A DNA stretch of 64,000 bases from Anolis carolinensis (GCF_035594765.1 NC_085842.1:190663036-190727035); one strand, 5' to 3'. Positions 1 to 64,000 are shown, counted from the first letter of the stretch. Notes: a model not told the origin generated them from the sequence alone. Numbers and translations: made by a program.

Positions 1-952
1 GTAGCTATAGACCTAGGAATGATGGAGTCACACCTGCTTTTTTTCTCCCCCTCCCCTCTGCCCCAAGGCCATCTTATCTTGAACATTTAAGAAACGTGGG
101 GGCAATGTGTTTCCTACGGATCACATGTGGACCTCGTATCAGTTTTGTGGTCTTAAGATAGTCATGGAGCACTCTAACCATTCCCCTTCTAAGGTGACAA
201 AAAATAATAAAAGGGGGGTTCCCGCCAGCTTTCCCAAAATTGGATAAGATTGTCCAGCTACTTCTGAATTTGATTCCCCCATCCCACATTTTTATGTTTG
301 AATTTCTGAGTCTGCTTCAGCCTGCAATGGATGTTGGTGAAAACCCCAGGCATGGCCAAAATTACCTGTCCCTGTCTGAAAGAAAATGATTTCAAGGAAA
401 CGTTTTTAAAATGTGGATATTTTCTCATATGAGCCCACAAGGAAGCCTAGTACTCCCAGGGGTTGAGGCAAGAGTGTGCATACTTGCTCTGTGCTTTCTC
501 AGTTTGCTTCACTCGGACGCATCTATAATTTGTTCTCTGCAGCATTTCCATTAATGCCAGAAGAGAAACTAATCCAAATACGTACGGCTGGGTTCTTGTA
601 ACTCATCACAGTGGGATTTAAAGCATAGGGATAATTGTGTTACATTTAAATATGTACATTGCTGTGAGGGGCACCATAGTGTAATCTGTAAGTTGGACTA
701 AAACTCTGGAAACTAGGGTTCAAAGCCCCATTTGACCATGGAAATTAATGAGTGACCATAGGCAAGTCACACTCTCAGCTTCAGAAGAAGGCAGATGTAA
801 AAATCTCTCTGAACAAGAAAACCTGATGAAAATAGCCACCACAAGTTAGAAACAACTGGGAGGCATAAAACACTTCCTTTTATGTTAATTTGACATTTCG
901 TTATTAACCAGATGTTTTATCTGGGAAATATTTCCCACTCTTTTGTTTCCAG

Positions 953-1034
953 GATATCAGCAGCAGCTGTTATACAAGCATTATGATGGGTCTTATAGTG
1001 CCTTTGGAAGCAGGGACCAGGAAGGCAACACCTG
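953..1034 (+). CDS. ovostatin-like exon (A2M exon 25 equivalent)
   Basis: ccag|GATATCAG...ACCTG|gtaaga; [28 protein letters not shown]. Confidence 0.93.
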
Positions 1035-4000
1035 GTAAGAGCCTGGAAAACTGGGAAGTGTCTCTTTGCAGCAGTAATTGGCTGCCATAAGCAAGAAAGT
1101 TACCAAATCTTCTCTGGTCACCAAGACTTGGCCTGGTTAGTTCTTGAAAGGAAGAGTATAAGGAAATACCAAGTGATGTAGGTTATATTCAGAGTAAGGC
1201 AATGGCAAATCCCTGCTAAATAAATATTGTGACACTTCCTCACTACTTCAGGCATGAATGGGGCAGGGCCAAGCCAGTGTCATGTGATGGCACTCGGCAG
1301 ACCCCACCCCAAAAAGTAGCAAGGAGCCAAAAGCTCCAAGTATGATACGGTAGTCAAGCATCTCAAGGGCCATTAATACAAATTGCCAGCTGTCAACAAG
1401 GATTTGTAGAGAATTGTTCCAGACTGTGTGGATGCCATCTTGGATGAAGTAAACATTCTTCAATAAGAAATTATATGTCAGGTAGGCATCTGATCTTAGA
1501 TGCTAAGTAGCTTTGCCCTTAGATAGTACTTGGATGGGAGACCACCCTCATATATCAAGCGCTGAAGGCTATATTTCTGAGGAAGGAATTGGCAAAACCA
1601 TCTCTGAGTATTCTTTGCATAAAAAACCCTATAAAAGTCACAATGGTTTTTTCAACTCCTTTTTTTGAAATATAACCTCCATCCCCAGTATCGATTCAAG
1701 AATTAATCAAGACCAACTCTGAATAATATCTAAGATCAGTTGACTTCTGGGATTATACAGTATATCAGTCCTAATAATTGTCTACTACGTTCAGCCCTCC
1801 AGGTTAGCTGCAGTTAGGGGCATAGGACTCTATGCAAACGAGAAATATATGAATAAAGAAATTGCTATGTTTTTATCTAAGTGAATACTTCTCTAGGTAT
1901 TTTTAGGTTTTCCAGCATGATTCCTTGGTTGATGTCCATTGGAAGCTGACCACAGAATCACACAGGAGGGCATTTCTAGACAGGTGTTTCCTCTAGAAAT
2001 CTCAAGGTCCTCCACCATGACTGGAGAAAGCTGACCATAGGGCTACACTTGAGAACCTAGAAATTCCTAGAGAAAACATTACAATCAAATCCATGAATAA
2101 TCAACTCCGTGAAAATCATGACCACAGATGGGGAGGGATGACTGCACAAATCAAATCAGATTGAAAGGTGGCTGTGGAAAGTTGTTTGCAAATACTCATG
2201 TTTTGTAATGTCTTCTTCTTTCCTTTTTTTTTTTTTTTTTGGTTAGGCTCACTGCTTTTGTGTACAAGTGTTTTGCAAGAGCTTCACTTCGCATCTTTAT
2301 TGATGTTAATGTCCAAACCCAAACCTTAATCTGGCTGTCTAGCAAACAAAAATCAGATGGATGCTTCCAAGATGTGGGAAAGCTCTTCAACAATGCTCTG
2401 AAGGTACAACATTTTATCTTCTCGTATACATTCTGTCCCTCTTGCGGCAATGCTTTTTAATCCTTGTAAATTATTGTGCTTCCTCCTCCTCCTCTCATCC
2501 CTCTGATTTCTCTTACTGTTATGCAACTATGGTACAATACCCTTATCCACGGGATATACATTCCTTGACTTACCACAAAACACAAAGGAAATCATAGATA
2601 AAAATAATCATTCTTGAAATGGACAACTTCCACAGGAAGTGGCCATAGAGTCATTCTGAAGGACTCAAAGAAATCCCAGAGAGGTACTCTCTCTGGGAAT
2701 TTGTCATTCTGATTCTGGTAACCTCTGGCAAAAACATAGCATAGAATTGCCAGACGAAATGAGAGAAGACAGGGATCATGCTGTATTCTAAGCACATATA
2801 GCAGGGAGTGAGATGCTTTATAGCACTTAGTTGTACTGGACAGAGAGATCAGGTTTTGGCTGACTTTTGATTAGAGTTGCCATATTACTCGGATAGCTGG
2901 GTTTTACCAGAATGCCAGGTATATCACCCAGTATCCATTTGAAACATGAACTCAGATTATGTTTGTCTCCCTTAAGATTACTAATATTTGTCCCTACTTT
3001 CCTCAGATGGCAGTCCTCTCATGGCTCTGTATTATTGTCAACAGTAAAAAAATTAATGTCCGAAAAATAATCTGATGAGAAGACCACTACATGTGTCTGA
3101 GCATGGTACACTGTTATTGCCACTGGATTTTTTTAAAAAAAATTGACCACACTAGGTTTTCTTCCTCCAGTTAATCTCCATAGCAATCCCATACAGTAGG
3201 TTTGCTGAGAGGCAGTGGTGCCCATAGTCATCGTCACTAAGCAGAGAGTTGAAATTAGGGCCCCTTCTACACTGCCATATAAAATCCAGATTATCTGCTT
3301 TGAACTGGGTTATTTGGCAGTGTAGATTCATATAATCCAGTTCAAAGTGGAGAATGTGGATTATCTGCTTTGATAACCTGGATTATATGGCAGTGTAGAA
3401 GGCGCTTAGATCTCCATGTTCCAAACGCAGCACTTTATTGTCATAGCACTAGAAATATGACATAAAGTTTGAAACATAACGAGATAAAAATATTAGCAAT
3501 CAATGTTCCTAATTTGAATAATAAGACTGCAGTTCAAAGCAATTTGCATAGTGTGCAAAGTAGATGCCAAGATTTAAGAAACTGGAATATGGCAACCCTA
3601 TGTTTGACTCAGGAGCCCCGGTGGCGAAGTGTGTTAAAGCACTGAGCTGCTAAACTTGCAGACCGAAAGGTCCCAGGTTCAAACCCCGGGAGCGGCGGGA
3701 GCGGCCGCTGTTAACTCCAGCTTCTGCCAACCTAGCAGTTCGAAAACATGCCAGTGTGAGTAGATTGCTCCATGCAGTCATGCCAGCCACATGACCTTGG
3801 AGGTGTCTATGGACAACAACGGCTTTTCGGCTTAGAAATGGAGATGAGCACCAACCCCCAGAGTCAGACATGACTGGACTTAATGTCAGGGAAAACCTTT
3901 ACCTTTACCTATGTTTGACTCAGTCACTTGAACATAACTTGCAGGTTTATTCTGTGGGTAACATGGTTTAATGCTATGTATGCTACCCATAGTCCTCTAA

Positions 4001-7000
4001 ATCAGGCATGGGCAGACTTCGGCCCTCCAGGTGTTTTGGACTTCAACTCCCACAATGGGCTGAAGTTTGCCCATGCATGCTCTAAATACTAGAATGTTGT
4101 TACAATTATAAGACTGTTAAAAAAGCATCCTCACACCATTTCAACATTGATTAAACCTGTCCTATACAAGTTTACATTTTCTTCCTATCCATATTTTTAT
4201 TCTGTTTTCTTTCTATGTGTTTTGCATTTCCAGGGAGGAGTAGACAACAGTCTTTCAATGTCAGCCTACGTCACCTCAGCTCTGCTTGAATCTGGATTAC
4301 CCACCTCGGTATTCATTTTCTGCTGTTATTTAGGGTTCAATCAATCTAGTTCATGATAAAATCCTGCCTGCATTACTGACTTTGAAGAAATAGCATGGAT
4401 ATAGATAATGGGGTTGGCTATTATTGACTTGTGGGGTGTATGTTCCCCTCCACTCCTACCAACTGCTATTGATTTTGCTGCCATATTTTATTTTAAAGCA
4501 AAAAAGAGCAACAAAAAAGGAAAGGACCTTGCAGCTTTCTTTAAACAGGAGGTTTTAGCTATAATAGTGGTATGGCCTGGTATGGAAGGAAGACGCCAAT
4601 CTTAATGATATCACTCCGCGTCCCGTTCAGGGTTGAAATAGAGCAGGATAAAAATACAGTAAATAAATAAAACAAATAATAAATCATTGCCCTCTACCAT
4701 GGTTTCTAATTTGAAAGCATTTATTCATTTGCTTACTTCACTTGTAAACCGCTTTTCTCACCCCGGATAAGCAGTTTGAGTTTTGGAGTTGTAGTTCACC
4801 TATATCCAGAGAGCTCAAACAAAGATGGATCTGTATCAAACTTGGCATGAATACTCAGTATGCCCAAATGTGAATTTGTTTTCTGACGGTCTTTGGTGAC
4901 CCATCTGACATCCCCTCATGACCCCCCCGCCCACAGGCGTCCCGACCCCCAGGTTGAGAAATACTGGTCTAAATCCCTTGTGCTTGCAAGAAATAGAACT
5001 TTGTCAGGAGATGCTGAAGTATGGCTGGAGTGCTTTGGAGTAATGTCATCTCGTTTGTTTGAACTTTTTTGCCTCTTCCTCTTCTTACAGCACCCAGTGG
5101 TCCGAAATGCTCTGTATTGTTTGGAGACCAGATTAGAACAAGGAGGTCTCACTGTCCATGCCCAAGCCATTTTGGCATATGCTTTTGGCCTTGCTGGTAA
5201 TAAGCCCAACCTGGATATCCTGTTGGACAAACTGAATAAATCAGCTACAAGAGTAGGTGAGTCACCAGTTTCACAAGATAATTGCCATTGTCTTTTGTTT
5301 GTACTTTCTCTCTGACCTTCCTGTGTACAATTCCTCCTTCACTACTATAGACAAACTGTGCATCTATAAACCTCTAACTCAGAATCGAGATACAAGGTAG
5401 AGTACTGGTTTATGTGTTGGACAAGGATTCTGGGAGACTATGATTCAAATCCTTGCTTAGCCTCAGAAACCTTTTGGATGACCTTGGGCACATCACATGA
5501 GTTTAGCTTAAGAGAATGACAATATAAAACCACTGCAAAGCAAGTCCTGGCCAAAAAACCTGATAAGAAGATTGCTATAAGTTGGAGTCAACATGAAAGC
5601 ACATAACACACAGTAATGCATTGTTGAAGACCTTCACAGCTGAAATCACTGGGGTGCTGTGTGGTTTCCGGGCTGCATGGCCGTGTTCTAGCAGCATTTT
5701 CTGCTGACACTTCACCTGCAGTTGTGGCTGGCAACTTCAGACAAAACTGGACAAAAAATATATGTGGAGTTTTTTTCCAAATGGCACCAAATCCATTTAA
5801 ACAAATTTTACAGGAATAATAAAAAATGTGCAGAGGCTATGCATTCTTTGCTTTAAAATGCAATTTTCCAAGCCCTGTACCAAAGTGATTTGATACATTT
5901 TGATAATTTTGATCTGTACATAATATTCTACTCCTAGGCCACAATGTGCTGCCAGCCTATAACTCATGTTTCAATCTTTTTGGATTTCGTACATTTTGGA
6001 AACAACCTCCACATATAGAATTCCTTGTTCTTTCCCTACTTGCCACTTCTCCGCTTGTAGGCAAGTATAGGAATAAACACACATCTGAAATAGGTCAGGA
6101 GAGAGAATAATTTGGAATGATTTGGAGAAATAAAATAATTGTGTCTCCTTTGTGAAGGAAAAAAGCAGGATCTAAATAACAACAACAATAATATAAAAGA
6201 AATCTACATTTATGCAAACATTATCCCTTTGTCATTTCAAATGCCCCCACTTCCAAAGCATCTTTCCCATGAAATAAATAAAACTTTCAGAACTGTTTCT
6301 TGCTTACTTTTGTGTAATAGGCTATGCTAACAAACATCTGTGATAGGAGTTCTTCCCATTTTACAGTCTTCCATATTGTCCAAAACATTATTCCAGACAG
6401 TTTTACAATCCTCTTGATCAGGGGACATGCGGACTGCAAGGAGAAAAGGGATTACATTTCTCTCATCCCTCCTTCATCTTGCTGATGGAACTGCTTCCAA
6501 CAGCAGAATGATACCCGAAATATCCTGGCCAATATGTAGTTGAGCCCTTATTTAATATGCTACCAGAATCTACCTATTAGATTAAGGTAGATATCTTCCA
6601 TAGTTACATTAAATTGGCATCCTTATCACTTGTAAAAGTGCCAAAATAAACTAGGCAATGCATGTTAATTTTTTAAAAGAAGGTTATCTGTTTCTGTTTC
6701 AACAATGGATAGAATGAATGCACATAGGTTTTGAATTATTATTCTTCCTAGAGAAGGAATTGAGGTAGATGATTTCCACAGGGTACTTGAAAGAATTAGG
6801 TTGAACTTTTTCTTCTTAGCTGTTTTCTTAGTACATCTTTGCAATTATCAGGTGGTTCATTATACTGGGAGCGGGATGATAAACCACCAACAGAATGGTC
6901 TCCTTCCTTCTACCCCCGTGCCTCATCTGCGGAAGTTGAGACGGCTGCCTATGTACTCATGGCACTGCTCACTAGGACCAACCCAACATCGGCACAAATT

Positions 7001-10000
7001 ACAACAGCATCACAGATTGTGACCTGGATCACCAAGCAACAGAATCCTTACGGAGGTTTCTCGTCCACCCAGGTAAAGTAATTCCCGTTGTACTCTTCCC
7101 CTCATGCCAATTGCCGAGGATACATTGATGTTTTGTTTTATTGCAATAAAAAGCAACTGAGGGTTCATACAGATTACATCAAAAAATGATGCTTTCGTAA
7201 CAGAGAACTTCACTTACTAGCAGTTGGTGACTTTTAGACTTTATTTCATGGACATGGCAAACCAGCATAATAATGATATGCATTGCTTGGTATTCCATGT
7301 CCCCATGATGAAGCTGTCAATAGCCCCTGCACATGCCACATCCCAGGACTTACTTTGTTCTGTGACTCCAGGTGCTTCTGTGGCAGCACCTCATAATTGT
7401 AAAGAACCTTTACATTCTTTAAAAAAGAAGTGGAAGGGGCACAACAGGAGGGTCCATTTACACCACCAACCTGAAAGCTGGGTGAAATTGACCATCTTCA
7501 TGTTATAAGTCGGCGCTATCCCACATTGTGGGAACAGCACGGTATAATGGCTACTGTGTAGTAATGTCTTCCATGTCCCATCCAGATCTAAACTAATTTT
7601 ACTTTCTATAAAAGTCCACATGCACCTTAGCAGACCACTATTCAGCTTTCATGAAATGAGGCACCATGCCAATCAGCATGCAGTGCTTTCCCATTCAACT
7701 CTGGTCTTCTTTTTCCAAGTAAGAGTACTCTGAATCTTTTTTAAAAAATGATATTTATTAGGATTTTCAAAAACAAAACATTTACATAAAATAGAAAAAA
7801 CGGGGGGGGGGGAGACAAAAAGATAGAGAAAAGAGAGAGAAAGAAAAAAATGGAGGAGAGGGTCATGGGAGAAAAAGAAGGAAAAACATGAATAGGGGAT
7901 AAATTTTTGTCTTCCATCCTTATTCTCATGGGATTTTTAATTTTGTTAGTTCTTAATTAGTATACTCCTGGTTGTTTTCTTTATTGCCTTTCTACCTCTT
8001 CAGTTCCATAAGTTGTTCTTTTCTCCTTATTTATGTATTCTCTATACAAAGTCCAGTCTGTTTTCTTAATTGGCTGCCCTCTTTGAATCTTTAATAAAAA
8101 AGTTAATTCATCCATATTTCGAATCTCTTCCATTTTTTCTTGCCATTGTTTTTTCGTTGGCGTATCATGTGATTTCCATTGTTTTGCGTAAACAATCCTT
8201 GCTGCCATATTTATATACGTGAACAGTTTATCCTCATTTAAATTATGGTTTATTTCCGTATCTGTCAGGCCCAATAAGTAATATTCCGGTTTCATTGGAA
8301 AACGTTTTTTCAGTATTTTTTGGGGTTCCATGTGTATCATTTTCCAATATTTAATTGTTTCAGTACACGTCCACCATACGTGGAAATATGACCCAATGTG
8401 ATTTCTCCATTTCCAACAGGTGTTTTGAGTCCCTTTATACATTGTCCCTAACATTTTTGGTGTAATAACCTGTGGAACATTTTCATCCAGTTTTCCCTCA
8501 AGTCCCAAGCATAAGTATATTTTAGTTTTTTCTTCCACATCTCTTCCCATTCTTCCAAATTTATTGAGCAGCCAAAGTTCTTAGCCCACTTAACCATACA
8601 GTTTTTTATCTCTTCTGTTTCTGTTGACCAACTTAGCAATTTATCGTAAATTTTTGTTATTTCCTTATTGTCATTTTGAAGAATCTTGTCCCAAAAATTT
8701 TCTCTACTACTAAAGCCAACTTTATTATCCTCCAAAAATATTTCTTTAATTTAGGTGTATTGGAGCCATGATAAATGTTTATATTTTCTTTTAATTTCTT
8801 CTTGATTTTTAATTTGATAATCATTATTCTTTTTAATCAAAATTTCTTTATATAGTACTCTGAATCTTAAGGTGTAAGGAATTCTGTCCTGCCTCAGGTA
8901 GAGGAGAAAAACCAGGGAACAGTGTCCTTTGTGATTTGGAAGGGCTGAGCATAGAATAGAAAGTTGCTACTGATACTGAGAATTGCTACCAACTCTTCTG
9001 TGCTTCCAGAAATATAAAACCTGAGGTCTAAAATAATAAATGCAGCAGCCAGCAACAATATTTGTTCTGTGTGTTTACCATTGAATGAAAGATGTGATTA
9101 AGGGAGGTTGTAGGTTTTTTTTTAGTACACTTCTGATTATAAATAAATAGTAATCAAGAGCAGGGACTTTAACTTGGCTAAAATGACTCACTTTTTAATG
9201 ACTTCTATATTGTTTTCCCCAAATGGCCCTTTGTTATTACTTTGCTTTTTCAGGACACAGTGGTTGCTATTCAAGCTCTGGCTCGGTTTGCCCAACTTAC
9301 CTACTCTAAGAATGGTCAGAACACTGTCAAGATCAATTCCAACAAGCCTTTTGAGAAAGTATTTCAGGTAGACAGTACCAATTGCCTTTTGCTGCAGCAG
9401 ACCTCTCTACCTGATGTTCCAGGGGAATATGCAGTGACCGTGAATGGCAACGGATGTGTCTTTGTCCAGGTAAAAGTTGACACATCTCCAAAGGGAAGGA
9501 CAGGATCTGTTGAGGAGGGGGCTAATTCTGCAGCTTTCAATTCTTACTTGTTATGGGATTTATTCTTCACTCCAGTGGGAAAAACCTCTATTCCCCTTGA
9601 AACAAACAAATCAGAATTGTTGTGCCCACAATGGAAAATCAGGCCCCACCCACACAGTACCTTAATCATGACAGCTTCCATTTCAAAATAGGAGATGGTT
9701 AGACGATGTCACTGGAAAACTCGTGATGATTTGCTACAAAGGAGGGAAACCGCGGGATAAAAACGGGTCCTTTTATCCTGTTTCTGGCAGGAAAGGTAGT
9801 TTTTTGGTGTTTTCATAGCTTAGGTTTCATTATTTTCCCACTAATTATTTTTTGATGAGGGAGTAGAGTAGAAAAGCAGGAAAAGACCTTTTTTGTTTTA
9901 AAAAGTAAGACAAGGAAAGTATTATATGTTGAAAGTATTATAATGGTTGCAAAATTATATAGTTCATGTTTAGCCAGTAGCAGGGCCGTAGCCAGAAAAA

Positions 10001-13000
10001 AAATTCGGGAGGGGTTTTGAAAATTTCGGGGGGGGGAGGGGTTGAACCCCTAGCACATACCCCTCCTCGCTACAAACCTGTCAATATCTGCTTGAGATAG
10101 TACCTGGAGGGACTCTTAATGTTTTGCATCTCATAGACTTAGCATGGGGATTTGGTTAACCAGTTAAAATTCATGAGTAAACGAGATTTTTTTTATAACT
10201 TGAAAAATTTCGGGGGGGGGACCCCTAACCCCCCCCCCCCTCGCTACAGGCCTGTAGGTCTGTACCTTTAACTGGTAGTATGCTTGTATTTTGAGCTTTA
10301 TCAATCAGATACAGGTGGAGCTATGTTTTTCATTTATATATTCTCTGCATTCTGCCTGTATTATCTCTCTGAGTTTTTTGTTCCTGCAGCTTTATTATAT
10401 TTTTCTTTTGATACTCTGCAACCTAAGATTTTTACCTTTACTGACAAGGGTGTAGTGGATGTCTGTATTTATTATTTTGGCAATATCAATGAGCAACACT
10501 ATACGTTACAATACAGCCAGCTGCATGACATTTTTAGCCACATTTTTTCTGAGTTTTTCCTCCCATTCCACTGAGACTCCAGGCCTCTGATTTGCAAAAG
10601 TGAGACTGGATCTCTGCAGGCAAACAGCAACTGGAATAGGAAGTGGATTTTTAGCAAAGGCTGAGCTTTGCTCTGTTCAGTAATTCCAGTACAAAGCACC
10701 CACTCTAAAGGTGCTTTACAATAGGGTAATGTGGTTGGACTTACAAGTGTTTTTCAGTGAGTACCCAAGGCTATTACATCATTAGAATGTACACAACTGC
10801 ATTTAGTAATGGCCACTAATGCTATCCAAGAGTACAGGAAAGTTTAAAAGTCTTAATCAAATAATGGAAAATAATGGGAAGGCTCATTGCACCAGCTTTA
10901 TGAGCTTTGGCTCAATTTTGCATCACAGGTGATCAGCCATCACCTATGGTGAGCATGCATTTTTCTTTTATCTCTATGACATCTTTGCTCAAAGAGGTTT
11001 CACCTACTTCCTCAGAACTACACAATCCTGCAAAATAAATTAACTGTGTGTAGCTACACTGAAGAATTAATGCAATTTGACATCACAATAACTGTCATGG
11101 CTTAGTGCTATGGAGTCATGAGAGTTATAGTTTGGTGAGGTACCAGCATTCTTTTGTAGAAGAGGGCTTATAAAATTACAACTCCCATTATTCCACAGCA
11201 TTGAGCCATGGCAGTTACTATGTGTCAAACTACATTAATTCTACAATGGAGATGCACCCCTCAATAATAGTGTGACATATTTGCACCCAAGGGAAAAAAA
11301 GCCACCTCCCTAAATTATCTTTAAATTTTCTTTTCACTCTTCTTTGAAGATGTCAGTCTATAAAACTCATCTTAGAAACCATATGGACTCATCTTAATTT
11401 TTAAACTATGTTTATTTCCACCCTTTTCTTCCAGACAACTCTGAGATATAACATCATCCTCCCTCAGAAGTCTTCTGGGTTTTCCATCTCTGTGCAGACT
11501 GCAAATGCCTCCTGTTCAGACAACGTCCAGAAAAAGTTTACTATTAGCATCACAGCCAGGTATCTCAGGCACAAAATGAATGTGTATGCATGGCCCAAAC
11601 AGATGTGCAAATTAATAATGTAAAGTCAATATTCTGGTCAATGTAAGGGTGCAAGGACTGATGCAGTTTGGGGAATAAGAAGTAACCTTTACCAGACACC
11701 TCTGGCATCACTAGATATTTTGTTACCAGAAAACACTATGGCCAAACAGTCCTGTACGCTAGTCCCCCTGGTTGTACTGGGGCTCATCTGAGTAATATCT
11801 AAATACATGTTTATGACTACACAAACCTGCTATTAAATTACAGTGTGCCATCAGTCCATACAATTGGAATAAGGTATGTGAAAGTCCTATATCAATCAGA
11901 GAGGATTTTGTCGTGGAAGTAAAATAATTTTCCAAAAGCTAGTTCCAAAGAACCTTCAGCTGCGGAAGCAGAATGATCATGTGGCTGGACGATTTCCTTT
12001 GTGTTTTTCCAGATATAGATATACAGTAGAGTCTCACTTATCCAACATAAACAGGCCGGCAAAACATTGGATAAGCGAATATGTTGGATAATAAGGAGGG
12101 ATTAAGGAAAAGCCTATTAAACATCAAATTACATTATGATTTTACAAATTAAGCACCAGAACATCATGTAATACAACAAATTTGACAGAAAAAGTAGTTC
12201 AATACGCAGTAATGCTATGTAGTAATTACTGTATTTACAAATTTAGCACCAAAATATCACAATGTATTGAAAACATTGACTACAAAAATGCGTTGGATAA
12301 TCCAGAATGTTGGGAAAGCGAGTGTTGGATAAGTGAGACTCTACTGTACCCCCATTAACAAAATAGTTGTGTTCCTGGGCATTCTTTGATTGACATTTTG
12401 GTATCAGAGGTAGAAATAGCATATGAAAGATAAGGTCCTACATCACATACACACTTCAATATTTTTTTGCAATACTTTCCCCTCTTTTTTGATTTCTATG
12501 CATGCTCAGTAAGGGATGCTGGAGGCAGCTGCTATTTACCCTGCCTATTGTAGATCAGTATCTACAGCTAAGTAGAATAAACTAGAATACAAGCTCATTC
12601 TTTCTCAACTCCAATTTTATTGCATTATTCCCTGAAGATACACTGCAGCAACCCAAGATCTTTAGTGTATGTTTCTCCACCCCTTCTTCACCCTTCTCCC
12701 AGTGTTGATTCTCCTGTAAAAAAGGAAGGAAAACCCCACCCAGACACAGGATGAGTAGGATTAAATGTGCACTGTATAACAAAACAGTGCAAATATTTGC
12801 TGAAAGGAATTTCTGTGTCAAAGGCATTGCTAATAGAGGTGTGTCAGTATTGTGTGTTTCTAGATTCATAGTTTTTGGTAAGTATCTCTAAGCAATTTAG
12901 CTATTACATTTGTTCTATTCGTAGAGTCCAAATGCTCTCCAGATGCAACATGTCACTACAATCTAGTATAGTTGTTGCTGAGGCAGTATCTGCCCAGGAA

Positions 13001-16000
13001 ACAATGTATTTGGTGTGTCAGCAAAAGCTACCCACAACAGTTTTGTGCTACCGTGTTTCCCCGAAAATAAGACAGTGTCTTATATTAATTTTTGCTCCCA
13101 AAGATGCTCTAGGTCTTATTTTCAGAGGATGTCTTATTTTTCCATAAAGAAGGATTCACATTTATTGTTGAACAAAAAAATGAACATTTATTATATACTG
13201 TACAGCAGTTGTCATCACAAACCAGCATAACCAAACAAACTGTGAATCCTATCAAGAATTTCTCATTACTATCATTATTTCCATGTATATGGTACATACA
13301 TTTATCGATCCTGCATGCTCTGGTGTTCTGTTCAATGAGCATGCTTCCAAACAAAAACTTTTCTAGGTCTTACTTTCGGGGGAGGCCTTATATTTAGCAA
13401 TTCAGCAAAACCTCTACTAGGTCTTATTTTCTGGAGATGTCTTATTTTAGGGGAAACAAGGTAGGAATCCATGTTTATTGTATGCTTCTTTTTTAGCTAC
13501 ACTGGAAAGCGCAATACCTCCAACATGGCCATTGTTGATGTAAAGATGCTCACAGGATGTGTACCTGACCAGTCTTCTCTGCAAAAGGTAAATAATAGGC
13601 CATGGGGACAAAAAGGCCCTGTTTAGTACAAAAGCCAGAGTTGTAAGCAGGACCAATTGGAAATATAGACTTAGTGCCTAGGTGGAATTAAACCCAAGTC
13701 CTGTTAATAAATCATTATAATTTTCCTAAAAAAATAAATAAAAGGAAAACTCCTCTTTATAAATAATAATTTTCCTTGTTACAATTTCATTTTCCTTTCT
13801 TTGTTATTACACTATATAACCTTATTTTGGGTTATAAATGTCATTTTCTAATTGGTTACCATAAAAACATGGTAAAAGTTTACTAAACTGAAAACACTTT
13901 GTTTTTGTGGGACATCCTGCAACACATTTTGGTGTACTTTTTCAATGAATATCTCATAGAGTCTCAACCAATTGAACATACCGTGTTTCCCCGAAAATAA
14001 GACAGTGTCTTATATTAATTTTTGCTCCCAAATATGTGCTAGGTCTTATTTTCAGGGGATGTCTTATTTTTCCATGAAGAAGAATTCACATTTATTGTTG
14101 AACAAAAAAAATGAACATTTATTATATACTGTAGTGTAGTTGTCATCACAAACCGGCATAACAAGAATTTCTTGTTATAACCATTATTTCCATGTACAAC
14201 TGGTATGTACATTTACTAATCCTGTATGCTCTGGTGTTCTGTTTGGCAGGTGCTGGGCATACTTCCAAACAAAAACTTTGCTAGGTCTTACTTTCGGGGG
14301 AGGCCTTATATTTAGCAATTCAGCCAAAATTCTACTAGGTCTTATTTTTCGGGGATGTCTTACTTTCGGGGAAACAGGGTAGTTTGTGGCAGCCACAAAA
14401 ACAAAGTTTCCTGAGTATAACAACTACTTTCAGAGTAAGTACTTCACAATTAAACAGGATGCACTTTTAAACCAGGAACAGATTTTTTTCAAATTTTGTT
14501 ACGTTGTGTTATCATTGTACTCAGTTGAAAGCTTGAAAACATTTAGTAGGATAAAAAATGTCTCATTGTCTGTACCCCCAAAGAAAGAAGTAGAAAATAT
14601 ACAGTAAAAAAACCTTCAATTCTCTTATTAATGATTCCAAATGTTTTGGTCAAACCATACCTGGAATACTGTGTCCAATTCTGGGCACTGCAACTTAAGG
14701 GAGATGTCGACAAGCTGGAATGTGTCCAGAGGACGGCGAATAAAATTATCACGAGTCTGGAGAACAAGCCCTATGAGGAGTGGCTGAAAGAGGTGGACAT
14801 GATTAGCCTACAGAAGAGAAGGAGACATGATGGGGGCCATCTATAAAGATGTGAGGGAGAGTCATACGAAGAAAGGAGCAAGCTTGTTTTTTGCTACCAT
14901 GGAGATTAGGATGCGGAACAATGGCTTCAAACTACAGGAAAGGAGATTCCACCTAAATATTAGGAAGAACTTCCTAACTGTGAGAACTGTTCAGCAGTGG
15001 AACTCTCTGCCCCAAAGTGTAGTGGAAGCTCCTTCTTTGGAGACTTTTAAGCAGAGGCTGGGTGGCCATCTGTCGGGGTGCTTTTAATGCAATTTTCCTG
15101 CTTCTTGGCAGGGGGTTGGGCTGGATGACCCACAAGGGCTCTTCCAACTCTATAATTTGATGATTCTATGATAAGTAGGTCTTTCTGCATGGAGTCTGTA
15201 AAGTATCCCCACTAGGCTTTGGCAAGTTACTGATGCCATACTCTTTATGACTTATCTTGTAGTGGTTACTGACAGCTTTCTTTTGCTTTCTTGTTCATAG
15301 CTTCGTGATGACAGGGTTGTGATGAAGGTGGAAACTAAAGAAAACCATGTCATCTGTTACCTGGATGAAGTAAGTACAGCTCATATCTGTCCCACATTTT
15401 GTGGAGTATTACTGAATATACTTATGTATAAGACTAGAGGGACCCCTGGTGGCACAGTATGTTAAAGCGCTGAACTGCTGAACTTGCAGACCAAAAGGTC
15501 CCAGGTTCAAATCCTAGGAGCGGAATGAGTGCCTGGTGTTAGCCCCAGCTCCTGCTAACCTAGCAGTTCGAAAACATGCAAATGTGAGTAGATCAATAGG
15601 TACTGCTCCGGCGGGAAGGTAAGGGCGCTCCATGCAGTCATGCCGGCCACATGACCTTGGAGGTGTCTATGGGCAATGCTGGCTCTTCGGCTTAGAAATG
15701 GAGATGAGCACCAACCCCCAGAGTCGGACACGACTGGACTTAATGTCAGGGGAAACCTTTACCTTTACCTATAAGACTAGAAATGTTAGTCAAAAATCAA
15801 CCCCAAAAAAAACCTGCAGTTTATCAGTTTATCCGCAGGTCAATATAAGTATTATACCTCAACTCTTTAAAAAGGGGGGAATTTACTTCTCTGAGAAAAG
15901 TGACAAATGGCAAGAGCTTAGTTCATTCAAAGGAGTGCTGGGAGTAAAGAGAATTAGTGCCTCTTTTAAGTTCTCCCAGGAAATACATAGCTCTTGCCTT

Positions 16001-19000
16001 TTGCCATTCAACTCAGAGAAGAGGATGGTTCTTTTTTTTTAAAAAAAAAGGGTTAGCTGGCCCTCTGAGGTGGTGCTGAAGGTTTCACCTCTTTGTTAAA
16101 TGACCCTTGACTTAGCCATAAGTTATACAATATTTATTTATTTATTTATTTATTTATTTTATATATCGCTCTTCTCCCCCAGGGGGACTCAGAGCGGTCT
16201 TACATAATGGCAAGATTAATGCCGCATATGATACAAAATATAGTAAAAACCAACAATCGTAAAACACACTTAAAAATCAATATCATACCCAATTAAAACA
16301 GTAAAACACTGTGTGACTGTTATTCCATAATTTTGGCCCCCAAACCCATCCTCAACATATTCATGAGGTCGACCTATGTAGAAATATATACAGTAGGCAT
16401 GTGCAATCCAGGAAAAAAATGGTTCAATACTCGCTTCGAAAGTAGGGAGCGCTAGCGCTTAATTTATAAAGTCATTTCCGAATTTTGAAGCAAAAAATTC
16501 AAAACTTTCCAAAACTTCCTAATCTTCATATGTACCTCATTAATTGCGGATGCGCATACGCATGAATGGAAACATTATTTTCAATGGGAAAACTTTAGGG
16601 GTTTCCCTCTCCCTCATTTTTGAGCTATCCTAATGAAATTTGCTACAGTGGTAGAACACATTTACCACTGTTAACTCACCAAGTCTAAGAATGTTTGACT
16701 TATCCTTAGATTTTTGGCGAATTTTCAAAGTTTTTATTAAAAAACATTTTTTAATGATAACAAAAATCAGTTCGTAGTTTGGAAGTATTATTTCCTGTTT
16801 TATTGGGTTGTCTTTACTTTGAAAGTCATTGTTCTACTTCAAAAACTTTGTTTTTGTGGCTGAAACTTTGTTAAATTGGTGGAGGAAGACTCAACAAACT
16901 ATAATGTGCCATTTTCTATAGGATGATGTCCCTTGCGCGAAGACAAAGTTTTGGCAGTGTAATCAGGTTTCGCCATATTTTTGTGATAGAACCAATTAGA
17001 AAATGACATTTATCAACCAGGAACAGAAATTACAGCACACCATCAAATCACTCCTGACAGATGGCCATCAGCCTCTTAATAAGGAAATCTGTTCCTGGTT
17101 TGAAAATGTTATTTCCTGTTTCATTGGGTTTTCTGGAGCTGAGAGTGTGTGACTTGCCCAAGATCACCCAGTAGGTTTCCATGGCTGAGTGGGGAATCAA
17201 GCCACAATCACAGTCCAACTTTCAAACCAGTACACTATACCATGCTGTCTCAAAACGTTTTGCAAAAGTGTGTCTCCCTGTGCACAAAACTTGGAGCGAG
17301 GAATGGGTGGAAGGAAAAGAGGGAGGAAAGGGTGCCCTGTTTGCTGCTGCTGCTCCAAACAACCTGGGGCTGACTACCTGCTCTCAGAGGGCTCTCTCCT
17401 TGTCCAGCTCCCTCTGCAGCCTCTCCGCCCGGGCTTGCTCCTGAAGGCTCCGGGTCTTGCAGGCAATGCCTCCAAGGATCTCAGCCCCACTGCCATCGAG
17501 GAGGGAAGGAAGGAGAGAAGGAAGAAAGGAAAGAAGGAGGAGAAAAAGGAGAGGAAGGAAGCCACAGAAGCCTCTCTTGGCTTCCCTTCCTCCTTCCCTC
17601 CTTTCTTCCTTCCCTCCTTCCTTCCTTGCCTCCTCGATGGCAGTGGGGCTGAGATCCTTGAAGGCAGTGTCCGCAAGACCTGGAGCCTTCAGGAGCAAGC
17701 CCAGGCATAGAGGCTGCAGAGGGAGCTGGACAAGGAAAGGGGCCTCTGAGAGCAGGTAGTTAGCCCTAGGTTGTTTAGCGCAGCAGCAGTAAACAGGGCA
17801 CCCTTTCCTCCCTCTTTTCCTTCCACCCATTCCTCATTCCAAGTTTTGTGCACAGGGAGGCATACTCTTGCAAAACGCGCCCCTTCTGTTCCTCCTCCTC
17901 TTCAATGTATATTCAGGAGTGAAAATGCTCCAGGCTTGCTTTCTATGGGGCTCTTAAGCCTGATGCAGGAGATTGGTTGAAAACGCTTATATCCGAAGGT
18001 ATGGACTCCAGTGCTTCGAATTGGAAGGTTAATTTAGAAGTGCCAAACCACCTCGGAACTCTGTTCAAATGTATTATGATTAACGAATTTATTACGATTA
18101 ATGAGGATTCTGAATTAATCGCCCATGCCTAATATACAGTAACCAAAGAGAAGACTCACCACTCCTTTGTACTGTTATTTCTAGCTTTCCTACAAGGCAA
18201 CAAGTTTCAGTTTTGTGATTGTGCAAGATCTTTCTGTTTCAAATCTCAAGCCAGCTCCAGTGCGTGTTTACGACTACTATGAAATAGGTAGGTTTTGGAG
18301 GTGTGATATGCAATAGGACTTTGGCAGGTCAGATTAAGACCACATTGGACCCCCCCCCCCCCCAGCCCGGTGCTATTTGGTGGAAAACTTTCTAACTCGC
18401 TTTCATTTGGTTCCTCTTTTCCAGGGAGAGGGAATATTAATTTCATTTCCTTTCATTTCCCGCCTACCTTTGTGACCGTATCTCCTCCTATGAACCTACA
18501 CAATCTCTTCATTCATTGAAGGAGGCCCTCCTCTTGCTTCCATCTCCGTCACAAGTGCAGCTGGTGGGGATGAGGGAGAGGGCCTTCTCCATGGTAGCCC
18601 CTCGGCTCAAACTCGCTCCCCAGGGAGATTAGGCAAGCCCCCACCCTGGTAGCATTTAGGAAGAGTCTAAAAACTTGGTTCTTCCAACAGGCTTTCGGAG
18701 AATGAATCCCCCCCCCCCCCCTTTGATAGTCCTTGTACCATTGGCCATCTCCTCACATATTGCACTTTATTTTGCTTCTTCAGATTGTTTACATTAACAG
18801 GGCCCACCCCTTCCCAAGTTGCGTTCTCATTGTCGTTACCTACAAATTAACTACCTAGTGCTATAATATTCACTCATTTGCACCTTGCCGAGTTCGTTTT
18901 TATCTTCTGTTCCTGGGTGCCAAACCCGTGTTTCAGTATGATTATTTTTATATCTTGGTTATGTTCAGAGTGTTGCATTTCATATGTGTGTTTCTATTCC

Positions 19001-19098
19001 TTGTATGTTTTATTTGGTTTGCTGTTTTTATTCAGGCTTGGCCTCATGTAAGCCTCCCTGAGTCCCTTCAGGGAGATGGTGGCGGGGTATAAAAATAA

Positions 19099-19158
<60 letters not shown>

Positions 19159-19311
19159 TCATTGTTGTTCCCCCATTTTTCAGTGTATGTTTATGATTTG
19201 TTTAAATAGTTTGCCATAACATGTATGAGATGAGTGAATAATATATTATTTTCTCTAGATGAGACTGGTGTTGCTGAATATAAGTTTCCTTGCAATGCAG
19301 AAGATTCTTGA
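953..19311 (+). CDS. Ovostatin-like alpha-2-macroglobulin family gene, 3' portion (about 450 C-terminal aa: thioester domain remainder, CUB, receptor-binding MG8 domain); 11 coding exons, 5' part outside window
   Basis: GT-AG exons with consistent phases: 953-1034, 2247-2403, 4234-4308, 5091-5256, 6852-7072, 9254-9469, 11435-11559, 13497-13587, 15301-15369, 18185-18287, 19259-19311. Motifs [46 protein letters not shown]. Segments such as [29 protein letters not shown] look closer to avian ovostatin than to A2M (from memory). Confidence 0.93.
1480..1635 (+). mobile_element. 5S rRNA-derived SINE (degenerate)
   Basis: TGATCTTAGATGCTAAG...TAGTACTTGGATGGGAGACCACC resembles the 5S internal promoter, followed by a non-5S tail; related pieces ~1125-1215 and ~39310-39385 (-). 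Confidence 0.55.
2247..2403 (+). CDS. ovostatin-like exon (exon 26 equivalent)
   Basis: poly-T tract, ttag|G CTC ACT...AAG|gtac; [13 protein letters not shown]...GKLFNNALK. Confidence 0.95.
3258..3405. mobile_element. PIF/Harbinger-type MITE
   Basis: TIRs GGGCCCCTTCTACACTGCCATATAA / TTATATGGCAGTGTAGAAGGCGC, TTA TSD; relatives ~32750-32890, ~34100-34206, ~43594-43710. Confidence 0.75.
3612..3910 (+). mobile_element. Sauria SINE
   Basis: tRNA-like head GGAGCCCCGGTGGCG...GGTTCAAACCC, (ACCTTT)n tail, TSD ATGTTTGACTCA. Confidence 0.88.
4003..4079. mobile_element. Short hAT MITE
   Basis: TIR CAGGCATGGGCA / TGCCCATGCATG, 8-bp TSD CTCTAAAT; longer relative at 43427-43542. Confidence 0.8.
4234..4308 (+). 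CDS. ovostatin-like exon (exon 27 equivalent)
   Basis: ccag|GGA GGA...TCG|gtattc; [25 protein letters not shown], 75 nt. Confidence 0.93.
5091..5256 (+). CDS. ovostatin-like exon (exon 28 equivalent)
   Basis: tacag|CAC CCA...GTA G|gtgagt; [13 protein letters not shown]...LAYAFGLAG. Confidence 0.94.
5620..5742 (-). mobile_element. Penelope-like element pLTR fragment
   Basis: Reverse complement matches the 49647-49765 unit (CTGAAG.TGCCAGCCACA...GGCCAT.CAGCCCGGAAACCAC). Confidence 0.7.
6852..7072 (+). CDS. ovostatin-like exon (exon 29 equivalent)
   Basis: tcag|GT GGT...CAG|gtaaag; GGSLYWER...[13 protein letters not shown]...[12 protein letters not shown]. Confidence 0.95.
7739..8853 (-). mobile_element. 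5'-truncated LINE-1 (ORF2 C-terminus and 3'UTR)
   Basis: Frameshifted ORFs with L1 C-terminal motif CWK...[10 protein letters not shown]; 15-bp TSD AGTACTCTGAATCTT (7724-7738, 8854-8868); TT/AAGA-type target. Confidence 0.88.
9254..9469 (+). CDS. ovostatin-like exon (exon 30 equivalent)
   Basis: tcag|GAC ACA...CAG|gtaaaa; [13 protein letters not shown]...GNGCVFVQ. Confidence 0.95.
9981..10254. mobile_element. Non-autonomous DNA transposon (CAGGGCCGTAGC TIRs)
   Basis: CAGGGCCGTAGC...GCTACAGGCCTG with internal G-run/C-run repeats; no convincing 8-bp TSD. Confidence 0.55.
11435..11559 (+). CDS. ovostatin-like exon (exon 31 equivalent)
   Basis: ccag|ACA ACT...GCC AG|gtatct; [27 protein letters not shown]. 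Confidence 0.94.
12024..12346. mobile_element. Tc1/mariner (Tigger-like) MITE
   Basis: TIR CAGTAGAGTCTCACTTATCCAAC, TA TSD; other copies 20471-20792 and 34873-35180. Confidence 0.88.
13051..13461. mobile_element. Tc1/mariner (pogo-like) MITE, copy 1
   Basis: TA|CCGTGTTTCCCCGAAAATAAGAC...GGGGAAACAAGG|TA. Confidence 0.85.
13497..13587 (+). CDS. ovostatin-like exon (exon 32 equivalent)
   Basis: tttag|C TAC ACT...AAG|gtaaat; [30 protein letters not shown], 91 nt; absent from ORF track. Confidence 0.94.
13810..14508. mobile_element. Chapaev3-like MITE carrying a nested pogo-like MITE (13981-14379)
   Basis: CACTATATAAC...GTTACGTTGTG ends with TTA TSD; nested copy has TA TSD and matches 13051-13461. 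Confidence 0.7.
14640..15172 (+). mobile_element. CR1 LINE 3' fragment
   Basis: LEYCVQFWA...[21 protein letters not shown]; ends in ATGATTCTATGA. Confidence 0.9.
15301..15369 (+). CDS. ovostatin-like exon (exon 33 equivalent)
   Basis: catag|CTT CGT...GAA|gtaagt; [23 protein letters not shown], 69 nt. Confidence 0.92.
15439..15769 (+). mobile_element. Sauria SINE
   Basis: Same consensus as 3612-3910; TSD TATAAGACTAGA; inserted in an older Tc1-like element (~15410-16393). Confidence 0.87.
16394..18131 (+). mobile_element. Composite non-autonomous hAT element with internal 622-bp palindrome
   Basis: TIR TAGGCATGTGC / GCCCATGCCTA, perfect 8-bp TSD ATATACAG; sister copy at 55686-56562. Confidence 0.88.
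17256..17877. repeat. Long inverted repeat (arms ~300 bp, loop ~15 bp)
   Basis: CGTTTTGCAA...GAAGCCA pairs with TGGCTTC...TTGCAAAACG; mirrored ORFs on both strands in the ORF track. Confidence 0.92.
18185..18287 (+). CDS. ovostatin-like exon (exon 34 equivalent)
   Basis: ctag|CTT TCC...ATA G|gtaggt; [34 protein letters not shown], 103 nt. Confidence 0.93.
19100..19157. repeat. (ATT)n microsatellite at the tail of an L2-type fragment (~18430-19100)
   Basis: Direct reading; preceded by GTAAGCC.CCCTGAGTCCCTT...GGCGGGGTATAAA tail motif. Confidence 0.85.
19259..19311 (+). CDS. ovostatin-like last coding exon (exon 35 equivalent; exon probably extends to a donor at 19334)
   Basis: ctctag|AT GAG ACT...TCT TGA; (D)[16 protein letters not shown]; ATG|gtaagt donor 23 nt after the stop. 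Confidence 0.88.
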
Positions 19312-20418
19312 GCCCTCTGGATATTTTGAGGATGGTAAGTTGGAAAGCAGAAACATCAGACTTTGGAAGTAAAATCCTGGCTGACATTATCATGGTGGGA
19401 CATTTAAGGTTAGGGAAGAAACTACATAAAATATGTTTCTTGACATTTCAAGTTGTCAAAATGAGCTATCATATAATCTATTGTGGGAGAAAGTACATTT
19501 TTATACTCTGGAAGCTTTTGCTTTGTTCATAAATTTTCAAAGCATTCAAGGCACTCAGTTGGTAATGGCATCGTTAGCTGTTTAGTTGATTTCATGTTCC
19601 AGACTCTTTTTTTATTTATAAAGCCATCTCAGCAAAAGTGAAGGTCAGTATAGACAGAAGATGAGCAAAGGAAGATGTTTAATGCTGTTTAAAACAGTGT
19701 TTTTCTATTACTTATTGGGGAATTACTAAGTTGTACGTTGATTTGCATGACTTCAGCTGGCAATGAACTAAATCAGTGTCATGATAAAATCATAGAATTG
19801 GAAAAGACTGCCAGGGCTTATCCAGTCGAACCTCCTTCTGCTCTGTAGGAACACACAATACAAGTTAGCCTTTGTTAAAAAATTTCCAGAGAAGGAGAGT
19901 CCACCGCACACTCCAAGGTTATTACACTGCCAAATAGCTCTTAGTATTCTTTCTAACATTCAGGTGAAATCTCACAATATTGTGTCAATTTAAAAGAAAT
20001 CTAGCTCTATTTATATGGATATGAGATTTCAGAGTATTTATGGTCTGTTAAGGTCACATGCAGGCAAAAGTCTTAATGTATATGAGAGTTGGGATACACA
20101 ACTCCCAAGGAGAAGATGGCTCCAGCCCCTCTCCCACTACTGCTGACAGACAGGCTCTAAATTAAAGCTTTTTAGACTACACCTCCCAAGATAGTCACTG
20201 TTTTTGAATGGATAGGGTTTACTTGGAAATGATGATCCACTAGCCATAGTGTTGAAAGACACTGTAGTTCAATTGAATAGCTTTTCCAAGCTATGTTCTT
20301 AATCATATATCTTTCCAGGCTGGCGCATTAGGAAACCACATGGCCAAGGAAAACATTCTTAGGCAAGGGGAAACAAAAGTTGTGCCCAGACAAATGTGTA
20401 TTATGAACTTGGGACAGC

Positions 20419-20471
<53 letters not shown>

Positions 20472-20799
20472 GTAGAGTCTGACTTATCCAACACTCGCTT
20501 ATCTAATGTTCTGGATTATCCAACGCATTTTTGTAGTAAATGTCTTCAATACATCGTGATATTTTGGTGCCAAATTCGTAAATACAGTATTTCCTACATA
20601 GCATTACTGTGCATTGAACTACTTTTTCTGTCAAATTTGTTGTATAACATGATGTTTTGATGCTTAATTTGTAAAATCATAACCTAATTTAATGTTTAAT
20701 AGGCTTTTCCTTAATCTCTCCTTATTATCCACAATATTTGCTTATCCAACGTTCTGCCGGCCCGTTTATGTTGGATAAGCGAGACTCTACTGTAATAAT

Positions 20800-22590
20800 A
20801 ATAATAATTTATTAATACTATCTCCCCAATGTGGACTCAGGGCGGCCAACAACATGTAACGGCAAATTTTCAATGCCGTATAATACAATCAACTAATAAA
20901 TAAGACATACCATAAATTAAAAAAACACATTAAACATCGACATCAAACAATAATGAGACATTACCACCAAGTTAGACAACACACTAAAATTACATTTTAA
21001 CTCAACTATTATAACAAGACTTAAAATTTTAAAATAAGTAAAATGTTTAAAAACATTAAAGTTTAAAGGTTATAAAACCAAAGTAGCAGCCATTTCCATG
21101 TTCCAAGCCGAGCTGAATATTTCATCTGAATATTTCATTATATGCTTGCGAGCATAAGAAAGTTTTTAATGATTTTTTTAAACAAGAGAAGGGTAGGAGC
21201 AATTTTAATTTCCTTAGGGAGGGAGTTCCAAAGGTGGGGGCAACTGTGGAGAAGGCCCTTTCACTCGTTCCCACCAGCTGTACCTGAGACGGGGGTGGGA
21301 CAGAGAGCAGGTCCTCATCCGCTGATTGCAGTGTCTAAACAGACATATACAGAGATGCAGTCAGCTAAGTAGTCTGGACCTGAACTGTTTACGGCTTTAA
21401 AGATAATAACCAGCACTTTGTATTTCACCCAGAAACAAACTGCTAGGCAGTGGAGTTGCTATAATGTGGGAGTAGTTCTCAGTTAGTAATCTGGCCACTG
21501 ATCTTTGGCCCAGTTGAAGTTTCCAAACAGCCTTCAAAGGCAGCCCCACATAGAGCGTGTTGCAATAATTTAATCGTGATGTAACTAGGGTGTGGACTAC
21601 CATAGTCAGATCTGGCATCTCAAGGTACAGGCAGAGGCGGTCCAACCGCCCGCCGAGGGAAGCATTTGCCTGTGGCGCTATCGTCCCAGGGGCACAGTCG
21701 AGCCCCTGGGAGGATGGCGCTGCCACTCACCTCCTTCTCCTTTGTGCCTGGGCCTTCCCGCCGTGGCCCATGTGCCCTGGCCCCGCCTCCCGTGCAGCGC
21801 AGGAGGCGGGGCCAGGGCACGTGGTGTGGGAGGCATGGCCAGACCTGGCCCCGCCGCCCACGCCATGCGGCCTGGCCCAGTCAGACTGGATGGGCCTTCT
21901 CGCCATGGCCTGGCTGAGCGGGAAGGTCCATCCAGGCCACGGCAGGAAGGCCCAGCCCAGCCACGCTGGCTGGGCCTTATTTATTTCTTTATTTAATACA
22001 TTTATATCCCGCCCTTCTAACCCCGAAGGTGAGAAGGCTTACAAATTAAATTTACATACAATATATTATCAGCATAGCACAATACTGGCAATAAATTACC
22101 GCCTTCCCACCGCGGCCCACGCGCCTTGGCCCCGCCAGGAGGCGGGGCTGCCTGACACGGGTGGCGTGGTCGCCTGATGCGGGAGGCTGGGCCAGGGTGC
22201 ACGGCATGAGACGCAGGGCCAGGTCTGGCCACGGCTCCCGTACCGTGCGGCCATGCCTCCCGCGGCACGGGGGGGGGCATCAAAATTCATTTTGCCTACT
22301 AAGACAAAATACCTATGCACGCCTCTGGGTACAGGCACAGCTGGTGCACAAACTTTAATGGTGCAAAGGCACTCCTGGACACCACCAACACCTGGGTCTC
22401 TAGGGTCAGCAATGAATCCAAGATTATCCCCATGTTGCAGACCTGTGACTTCAGGGAGAGTCTGATCCCATCCAACACAGGTTGCAACCCTATACCCTGA
22501 TTGCCCTTGTAACTGACCAGGATCACCTCAGTCTTGTCAGGATTTAGTTTCAGTTTATTAGCCCTCATCCAGTCCATTACTGATGACTGA
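20800..22590 (-). mobile_element. L2 LINE fragment interrupted by an hAT insertion
   Basis: WMRANKLKLNPDKTEV and VHTLVTSRLNYCNTLYVGLP on the minus strand. Confidence 0.82.
21632..22327. mobile_element. GC-rich non-autonomous hAT element
   Basis: TIR CAGAGGCG / CGCCTCTG, perfect 8-bp TSD GGTACAGG (21624-21631, 22328-22335). Confidence 0.85.
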
Positions 22591-22597
22591 AACTACA

Positions 22598-23085
22598 TCT
22601 TGACAAGACAGAGGTACTCCTGGTCAGTTGTACGGCGGATCAGGATATGGGGATACAACTCGTAATGGGTGGGGTCACACTTCCCCTGAAGACACTGGTT
22701 TGCAGTCTGGGAGGGTAATACATTGCTGACCCTGAAGCCCCAGATGTCAGAGGTGACCAAGAGTGCCTTTGCACAATTAAAGCTTGTACGCCAGATGCAC
22801 CCATACCTTGGGACACCAAATCTGGCTACGGTAGTACGTGGACTACTGCAATGCACTCTATGTGGGGCTGCCTTTAAAGAGCGCTCACAGCTTCAACTGG
22901 ATCAGAGATGAGCAGCCAGGTTACTAACAAGCTCCATACAGGGAGAAAACAACTCCCATGTTACAGCAGCTCTACTGGCTGTCAGTTTGTTACCAAGCAA
23001 AATATAAAGTGCTGGTTGTTACCTTTAAAGCCCTAAACAGTTTGGGTAAAGACTACCTGACAACCCACCTCTCCTCATATGAACA
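22598..23085 (+). mobile_element. L2 LINE fragment; another homologous piece at ~25590-25850
   Basis: DKTEVLLVS...SAFAQLKLVRQMHPYL...CNALYVGLPL. Confidence 0.8.
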
Positions 23086-23260
23086 CACTGAAACACTGCA
23101 GCCGACACACTAGCGTGTTGCAACACACACTTTGGAAAGCACTGGTTTATGCCTTAAGTATCTATAACTACACCTGAGAATTATTATGTTGCATGGGTCT
23201 GATTACCTCTCACTCAGTCACTTGATTACAATATTGGTTTTATCTTTCTTGTTTTCCCAG

Positions 23261-23440
23261 TTTATGAAGACATCCAGGGCCTAGGACAAAGTTATACTAT
23301 GGCAAGAAATAATACTTCAGAAATTCAATCATTGAGAATTGGTTTGGGGCAGTTTTCTAGCTGAAGGTTTTGCAACATTGGATAACTGCACCACTACTTT
23401 CAAATAAAATGTTTAGATTAATAAAATTATCTGCATTGTC
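23261..23440 (+). other. Probable non-coding 3'UTR exon of the ovostatin-like gene with poly(A) signals
   Basis: Strong acceptor tatctttcttgttttcccag| at 23260; AATAAA at ~23403 and ~23420, followed by T/GT-rich sequence. Confidence 0.6.
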
Positions 23441-23961
23441 TTTACATCTCATTTCTTCTGGCTGATAATAATCCCTTTTCACTTTCATTCATTCCCTCAT
23501 TCTGTCCAGGTTTTCCCCTAGTGTCATGCAATCCGTGGAAGGGATACATCAAACACTCCCACCTCCATGATTTCTCAAACACCAAGGGCCTCTAAAGTAT
23601 GTCGAAGGGATTTTCTTTAAACTCATTGAGTCGTCAGCCAAGTCAAAAGATGACATCACAAGTCCTTCATTTTACAGAATTTGGCGAGCTTCTGCTAAGT
23701 GGCTACAAGTGGAAAAGTCTGACATCTTGGTAGGGCCTTGTCACTGGAAGAGGGCTTATTCTCAGACACCTCCAACTCCTCTCAGGGCTCTCAATTCTCT
23801 TGAAGGACTTCCCCACCCAAAAGCCCAAAAAGCCTCAGTTCACTTGGTGCTCATGTTTTTCCTTTTCATAGCCCCAGCCCTCAGGAGCAAGGGATACGCC
23901 TTCAACTCATCTCCTATCCTGGAGCTCCCATCTTCCAGCTTTCTTTCTGATTTGTCTAGGA

Positions 23962-24083
23962 CAGTGGTTCTCAACCTGGGGTCCCTAGATGTTTTTGGCC
24001 TACAACCCCCAGAAATCCCAACCAGATTACCAGATGTTAGGATCTCTAGTAGTTAAAGGCCTAAAACATCTGGGAACCCACTG
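23962..24083. mobile_element. hAT MITE with SPIN/URR1-type TIR; also 36018-36152 and a 3' end at ~4890-4966
   Basis: CAGTGGTTCTCAACCT terminus; near-matching 8-bp nTCTAGnn flanks. Confidence 0.7.
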
Positions 24084-24654
24084 ATCTAGGGGTTTCTTGG
24101 TCTCCTTGCCACACCCTCTTCCTGCACAGGCTTTAATTGAGAACAACCAATGAAGTCCTGCTCTTCCACATCTAAGAAGGAGAATAATGGCAGTCCTTTT
24201 TTCCTCAGGAATTGCAGTTCTGAGCTAGGATTCCTCCATCCCCTTATGAGACATTGGCCCAAAGTGCAGCGAGAATCAACCAAGAAAAATCATGACATCT
24301 GAAGTGTCAGCATAAAAGAGAGGTCTTATGGTTTTCTATATCTCAGCTCTCTTTTTCATTCATGGGAGCAACTTTGAAACCCAGTGATAGAATGAATTCC
24401 ATTAATTCAAATACAAAAGGAAAAGAGAGAAACATTCTATAGTTCTGTTTACCATCTTTCCCAAGCAAGCTACAATATCCATCCTTTCCCTATAGTGCTG
24501 CCCTGCTACTTTGAATGGGAACACTTTCAAACAGTTGTATGAGCATGGCTAACTTCATGGCACGCCAGCTAGTTTCCCACAGGCATTGTGTGAGCTTGTC
24601 ATTTGAATTTTTATATATATATATTTTAAAACCCAAATTTTTCACAGAAGACTC

Positions 24655-24931
24655 CTGAGCAAGCTCCGGAAAGAGGCCTGGAGGAGAGTGACATATGCTC
24701 CCAAGGAGAAGCAGCCAGGATCGGCCAGGGCTTGCAAGCGCTTGCTGCTGAGCAAGCTCCAGAAAGCGGCCTGGAGAGCAGCATAGGCTCCTGAGGAGAA
24801 GCAGCCAGGATCGGCCAGGGCTTGCAAGCGCTTGCAAGCCCTGGCCGATTGCAAGCCCTGGCCGATCCTGGCTGCTTCTCGGGAGCCTACGCCACTCTCC
24901 TGCAGGCCGCTTTCTAGAGCTTGCTCAGCAG
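24655..24931. repeat. ~90-bp tandem unit x2 plus an inverted copy centred on a perfect 40-bp palindrome
   Basis: ATCGGCCAGGGCTTGCAAGC|GCTTGCAAGCCCTGGCCGAT at 24810-24849. Confidence 0.85.
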
Positions 24932-25247
24932 ACAGGCCAAGCAGGCCTTCTTTGGTAAGCCCGCACCTTTTCCTAGAGCCAGCAGGAAGGGAAGGGAAGC
25001 CGCAATGTTTTGATTCTCTCTTGAGATCTCCTTGCAAAAGAAGTGAGAGCGGTGTTCTTCCTTGCTTGCTTTTGCTCCTCTCTTCCTGGTGCATTCATTG
25101 TTCAGCCTGGCTGTGTTTCAACATTGCAATAGCGCGGGGATTTTGCTGTTTCATGGGGACGCCTGGCCCCACGCAGCGGGTTGCACACTGTTGAGGGCGG
25201 AGACGGCAGAATTTAGTGGGGAAGGAGTTTCCAAGCGCATTCATCAC

Positions 25248-25344
25248 TAGATTTGAATGGCGACTATGTTGAGAAGTGCCTAGATTTGAATTGCGACTAT
25301 GTTGAGAAGTGCCTAGATTTGAATTGCGACTATGTTGAGAAGTG
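25248..25344. repeat. 33-bp minisatellite x3
   Basis: TAGATTTGAAT(G/T)GCGACTATGTTGAGAAGTGCC starting 25248, 25281, 25314. Confidence 0.92.
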
Positions 25345-27081
25345 GCATTTGGGTGTGGCTTTCAACTTGCATATGGTAAATGTTTTCTCCTATACTTTGT
25401 TCATTTTTAATTCTAAAATGTAATCTACTTTCTAGATAGCCCTTGTATTAAGATATGTGATGTATTTTTTTACATTTATGTGAAGCATTGAATTTTGCCA
25501 TCTACTACGTTGTAAACCACTTTGAGTCCCCCCAGGGGTGAGAAAAGAGGTATAGAAATGTAAAAAACAAATAAACATAGAGAAAGGTATGTGATGGATG
25601 GGGTTACACTTCCTCTGAAAGCTGGGGGTGATCCTGGATTCATTGCTGACCCTGAAGCCCCAAGTATCATAGGTGACCAGGAGTACCTTTGCACAATTAA
25701 AGCTTGTAAGCTTGGAACACCAAATCAGGTCATGGTAGTACATGTCTTAACTACATCTCAAATGGATCATTGCAATACACTCTATGTGGGGCTGCCTTTA
25801 AAGAGAGCTCAGAAGCTTCAACAGGTTCAGAGATCAGCAGCCAGGTTAACTTCTTTGACTTCAAGGAGCTATTGCCTTTGACTATGAAAACATGTGTTGT
25901 TTTCAGGTTAGTTCTCATCAGAACTTTTTTTGCCAAAGTTCATCAAATTCTTCGCCTCTTCTGTCCTCCATTATGCAGTTTTTAGGTTTCATTTTTAGGA
26001 TGGTGTCTTCAGCCTTACCAGACTCCATACATTCAGTTTCTTCAATCTACTCATCACAATGGTCATGGGAATTTGCAAGCATTTTGGATCAATTGATTCA
26101 TGTAAATACGGTCCAATTCAGGATCTAGATTCTAAGTGGCATAGTTCTAATGTATTTATCTCTATATAACCCTGTCCTTGGTCTTTAGAAAGGATCTCTT
26201 CCCATCTCCATTTAGATGGCAGTCATTTAATGAGCCATCACACATGGGAGTCAAAGCTCCTACCCATCTGTGCTGCCACATCTATGAGTGTTGCTGGATT
26301 GTTTTCTCCCTGTCCAGTCTCTCTACAAGGGGAGAGCAGTCAGAAAGCAACCTATGCCATTCCTACCATGCTCTCATATTACCTCAGTATGGAACAGTTC
26401 AAGATGGAGGTCTACCTGCATCCCTTAGCCGTTACTTTAGCATTTTAAAGACTTGGTAGCAGGGCTAGTTCATGATCCCTCAGACTGCAGGAGGGGCAGA
26501 CTATCATTTGAAAAAAACGTGAATTTCTATGCATGCAGCCCATTCTTTATTTGAAGTGCAAAAAATGAAAGAACAATACAAGATTTAATATGAACAGTTT
26601 TAACTAACACAAACTTACCAGTATTTCAGTGGGAAGTATGTGCCTGCTTTCAGCTGATAAGATAGTCAAATTAATTAGGACTGTTGTTGTTATGTGCCTT
26701 CAAGTTGTTTCAGACTGAGGGTGACTCTAGGGATAGGTAAAGGACTACTCTACTTCTTGCTATCAAAAATGTTTTATTATATCTTTGAGAATATTAAAGA
26801 AAGGCAAGTGGCATTAGACTCTTCACCTCTGTCTAATCCAGGCCAAAGACGATGACCTCCAGGAATGTCAAGCTGTGCCCCTGAGCAATGGGCACAGCCC
26901 ATGCAGACCATTCAGCCATTGTGGACAAACACCTCCAGCTGGTAAGCCTCCTGTTTGCCATCTGGGACTGCCCCAGGTACGAGCCGACTATCAGTGGCCA
27001 AAGCTTAGAACAAAGAGACATTGATCACTCCACCACACCTATGGACATTCCCAAGACCTTTACTTTATTTGCCCAGCCTGA

Positions 27082-27532
27082 GACCAGACACAGAAATCAT
27101 GTTGTGTACCTTGTTCACATACGCTGGATTCACACTGGCTTGGTGCAGAGCTTTCAGAATAGCACTGAATATCCGTCGTGATGCTTTTGATTCATTGTCT
27201 CTGGCATTCTAGACTGTATCTGCATAATGCTGTCATCTACATACGCAGACATCCATTGTCTTCAAATTCCAACTTAAGACCTCCAAATATGGACTGTGTT
27301 TCCTGGGACCAGACACAGAAATCATGTTGTGTACTGGTTCACATACACTGGATTCACACTGGCTTGGTGCAGAGCTTTCAGAATAGCACTGAATATCCGT
27401 CGTGATGCTTTTGATTCATTGTCTCTGGCATTCTAGACTCTGTATCTGCATAATGCTGTCATCTACATACGCAGACATCCATTGTCTTCAAATTCCAACT
27501 TAAGACCTCCAAATATGGACTGTGTTTCCTGG
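27082..27532. repeat. ~225-bp tandem duplication
   Basis: GACCAGACACAGAAATCATG...GTGTTTCCTGG starts at 27082 and 27307 with few differences. Confidence 0.92.
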
Positions 27533-28498
27533 GGATTCCCTCCATCCAGGGACACACCCCCAACCAACTGATTGGCTGCCCCAGGGCTTCCCCATCTAGT
27601 AGGGAGGGGATCCCCACCTGCATCATCAAAGCCTGCACCAAACAGAAGGTGAGCTGGCTTAGTCCCACCTCCTGACCAATCAGCCAACCAGCCCCGCACT
27701 CAGCCAATCTCAGACAGGGGAGGGAAAATTAAATTGAGGCAATGTTAGTACATGGGTTTTTACTGTATAAAAATGGTTACATGTTCCAATATGGTTATGC
27801 TTGTACATTTTGGCATTTTTCGGTACATTGCATTCCTTCTGCAGATTAAAATTAAAGCCTCTGTCCTTGTCTTCAACCCTGGTGAGTTTTACTTCCTCTG
27901 CAAACATTGTCAGTTAGCTGGGGTCACCAGGCACGGACACTCGGTATCCGTGGTCCTTAGATTTTTGCATTTTTCAAATGCCAGACTAGATTCAGGCATA
28001 AACCAGAATAAACTTTTTTTTCTTCCTTACTTGGAACCCTCTCACACTCAGTTATAGTGCTATGATTCTACTTTAACTGCCATGAGTCTATCTGATTGAA
28101 TCCTGGAATTTACAGTATACGGAGAGTGATCTAGAATTCAGAGCCAGACAGTTCCTCTATGCTTCTGATTAAACTACAACTTCCACAAGTCTACAGGAAG
28201 GAGCTATGGCAGTTAAAGTGGAATCATAGGACAATAATGGTGAAGAATGACAGGGTCTCAGTTTGCTAGGAGGTCATCTGTGTGGCTTACAGTAGCTTCT
28301 GCTTCTTTCCATTATTATGGCACATTGTGTCCCCTCACTGCCTCCTGTGCCTTTTATCTCATTCTGCATGTTGTTTGCAGATGACCCATATTCAGACAGT
28401 CAGACAGGCTGGTGAGTGATGCCAAGGTAGTACAAGGTGAAAAAAGCCACAACAGTTCCATTCTGCCTCATTCACTTGTTATCAGTCCTCTGACAACC

Positions 28499-30189
28499 AT
28501 GGAGAAAAGCAGAAGCCTACTTTTTCTATTCTTCTTTTTCATCATCCTTGGTGTTTCCTCACAACCTACCACTGAACCGTAAACAGCTTGATTGTGTGAA
28601 TGGGTGAGGGTGTGTGTCTTTCCTTGCCATGTTTCCCACGCAAGTGATTTTTGTCAATTTCCCCCTAGAATGCAATTCTATGCCTTTCCTTGCTGCTACA
28701 CAAAGCAGACAGATATTTAACTTATGGAATTCACTGCCATAGGTTATGTTGGTGACAGCTGCTTCCTTAGATACTTTTGAAAGAGGGTAGACAAACCTAG
28801 GAAGGATTTGGTGATGTGAAGCTTTCATTTTTAGGAATGCTCGGTGTTGGGAGCAGATGGCAGGGGAGGGTAACTCTACTTGTACAGAGTAGTAGCTTAA
28901 TGTCAGTCCTTGGAAGCTATAGGACACAAAGCAGGCTCACACAGGCAATTCCGTGGAAACACTTTATTGATATCCTTCTTGCCAAGATGAAAACAAAGCT
29001 ACTACTAACTGAGACCCGCCCAAACCCCAACATGTCAAACAACTACTTCTCCCCGCCCCCCTTCCATGTTCACACCTATCTGTCGACATTCCTTTCCCAG
29101 GCTCGAAGGCCAGAGCATGTCACAAATCAATCCTCCCAGCCAGATGGCTCTTATCAGTTAGGCCATTCCCATCCCAATTAACTCTGGTAGGATGGGAACA
29201 GATCGGCTTGGTGTGAATGCTGGGCTGATCACATCCTGACATGTCCATGAAATTGGAATTCTTGGGCATTTTTCCAAGTTCTGGCAATGTTAGTTCTTGC
29301 TACTCATACAAGGATTGCTGAAATTACTTTATTATATAATTGCTAATTTCCCCAATAATGTACTTGTGTCTTCCTTCTCCGTTTCTCACCCACAAAAGGC
29401 ATATCAAATAACACATTATTTTAGATGGCCAAATGAAATCTAAAGAATGCCCTATTAAAAAGAAGGCAAATTCATGTTCACATCCTCCATCACTCTTAAA
29501 CCAACCTGCAAACATCAGAAAAAGATTTACCTTCTGACTCTCACTTTGAGCCTACTTCCCTCAAGAGGTTGTACATACTTTGCAGTATTCTTATGAGGAA
29601 TAGCTTTCCTGGAGAGGGAGGGAAGGAGGGATTGTAAGAAAACATCTCCAATGATTCCAGCTGTTTCCACAGATGAACAGTGTAACTCAGAGTTACTCCT
29701 TCCAAGTGAAGCAGGACGTGTCAGTTCAGGGCCTCAAGCCAGCCGTGGTGAAAGTTTATGACTTCTACGAAACAGGTAGAAATGGGGGCCCAGTAGTAAA
29801 ACACAGGTCGATATATTTACTTTCATTTGTAACTTTTATGTAAAATTTCAAGGGCCTGACATAGGGTAGCAGCAACTATAACATTATTCTTTACAAATAT
29901 TCCAAAACCAGTCCTTAACAAAATGGGAAGCAGAAAGCAGTAGAGGGGCTATTAACAGTTGCTATCCATGCAGAAAGTTGGAGCACTGGTGTCACCGAGT
30001 TTGGGACTGATGCAATCCTATCCTGATGGCTTTCCTCCTTCTCACTCTGTTTCTAGATGAATTTGCTGAATATGTTGCCCCCTGCAGTGTAGGTAAAGTA
30101 TAGATTGTGTCTTCAACCCATTTATCACCCTTCAGGCAATTAATTCCAGCTTCTTTTCTCCAGAAGAGTCCTGGAATAACCCAGTTTAG
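28499..30189 (+). pseudogene. Internally deleted A2M-type gene remnant: exon 1 plus exons 34, 35 and possibly 36 only
   Basis: 28499-28578 MEKSRSLLFLFFFFIILGVSSQPTTEP ending CC|gtaaac (phase 2, like A2M exon 1); 29673-29775 [34 protein letters not shown] (103 nt, ag/gt); 30057-30092 (D)[11 protein letters not shown] (ag/gt, 6 nt shorter than canonical); possible terminal exon 30164-30189 (E)ESWNNPV*. No intervening exons recognisable. Confidence 0.8.
28901..29241 (-). mobile_element. Solo LTR-like element (Gypsy-type ends) without matching TSD
   Basis: TGTCAG...CTGACA termini, TTTATT (AATAAA on -) ~60 bp from the left end; flanks CTTAA vs TGTCC. Confidence 0.6.
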
Positions 30190-31000
30190 GTATTGTTTAA
30201 AAAATGGTCTTTTCACTTTTCACCACAAAGGACAGGGATGCAAGACAGCCTATAAAAAAGTTAAACATAAAGCATTTGCGTGGATAAAGAAGTTGTTTCT
30301 TAAGATTATGGCTCACTTACACTCAACAAAGGGAATGCTTTTGTTGTGATGTGCTGTTAGCATTTGTGTTGTCAAATGTGTTGAGAATTATAACAGTATA
30401 ATTCTCTGGTGGGTTGGAACACCAAATTTCTCAACCGGGAGATGTTCTGAGGGTGTGTGTCTGGAAATTAACTCGATTTGAGTGTTGGAATTGTGGCAAT
30501 AATAGCATTTGTGGATTTCTAAATGTGTTTGTTGCCACCTGTTCCTGAATATGGATAATGTGGGTCTTCCCTAATTCCCTTTATCAGCAGTAGACCTTCT
30601 CACACCAACCAAACCTGAGCATCTCTTTACAACTCCCAATTGCTTACCACATGAGCCCCTTCCAAAATCTTCATGAAGACTACACCTGTATCTGATATGT
30701 ATGTCTGCAGTTCCAGTCCCTATTACCAAACCTTCCTTGGGTTGCAAATGTGGGGGGAATATAGGGTGAATTGACACATTTCCATGTCCAAAATACTCTC
30801 TTCCTCTGCTCTCAAATTTCCCTTTATTCTAATGTTTGAAAGGAGAATCGTGTTGTTAATTCAGTTGTTAACTGGTTCGTCCTAGCTTTTGAAGCAGCAG
30901 AGAACCTAGCAAAGTCTGTGACAAGTCAGTTTGGTCCCTGCTGTCATATTGGCTCTAACATTTAAATCTCTAAATGGCTTGGGATGAAGTTACCCTAAAG

Positions 31001-31522
31001 CAGTGATGGCTAACCTATGACACGTGTGTTAGCACTGACACGCCTAGCCATTTTTGGTGACACGCTGCCGCATGCAGATTGATTGGATGACTATGTCTTT
31101 TGTGGCCAAATTTGGTGTGATTTGGTCCTGTGGTTTTGTTGTTTACTCCATGGAAATTATGCACATTACATTTATATAATCATTATATCATTCTATTATT
31201 ATTGTAGTATATTATCATATGATTACTATTATATTATTATTATATTATTCATTATTCATGACTACATTGAAACTAGAATAGAGAGAAATCAGTGTGGAAA
31301 CTGCAAGAGGTACCATTGATTGTTGTACATGGAAATAATGGTAGTAAATAGTTTTTGATTTATTAAATACAGTTATATATTACAATTATACATTTTTGAT
31401 ATTTAAACTATACATATTGCTAAATTATGGTTTTTTTCTTGAAGTGACACACCACCCAAGTCATGCTAGGGTTTTTTTTGGTGAATTTTGACACACCAAG
31501 TGCAAAAAATTGCCCATCATTG
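31001..31522. mobile_element. hAT1-type non-autonomous element
   Basis: CAGTGATGGCTAACCTATGACACGTGTG...TGCCCATCATTG, 8-bp TSD CCCTAAAG. Confidence 0.85.
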
Positions 31523-33423
31523 CCCTAAAGCCTCTTTTTTCCCATATGCAGCTAACCAAATTTGATTGTTTTCTTATAGGTCTAATTCTAAGTATCTTAC
31601 TAGTAAACTGAAATTAATATTAGAGTCCATTTCAATAGTGGCACCATTGGAATTCACCAAAGGCCCACCCAAAATACACAATGATAAACCATATAATTCA
31701 ACTTTAACTGCAGAGTCTGCAACTCATGGTATCCTGAGATTTGTAGTCTGTTTGGTAGCAACAGTGGAACTCTGAAATGTGCTCTGTAAATTGCAAACCC
31801 CAGAATTCCTCAGGATAGGACCACAATATTTTTAAGGATAGTGTGAACGGGTCCCTCTTGCTATCTCTATTGTCCTTGTTGTGACTGATAAAAACCTCTC
31901 CTTTTCACCCTTTTAACTTATTCAAAATTGCTTGCTTTTATTTTTCTGCTGGGAAAGTAAAAGATCAAGGACAGGTCAGGACTCTAACGCCCATCCTCCC
32001 CAGGAAACCAATGAGGGCCATGCGGGCGCTCTGCACATGATCTGGGGCGCCCTCTACAGAGCGGCTTTTTTTTGGCCTTTCCCTTCCTGATCCTCTTTCT
32101 GTGTCTCTCCCTCCAAAGCGGAGGCTCCCAGGCCAGGCAGACATATCAGCAACAGTTCCTCTTTGGCCCTGCCCCGCCAAGATTCAAATACCCCAATCAG
32201 ACACTAGGGGCGTGGCCATAGAGGGTGAAGGGAACGCCCATCAGGGGCCGGAGCCTCAGGGAAAGGGGCGGAGTTACTTAAGTGAGAGGTTTCCTCTCCT
32301 TTTAGGTGTCACATCAAAACACACATGCTTAATGGAACATTTACTAAACATAGAAAACACTTTTTTTTCGGGTGAAGGAGTACATTGTCACCAGGACAAA
32401 CCTGGGGGGGAAAGAATTATTAAATTAATAATAAATACTTCCATTAAATAATAATATTAACAGCAACAACAGCCTGTTATCTGGAAAGGCATGGCACAAC
32501 CGTACAGGTGTTTCCCTCCCAGGTTCCACAATGGCAAGATTTAGGCGGAATCGACGCTGCCCAGGATCCCTTGAACTGGATTATATCAGTCTACACTGCC
32601 AGCTAACCTGGGATAAACAGACAGGATGTCCCTTCCACAGAAACAAATAGTTTGCAGTTTAATAACCATTTCACATGTTTTTATGATAGACTCAGTTAGG
32701 AAATGACATTTGTAACCCAGGATAAAATCTTGATTTTATGTGGCAATGTTAGGCCCTCTATCCCAGGTTCGAATCCCAGATTTTCTACTTTAAACTGCAT
32801 TATATAAGTCCGCACTGCCAGATAACCTGGGATAAACAGGAAACCTGGGATCAGATCCTGGAATAGAGGGCCTGTCTGGAAGGCCCACAGAAGGGGAGGG
32901 GGGTCTTTTTTGTCCCCATATACACTGCGCACTGAAGTCAGTTTCAAACCGCTATTGGGGGGTAAACGTGGCTTTGTGCAGATAGCTCCTTAGTAGGCAT
33001 GGGCGGGGCTTTAGCAGAGGGAGTGGGCTTCACTAATAAATCTTGCCAAGTGTAACGTTGATAGTTCGAAGCCCAGGTCAGGATGAGCTCCTGACCTTTA
33101 GCCCAACTTTTACCTACCTAGCAGTTCGAAAACAAAAGTGAGTAGATAAATAGGAACCGCATTAAACCGGGGAGATATTTACACTCACAAAAAGGAAAAA
33201 GTTTACAAAGAAAGCTCTTTGGCAGGGAGATGGAGTGACAGCACCCCCCAGTGGCCGGAACCGAGCACAGCCTCCAAAGATGCCGAAAGATGGGAAAGTC
33301 TATATATACCTCTCTCCATTGTCTATCTTATTGTTATAATCAGCACTGAAAGTTTGATGTGTGTTTTGTGATCCGCCTTGAGTCTCCTTTGGGATGAGAA
33401 AGGTAGAATATAAATACTGCAAA

Positions 33424-34094
33424 TCTATATATATGTCACGCTTACTTCAAACGACCAGCATGAACACAGACCAAAGGCAGCTGCTATCAAAACTAGTCTT
33501 TATTGAAGAACACACGACTTGGAAAAGTCGAGAATGACATAATGTTTACATACAATCATCTTTATTACCTTTGCTACAACATCACACCACACGTAAATAT
33601 CATCACCCAAGCCCCACCCCATGAATCATTATCATCACTACAACACAAACTACTCATTAAAATTGTTTTGATTCTCACTCCAGAATTTCCCATGCTTTGC
33701 TGCCAGGTGTCCGTAGGAACTACAGAGGAGTGCGAATTGTTATGGCTCCGATTCAAGAGCTTGCAGACTCAGCTCTTGGAATCGGTCCCATGACATATAT
33801 ATATAAATGTAATGTACGTTTGTAGGACTCAGTTAACAACAAAACCACTGGGCCAAATCACACCAAATTTTGCTACAATACTCATCACTGTCCAGGGAGT
33901 GACCATCACAATAAAAAAATAAAAACAAAACAGAGACAAGACCACAAAAATCCTATTGTTTCCCAACTTGAATACCACTGAATAACCTTGCAGCTTCAAA
34001 GCCTGGCTGATTCATACTCAGGGGAATTCTTTCTAGCCCACCATGAATGTCATGAAGGACTACGCCACAGCAACGTGTGGCCAGGCACAGCTAG
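33424..34094 (+). mobile_element. Non-autonomous Helitron with nested solo LTR (33434-33795)
   Basis: A|TC start, GCCACAGCAACGTGTGGC hairpin then CTAG|T end; nested TGTCA...TGACA element with TATA TSD and AATAAA on -. Confidence 0.75.
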
Positions 34095-35259
34095 TAAGAT
34101 TATAAATGGGTAATATAGCTGTGTGGAAGGGTCTTGAGTCTACACTGCCATATAATCCAGTTCAAAATAGATAATCTGTATTTTATAGGCAGTGTGGAAG
34201 AGGCCTGGTTGAAGACGCCTTGGGCGCCATTAAATGGCTCAGTGGGTTGCTAGGAGACAAAGTGGGCGGAGCTTAGCCTTCTAACTGGCAGCAATGGGAA
34301 AAAACAGTTATTCTTCTCCCTCTAATTAGGACTTTATTTTTCTTGGTTTTTTATGTCTAACCACAGCAGGGATGGCCATGTCTTTTATGGCCAAGTTTCG
34401 TGGGTTTTGGGTGTTTAGTTTTGCTCTTTACTTTAAGGCAGAAATGGTCAGAACATTTTAAGATAGATATAGATTGATAGAAGATATCCATGAATTTTAA
34501 TTTTTACAAGATGTTGGTTTTAAATTGTTCATTGTTGTTTTTTATTTTATTGTCTAACACTGTAACTGCTTTGAGTCTCTTTTAAGTGAGATAAGCAGGA
34601 TACAAATATCATCATCATCAACAACAATATTATAATAATAAAATTTTATTTATATACTGCCCTATCTCCTCAAGGGATTCAGAGCAGTTTCCAACATTAA
34701 AAACATACAGTCAGTTAAAATACAGCAATTTAAAACACAATAACAGATGTGCATAACAAATTATCAAGAAAACACATAATCCACTATTTAAAACCTAGTA
34801 ACAGAACTCAAACATAGGCCTTTTGCAAGTTAGGTCAATCAAAACATATAGGATTTGTAGTCATTGGAAGTACAGTAGAGTCTCACTTATCCAATGTTCT
34901 GGATTATCCAATGCATTTTTGTAGTCCATGTTTTTAATATATCATGATATTTTGGTGCTAAATTCGTAAATAAAGTAATTACTACATAACATTACTGTGT
35001 GTATGTAGTACTACTTTTTTGTCAAATTTGTTGCATAACATGATGTTTTGGTGCTTAATTTGTAAAATCATAACCTAATTTGATGTTTAATAGGCTTTTC
35101 CTTAATCCCTCATTATCCAACATATTCGCTTATCCAACGTTCTGCCAGCCCGTTTATGTTGGATAAGTGAGACTCTACTGTATCTTTGAAAATTCTCTTT
35201 TTAAACCCACGTCCCTCTCATTTCCATATTCCAACCCTGGACCTTGAAGGCCCAGACCT

Positions 35260-35930
35260 GCACCATCCCCTTGCGGCCTCCTCCAACAGAGTTAACTATA
35301 TCAGTCAGCTTTCGAGCGGGAAGGCTTGGCTGGCTCCTTCGAGAGCCCTATCTTTGGGCCTCGCTCAATGGCGCCCCCTTCGGAAGAAGCGGAGCAGGGC
35401 GAGAGTCTCGTGACGGCGGAGGTGGATCACGAGGCTGGGAGGGTGTCATTTATTCCCCTACCGATTGGACGTCAAGTTGCCTGTCAAAGGTAAAGCCCCG
35501 CCTTACAGGAAGTGGGCGGGACATGATTGGAGCAAGTGGCTTCCCAGCAACCAATCCTTGCAGACACAGCCACCTCCCGCCCTTGTTTGCGCGCGTGCTT
35601 GCTTCCGGCCCGCTTCCTGTTTCCGGCGCACGGGGCTGTCGGCGCTTCCTTTCGGGTCAGCATGAGGCGTCACGAGGCCCCGTTGGGCTCCCGCTAACCG
35701 GCTTCCTCTCTCGCTCTCCGGGCGGGCTTCCTTCGCAGCCGAGGGGCCACCGGTGGCTGGAACCGCAGGTTAGAGACGGGGGCGCCCTCCCTCCTTGCCA
35801 CCTTCCCTCGGGGCTTCTTCGCTCCATATGCCTTCCATTGAGACTTTTCATTTTTTCCTCAGAGGCTCTACTTGATCAGTCTTTAAGCGCTGTTTGTTGG
35901 TAGTCCAGGCAAATCTCACGAGGCCCATAA
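35260..35930 (+). promoter_or_regulatory. M6PR: CpG-island promoter and probable non-coding first exon of M6PR
   Basis: CpG-rich; CCAAT boxes (ATTGG 35464 and 35526, CCAAT 35551), GC boxes, ETS/GABP motifs (CAGGAAGTG 35506, CTTCCGG ~35602, TTCCGG ~35621); candidate donor CGG|gtcagc near 35655; the first coding exon has an acceptor 1 nt before its ATG, so an upstream exon is required. Confidence 0.75.
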
Positions 35931-36152
35931 CACCAGGGAAGCCTCATGTGTCATAGAACCATACAGTCGCAAGGGACCCCAAGGGCCAACCTATTCCGCC
36001 ATGCAATAACACTATTATAGTGGTTCGCAACCTGTGGGTCCCCAGGCGTTTTGGGCTTCAACTCCCAGAAATCCTAACAGCTGGTAAACTGGCCGGGATT
36101 TCTGGGAGTTGTAGGCCAAAACACCTGGGGACCCACAGGTTGTGAACCACTG

Positions 36153-36586
36153 GTCTAGATCAAGGGATGCAACAGTACCACTCTATTCTGCTTTGGTCAG
36201 ACCTCAACTGGAATACTGTAGCACCACAGTTCAGGCATGACATTGACAAACTAGAAAATGTTCAGGCAAGAGTAACCAAAATGATCAAAGGTATGGGAGC
36301 CCCCTGGAGCAACAGGTTAAATCAAAGGTCCTCAAACTTTTAAAGCAGAGGGCCGGTCCACAATCCTTCAGACTGTTGAGGGGCCGAATTATCATTTGAA
36401 AAAAAAATATGAACAAATTCCTATGCACACTGCACATGTTTTATTTGTAGTGCAAAACAACAACAACAATGAAAGAAAAATACAATATTTAAAAATGAAA
36501 ACAATTTTAACCATCATAAATCTACCAGGATTTCAATGGAAAGTGTGGACCTGATTCTGGCCAATGAGATGGTCAAGTTAATTAGG

Positions 36587-36621
<35 letters not shown>

Positions 36622-37920
36622 GTGCCTTCAAGTCATGTCAGACTTTGGGCAAGCCTGAGTCTAAAATTATTCATTTATTTTACTACATTTATATCCCACC
36701 CTTCTCACCCCGAAGGGGACTCAGAGCAGCTGTATGTACATACAGTATATTATATTATTAGCATAGCACAACATTAGTATTATATATTACTGTACATTGA
36801 ACTATACCACTGTACTGTAATATTATATGTAATATATAACATATAATTCAGTATTATTATATGGTATTATTATTAGTATCATATTGTATAACATAATATT
36901 TTTATCAATATTATATGTATATATAATATATTATATAATTAAAACTCATATAAAATATTATATTATAAAACGGAGGGTGGGGGCCAGGTAAATGACCTTG
37001 GAGGGCCGCATCCAGCCCCCGGGCCTTAGTTTGGGGACCCCTGGGTTAAACTGCTAAGCTGCTGAACTTACTGACCAAAAGGTCGGCAGTTTGAATCTGG
37101 GGAGTGGGGTGAGCTCCCACAGTTCGTCCCAGCTTCTGCCAACCTATCAGTTTGAAAACATGCAAATGTGAGTAGATCAATAGGTATTGCTTCAGCGGGA
37201 AGGTAACAGTGCGCCATGCAGGCATGCTAACCAGGTCTTTGGCTTAGAAATAGAGATGAACACCAACTCTCAGAGTCAGACATGACTAGACTTAATGTCA
37301 AGGGAAACCTTTATCTTTATGGGAGGCAAGCCCTATGAAGAGTGGCTTAGAAAACCTGGAGAAAAGAGAGGACATGATAGCCATGTTTAATTACTGAAAA
37401 GATGTCACATTGTGGTGGGGGAAAGCCTGTGTTTTGCTGCTCTGGCGATTAGAACTCTGAGTAATGGATTCAAATTGTACCAAAAGAGATTCCACTGGAA
37501 CATTAGGAAGAACTTCCTCATCATAGAATAATAGAGGTGCAAGAGACCACGTGAGCCATCAAGTCTAACCCCTTGCCATTCAGGAAAAGCACAATCAAAG
37601 TACCCCTGACAGATAGCCATCCGGCCACTTTTTAAAAGCCTCCAAAGAAAACATCCACCACACTCTGAGGAAGAGAGTTCCGCTGCTGAATAGCTCTTAC
37701 AGTCTGAAAGTTCTTCTTGATATTCTGGTGGAATCTCCTTTCCTGCAATTTGAATCAATTGCTCGAAGTCCTAGTCTCCAGAACAGCAGAAAACAATTTT
37801 GCCCCCTCTTCAACGTGACATCCTTTCAGGTTTCTAAACACAGCTATCATGTCTCCTCTCTGTCTTCTCTTCTGCAAGCTGAACAACACCCAACTCCCTT
37901 AGCCACTTCTTATAGAGCAT
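36153..37920. mobile_element. Nested cluster: CR1 (+) containing a Sauria SINE containing an OC1-type hAT (36323-37043), followed by an inverted CR1 (-)
   Basis: SINE TSD TATGGGAG; hAT TIR CAAAGGTCCTCAAACT / AGTTTGGGGACCCCTG with TSD GGTTAAAT/GGTTAAAC. Confidence 0.8.
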
Positions 37921-40292
37921 GACTTTGTATTACAGGAGGTATTTTGGGGGTTTTTTTTGTGTGTGTGTCAGGAGCAACTTGAGTCACTTCTGGAGTGAGA
38001 GAATTGGCCATCTGCAAGGACTTTGCCCAGGGGACGCCCGGATGTTTTGATGTTTTTACCATCCTTGTGGGAGGCGAAAGTAGCTGAGCATGAGAAACAG
38101 AAGGTGATTGTCCTTCTGAACTGCTTATTATATTTTCTCCAAATTTGGGTGAATATGCTGGGCAAGAACAGAGGCGAGGCTTTGAATCTTGTTGGGCAGA
38201 TCTCGTTCTTTTAGCTCAAGAAAAAGGAAGTGACAAATCTCTGAATAAAATCTTGCCCAAAAAGCTTTTTGTTTGCAGTGCACTAACTCGAAGGCACATA
38301 AAACAACTAATGCTAAATTTCATAGTGCACAGAAGCCTTGGTTAACTTACTCACATATGAATGTTGCGAAATGTAAGCAGGGATCATTTATAACCATGTT
38401 CAAAGGGAATCTCCAATTCTGAGGTGATACTTTGTTTGATGCTGTTTAAAAATGTAGAAACAGCTTCAGGATATACAAAATGTTAATGTCATGATCCAAC
38501 GGGACCATACCTGAACAAACATGGGTGTAATTATTTATTATTTATTTATTTCCAATATTTCTACCCCGCCCTTCTCCCCGAGGGGACTCAGGGCGGCTTA
38601 CACAACTGGTAGGATCACTATTAGTATTTCAAGAGAGAGTAGGTAGGATCATAATTAGGATCATAATTAGTATTTCAAGAGAGAGTAGGTGTCTTCAAAA
38701 TGGGATCGCCGGTGCTCAACTTGCACTGGATGCACTGATAAAATGAGAACTACTTATTTATTTCAAGAGGTCACAAAAAGAGGATCTGAATCACATCTGT
38801 TGGTTAAACGGAGACATGATTCATAGTTCTTTGTGTGTCACTGGAAAGTCTGTTGCTTGTGCTAATTTTGCAGTTTTGGCATTCCAGAGGTAGAGGTACA
38901 TCTTTTTGTCTTTTAGGGACTTTAGAGTCCAGGTTGTATCTCACCAGATTCCTGCATCAATCTTGTGCTTCAGTCTTCCTAGCCATTCCAGCCAGTCTCC
39001 TCATTTGAACAGGACACTGCTGCTGGAATTCAGACCAATGAAAAGGTTACAATTCATCTTTAAAAATGACTATAATAAATATGTACATAATCAGGCTTCT
39101 GTGAAATGGCACTATCATGTTCTCTGAACATCAGTCATAAGAACTGCCAAAGATCAGACCAGTCTACCTTCCATACATTTATTTATCCCATGGTCAAAAG
39201 CTACATAAATATAGTGAATACCACCACACTCTGATGTTCAAATGTAATAGATATTTAAATTACAGTAGTCCCTGCTTCACCAAACATATTTCCTGAATGT
39301 TTGTATTAACCCATCCAATTGCTAACCAGAGCTGACCTGTTTTGCTTCTAAGATCAGACTAGATCTAGTACCTTAGGGTATTTAGGCCTATCCCAAAAGC
39401 ACTTACATAGGCATAATTACCAGTTGTGCCATTACCAGGTAAGTTTCACCATTTCCCCTGCAATGTACCTGAAAGAAAAATGCCTTAAATTACAGTGCAG
39501 TTGTTTGTTGGAAAACTATCTGAGCCCTTGGGGAGACAGGTGTGGGATATGAATAAAGTTTTTTATTATTATTATGTGTACATTGAGGCTTCTCCTGATT
39601 CTTCCTGTTTTACAGTCTTGTCTATTCTATAGAACAGGTTCTTCTTTCTGATTTCAACCTTAAATCTATCTAGTACAAACCTCGTGGTCAGTTCAGGGCC
39701 TGCATAGGAAAGAGCTTCAGGTAAAACGTGATCCTTTCGTCGTGTTTAAAGCAAGCGTGCCATGCTGTGCTGTGCTGCTACCATTTTTCTATTTTTTTTG
39801 CCTGAGAACATTCCACTTAAACCTTTTGCATTTTCACTTCCCTATGTATAAAATGACTCATAACATAGTGCCACTTAAAAGTCTTTAAATTGCAAATTTT
39901 ACAGTGCAAAGAATTGCAAGTTCAAAGGAGTTACTGGTTCTGGACATTTGAAGTCAACCTAGCCTGAGTAATCCCAGTTACCTAAGGGCTGAAAAAAAGT
40001 GGAAGAGAATACTAACTAGTGAATGTGCTGACTGTCTCCTCCTGTCAGGTGGACTTTAGTTTTGTGACTGTCTTGGAGAATGGTCCTGGTGTACTTGGTA
40101 CAAATCCCTCCCTTAAGTGGCAAATTTCTCCCAGCACCCTATAATTCTGTCTTGTCATTCCTATGAGAGTAGTCATGTTCCAGATTCCTTCAAGGTCCTT
40201 TTGATTTCTGGAACTCAAATGTCACTGCCAGGCAGAAATATTAACAATGTGTCTTCACTTGTTGTCTCTACTTTATTTCAAGTTCTTATAGA

Positions 40293-40450
40293 ATGTTCCT
40301 GGCCCGTGCCTGCCTCCATGCTGTGGTGCTTGCCATCATAACTGCCTCAACAACTGATGAGAATAAATGTGATCTAGTTGGGGAGGAAGATCATGAATCC
40401 ACCAAGGAAAAAGCACTGCTGAAGAGATTGGAGCCACTTGCCAACATGAG
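40293..40450 (+). CDS. M6PR: M6PR coding exon 1 (signal peptide)
   Basis: atag|A ATG TTC...ATG AG|gtacag; [16 protein letters not shown]...KCDLVGEE...LLKRLEPL. Confidence 0.93.
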
Positions 40451-43400
40451 GTACAGAGCTTGCAGCGAAAGTGGCTTACTCAGAAAAGGGACGATTGTGA
40501 TGCGGTCAGTGAAACAGATGCCAGTGACTTAAAGAATGTTGAACTTTTGATGTTAGGAAACAGAAAGTGATCCAGAAGTCACTTGCTCATGCTGGCTGGG
40601 AGATTTTAGGAGTCCCTGACTTGACTTGAGTGAGGTGCTAGTGTCACTGGCCATGCTGGTTATGGAACTGTAGGAGCAGTAGTCCAAATAAGAGGGAACG
40701 TTTCCAATCCTTCATTCCGATGACACTTGAAATGAACAGCCGTGCCTTCATTTGAGAAACAAACACTTTTTCAGAAAAGCCGGGGAGGGGGGGGGGGGGA
40801 ATCTTTCCAGTTCTTTCAGATTTTCCATCATGCAACATGTTGTAATTTTTCCTGAGGATGGAATCTCTACAGTTCTAAAAATTATACCTCTTTGGTGTTT
40901 CCTCCCGCAGTTTTCAAACACAGGGCAAAAGTGAAAGTGATACGTACACCTACACGCTCCGGGTGTGTCGAGAAGTTCCTGGTAGTGCTCCTTATGCTGG
41001 CCTGGTGCAGGAGGACACTGCAAACAACAAAAAAGTAGTGGTGGGGCGAATCAATGAGGCCCACCTTGCAAGTGGAAGTAAGATGTCCCAATTCTTCAAC
41101 AGATCTTCTCTGTTGCATTACCTGTAGAATATGTGCTTCATTAGGTGTCCTTTGTATTTGTGTCTTGGCAGGTAAGTGGATTATGCTGATCTATAAAGGG
41201 GGAGATCCCTATAATAATCGTTGTGACAAAGAGAAGAGAAAAGCCATAATAATGATCAACTGTAACCGGAAAACACTAGCAGTGAGTAGTTACTAAAGAT
41301 GGGGAAGTTAAAAAAAGAGTGCAGGATTTATTTTTGAACAAATTAATAATGTGGCTAGAAGTAAATGCTCATTATAGTATCTCCAGTTTTGAGTGCACTG
41401 AATATAATTTGAGCTGAGTTACATGCTCAAAAGAATGAGGTTATACATTCCCGCAGGGATAGTAACAGATCAGAATAGCAATGACGTTCTTCTTTGCTTT
41501 AGCATTCCATTGGTTGGGCAAGTTTTCACCAGCAGTTAGTTCTTTAAGTAGAAATAGGTTAAAACATGCAGTTTGCATTGTAAGGTAAGATCACCTCTCT
41601 TGCTGGCTAGCAGAGTAAATACTGCTCTATTGAAATGGACTGACCTGTGGGGGAAGAGTAAAACAAATGTGAAGGATAGTCTAGGTGTTTCAGAAGGCTA
41701 AAGGGAAGGAAGGATTCTGTCTTGTATTTATTCTGGAGATAATGCATATATAGATTACTTTCATGAATGTTTTATCTTGCCCAAACAGACTGGTTTCACT
41801 ATGGTCACAGAAGAGCGGGAGAAGATCAATGAGTGTTTCTATATCTTTGAATTAGAGAGCAGTTTGGCCTGTCCTCCAGAAGACTCACATCTAAGTGTTG
41901 GCTCCATATTGCTCATCATGTAGGTTTATTTAAAATATTCAGCACTGCACTGCACTCATTGTCTGAAGTCATTATATATCAAGGGGATTTAAAGGTATTA
42001 AACAATTAAGCTTTAATTTTGGGACAGGACTACCTTTAGAAAATTGAATTCACCTACGATTGCTTAATTCACGGGTCCTGTCTCAAAATCAGATCGCATA
42101 GTGGAAGACAGTGTGGATTTGACTTACCTTCCCAGGAATAATGAATCTGTATAATGAAGGGTGTGAATTTGAAACTCTGCAAGGCAAGTGTTTGCATCTT
42201 CCCAGCTTATTTCAGAATAAAGAACACCTGTGTAGCAAGGTTTCTCTATAGCCATGGTTTTTTCCGCTGAAATTTACAGTGAAAATGTAAATGTTTTATG
42301 TAATAATACAGACCATCAACCATTTTCCTGTATGTCATATTTTTTCAATAGATTAGCAGTTTTCTTCCTAATATATTTGTATTTTGAATTTGTATTCCAG
42401 ATTTGTATCACTGGTTGCAGTGTATATCACTGGAGGATTTCTTTACCAGCGTCTGATAGTGGGAGCAAAAGGCATGGAGCAGTTTCCCCATTTTGCTTTC
42501 TGGCAAGATCTGGGCAACCTAGTGGCAGTAAGTAGTAAAGAACTTGTCCATATTTTGCAGTATGGAAGTTGCAGCCTGTGGTGATTTCAGAGTTTTTATA
42601 AAATTTCATATTCCAGTGCCTTACAACACTGGGAAAAAGCTTCCTTCGGTACTTGGCTGATCTGCTAATATGTCATGAGACCATGAGTTAGCATGATGGA
42701 AATGAGCTGCAGCGTGCTTTGAGTTTATCCAGGTTCCTGCTTCTAATGAAATATTGTTGAAAGCGTGCAGAAAGGAGTTGCAGCAAACCTCAGGCCTGTT
42801 TCTTTCTTCAAGCCCCGGAAGAGTTCTGGACTTTTCTTGTTAAGCAAAGAACCACACGTAAAGAGTTGTCTCCAACACAATACGCCATAGTTTAGCTTAA
42901 CCTCAATGGCAGCTTTTGAATCTACTTGAATATAAATCGACCTAATGTAAAGGTTGGGGACAGATTTGTGAGCCAAAATTACAGATTTTGATATGAAGCA
43001 TTCCACGGAGTGGAGAACCAACCAGTGTTGTCCCGGGGGATCAGGTACCCCTGGCCACCACCATTACCATCTTCTCACCCTGGCATTAAAAAAGGGGTGG
43101 AAAGCAGCACAGTGATAGGTAAAGGCAAGGCAGTTGGTGATTCTTTTAGCCTCTCTTGGGACATACTATGCAAGCATAGTACTCAAAACTTTTTAAGCAG
43201 AGGGCTGGTTCTAAAGTTTAGGGTGGGGGCTGATAATTGACCTTGGAGGGCCACATCTGGCCCACAGGCCTTAGTTTAAGAACCCCTGTACTATGCTTTT
43301 GTTACTGTACTCAGAGAAGGGGGGTCCTGTTTTAAGATACAGTATTTAAGTTGACCTGTGAATAAATACAGATTTTTGAGTTTGTTTTTTTGGCTAACAT

Positions 43401-44414
43401 TTTTAGAGTTCTACGTGGATATATACCAGGCATGGGCAAAATTTGGGCTTCCAGGTATTTTCAACTTCCAACTCCCAGAAATTAGGAATTGTGGGTGTTG
43501 GAAGTCCAAAACACCCAGAGGGCTGAAGTTTGCCCATGCCTGATGTATACAGTAACAAATCAGCAGTATATTCATAAGCACTGATTGTTCCCAGGTCCCT
43601 TCTACATTCCCCTATATCCCATAATCTGATCTGGCAGTGTACACTCATAATCCAGTTCAAACAAATAATTGGGATCAGATCCTGGGATATAGGGCAGTGT
43701 AGAAGGGGCCCCAGTTGCAGGGGGAATGCCTGCAATTCTTGTCAGCTGAACCTGGCAGAAACCCATGTTACTGCTTGTTGCAGGAGAAACGAGCAGACTT
43801 AACACCTGCTGAGTTGGAACACACCAATTAAAAAAAAAAATTAATATTGTTTACTCTGCTCTTTTCACTATTGCATGCAAAAGCCCTGATTTTTATTATC
43901 CAAATGCAGCCAAGGGGTGTGTGGGTTTTGGGTTTTTTTTGGCTTACTGGTTTCCATGCTGGATTGCTGAACTAGAGCATTGGGCTTTTAAAGATAACAG
44001 ATGAATTCTTGAGTAACACATAGACATGTGACAGAAGCGGATTTTAGCACTAGCATACTATGGATTTTCTTTTAACCTTGGTTGCTTGCACCAAGAGCAC
44101 TGCTCTTTGGCACATTTTGTCTAGAATCATTTGTGTTTAATTTGAATTTATTTTGTGTATCTTCAAGATTAAGGAGGCCAGAATAAATCATTCTAAGAAG
44201 TGAAACATCCCAATATGGATTGTAAGAGAGTAGGATGACATTCCAACAATTTCTTGTGGTCTCATGTTAGGGCATTGATCTGTGTTTACAGGATGGCTGT
44301 GATTTTGTGTGCCGGACAAAACCACGAAATGAACCAGCTGCATATCGTGGTGTTGGTGATGATCAGCTTGGAGATGAGTCGGAAGAGCGAGATGACCATT
44401 TACTACCCATGTGA
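40293..44414 (+). CDS. M6PR: Cation-dependent mannose-6-phosphate receptor (MPR46), complete, 271 aa, 6 coding exons
   Basis: Exons 40293-40450, 40911-41077, 41172-41281, 41789-41919, 42401-42527, 44292-44414 sum to 816 nt in frame; [10 protein letters not shown], EERxKxxxCFYxFE, TM segment, [41 protein letters not shown]. Confidence 0.97.
40911..41077 (+). CDS. M6PR: M6PR coding exon 2
   Basis: cgcag|T TTT CAA...GGA A|gtaaga; [10 protein letters not shown]...AGLVQ...VVGRINE. Confidence 0.94.
41172..41281 (+). CDS. M6PR: M6PR coding exon 3
   Basis: ggcag|GT AAG TGG...GCA|gtgagt; [36 protein letters not shown]. Confidence 0.95.
41789..41919 (+). CDS. M6PR: M6PR coding exon 4
   Basis: aacag|ACT GGT...ATC AT|gtaggt; [28 protein letters not shown]...[10 protein letters not shown]. 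Confidence 0.95.
42401..42527 (+). CDS. M6PR: M6PR coding exon 5 (TM and start of cytosolic tail)
   Basis: tccag|A TTT GTA...GCA|gtaagt; [42 protein letters not shown]. Confidence 0.96.
44292..44414 (+). CDS. M6PR: M6PR last coding exon
   Basis: tacag|GAT GGC...ATG TGA; [40 protein letters not shown]. Confidence 0.97.
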
Positions 44415-45899
44415 TCTCCCTACTTTCTTTGAGCAGTCCTTCGCATCAGCAGCTGGCACTAATCCACTTTCCCCCTCATCTTTCTGTCTTTTCTAGTTGC
44501 CCTTTTAAGCTGCTTTCTTTCACCAAGACTGTCCCATTTTTCCTTTCTGCTGATGCAAACAGAGGAAGGGGCAGGGCTTAAGAATGCAAAGGTGTTCTAG
44601 TGAGCTTTGGAATAAGGGGAATTGTCAGGGCCTTGTGTAGCAAAAGAGACTCAGATTTTACATGACCTGTGGACAAATTATTAGATGTCTTAACTGCAGA
44701 GAGTGGACCAGCATATCTGGTATGTAAGAGAAGGATTGGCCTGTAATGCAGGGAAATTCGTGCTAGCAAGCAAATGGAAAGGTTAGAGCTGCTGGTTTTG
44801 AGCATATTTTCTATAGACTTTATTGTAAAGAACGCTGGGGTGTCCCTCCCCCCACCCAGTTATTTGGTTGTACATTTTTCACATCTTGTAACAGTTTTCC
44901 TTGCATTTTCTAATTTTCCCCTGATGTGCAGTCGACGTACCATCTGAACCTCTATCTGCTTTTCTTAACCAAAGCCTGTATTAAATGTACATTTGAGTTT
45001 TGTTTGATCACTGGAAAAGGAACCTGCCAGTAATATGTATATTTTGGTAAAAGGTCCAGAAATGAATTGAAGCTAAGACAGCCTATAGCAAAACAGCATG
45101 TGTCTCAGAAACAGTTCCTGTGATGCCATTCCATTCCCCTGAAACACTTTAGTAATATAATGGGTCATTCAGCTTTAATTGTGAACGTGATTGTGGCCAA
45201 GTGTGCAAAATATCAAATCCTAAACAGGAGTAGGATTGAATGAGACAAAGGCAGGATGGATAAAGTCAACTGCCAAAGAATGTATGTTGTTTTGAGTTCA
45301 TTGCTCCAAGCCTTTGGGACTATGAAGCAAATATAAAGATAGAGAAGTGAAGCACCAGATTCCTGCCAGGATTTTAATTTTTTTTTTACTTTGAAGGGAC
45401 TCAAGAAACTTCCACTATTATTATGTGTTTCAGCTATTACAGCTATCTGCTCTTAATGAGGGATATCAAATCCAACCTGTTTCTGTATTTGCTGTGAAGG
45501 TATGGGATATATTAGTTCTGTTGGACAGGTGGATATAGGACAGCTACCTCATAAAAGAGTAGAGAACTACAGCTCAAAACACATCCCTTTCTGGTTAAGG
45601 TATAGTAACTTAGTTCAAGTAACACTGGACTCCTGAATTCACTTGAATTTGCTAGGAACTGCAGCTCTATACCTACTTCTATTTGCTATCCTGTTAGGAG
45701 CTGGTGGTCTTAACTAAGAATACATCTCTACAATTTGTCCTTTCAAAGAGAGATTCAAAGCTTTTGGTGAGGTGAAAGAGACACAAGTTTTGCAGTCTGA
45801 TTAGTTAAAGCTCCTCCCTTATAGAAAGTGGGTCACTGCAACAGACACTTTTTCACTGTGGTGTTTAAGAGACTTTGTACAAAAACATAGAACTTTAAA

Positions 45900-45905
45900 A
45901 ATAAA
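45900..45905 (+). terminator. M6PR: Probable M6PR poly(A) signal
   Basis: AATAAA with upstream TGTA and downstream T/GT-rich sequence; implies ~1.5 kb 3'UTR. Confidence 0.55.
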
Positions 45906-47307
45906 ATGGCTTTGAAAGCCCTAAACTGTATGTTTTCAGTTCGTCAGCACAGATTGAAGGGGTCACTCTGAGAGCCGTTTCCCAACTAGTAGCCTCCTAC
46001 AAAGGCTAATGCTCCAGGTTTTTCATGCTTGTGGCCGTTGTTCTCAGCTGCAAAAGCAGCGGAATCATACATATCCTGGAAAGGACTGAACAAGCAGCAG
46101 TCTAAATTATATAAATAGCAGCTCCAGGCACAAACCAATAAAAAGGCAAAATCACATGTCACTTAATTACTGACTTACAACATTTTCATTCAGTGACAGC
46201 ATTCTTCTTGCAGGTCAATACCAGATATAGGCCCAGCTAAACTTTGAAACTGTTATGGCTCTAAGTGCAAGGCTCTTGCTGTTTCACAAATAAGCACTGC
46301 TTAGTGGCTTGCTATGGACATGTGCTGCCCAGTCACTCTCACAGTTGGAACAACCTTGGTGACCATTTTCATCCTCCTTGAAACTTAAAAAGACCATACT
46401 TCTTATTTTTTGTAGAACTGGATAAATAGCACATCATACTTTCCCCCTGGGGGAGAAGAGTGGTATATAAAATAAATAAATACACTTATTGAGCCCATGG
46501 TATTTACCCTGAACGTGTAAGGAAATTGACTCCGCTCATTTTCTCCTGAAAGACAGGTCTTGTCACATTAGTCTTCACAAGAAAAAAGAATTAGTGTACC
46601 CTAACCACTTTTTAGATCCAGGTTGTGGCAATGTCCAAATGAAGCCATAATGTGCATACAGTGCGCTTTTGTTTCAGTATTAAGTATACTTTGAAATCAT
46701 CATCACATTCTGGTCAGAATCATGATATCGACACAAACTTATGTAAGAAGTACATGCTTTTTCACTTCCTTGCACAATGACACATTATACACAGTAACAC
46801 TTTGCTGGCTAGGGAAGGGTTCCTAAGTAGTTAACACCCTACCACATCTCCAGTTGGATGCTGCCCAGACATCCTACCCTGGCCATATAGTAGGCATTAG
46901 GTAGCTGCTTGGTACAAGAAAGAAGACAGGAGAGAAGCAATGTCATTATACTTGTGGAGTGCTATATACTGTGAATGTCACAAAGCCATCTGAACAGAAG
47001 TTAATGTCTCTACTACAGTTTTTTTAACACTTCCAAGGATCATTGGGAATTTGGATCTGAAAGGCTCTAGACAAAAAAATAGGCACATTTGTCCCCAGGT
47101 TCATCTTGTATGAAAATACTGCAGTGTAGTATTATCACGTAAACTCTTACCCTTCTAATCATAGTGAATAGTTTTAACAAAATCTTCAAACATAATATTT
47201 GATGGGACAGATGTTATAACAGAACCGTTCTCTGGAATGTTGAAGCCTTGATGTTCACTTAGAAAATATTTACTGCTCCAAGTCCTTCTTACGCTGTATT
47301 TTCCATA

Positions 47308-47313
47308 TTTATT
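47308..47313 (-). terminator. PHC1: Probable PHC1 poly(A) signal
   Basis: TTTATT on + = AATAAA on -, ~1.7 kb past the stop. Confidence 0.45.
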
Positions 47314-49006
47314 GCACTTATTTTGGTGTGAAATGAACAAAGAACAAGAGTACTAAACTGCTTCGTGATAATTCTATAGCCTTCTCATAACTTGCAGATT
47401 TCTTAACGGACTGCTGTGCTATAAGTAATATTCATGACAATTTCCCACAAAACATCTGCAAGAATCAAATAACTCCGTAGATCTTGCTACAATACAACTC
47501 CCAGCACTACATCATCAACCATGCAGCTGAGGGCTGCAGGTCAGCAACATCCAGAGACCTACACAATTTCCACCTGAAGGTAGAGGAACAAAACATTTCC
47601 TTTTCTGAAAAACCTTCAACTAGAAAGACAATGCATGTAACAAGATTTCTTATCACTGTAAGCCCTCCTCTAGCCAAATATGTTGTGTTTTAAAGCAATA
47701 CATGCTGAAGTAGCTATCTGGAAGAGAAGGAACAAGCCAAGAGCCATGGGAATCATCCAGCAGCTGCTGGGAAACTTGCTAAATTCAGTAGAAATGTTTT
47801 TTTAAGGAGTAAAAGATGGAACTGGATGCTGTCGTTGATCTTATATCTTTCAGGCTTGTTCCAAACACACTGGCAGAAGAGTGGAAATAACTATCCTACT
47901 CTGATTTGTTAAAAGATATTACAACAGGCACATAGGTTACAAAAAGATTCAAGGAATGTTAAAATAGGTCTGCACTGGTGTTTCAACATACCACGTTTTA
48001 ACATCTCTTCATTAAACTTTCATTCAAAACCTGTAACGCCTTGGTGGAGCTCAGTTATACAAGGAAGAAGAAAAAAGAGAAGCAATGTCATTACACTTGA
48101 TATCTAGTGCCAGATATGAAAAAAGCTGATAATTAGGGGAAGGATCAGCCACAGAAAAAACAGCAACTTTGTTTTCGAAGCATTCTTTTTACTGAGGAAC
48201 AGAATATTTATATAATAAAGAAAAATATACAGGCTTTGATAGGAGATACAAACCTGCAAGAAGAAGCTTTTATCCCAAATGCTCTCTTAGGGGGAGAGCA
48301 AAATACAAAACTGAACAAAGAAAACTTTTAGAAGCAAGATGGAAACAACTGGAGTTCAGTACACTTGGATTCTCCTTTGGATCTGGGATGGTATCTCCGA
48401 AACACAGAACACAAACAAGTGGAATTATAAGATTTTTAAAAGACGTTCTCTGATGCCATAGCCAAAAGTGCTCATGTTGTCTGGGGAAGGATTCCATTAG
48501 ACATGAAGAAGCTCTTATCCTTCAAATGATCCACAATACTTTCACTTTAGTGCTCTGGATGACCAGTTTGCTACTGATATCCAGTCAACACCAAGAAAAG
48601 AACATGGTGTTGTTAAAAACCTTAGTTCCAAATCTAATCTTCCAGCTTCCCCTCCTCGGCAAGAGAAAACATAAGCAAGGTGTGTTGATTCTCTGTGAAT
48701 CTGTGCAGAAGAAAGATCCCATGGGAAGGAGAATATGAACATCCAAAAACTCATCCCTTCCACTAAGAAGCCTGAGCACAGAACAACTCGGCATCTTTGC
48801 CATGTTGCCCTCAGGAACAAGTCACAGACTAGAGAACTTCCAGGCAACATGAGATGCTTTAAGAACTCCAAGGGAGCTGTTCCTCCCCTATGTAGCACCA
48901 AGGGTCAGTCGTATAAGAGCTCTGTTTCCATCCATTCCCTTTACGTTGAAAACCTGGGGCAAGAATCCCAGTCTACAAGAGGGAACCAGTCTGTCTTTCC
49001 ATGTTC

Positions 49007-49161
49007 TTAGGTCTCTTTGAGAATGTTAATCTTAGCGCAGATCTTGAGAGCAGGACCCAGCTTGATATTCATGGCACTCATGAGGTGCTCTTCCTTCAGA
49101 AGGAGGAGAGCCTGACCATCAATCTCTTGAGAGCGAAACTCCTCTGCAATCTCCTGGCAAC
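49007..49161 (-). CDS. PHC1: PHC1 last coding exon (SAM C-terminal part)
   Basis: tttag|GT TGC CAG...ACC TAA. Confidence 0.96.
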
Positions 49162-50117
49162 CTAAAGGATTCAAACAGGAAAGAAATCCTATGAGGGGTA
49201 ATAGCAAGAAGACTAGACACTGTTCTACTCATCTATACTTTAAATTTAAGAATGAGAAAGACTTCGAATCTATACAGAAGAAGAGTGCCATTTTTGTGCA
49301 GTTTGCTCTAGAACAGTGCTTCTCAAATTCCAATCCTCCAGGTGTTTTGGACTTCAACTCCCAGAAGCCTCAGCTGCCTTAGCCAATGACCAGGGATTCT
49401 GCGTAAATGAAGTCTAAAACTCCTGGGAGAGCACAGTTTGGGAAACACTGCTCTAGAATACTCTTAAATACATCCCAGCAAGTATGATGAAGGGGTGCAT
49501 TTTCACTTTTGGAGACTGACTTGGCCTGCAGGGACAAAAACAAATTTTGCTCCAGGATTGTGTGGTTTCCAGGCTATATGGCCATGTTCTAGCAGCATTT
49601 TCTCCTGACAATTTGTCTGCATCTGTGGCTGGCATACTTAAAGGATCTGAAGATGCCAGCCACAGATGCAGGCGAAATGTCAAGAGAAAATGCTAGAACA
49701 CGGCCATACAGCCCGGAAACCATACAACACCCCAGTGATTCCAGCCGTGAAAGCCTTTGACAATACAAATTTTGCTCTGTTGTGATCCAAACCATCCACT
49801 AGAGGGCCCAGAGAGCTTTTAACAATTTAAGTCAAGAAGCAGCTTTTTAAAAAACCTAAAAACATGGTGCAACTACTCCTGTATGCCCCCTATACATTTT
49901 GAAGCATTTTTATTTTATTTTATTGTTTGGCAAGTGCAGCCCACTAACCCTCCACAGCTGCCCATCTGTAATACCTTGTAAGGTGCTTTCAAGTTCAAAA
50001 TACTTCATAATGACCTTTAAATCATATTGGGATGAAGGGATCCAAGACAAAAGATACCAGAAACACGCCACATTAGTCATCATTATAGTATACTAACATA
50101 GACAAGCAGTCACATGC

Positions 50118-50150
<33 letters not shown>

Positions 50151-52660
50151 TTATTTATACCCCACCACCATCTCCCCAACGGGGACTCGGGGCGGCTTAC
50201 ATGGGACCATGCCCAGAACAATACAATATAACAAAATATAAAAGAACAACACATCATACAGACAACAACTTTCGTACTATTTTGAGCATTCAGTCGCACC
50301 ATACAATTAGATTTGTATAAGGGGAGAGTGAGTACTTGTTCAGTCTCCTTCCATTGCAATCCAATCAGTATAGACAATATTGGGTTAAACCAGGTATGGG
50401 CAAACTGGTTTACATGGGAAATGTATATGGGCCCACCCTTTTACAAATTGGACAGGAGAGCTGAAGTGTGGCTGTAGTCTATTACACTTCTGAAAACTTA
50501 AGCCTGAGCATGCCTTCTCTTTTGGAAAAACAAGAGGAGGAGGAGATGGGAAACTTGCCTTGTAGGGATGCAATAAACTCATACACTTCCTCTACACTCC
50601 AGCGACTGGGATTGCTGGATAGGAAAACTGGATTGATACCATGGAGGTCAGGGATAGGTTGAATCATATTTGAGCTGCCAAGGTCCCGGTCACCATGACT
50701 GGACCTCACTGAAAGGGGTCCTGGGGACGTAGGAGACAGAGCTTCATCATAGCTGGAGTTATCAGAGCCTCTACTTGAATCTTCTTGGCCCTGCAAAGCC
50801 AAAACAACAGAAAATACAGCAAGAGAAAATGTTTCATGGGACAGCCAAGAATAAGGAGCTCTGTGGATCCTCAAAGAAAACATCAAAAGTAGACACTTTG
50901 GCACTTCCTTCACTATGTCACACAGTAGGAAGAAAGCTTCCGATTTTGGAGATGTCAGATGATAGTACACAATTCCATATCTGCTGTATTATACTAGCTG
51001 TTATTCAGAAAGTCTTTAGAGAAGAGCTGGTCACCTTCTGGATAGTCATCTAAAAGCCTTGTATTTGCAACAGGGCTCAGTCTGATATGTGCATGTTTAA
51101 TCTTAGCAATAATGTAGGAGGAAATAGATTATCAAGTACATGCAACCAGTTCAATATGTTAAGGCTTTTTCATGTTCAGATTCCCAAATGGAATGATACG
51201 GCAGCTGTACTTTATTAGGCAGCATACATACTGTATAATGTGGTAGCTAAAAAACTATGCCACATGCCTCTTTCATATCAAGTGAACACAATATTGTCTC
51301 CTGTGCATGCAAGAGAAAGAGGTGGGTTTGCACCCTCACCCTGTGACGTTTGCCCTGGATCTTGGCTCGAGCAATCTCTGAGCTGCTGCGCCGAGGTCCA
51401 CGTCGCCGACGGGCATAATTTGCTTCCTGTAACTCTTTCATTTTTTTCCTTTGCAGCCGAAGTTGGTGACTACAGCCCACATTGTACCTGGCATGAGAAA
51501 AAAAAAGGAATAATGTCTTTTCTTCTTAGCCTAAAAGCAAGAATCAATGAAAGCAGTATGATCTTAAGATATTTTCAAGCAAAATAGCTGGGGAGGGGGA
51601 TGCTGCTGATGTCTACGTGCTTTCATAAAGAGGAGTTTCCGAGTTAGTTATCTATCTTGGATGACTAACATCACACTCATAGCAGAAGCAACTGTTGGCT
51701 TGTTTAACCATATAGGTGCCACTGCCAGACCTGGGCATGAGAAACCTTTTCTGAGAAAGGCAACAGTAATATCAGCTTAGCCCTATCAACAACACAGGTT
51801 TTCCAAGAGCTTTAAAACTCAATTTTCAAGGAAATAATAACCTATTTATAAAAGTAACTGAAATGTATTCGGCACTATACAGAAATAATTGGCTTATTAA
51901 TAATTTAAGCATGCTTCCATGATCAAATCAGAAACAATAAATTTAAAGTTATAGATCAGTGATCATATGAAACATGGTGTCTCGAATTATACTATCATTA
52001 CCTCTTGGCGCATGTTACAGAGCAGAATCTCTTAGAACCACGGAACTGATTGGCTGGGCCATATTTTCCACAGAATTCACATTTCAGCAGGTTCGCTTTC
52101 TTGTCTTGCTCTGAGGAAATGGGAGGGAAAGCAGGGATATATACAGCCAAGAAAAATAACATTTCAAACCACCTACAGCAGAATGCAAGCCTATGATTTT
52201 ATGCTTGAGAGCCAGGATAATCACGTTGAAAGACTTATCAGTAACTGATATAGAATATCAAAGCCTCCAGCAAAGAAAATGAAAAATGTGTAACAATATG
52301 TCTTCCCTTTGTCTCTGAATATATGGGCGTTTCCGTCCATCCATCCATCTTTGGAGTATATAAAAAAGGTCAGGGCATGACACTTGCAGGAGTCAGGGAG
52401 TTGCACCACACCATCTCAAACTTTAGAGGACCACACACTCACCAACCTGCACCTGTCATCTCTCCCTTTTTCTTTGGCTCTTAAACTAACATCCTTATCA
52501 CTAGGAATATCAATAAATGTAACTGGCTACTTGAGGCCAATTCTAAAAGCTTCCACTGATCTATTTAGGCCCAAAAGGCCTTTTTTCAACACCAGAAGGG
52601 ACCAGAAGTCACTTTAATTTCTGATCCACTTCCTCCCCAGCCTAAAATTACCATATATTC

Positions 52661-52701
<41 letters not shown>

Positions 52702-55700
52702 GCTAATAAATAAATAAATATTGACCTCATATATAAGTCGAGATAGGTTCTGGAGCCAAAATGATTTTTATAAAATCCATGGAGATATTGAGGGTAATCC
52801 CCCAGAGAGGAGATATCATTAATGCCACCACAAGAGGAAAATCGCTCCTGGCCACCATCATTTTCCCACCCAGGCATTGAAAATGCCTTTTGCCATGCTA
52901 CTAAGCGATGGAGAAGGTTCCTTTTTTAACATAAATGTTAAGGTACATTACTAACTCTTATAAAAAAGGAACTATGCTCTTCTCTGAGTAGAGTGGAGAA
53001 AAGCTTTGTGTGTCCTGAAAAAAATTAAAAGAAGCAACCCCCCCCCCCCAGTTCTCTTAGCATTACTTTGAGGGGAAGTGGCATTTCCCCCCTAAATATT
53101 CAAAAAGGCCAGAAGTGGTGCCGCAGCAGAGAGAATAAAGGATGAAATGAACCCCAAGTATAAAACAAGGGCTGGTTTGGGGGACATGACCTATCATTAA
53201 GTTGAGGGCCATCCTACAGAGGGGGAAAGTGCCAGCATTGCCTCTAAGGGCATTACCATCATTTTCCCAGCCAACACTAAAAAAAGCCAGAAACAGCACC
53301 ATGACGGAGAGAGAAGGGTGCTTCTTTTAGGTTCCTCCAGGATGCACTATGCTCTTGCCCCTCACCCCTCTATACCTAAGAGAAGGGGATGAAACTTTTT
53401 TTTATATAAAAGTTAAAGATTATAGTACTTATACACCGCACCTGGATAAGTCAAACCAGGTTTTGGGGTCAATTTTTGACTGAAATTTCTAAACTTATAC
53501 ACAGTAAACAAACTGTGCCCTGATTTTAGAGGAAAAAGTAGGTCTCATAGAAAGGTTTGGGATAGCTGCCTGTGGCCCATGGGCAACCTTATGCCCACTA
53601 TTAATGTGGTAAAACCTAATGCATCCACTGATGGAGATGAAAGTGTAAACAAAAAATAAATTTATAATAATAATTTTATTTTTATATCCTGCTTCCATCT
53701 CCCCGAAAGGACTCGAGGTGGCTTACATAGACGGGGACAAGCCTGATCCAACAAAGATTAAAACCAAACACAGATTAAAACGTATCTCAATAAAATCAAT
53801 GACATTACAAGAAAACAATTAACATAAAAACAGCATCATCAACAGCTAGTAGTATGAGCAGTAATGGGTACTGAAATTCAGAGGGGAGGGAATGGTGCAA
53901 TAGAATTCCAGAACAGGGCTGGTGGACAAGAATGCAAGGGCCAATAATAAATTAGAAGTAAAAGAGCAATGTCAGTTTAAAACACTAAACCTATTGGAGG
54001 AAGGATCAGGAATAAAAATACTGGGAATTGGCACTTGGTTACCGTCATGGGCGAAAATATGGACTGAGAACTAAAAATCTCCCAACAGTTACTAGCACAG
54101 AAATAGCTCACTCCAAATTTAGAGTCTTAACAACTAAGAGCACCAGTAAACACTTACCTGCTGTTACACTTTCCCCTCCTGGAGAGTTGCTAGACTGGTT
54201 CTCAGTCTGCCTAGTAGGAGCTCCACCTTGAAGAGGCTTTTCAAAGTCTTTTATCAGCTGAGAGCAACCCACCTAAAGATAGATGGAAAGAAAACTTGCA
54301 TCAACACATGATATTCTCTAAAGTATTCATTCTGAGCTACTAAGCACACTTGTAGGTAAGGCTACAGGGACATGTAATTGTACCCTGACTTCACCAAATG
54401 CAAGGTAAGTTAGCAAACTACTCATGCATATAAAACAAAAAGAGGAGGAGGAGGATTGGCGGAAGAAAAGACTAGCTTCTGCCCAGAGCGCTCCAGGCTT
54501 CAAGCTTCTTACCGGGAATGGTTCTGCCCCTTCCTGAATGACAAAGCCTTCTATAATATGTGTAAGAATCTGAGGCTTGACAATGGCTTGCGGAGGCTTG
54601 GAGTCTCCCATCTGACGGGACAACATGGCCAAGGTGGGCACAGGAGCAGCTGTAGAAGTGACATAGGTGGGATCACTTGGGGATGCATTTGTAGTAGCAC
54701 TGGGGAAAGATTCTGATTTCTCTGAAAGAACAGAAATAGTATTAACTATCCCAATCCATCTGAATGTTAATTTTACTGATGTGGTTTGTGTATTTCCATA
54801 TGTATGCTAAACAGACAAGATGCATTGTATTAAGGACATATGTGGAATCTGCTACTCATATGGGTTAGAAAGGGAATGCGTGCCAATATCAACTGATTAT
54901 CCCAGCTAGCATAGGCACAACGAATCAATGGGACTTACATAAATGTTTAGTAGTCAGGTTCTGATAGATTTAATGAATCTACTCTACTTGGGACTAGAAA
55001 TAGGATTGAGAACATGATGTGTGGACCTTCAGGAACCAATTGTGGCAGGACAGATATTGCTCATGGAAGCTTCCAGCCCTGGGGGCCACATGGACCAGAC
55101 ATACACGTAACAGTGCGAGTATTAGCATGGAAGGGAGAAAGCTATCCATGAAGCAAGGCCTGGTCCAAAACCCTACCTGAGACTCAGAAGTTTTGCTTGT
55201 ACCACATGTTATGCAATCAACCACATCCCACTGTGCGTTATTCGATGTTCATTATGCATTATATCCTGAATCTGTTACAAGGCTCACAGTAAAGAGACCA
55301 GAAAAACTCACCCCTGTTCCCTTCACTTCCGGGGCCACCCTTATCTTCGGTGGTTTTAGGACTCTCTGCCACAGGAGATTTGGCAGCCAGGAGAGGTGGT
55401 GGGGCACTTGACTCCTCCCTTTCCTCTTCTGATTCTGCTTTGCGCTTGACTGCCAAGGTCTGTGGCTTGCTCTGTGTGGGGAGAAAGGAGCCAGTTTGAA
55501 AGGATAGACTCCAAGTGAAGGGAAGAATAAACTGTTTCTAGAGTCTACTTGAAAATGGAAAAGTTGGGAAAAGATGGAAGCAAAGGTGACTTCTAATTCT
55601 GCTAAGGATCCTATCCAGATGAAAACACTTGCCAAGGAGGAACCAACAGTAGAAACTTTAATGTTAACATTACTAAGGTAATAACTAGGCAAGTGTGATC

Positions 55701-58700
55701 CAGGATAAAAATGGTTCTAAACTCTCTTCGAAAGCAGAGGTGCTGGCACTTTGTTTCTAAAGTCATTTCTGAATTTTGAAGCAAAAAGTTCAAAACTTTC
55801 TGAAACTTCCGAATATTCATTAATGGCGTATGTGCTTGTGCATGAAGGAAAACATTATTGTCAATGGGGAAACTTGAGGGCTTCTCTCTCCCTCATTTTT
55901 GAGTTATCCTAATGAAACTTGCTACAGTAGTAGAACACATTTACCACTGTTAGCTCACCAAATCTAAGAACGTTTGACTTATCCTCAGATTTTTGGTGAA
56001 TTTTCAAATTTTTAATAAAAAAACATTTTTAATAATAACAATAATCTGTTCCTGGTTTGAAAGTGTTATTTCCTGTTTCACTGGGTTTTCTGGGGCTGAA
56101 GAATGTGTGACTTGCCCAAGATCACCCAGTGGGTTTCCATGGCTGAGTGGGGAATCAAGCCACAATCGTAATCCAACTCTCAAACCACTACACTACACCA
56201 TGCTGTCTCAAAACGGGTCGCTGCTAGCCCCAGCCAGGAGAGAAAACGCTCAGGACTTGGTTGCTTTCTATGGGGCTGTCATTAAGCCCGGATGAAAACG
56301 CTCTTCCCTTTCTGCCAAGACTCAGCACTGATTGGGCAAGGAGGCAACCCCAGGCTAGGCTTCTCTTCCCTGCAAACAAAGTTTGGTTGAATTAAAAACG
56401 CTTTCTGATATATCTGAAGGCCATTAAATTAATGGGTTCCAATGCTTTGAATTGGAAGGTTAATTCCGAATCGCCAAACCACCTCGGAACCCCATTTGGA
56501 ACCCAAAATAGATACAATTTTATTATGATTAACGACAATTCTGAGGAATTCGCCCATGCCTAGTAATAACAGTGCTAACATTCATACATTCCTCAGAATT
56601 CCTATTGCAGCTGTTTGAGAAATGTGAAGTAGGGCATTTAAAGCCCAGTCGATTCCAAGTCCAACATACACAATAGGAAGAATAATAGTAATAGTAAGAA
56701 AAAGACTTAGAAGCGTTCCTATTAATAAAATTGCCTTAAAACCTGGGATCAAAAGTATGAACTAAACTACCACTACTCCTTAACAAACATAAATTATTGG
56801 GAAGCTTTCCTATACCTATCCCATTGCCAGCAAGCACAGGGAAGAAGGCAGTAGTACGGAAGTCCTGTGGGAATAGCCTCTTAGTAGATTGTGTTCTCTA
56901 TCTGATTTGATCCCCAAATGCTCCTCTTTAGCCCAACTGCCAAAAACTTCAGGCTAAGGTGGCAGATGTAGATTTGGTATTTATCACAATGCCAGGTAGA
57001 TAAAGAAAGTTAATACAAGGAAAAGTCATGCAACCACTAGACAAGATCCTGACCGTGTCTCTGACTGGCTAAGCAGGTCATATATTAGGTTTATGTAAGA
57101 GCCAATCTCATTCCTTCCCCATTCAGCCCTGCTCCCTGCTTCTTAATAACTATGCCACTTACTGGTAACTGGACAGGCTGCACATAGTATGCTGCTGGTG
57201 CCTGAGCCATCACTGGAGATGAAACAGTGTTCTTCACCTGTGTTGTCCCTTGGACCTGGGCTACACTCACTCCAGAAGTGAGTTGAGGAGGTGCTTCTTG
57301 TAGGGGAGGTGGAGAAGAAGAAAACAAGGCAGAGGAGGTCTGTGACACCGAGGAGGCTGTGTGAGCCTGGGACACCGGCTGGACGACAGCAGGCAAGCCC
57401 CGAGGAGCCTGCACAGCTGCATTCAGTTGAGGAAGTCCCAGTGCCTGAGCCTGAGCAGAACCCTGCTGGCGGCTGCCCACCACCTGGACTGGGATGTGAG
57501 GTGGGGGCTGCTGGGACGCCGACATTTTGGCAGCACCAAGTTGGGGAACCTTTAGCTGAGCAACTGGGGGCTTGGACTGAATAGGGACAGGTGATTTTGT
57601 GGCTGCCTGGCAAAGACTGTCCTGATGGAGCTGCACTGGCTGAGGCTGAAGCATGGGTTGGACAACCAGGGTCTGGGCAGGTTGTTGGCCCTGAAGAGGT
57701 TGGCCCTGATGCTGGCCCTGTGCTGGTCCTTGCTGTTGCTGGGCCAGAGATGGAGCTTGCTGGTGCTGCTGCTGCTGGGCTAACTGGAGGTGTGTGGCAG
57801 TGTGTAAGAGTTGGGATTGCCGATGCTGGAACTGCTGCTGGTGATGGATGGCAATTTGCTGCTGAATCACTACTTGCTTCTGAAGGTGAATCTGCTGCTG
57901 CTGCTGGATCAAGGAGTGAGGCTGGATTTGGGTATATGTGGCTGTAAGCAGCAAAAGCAAAATATACAGCAGTATCAGCATTCATGCTAGCTTAAGGTAG
58001 CTTAACCAAATGAAACCAGATTTCTGCCCCCAAAGAAAATATAATCTAGCAGAGAAAGGGAAAGGAAAACTCCAAGGAAACAAGAGATAGAAGCAAGCAA
58101 ATGCAGTTATCTCATAGATGGTGGGGCCATGGCCCAGTGGGGGAACACATAATTTGGAAAGAGAGGATTCATGGTCTAATCACATTAGCAGAAAGGAATT
58201 TAGATCACAGGAAGGCTGGTAAAATGTCTGCCTCAGATCTTGAAGAGCCATTCCCAGATATTATAGGCTAGATGGACAGAAGTCCCTCAAATAATCCACC
58301 AGCCTTGAATAAAGCATGGCAGTGAAATCTCAACTATCCTAGACAAGGAGCTTCCAAATCAGCCTTTCACCTTCCAAAGCAATTACGCAAAATGCATTAC
58401 AGCCAATCTTCCCTGTGGCATTTAGCAAGAGTACGCAGCTGTCACAACAGTGGAATTGGTTACTGAACAAATGGATCAAGGAACCAAGCAGTCATGGGAG
58501 GCTCTTTAGTAAAGGAAACATCTACTTTCACCTACCAGAACTGATCAAAGTCTGGCTTGGGGCTGGTGTTGCTGTCCTGGTCAGGTTCATACCCACGGTC
58601 TGCTGACCATTACCATCTGCTTCTGCCTTCTTTGCTGCTGCGTTTTCTGCCTCTGTCTGACTTCCCTGGCTCACAGTCACTGCCTGGGCAGAAGAGACTA

Positions 58701-61700
58701 CAGGCAAAGGCTGGACTACACCAGTACCTTTCCTCTGACAACTGCCCCCTTGGCCAGATGAGGTTGTCTGACTCAACCCAGAGGCAGTATGATTCCCCAC
58801 AGATGAAGCTACACCTCCAGAAATTCCATTATTTCCTGCAGCCCCCTGGCTGAGATTGAGAGACTGCCCTACATTGCCAGAAGAAGCTTGTGTCATTGTC
58901 AAGGTCTGGCCAGCATGGGTAGCCTGTGGCAGTACTGAAGACTGAGAATTCCCTGGCAAAGTAGCCTTTGGAGCAGAAGCCTGGAGCTGGGCATTAGCTG
59001 CTGTGGTCTGCTGACTTCTGACAGCCAAATTCTGCACCTGGGAAGGAAACAGAGGTGGGGGGACCACCCATTAGCACAGGTTACAAGTCTATTTTGTCTT
59101 GATTAGCAATAAAACTGATCATGCTTCAAAGACATTTTGAATTTGTTGCTGCCTTCCTTTTCTTTGTGTCGAAAACTGAATACTGCCAAGTGTTGCAAAG
59201 TATTAGGGAATGAAGACTGAAAAAGAGAACCAATTATTTCCTTGTAAAAACAAACTATCATATCAGCTGCTTTCTTCTCATTTTGGGTCAGGTTAAAGAT
59301 CTCATGGCACTTTCTGGGTGGAGCTTTAAGAAAAGCCCCTAACAGCCTCCCCAGTATGGGTTTTGAATCAGCCTTGAACATGCTCTCTTAAACATGTGCT
59401 ACAAGTATTCTGGGGTCCACTACCTCTATATTCCTCCAGTTCCAACTGTACTTTTTTCTGTACTCTCTGCCCATCTTTCCTGATGAGCTTGATTTGCCTA
59501 TTTTATCTTTATCACCTGTATCCTTTCCTTCTACAGGGATAACCTGTAGCTGACTTTTGGTGGAGTTAACATTAGTTAAGAAAGAAAACAGATACAGAGA
59601 GAAAAAAGATGCAAAGCAAGATGGAAGTATCTCTAAGCAGTCCAAGAAGAACTGGGATGGACAAGAGGACAGGATAACACATAGAATCATCAGAAAGACA
59701 TTCTGTAGCTCCTCAGAAATGAACTTGACCATTGCAAACCCTAACCAACATGGATAAATTAGATTTGCCTTACCAAATCACTCCCCCTGCCCCACGTTCT
59801 TTTTTGGAAAATCCCCTTGTCATGCAGAAGATAAGGGCTTTTGGCTTGTTGAGCCCAAGTTTCTTGTGGCTTGGGCTACTACTTGTTGAATCAGAAACAC
59901 TAGTGAATATTCAAGCAGTAAATTGTTTGTGTCAGTGTGTGAATAAAAGGGTATAACCAACTCACAAACAAAAGTAGAGCTGACTCATCAGTATGTCAAC
60001 TTCAGAAATGACAGCATTTCTGATTGGATGCTGCCAAGAACCCTCGAGTAAAGCACAAAATTAATGCTCTACTCACATAAAGTGCGGGCTAGAAGGACAC
60101 ACCCAAAACTGGGGCAGGCCAGGTTGGTCGTGGGAACCCCGGAAGAGGGTGTCACTGACCTGGTCCGTGTCTGTGTGGACCCCAGGAGAATGAGTGGGTG
60201 GCACTTCCTGCTGAACAGCAGCCACAGCCCCGTTAGGCATCAGGATGAGCTGGGAGGTTAGAGGTACATTGCGGCCCAAGGTTCTGTTCACCTGCAACAG
60301 GTTCCCCAACTGCGGCTGTTGGAGGAGGGTTACACAGTATGGAGATGGGAAGAGCAAAAGGGAGAAAAAGGAGGAAAGAAAGCGAACCACAAGCAAATAG
60401 GTTATAATGTGTTGTGGGGCCTACAGTCTCCAACAGGCACTCATTCCAACTTAGCAGCGTCCTCTTCACTGCAGCCACTCGGCAGGAGACGGAATGCAGA
60501 GGTTACGTACTTTAAATGGACAGGTCACTACAGTCCCCCTTTCAAGGTCAATAACAAGATTATTGTTATGTGTCTTCAAGTCATTTCCAATTTGGAGCCT
60601 CCGATGGTCTAGGGGATAAAAGCCTAGTGACTTGAAGGTTGGGTTGCTGACCTGAAGGCTGCCAGGTTCGAATCCCACCCGGGGAGAGCGTGGATGAGCT
60701 CCCTCTATCAGCTCCAGCTCCATGCGGGGACATGACAGAAGCCTCCCACAAGGATGGTAAAACATCAAAACATCCGGGCGTCCCCTGGGCAACGTCCTTG
60801 CAGACGGCCAATTCTCTCACTCCAGAAGCAACTCCGGTTGCTCCTGACACGAAAAAAAAAATTCCAATTTATGGCAACCTTATTGTAGGGTTTTCTTGGC
60901 AAGTTTTGTTCAGAGGGAGTGCGCCATTGCCATTCTCAGAGACTGAGAAAGTGTGACTTGCTCAAGGTCACTCAGTAGGTTTCCATAGTCAGGTGGGGCA
61001 TAAAACTCTCTCCAACACTCAAATTGCTACATCACCCTGCCTTACCATATAATAAATTATGAGCAATAAATAACTATGGGGTTGTGAATGACAAGAGGAC
61101 GAGGAGGATGAGGAACCCAGGCTAACTCTGGATCAATGGAGAAACAGATTTTTCATATTTGAGACGTACATTCAAGAGAATGCATTCATTAATGAATTAA
61201 AAATGAAAAATCTGAGGCCAAGCAAATAAAATAATTCAACTTTTTGCTTAAAAATGGAATGTGGAGGAATAGGGGAGACAGCAAGCAAGAAGCTTGTTTC
61301 ACATTTAGCTTTATTAAGAGTATGGCTTTTTTCTTTCAAATAATGTCAATTACTGGTTGTGATAGTATTTACAAATCAGATTATTTAAACTAATAGGAAG
61401 GAATCACATTTCAGCGGAGTATTTTACCAAGACTGGTTTTAAAAGAAAGATCAATGATCCAGACATTTTAAAAGAAGGGGATTATATTCCAGTGCATTAT
61501 GCAAACATATATTAAGTGCCATGGGATCTTTAAGATTTATGGAAAACCAAACAGAAACGCCACACAGTATATCTCTCCCTGTATTATATCTACATTGAAC
61601 TACTATGCTGCATTGAACTACTATACCAAGAGTTCAAGGGAATAAATACTGCCAACTTGTAACCAAACACAAAAAAGTAGACTGGCCCAAGTACTGTACA

Positions 61701-63115
61701 TGCAATAGTGGAAATGGACCAAAAGAGGTATTTATTCAAGATAGGTGAAAGCAATGTGTTTATGCTTCTTACCCGAAGATACATCTGAGCTTGTGACTGG
61801 TTGAGAGGTGGTGAGGTGGTATTCCCCAAGAGTACCGACTGTGTCAGGGTGGTGGCACTGGGTGAACTCACACTCTGTGAACGGCTGATTAGCTGCGCAG
61901 CTGATGTGGTGGCCAAATTAATCTGTAAAGTAAAATAAAAGAGAGCAGGGATTAAGGAAGACAGTTAGCCTCAAAAGCTGAAGTGAAACAGGTTAACAGG
62001 AAAGACATGGTTATGATCTTCTCAACCAGCCCAGATTCCCTAAAGTCATTTCTAACTCCCAGTTGAATGCATCTCCTCCTTTTGTATAAAAATCTATAGC
62101 AATGATTTAGAGATAAACTTTCCAAAGTTGTTAGAATACTACTAACACCACCACCATCATGCTTTTCCCTCCAGAACTGGGACTAAAAGCAGTTTACAAA
62201 ATTAAAATGAATGCAGTGTGGATTAAGAATATACAAAATATTATTAAAATGGAATTAGTATGCCCACAGCATTAAAAGGAATTTAAACAGCTATTTAAAA
62301 GATTAAAAGGCTAAAATGGATGAGAAAGCAGCAGAGGGGTCTATTAAGTCCTCTTCTTAAGAACCATCAACTACACATAGCCAGCAGCGCAAATGCTCAT
62401 AGAACCAAATTCAGGAATCAATGAGAAAGAAAAGCAATGATACATGCGACCTTTTCTAGCAGCACTGTGTTTGTTTATGCCTTCCAAGTCACTTGATGAC
62501 TTATGTTTTTAAGGTTTTCTTAGACCAGAAGAAGTCAGAGGTGGATTTCTAATTCTTCGCACGATACAAAAGAAGGAATGAGGGTGAAATGGTTAACCAT
62601 CATCCACAAAAAACTCTTGCAGAGCTAGGTCAGGGGGAATCATGACAGATTTGGAAACCAATACCATCCAATTATGCTTTACATAGTAACATTAGAAAAC
62701 AAGCTGTATCATTTAGAACACAGGACAAGACACAAATCCTAGGAAGAAACAATCCCCTTTTACATATGAAGCTCTTTCCTTCTTTCAGCCTTTCTTCCCC
62801 ATTTCGATGGTGCTTTTCTCTTTTGCATCAGCTGCTCAGCTTTATCATTCAAACACAAACCAGGAGCCCCAGCAGCTCCTTTTTTTATTTCACCAGAAGT
62901 GACCCCACTACAATCACCAGAGCCTTCTTCCTGAGCTCCAAAGTGCCAAACATCACCATAAATGCAGCTATCCAGAAGGCAAGGCATTCCTCAGTAAACA
63001 GACATGAGATGGGAGGTCAATGAAGGGAGTTACTTACCGAAGCCTGCGTTGTGGCTGTCTGCTGAGGGGTGCTTGTATTTGGAGAATTTGCCTGTCGACT
63101 GGCTGCAATTGTGGC
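49007..63115 (-). CDS. PHC1: Polyhomeotic-like protein 1 (PRC1 subunit); 12 coding exons (930 aa) visible, N-terminal exons beyond the window
   Basis: Exons sum to 2793 nt in frame; Q-rich region, HD1 (KPQILTHIIEGFVIQEGAEPFP), FCS finger (CEFCGK...RFCSVTCAKRY), SAM domain (WSVEEVYEFI...EIDGQALLLL...KLGPALKI); tail-to-tail with M6PR as in mammals. Confidence 0.97.
49558..49765. mobile_element. Penelope-like inverted pLTR pair with hammerhead ribozyme core
   Basis: Inverted arms centred near 49643; CTGAAGA-T-GCC...GGC-GAAA-T-GTC at 49647-49681. Confidence 0.75.
50559..50790 (-). CDS. PHC1: PHC1 exon (linker and SAM start), GC donor
   Basis: ttgcag|GGC CAA...CAA G|gcaagt. Confidence 0.92.
51340..51487 (-). 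CDS. PHC1: PHC1 exon
   Basis: gccag|G TAC AAT...AGG|gtgagg; YNVGCSHQLRLQRKKMKE...GKRHR. Confidence 0.93.
52002..52110 (-). CDS. PHC1: PHC1 exon (FCS zinc finger)
   Basis: ctcag|AG CAA...AAG AG|gtaatg; LLKCEFCGKYGPANQFRGSKRFCSVTCAKR; absent from ORF track. Confidence 0.95.
52662..52700. repeat. (TG)n microsatellite inside a Tc1-like element (~52650-53510)
   Basis: Direct reading. Confidence 0.9.
54158..54272 (-). CDS. PHC1: PHC1 exon
   Basis: tttag|GTG GGT TGC...GCA G|gtaagt; VGCSQLIKDFEKPLQ. Confidence 0.92.
54513..54721 (-). CDS. PHC1: PHC1 exon (HD1)
   Basis: ttcag|AG AAA...CCG|gtaaga; GDSKPPQAIVKPQILTHIIEGFVIQEGAEPFP. Confidence 0.95.
55312..55471 (-). CDS. PHC1: PHC1 exon
   Basis: cacag|AGC AAG...AGG G|gtgagt; KPQTLAVKRKAESEEE. 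Confidence 0.92.
55686..56562 (+). mobile_element. Non-autonomous hAT, shorter sister of 16394-18131
   Basis: TAGGCAAGTG...CGCCCATGCCTA, 8-bp TSD GTAATAAC; colinear with the 16.4-kb copy but lacks the palindrome. Confidence 0.88.
57163..57941 (-). CDS. PHC1: PHC1 large Q-rich exon
   Basis: tacag|CC ACA TAT...CCA|gtaagt; ATYTQIQPHSLIQQQQQIHLQKQVVIQQQIAIHH. Confidence 0.95.
58536..59037 (-). CDS. PHC1: PHC1 exon
   Basis: cccag|GTG CAG AAT...TCT G|gtaggt; VQNLAVR...CQRKGTGVVQPLP...VGMNLTRTATPAPSQTLISS. Confidence 0.95.
60160..60315 (-). CDS. PHC1: PHC1 exon
   Basis: aacag|CCG CAG...CAG|gtcagt; PQLGNLLQVNRTLGRNVPL. Confidence 0.94.
60594..60861 (+). mobile_element. tRNA-head SINE with Vingi-like tail and poly(A)
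   Basis: GGAGCCTCCG...GGTTCGAATCCC B-box, poly(A), TSD TTCCAATTT; truncated reverse copy at ~37955-38075. Confidence 0.75.
61773..61922 (-). CDS. PHC1: PHC1 exon
   Basis: tacag|ATT AAT...CGG|gtaaga; INLATTSAAQLISRSQSV...QAQMYLR. Confidence 0.94.
63038..63115 (-). CDS. PHC1: PHC1 exon
   Basis: tgcag|GCC ACA...TCG|gtaagt; ATIAASRQANSPNTSTPQQTATTQAS. Confidence 0.92.
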
Positions 63116-63428
63116 CTGCAACAAATAACAACCTTTTCATCCAGAATCAAAATTTTGCCAAGAAGTAGTGGTCAATTAGACCATTTCCACCTATTTTACT
63201 GCTTGAAACTACAACAAAATCATGATCACTGTCCCTCCAGTTCAATTAATATGCAACCTTCTATGCTCCAATTTACAGTCACATTTAATACTTACTATCT
63301 ACAATATGTGATGACAAAGTGGCATGCCATAACCAGTAGGGGAGAAGGGGAGAAGGGGAGCCAGGGTTCTGTCGCGGGTCCAGTGCTGTTCAACAGCATC
63401 ATTATTAATAAATAATAATAATAATACT

Positions 63429-63467
<39 letters not shown>

Positions 63468-63519
63468 TTACTTGGAGCTCAAGGCAGGGTACAACATCAT
63501 TAAAACAAGAGAGCAAACA

Positions 63520-64000
63520 ATATTAAAACACATACAACAAGATACACAGAGTTAAAATACAAGTTAAAAATCCACTGATGAAATGCAGATTAAAATTCAC
63601 AACTTAAAACTGGCTGAGTAGGCCTGCTGGAAGAGATGAGTCTTCAGTTACTTCTTAAATTCCAACAGCTGATCTAGCTGTCAGAGCTCTTCCGGTAGAT
63701 CGTTCCACAGTCTTCTTGGGACAGCCAATAAAAAGGTGCTCGGAGTGACGGTTTCAAGTCAGATTCTGTGGGTTGGAGTAGTTTCCCAGCAGAGGACCTA
63801 AGTGTTCAGGGCAGATTTATGGGAGAAGGAGATCCTGTCGATAACCTGGACCCAAATCATGTAGGGCTTTAAAGGTCAAAACCAACATCTTGTTCTTTGC
63901 CCAGAAACTAACTAGAAACCAGTGGAGTGACTCTAATATGGGGGTAATATGCTCACTCCTAGATGTTCCTGTAACTAGTCTGGCTGCTGTGTTTTGAACA
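63520..64000 (-). mobile_element. L2 LINE 3' fragment
   Basis: Minus strand resembles the other L2 pieces (AARLVTG...FKALH region); adjacent (AAT)n tail ~63410-63470. Confidence 0.6.

What the first reader, a model, noticed from the sequence alone, without database searches (positions are those of the whole stretch)
28499..30189. An alpha-2-macroglobulin gene collapsed to 1.7 kb: exon 1 sits next to exon 34
Seen: an intact signal-peptide exon (Kozak ACCATGG, phase-2 donor) lies 1.1 kb from exons encoding [25 protein letters not shown], which resemble human A2M ([27 protein letters not shown]) more than the upstream ovostatin-like gene does. Established: A2M genes have ~36 exons and human A2M lies upstream of M6PR on the same strand. 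Inference: about 32 exons, including bait region and thioester, of what may be the positional A2M ortholog have been deleted. Splicing exon 1 to exon 34 gives CC|A TGA, an immediate stop (27-aa product). The surviving exons still have open frames and canonical splice sites, so the loss is recent, the remnant is used, or the assembly is collapsed.
Basis: partly seen in the sequence, partly recalled or inferred. Interest (0 to 1): 0.8.

Follow-up and report, generated by a model that had tools for sequence, protein, structure and literature searches.

The report
Gutted alpha-2-macroglobulin gene remnant beside M6PR
In this lizard genome, the alpha-2-macroglobulin-type gene next to M6PR has lost everything between its first and its third-last exon, leaving a dead 1.7-kb stub; this is ordinary decay in a gene family known for it, and the assembly join still needs long-read proof.

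Summary
An A2M-type exon 1 lies at 28499-28578. It has a Kozak ATG, a signal peptide and a phase-2 donor after ..TTEP. It lies 1.1 kb upstream of the third-last (29673-29775) and second-last (30057-30092) exons of an A2M-clade gene.

- Exon 1 is homologous in peptide and DNA to exon 1 of intact A2M genes from anole, spiny lizard, gecko and turtle.
- Exon 34 hits Pfam A2M_recep and human A2M residues 1425-1455.
- About 270 A2M-family proteins find no other A2M exon between 19.4 and 35 kb.
- In a gecko, an intact 1488-aa A2M-like gene sits in the same place, directly upstream of M6PR, with the same exon-34-to-M6PR spacing. The positional-ortholog reading therefore holds.
- The surviving exons show early decay: three changes at near-invariant residues, a 2-residue deletion, a weakened exon-1 donor, and no detectable last exon.
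- The join lies in a high-copy LTR-like repeat without target-site duplication. That fits LTR-mediated deletion, but no short-read contig bridges it, so assembly collapse is unlikely but not excluded.
- Expression is untested.

This is a truncated pseudogene in a birth-and-death gene family, of modest interest.

The parts
28499..28578 (+). Exon 1 of the A2M-clade remnant. It holds a Kozak ATG, a signal peptide, and ends ..TTE + CC in phase 2. The donor is GTAAAC at 28577.
   Evidence: Sequence read. Peptide homology to bird and turtle A2M N-termini (..SPTTEP). DNA alignment with exon 1 of intact A2M genes, and an identical exon end GAACC|GTAAG. The remnant's donor has A instead of the family's G at position +5.
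28901..29241 (.). LTR-like high-copy repeat (TGTCAG...CTGACA termini) lying between exon 1 and exon 34. It is the probable deletion scar.
   Evidence: Word depth is 100-1100x against about 10x in the flanks, and contigs break at 28919 and 29212. The flanking pentamers are CTTAA and TGTCC, so there is no target-site duplication. No copy was found in the fetched loci or elsewhere in the window.
29673..29775 (+). Third-last coding exon ('exon 34') of an A2M-clade gene. It encodes part of the receptor-binding domain.
   Evidence: Pfam PF07677 at 33.2 bits. PDB matches to human A2M residues 1425-1455. DNA identity of 74-81% to the same exon of seven intact reptile genes.
30057..30092 (+). Second-last coding exon ('exon 35'), [12 protein letters not shown], carrying a 2-residue deletion. 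Read-through gives VGKV and a stop at 30101-30103.
   Evidence: The acceptor ..CAG|ATGAATTT and the donor G|GTAAAGTAT are conserved with intact genes. The D-to-C distance is 12 residues in 107 of 114 intact proteins and 10 here.
30164..30189 (+). It is not supported.
   Evidence: In intact genes the last exon lies 0.8-2 kb after exon 35 and encodes about 8 residues ending ..G(K/N)A. Nothing similar was found in 30.1-35.2 kb.
18185..19311 (+). Context: the last two coding exons of the upstream ovostatin-like gene (..[14 protein letters not shown] / [17 protein letters not shown], then stop).
   Evidence: The gene is closest to bird OVOS (58% identity over 421 aligned residues).
40245..44411 (+). 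Context: M6PR coding exons. The promoter CpG island is near 35.2-35.9 kb.
   Evidence: Pfam Man-6-P_recep at E 3e-17 and 6e-17. ORF pieces. Colinear with gecko M6PR.

Best explanation
This is an unprocessed, internally deleted pseudogene. It is the remnant of the A2M-clade gene that ancestrally sat directly upstream of M6PR on the same strand.

Shown:
- Only exon 1 and the third-last and second-last exons survive, in the original order and orientation.
- The bait region, the thioester domain and all MG domains are absent from the assembly.
- Splicing the survivors together gives a stop after 27 codons, so no A2M-like protein can be made.

Inferred:
- The piece removed was of the order of 75 kb, judging from intact orthologs of 40-94 kb.
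- It was probably removed by unequal recombination between two copies of a young LTR family, one in intron 1 and one in intron 33. That would leave the single LTR-like element at 28901-29241, whose flanks do not form a target-site duplication.
- The gene was under purifying selection for most of its history (dN/dS 0.13-0.24 against intact genes). It then began to decay, with three hits at near-invariant residues, a weakened donor and a lost last exon.
- The loss of function is therefore evolutionarily late, not ancient.
For: Exon 1 homology:
- The peptide score beats all 500 shuffles.
- The Kozak context and the GAACC|GTAAG exon end are conserved in Anolis sagrei, Sceloporus, Mauremys and Eublepharis genes.

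3' exon homology:
- Pfam A2M_recep and PDB A2M receptor-binding domains.
- 77-83% identity to squamate and turtle A2M-like proteins.
- Conserved splice junctions.

Absence of exons 2-33:
- tblastn with all the fetched A2M-family proteins of at least 300 aa found only exon 34 between 19.4 and 35 kb.

Position:
- In Eublepharis, an intact 1488-aa A2M-like gene ends 9.2 kb upstream of M6PR on the same strand.
- Exon 34 to the matched M6PR coding exon is 10.2 kb there and 10.45 kb here.
- The initial Met of exon 34 is seen in only 1 of 114 intact proteins; that protein is the gecko gene.

Decay:
- Three deviations at the 15 columns that are at least 95% conserved, while 112 of 114 intact proteins have one or none.
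- A 2-residue deletion in exon 35.
- Donor position +5 changed from G to A.
- No homolog of the last exon.

Repeat at the join:
- High copy number, TG..CA ends and no target-site duplication.

Flanks:
- Single-copy depth in DNA runs of two independent studies.
- The stretch is held by runs of 8 studies.
Against: - No contig bridges 28920-29212, so the physical adjacency of exon 1 and exon 34 rests on the assembly alone.
- The surviving exons are still open and keep canonical splice sites, and both indels are in frame. With only 46 codons this is weak evidence for constraint, but it is not nothing.
- The LTR identity of the repeat was not tested against a full element. LTR-LTR recombination is inferred only from the missing target-site duplication.
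- The exon-34 data (34 codons) cannot tell an old paralog from an ortholog that has drifted neutrally for a long time.
- No RNA data could be evaluated. The two 'RNA?' runs look like genomic DNA and show no spliced joints.
Confidence: 0.78

Rival explanations
1. Assembly collapse. The real genome has an intact gene with two copies of the LTR-like repeat, one in intron 1 and one in intron 33. The assembler joined across them and dropped the interval.
For: The join lies exactly in a 341-bp repeat with 100-1100x depth, and no Logan contig bridges it. The repeat lacks a target-site duplication, which a chimeric join would also produce.
Against: - The surviving exons carry marks of relaxed constraint that an intact functional gene should not show. 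These are three changes at residues conserved in at least 97% of 114 proteins, a unique 2-residue deletion, a +5 donor change, and no last exon.
- 64 kb without N suggests a long-read assembly, in which a 341-bp repeat is easily spanned.
- The flanks are at single-copy depth.
Confidence: 0.1
2. The 3' exons are still used, for example as alternative terminal exons of the upstream ovostatin-like gene. Exon 33 of that gene ends in phase 0 at 15369 and could splice in frame to 29673. That would give the protein an A2M-type receptor-binding tail.
For: The frames are open, exons 34 and 35 have canonical AG/GT sites, and the phases are compatible. dN/dS is well below 1.
Against: - Changes at invariant positions (E to K, P to S, Y to F) and a deletion in the tail.
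- The upstream gene has its own complete last exons and stop codon 10 kb earlier.
- No spliced joint was seen in any run laid, although none of those runs is proven RNA.
- 46 open codons are expected by chance fairly often.
Confidence: 0.05
3. There was never a whole gene at this place. The exon-1 piece and the exon-34/35 piece arrived as partial duplications of an A2M gene located elsewhere. The skink Tiliqua has a comparable partial copy that is 91% identical to its parent.
For: Partial A2M-clade copies exist in other lizards: the Tiliqua 723-aa model and the Podarcis 435-aa model.
Against: - The gecko has a full gene at exactly this position, with matching spacing to M6PR.
- The pieces are in the gene's order and orientation.
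- dS of about 0.7-1.4 to every intact gene, including the anole's, shows that this is no recent copy.
- The exon-1 peptide keeps the ancestral ..PTTEP of birds and turtles, which the anole and Sceloporus genes have changed.
Confidence: 0.05

Closest known systems
Pseudogenes and partial copies in the vertebrate A2M family cluster (mouse and rat A2ml1-ps remnants, dog PZPP, the rabbit partial MUGL model of 158 aa, human PZP2P and OVOS1P), as catalogued in PMC12874980
   Same: It is a non-functional remnant of an A2M-family gene left inside the conserved cluster, next to the M6PR > < PHC1 marker block. It is unprocessed, with its introns kept.
   Different: Here the loss is one clean internal deletion that keeps the first exon and the third-last and second-last exons, not scattered disabling mutations or a one-sided truncation. 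That paper does not describe a lizard case in its main text.
Intact squamate A2M-like genes, especially Eublepharis macularius A2M-like (P0214) directly upstream of M6PR
   Same: Same chromosomal position and strand relative to M6PR. Same exon-1 end and phase, same exon 34 and 35 junctions, a short intron 34 (248 against 281 bp), and the rare Met at the start of exon 34.
   Different: The gecko gene has all its domains (MG2-4, bait region, A2M, TED, receptor-binding) over 77.6 kb. The window keeps 219 coding bases in 1.6 kb.
Tiliqua scincoides partial A2M-like model XP_066469321.1 (P0062) and Podarcis muralis A0A670HR82 (P0067)
   Same: Both are lizard A2M-clade copies that keep only the 3' part, including the receptor-binding exons.
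   Different: Both keep about 10 exons of the 3' half and lack an A2M exon 1. The Tiliqua copy is a young duplicate (91% identical to its parent) fused in the gene model to MHC-I exons at a chromosome end. They are not at the M6PR position as far as could be seen.
Deletions by recombination between dispersed LTRs or proviruses (for example the human AZFa deletion between HERV15 copies; recalled from memory, not checked here)
   Same: A single LTR-like element without target-site duplication sits at the junction of a large deletion.
   Different: The two-LTR ancestral state has not been observed here, and the repeat has not been shown to belong to a retroelement.

Membership tests
A2M/PZP clade of the alpha-2-macroglobulin family (as a gene lineage) | Receptor-binding domain sequence (Pfam PF07677) with the ..LKPA.[9 protein letters not shown] / DEFA..EY.APC tail | tested here: met
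   33.2 bits against a cut-off of 21.7. 77-83% identity to A2M-clade proteins, against a 63% match (27 residues) to the upstream ovostatin-like gene's own exon.
A2M/PZP clade of the alpha-2-macroglobulin family (as a gene lineage) | Exon 1 encoding the signal peptide and ending ..EP in phase 2 just before QY | tested here: met
A2M/PZP clade of the alpha-2-macroglobulin family (as a gene lineage) | Position upstream of M6PR on the same strand | tested here: met
   Shown by the window layout and by the gecko locus L006. Human A2M-M6PR synteny is recalled from memory.
Functional alpha-2-macroglobulin (protease trap) | Thioester (TED) domain, bait region and MG domains encoded at the locus | tested here: not met
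   No tblastn hit to residues 1 to about 1415 of any family member between 19.4 and 35 kb.
Functional alpha-2-macroglobulin (protease trap) | An open reading frame across the spliced exons | tested here: not met
   Joining exon 1 to exon 34 gives CCA TGA.
Unprocessed (non-retroposed) pseudogene | Homologous exons with introns and splice sites in place, but essential parts lost | tested here: met
Unprocessed (non-retroposed) pseudogene | Relaxed selective constraint | tested here: inconclusive
   Three hits at 15 near-invariant columns and a unique deletion point to relaxation. However, dN/dS is 0.13-0.24 over only 34 codons.
Unprocessed (non-retroposed) pseudogene | No productive transcript | not testable with these tools
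   No confirmed RNA run holds the stretch. The single read-laying run showed no spliced joints, but only in doubtful 'RNA?' runs.
Solo LTR left by LTR-LTR recombination | TG..CA termini with short inverted ends, and a multi-copy family | tested here: met
   The ends are TGTCAG...CTGACA and the depth is 100-1100x.
Solo LTR left by LTR-LTR recombination | Flanks that do not form a target-site duplication (inter-element recombination) | tested here: met
   The flanks are CTTAA and TGTCC. The element's boundaries were set from depth and termini only.
Solo LTR left by LTR-LTR recombination | Full-length elements of the same family with internal gag-pol | not tested
   No repeat library or whole genome was available, and no copy was found in the fetched loci.

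The most novel reading that the evidence does not exclude
The deletion is young and perhaps still polymorphic, made by recombination between two LTRs 75 kb apart. In that case some individuals or sister species would still carry the full M6PR-adjacent A2M paralog. Alternatively, the surviving receptor-binding exons are spliced onto the neighbouring ovostatin-like transcript as an alternative tail.
Probability: 0.08. Interest if true: 0.5.

Novelty: new member of a known kind. Interest (0 to 1): 0.3.

Why it matters
This is a clean, datable example of how one member of the A2M protease-inhibitor cluster dies. A single internal deletion removed every functional domain but left the promoter-proximal exon and the 3' exons as signposts.

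- For genome annotation, these exons should be labelled as a pseudogene and not merged into neighbouring gene models. Such merges were seen in the skink model that fuses MHC-I and A2M exons.
- For comparative immunology, the A2M-clade copy at the ancestral M6PR-adjacent position is dispensable in this lizard lineage, presumably because another A2M-clade gene remains.

It does not change what is known about how A2M proteins work.

Tried and rejected
1. I looked for A2M exons 2-33 anywhere between the upstream gene and M6PR with about 270 family proteins, on both strands. None was found.
2. I looked for a homolog of the true last exon in 30.1-35.2 kb by peptide scoring and by sensitive blastn against four intact loci. 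None was found. The only extra hits (31.66-31.83 kb) belong to a dispersed repeat that also occurs at 28.05-28.24 kb.
3. I tried to settle the join with public reads. Contigs stop at both edges of the repeat, so the result says nothing either way.
4. I looked for RNA evidence. No listed holder is on record as RNA, and the two 'RNA?' runs that I laid cover introns and intergenic DNA evenly and show no splice joints.
5. I tested whether the remnant is a recent copy of the upstream gene. There is no DNA similarity.
6. I tested whether it is a recent copy of the anole-type intact A2M. dS is about 1, so I rejected this.
7. I sought M6PR next to intact A2M genes of Anolis sagrei, Sceloporus, Pogona, Tiliqua, Lacerta and Mauremys. 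There is none within 10 kb. That limit is about the distance seen in the gecko, so these blanks are uninformative.
8. I counted exons of intact genes by tblastn chaining. Coverage was incomplete, so the numbering '34, 35, 36' rests on the human 36-exon structure, recalled from memory, and on these being the last three coding exons.
9. I did not search with a joined (spliced) model.
10. I did not try to identify the species beyond 'anole-like', which rests on repeats shared with the A. sagrei locus at 84-86% identity.

Full report
**What is in the sequence**

The window has no N. On the + strand it holds, in order:
- the 3' part of an A2M-family gene that runs off the window start;
- the finding;
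- M6PR.

PHC1 follows on the - strand. The upstream gene ends with its own receptor-binding exons at 18185-18290 (..[14 protein letters not shown]) and 19260-19311 ([17 protein letters not shown], then stop). Summed over its exons, it is closest to a bird OVOS protein (58% identity over 421 residues). M6PR exons (40.2-44.4 kb) and the PHC1 SAM and FCS-finger exons (49.0-52.2 kb, - strand) are confirmed by Pfam. Together they form the M6PR > < PHC1 block that PMC12874980 describes as a conserved marker beside the A2M cluster in birds, reptiles and mammals.

**The observation**

The coordinates are exact.
- Exon 1: ATG at 28499 in ACCATGG, 26 codons of signal-peptide-like sequence ending ..QPTTE, two further bases CC, and the donor GTAAAC.
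- Exon 34: 29673-29775, behind a CAG acceptor.
- Exon 35: 30057-30092, behind a TAG acceptor.
- Joining exon 1 to exon 34 reads CCA TGA, an immediate stop.

Exon 34 alone reaches the Pfam A2M_recep threshold (33.2 bits) and aligns to human A2M residues 1425-1455. At DNA level the remnant has no similarity to the upstream gene. It is therefore neither a recent local duplicate nor that gene's own terminal exons.

**Is the 28499 exon really an A2M exon 1?**

Yes.
- Against the A2M-family proteins fetched, the peptide aligns at the very N-terminus of bird and turtle A2M (M-G-K-x-R ... LLLLFFLPG-TSPTTEP). Its global score is 50, against 12.8 +/- 7.0 for 500 shuffles, and no shuffle reached it.
- In the genomic loci of intact A2M-like genes from Anolis sagrei, Sceloporus undulatus, Mauremys mutica and Eublepharis macularius, exon 1 ends GAACC|GTAAG, in phase 2 after ..EP, exactly as here. 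The ACCATGG start context is shared by three of the four; the gecko reads GCAGCATGG.
- The remnant differs by an in-frame gap in the signal peptide and by A for G at donor position +5.

**Which gene do the 3' exons come from?**

- Exon 34 is 77-83% identical to squamate and turtle 'alpha-2-macroglobulin-like' proteins of the A2M clade. At DNA level it is 74-81% identical to the same exon in seven loci.
- The exon 35 acceptor (..AG|ATGAATTT) and donor (G|GTAAAGTAT) are conserved.
- In intact genes these are the third-last and second-last coding exons. The last exon, about 8 codons, lies 0.8-2 kb further on.
I found no homolog of the true last exon in 30.1-35.2 kb.

**Is everything between really missing?**

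A tblastn search with every fetched family protein of at least 300 residues, on both strands, found only exon 34 between 19.4 and 35 kb. No MG, bait, thioester or CUB exon is present, not even as a damaged trace.

**Position**

- In the leopard gecko locus L006, an intact A2M-like gene (1488 aa, all Pfam domains, 77.6 kb) is followed 9.2 kb downstream, on the same strand, by M6PR.
- Window and gecko are colinear. Exon 34 matches at 79.5% identity, followed by the M6PR coding exons, spaced 10.2 kb apart in the gecko and 10.45 kb here.
- The remnant's exon 34 begins with Met. Among 114 intact proteins this occurs in only one, and that one is this gecko gene.
- Intron 34 is short in both (248 and 281 bp) but 800-1450 bp in the iguanian and turtle genes.

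Intact A2M genes of A. sagrei, Sceloporus, Pogona, Tiliqua, Lacerta and Mauremys show no M6PR within 10 kb. That limit is about the gecko distance, so these blanks decide nothing.

**Paralog or sole A2M?**

- The window's repeats match the A. sagrei locus many times at 84-86% identity, far better than they match the other loci. The animal is therefore probably an anole or a close relative.
- Anoles have an annotated intact A2M.
- The remnant's exon 34 differs from the A. sagrei A2M exon at dS of about 1.0, whereas A. sagrei and Sceloporus differ at 0.32. Its exon 1 also keeps ..PTTEP, where those genes have ..PAEP and ..TAEP.
- The simplest reading is that the remnant is a second, old A2M-clade lineage at the ancestral position, with another A2M-clade gene still intact elsewhere.
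- With 34 codons I cannot exclude an ortholog that has drifted neutrally for a long time.

**State of decay**

- Against 114 intact sauropsid A2M-clade proteins, exon 34 has three changes at the 15 columns that are at least 95% conserved: E13K, P17S and Y31F, each seen in 0 of 114. By comparison, 112 of the 114 proteins have at most one such change.
- Exon 35 lacks two residues that 107 of 114 proteins have.
- dN/dS against intact genes is still only 0.13-0.24, compared with 0.08-0.20 among intact genes. The frames are open and both indels are in frame.
- Together this suggests a gene that was constrained for most of its history and lost function late.
- The openness of 46 codons is weak evidence on its own.

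**The join**

- Between the exons lies a 341-bp element (28901-29241) with TGTCAG...CTGACA ends. Its word depth is 100-1100x, against about 10x in the flanks, and the flanking bases do not form a target-site duplication.
- This is what unequal recombination between two LTRs of one family, in intron 1 and intron 33, would leave. It is also where an assembler could in principle collapse.
- The one read-laying run could not decide. In DNA runs of two studies, single-copy contigs cover 28055-28919 and 29175/29212-31029, and none crosses the repeat.
- I rate collapse as unlikely (about 0.1). An intact hidden gene should not show the decay marks listed above, and the window is gap-free. Only long reads or PCR can close the point.

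**Expression**

No holder of the stretch is on record as RNA. The two doubtful 'RNA?' runs cover exons and introns alike and show none of the expected splice joints. Whether the remnant is transcribed, or whether the upstream gene's exon 33 ever splices to 29673, remains untested. That exon ends in phase 0 at 15369, so the phase would fit.

**Comparison with what is known, and verdict**

- The A2M cluster is a birth-and-death family with many named pseudogenes and partial models (PMC12874980).
- I also met partial A2M-clade copies in a skink and a wall lizard.
- This remnant is a new, tidy member of that known kind. It is notable only for the clean internal deletion, the probable LTR scar, and its place at the ancestral M6PR-adjacent position.
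- It is not a functional A2M, because the defining domains were tested for and are absent.

Noticed in passing
window 40245-44411 (+) and 49010-59070 (-): M6PR on the + strand and PHC1 on the - strand (SAM domain exon at 49010-49228, FCS zinc-finger exon at 52001-52198, Q-rich exon at 57094-57981) lie tail to tail. This is the conserved M6PR > < PHC1 block described in PMC12874980.
   Followed up: partly
window 27077-27533: A tandem duplication of about 225 bp, two copies 97-100% identical. One DNA run (X9) has a contig that skips 224 bp (27123 to 27348), so the copy number varies between individuals.
   Followed up: no
window 31008-31508: An AT-rich repeat with enormous word depth in every run, over 100,000 in the two DNA runs against about 10 for single-copy DNA. 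It is one of the most abundant repeats of this genome.
   Followed up: no
window 28052-28237 and 31660-31830: An inverted-repeat, MITE-like element just upstream of exon 1, with a related copy 3.5 kb downstream. Many contigs of other copies join across it. Similar sequences occur repeatedly in the Sceloporus and A. sagrei A2M loci.
   Followed up: partly
L001 (Tiliqua scincoides CM068525.1, last 66 kb of the record): The annotated 723-aa 'alpha-2-macroglobulin-like' protein is a chimeric model. MHC class I exons (10-16 kb) are fused to A2M exons of the 3' half only (53.4-61.9 kb). That part is 91% identical to the skink's full-length A2M-like gene 2 Mb away.
   Followed up: partly
window 30426 and 30853-30859: Relative to the assembly, individual X9 lacks 16 bp at 30426 and has 39 other bases in place of 5 at 30853-30859. 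In exon 1 it has a synonymous A>G at 28528, and a 4-bp deletion at 28588 in intron 1. No variant falls in exons 34 or 35.
   Followed up: no
L002-L008, intron between the third-last and second-last A2M exons: This intron is 168-281 bp in gecko, skink, lacertid and the remnant, but 800-1450 bp in the three iguanian genes and the turtle. It is a possible lineage marker for sorting A2M-clade paralogs.
   Followed up: partly
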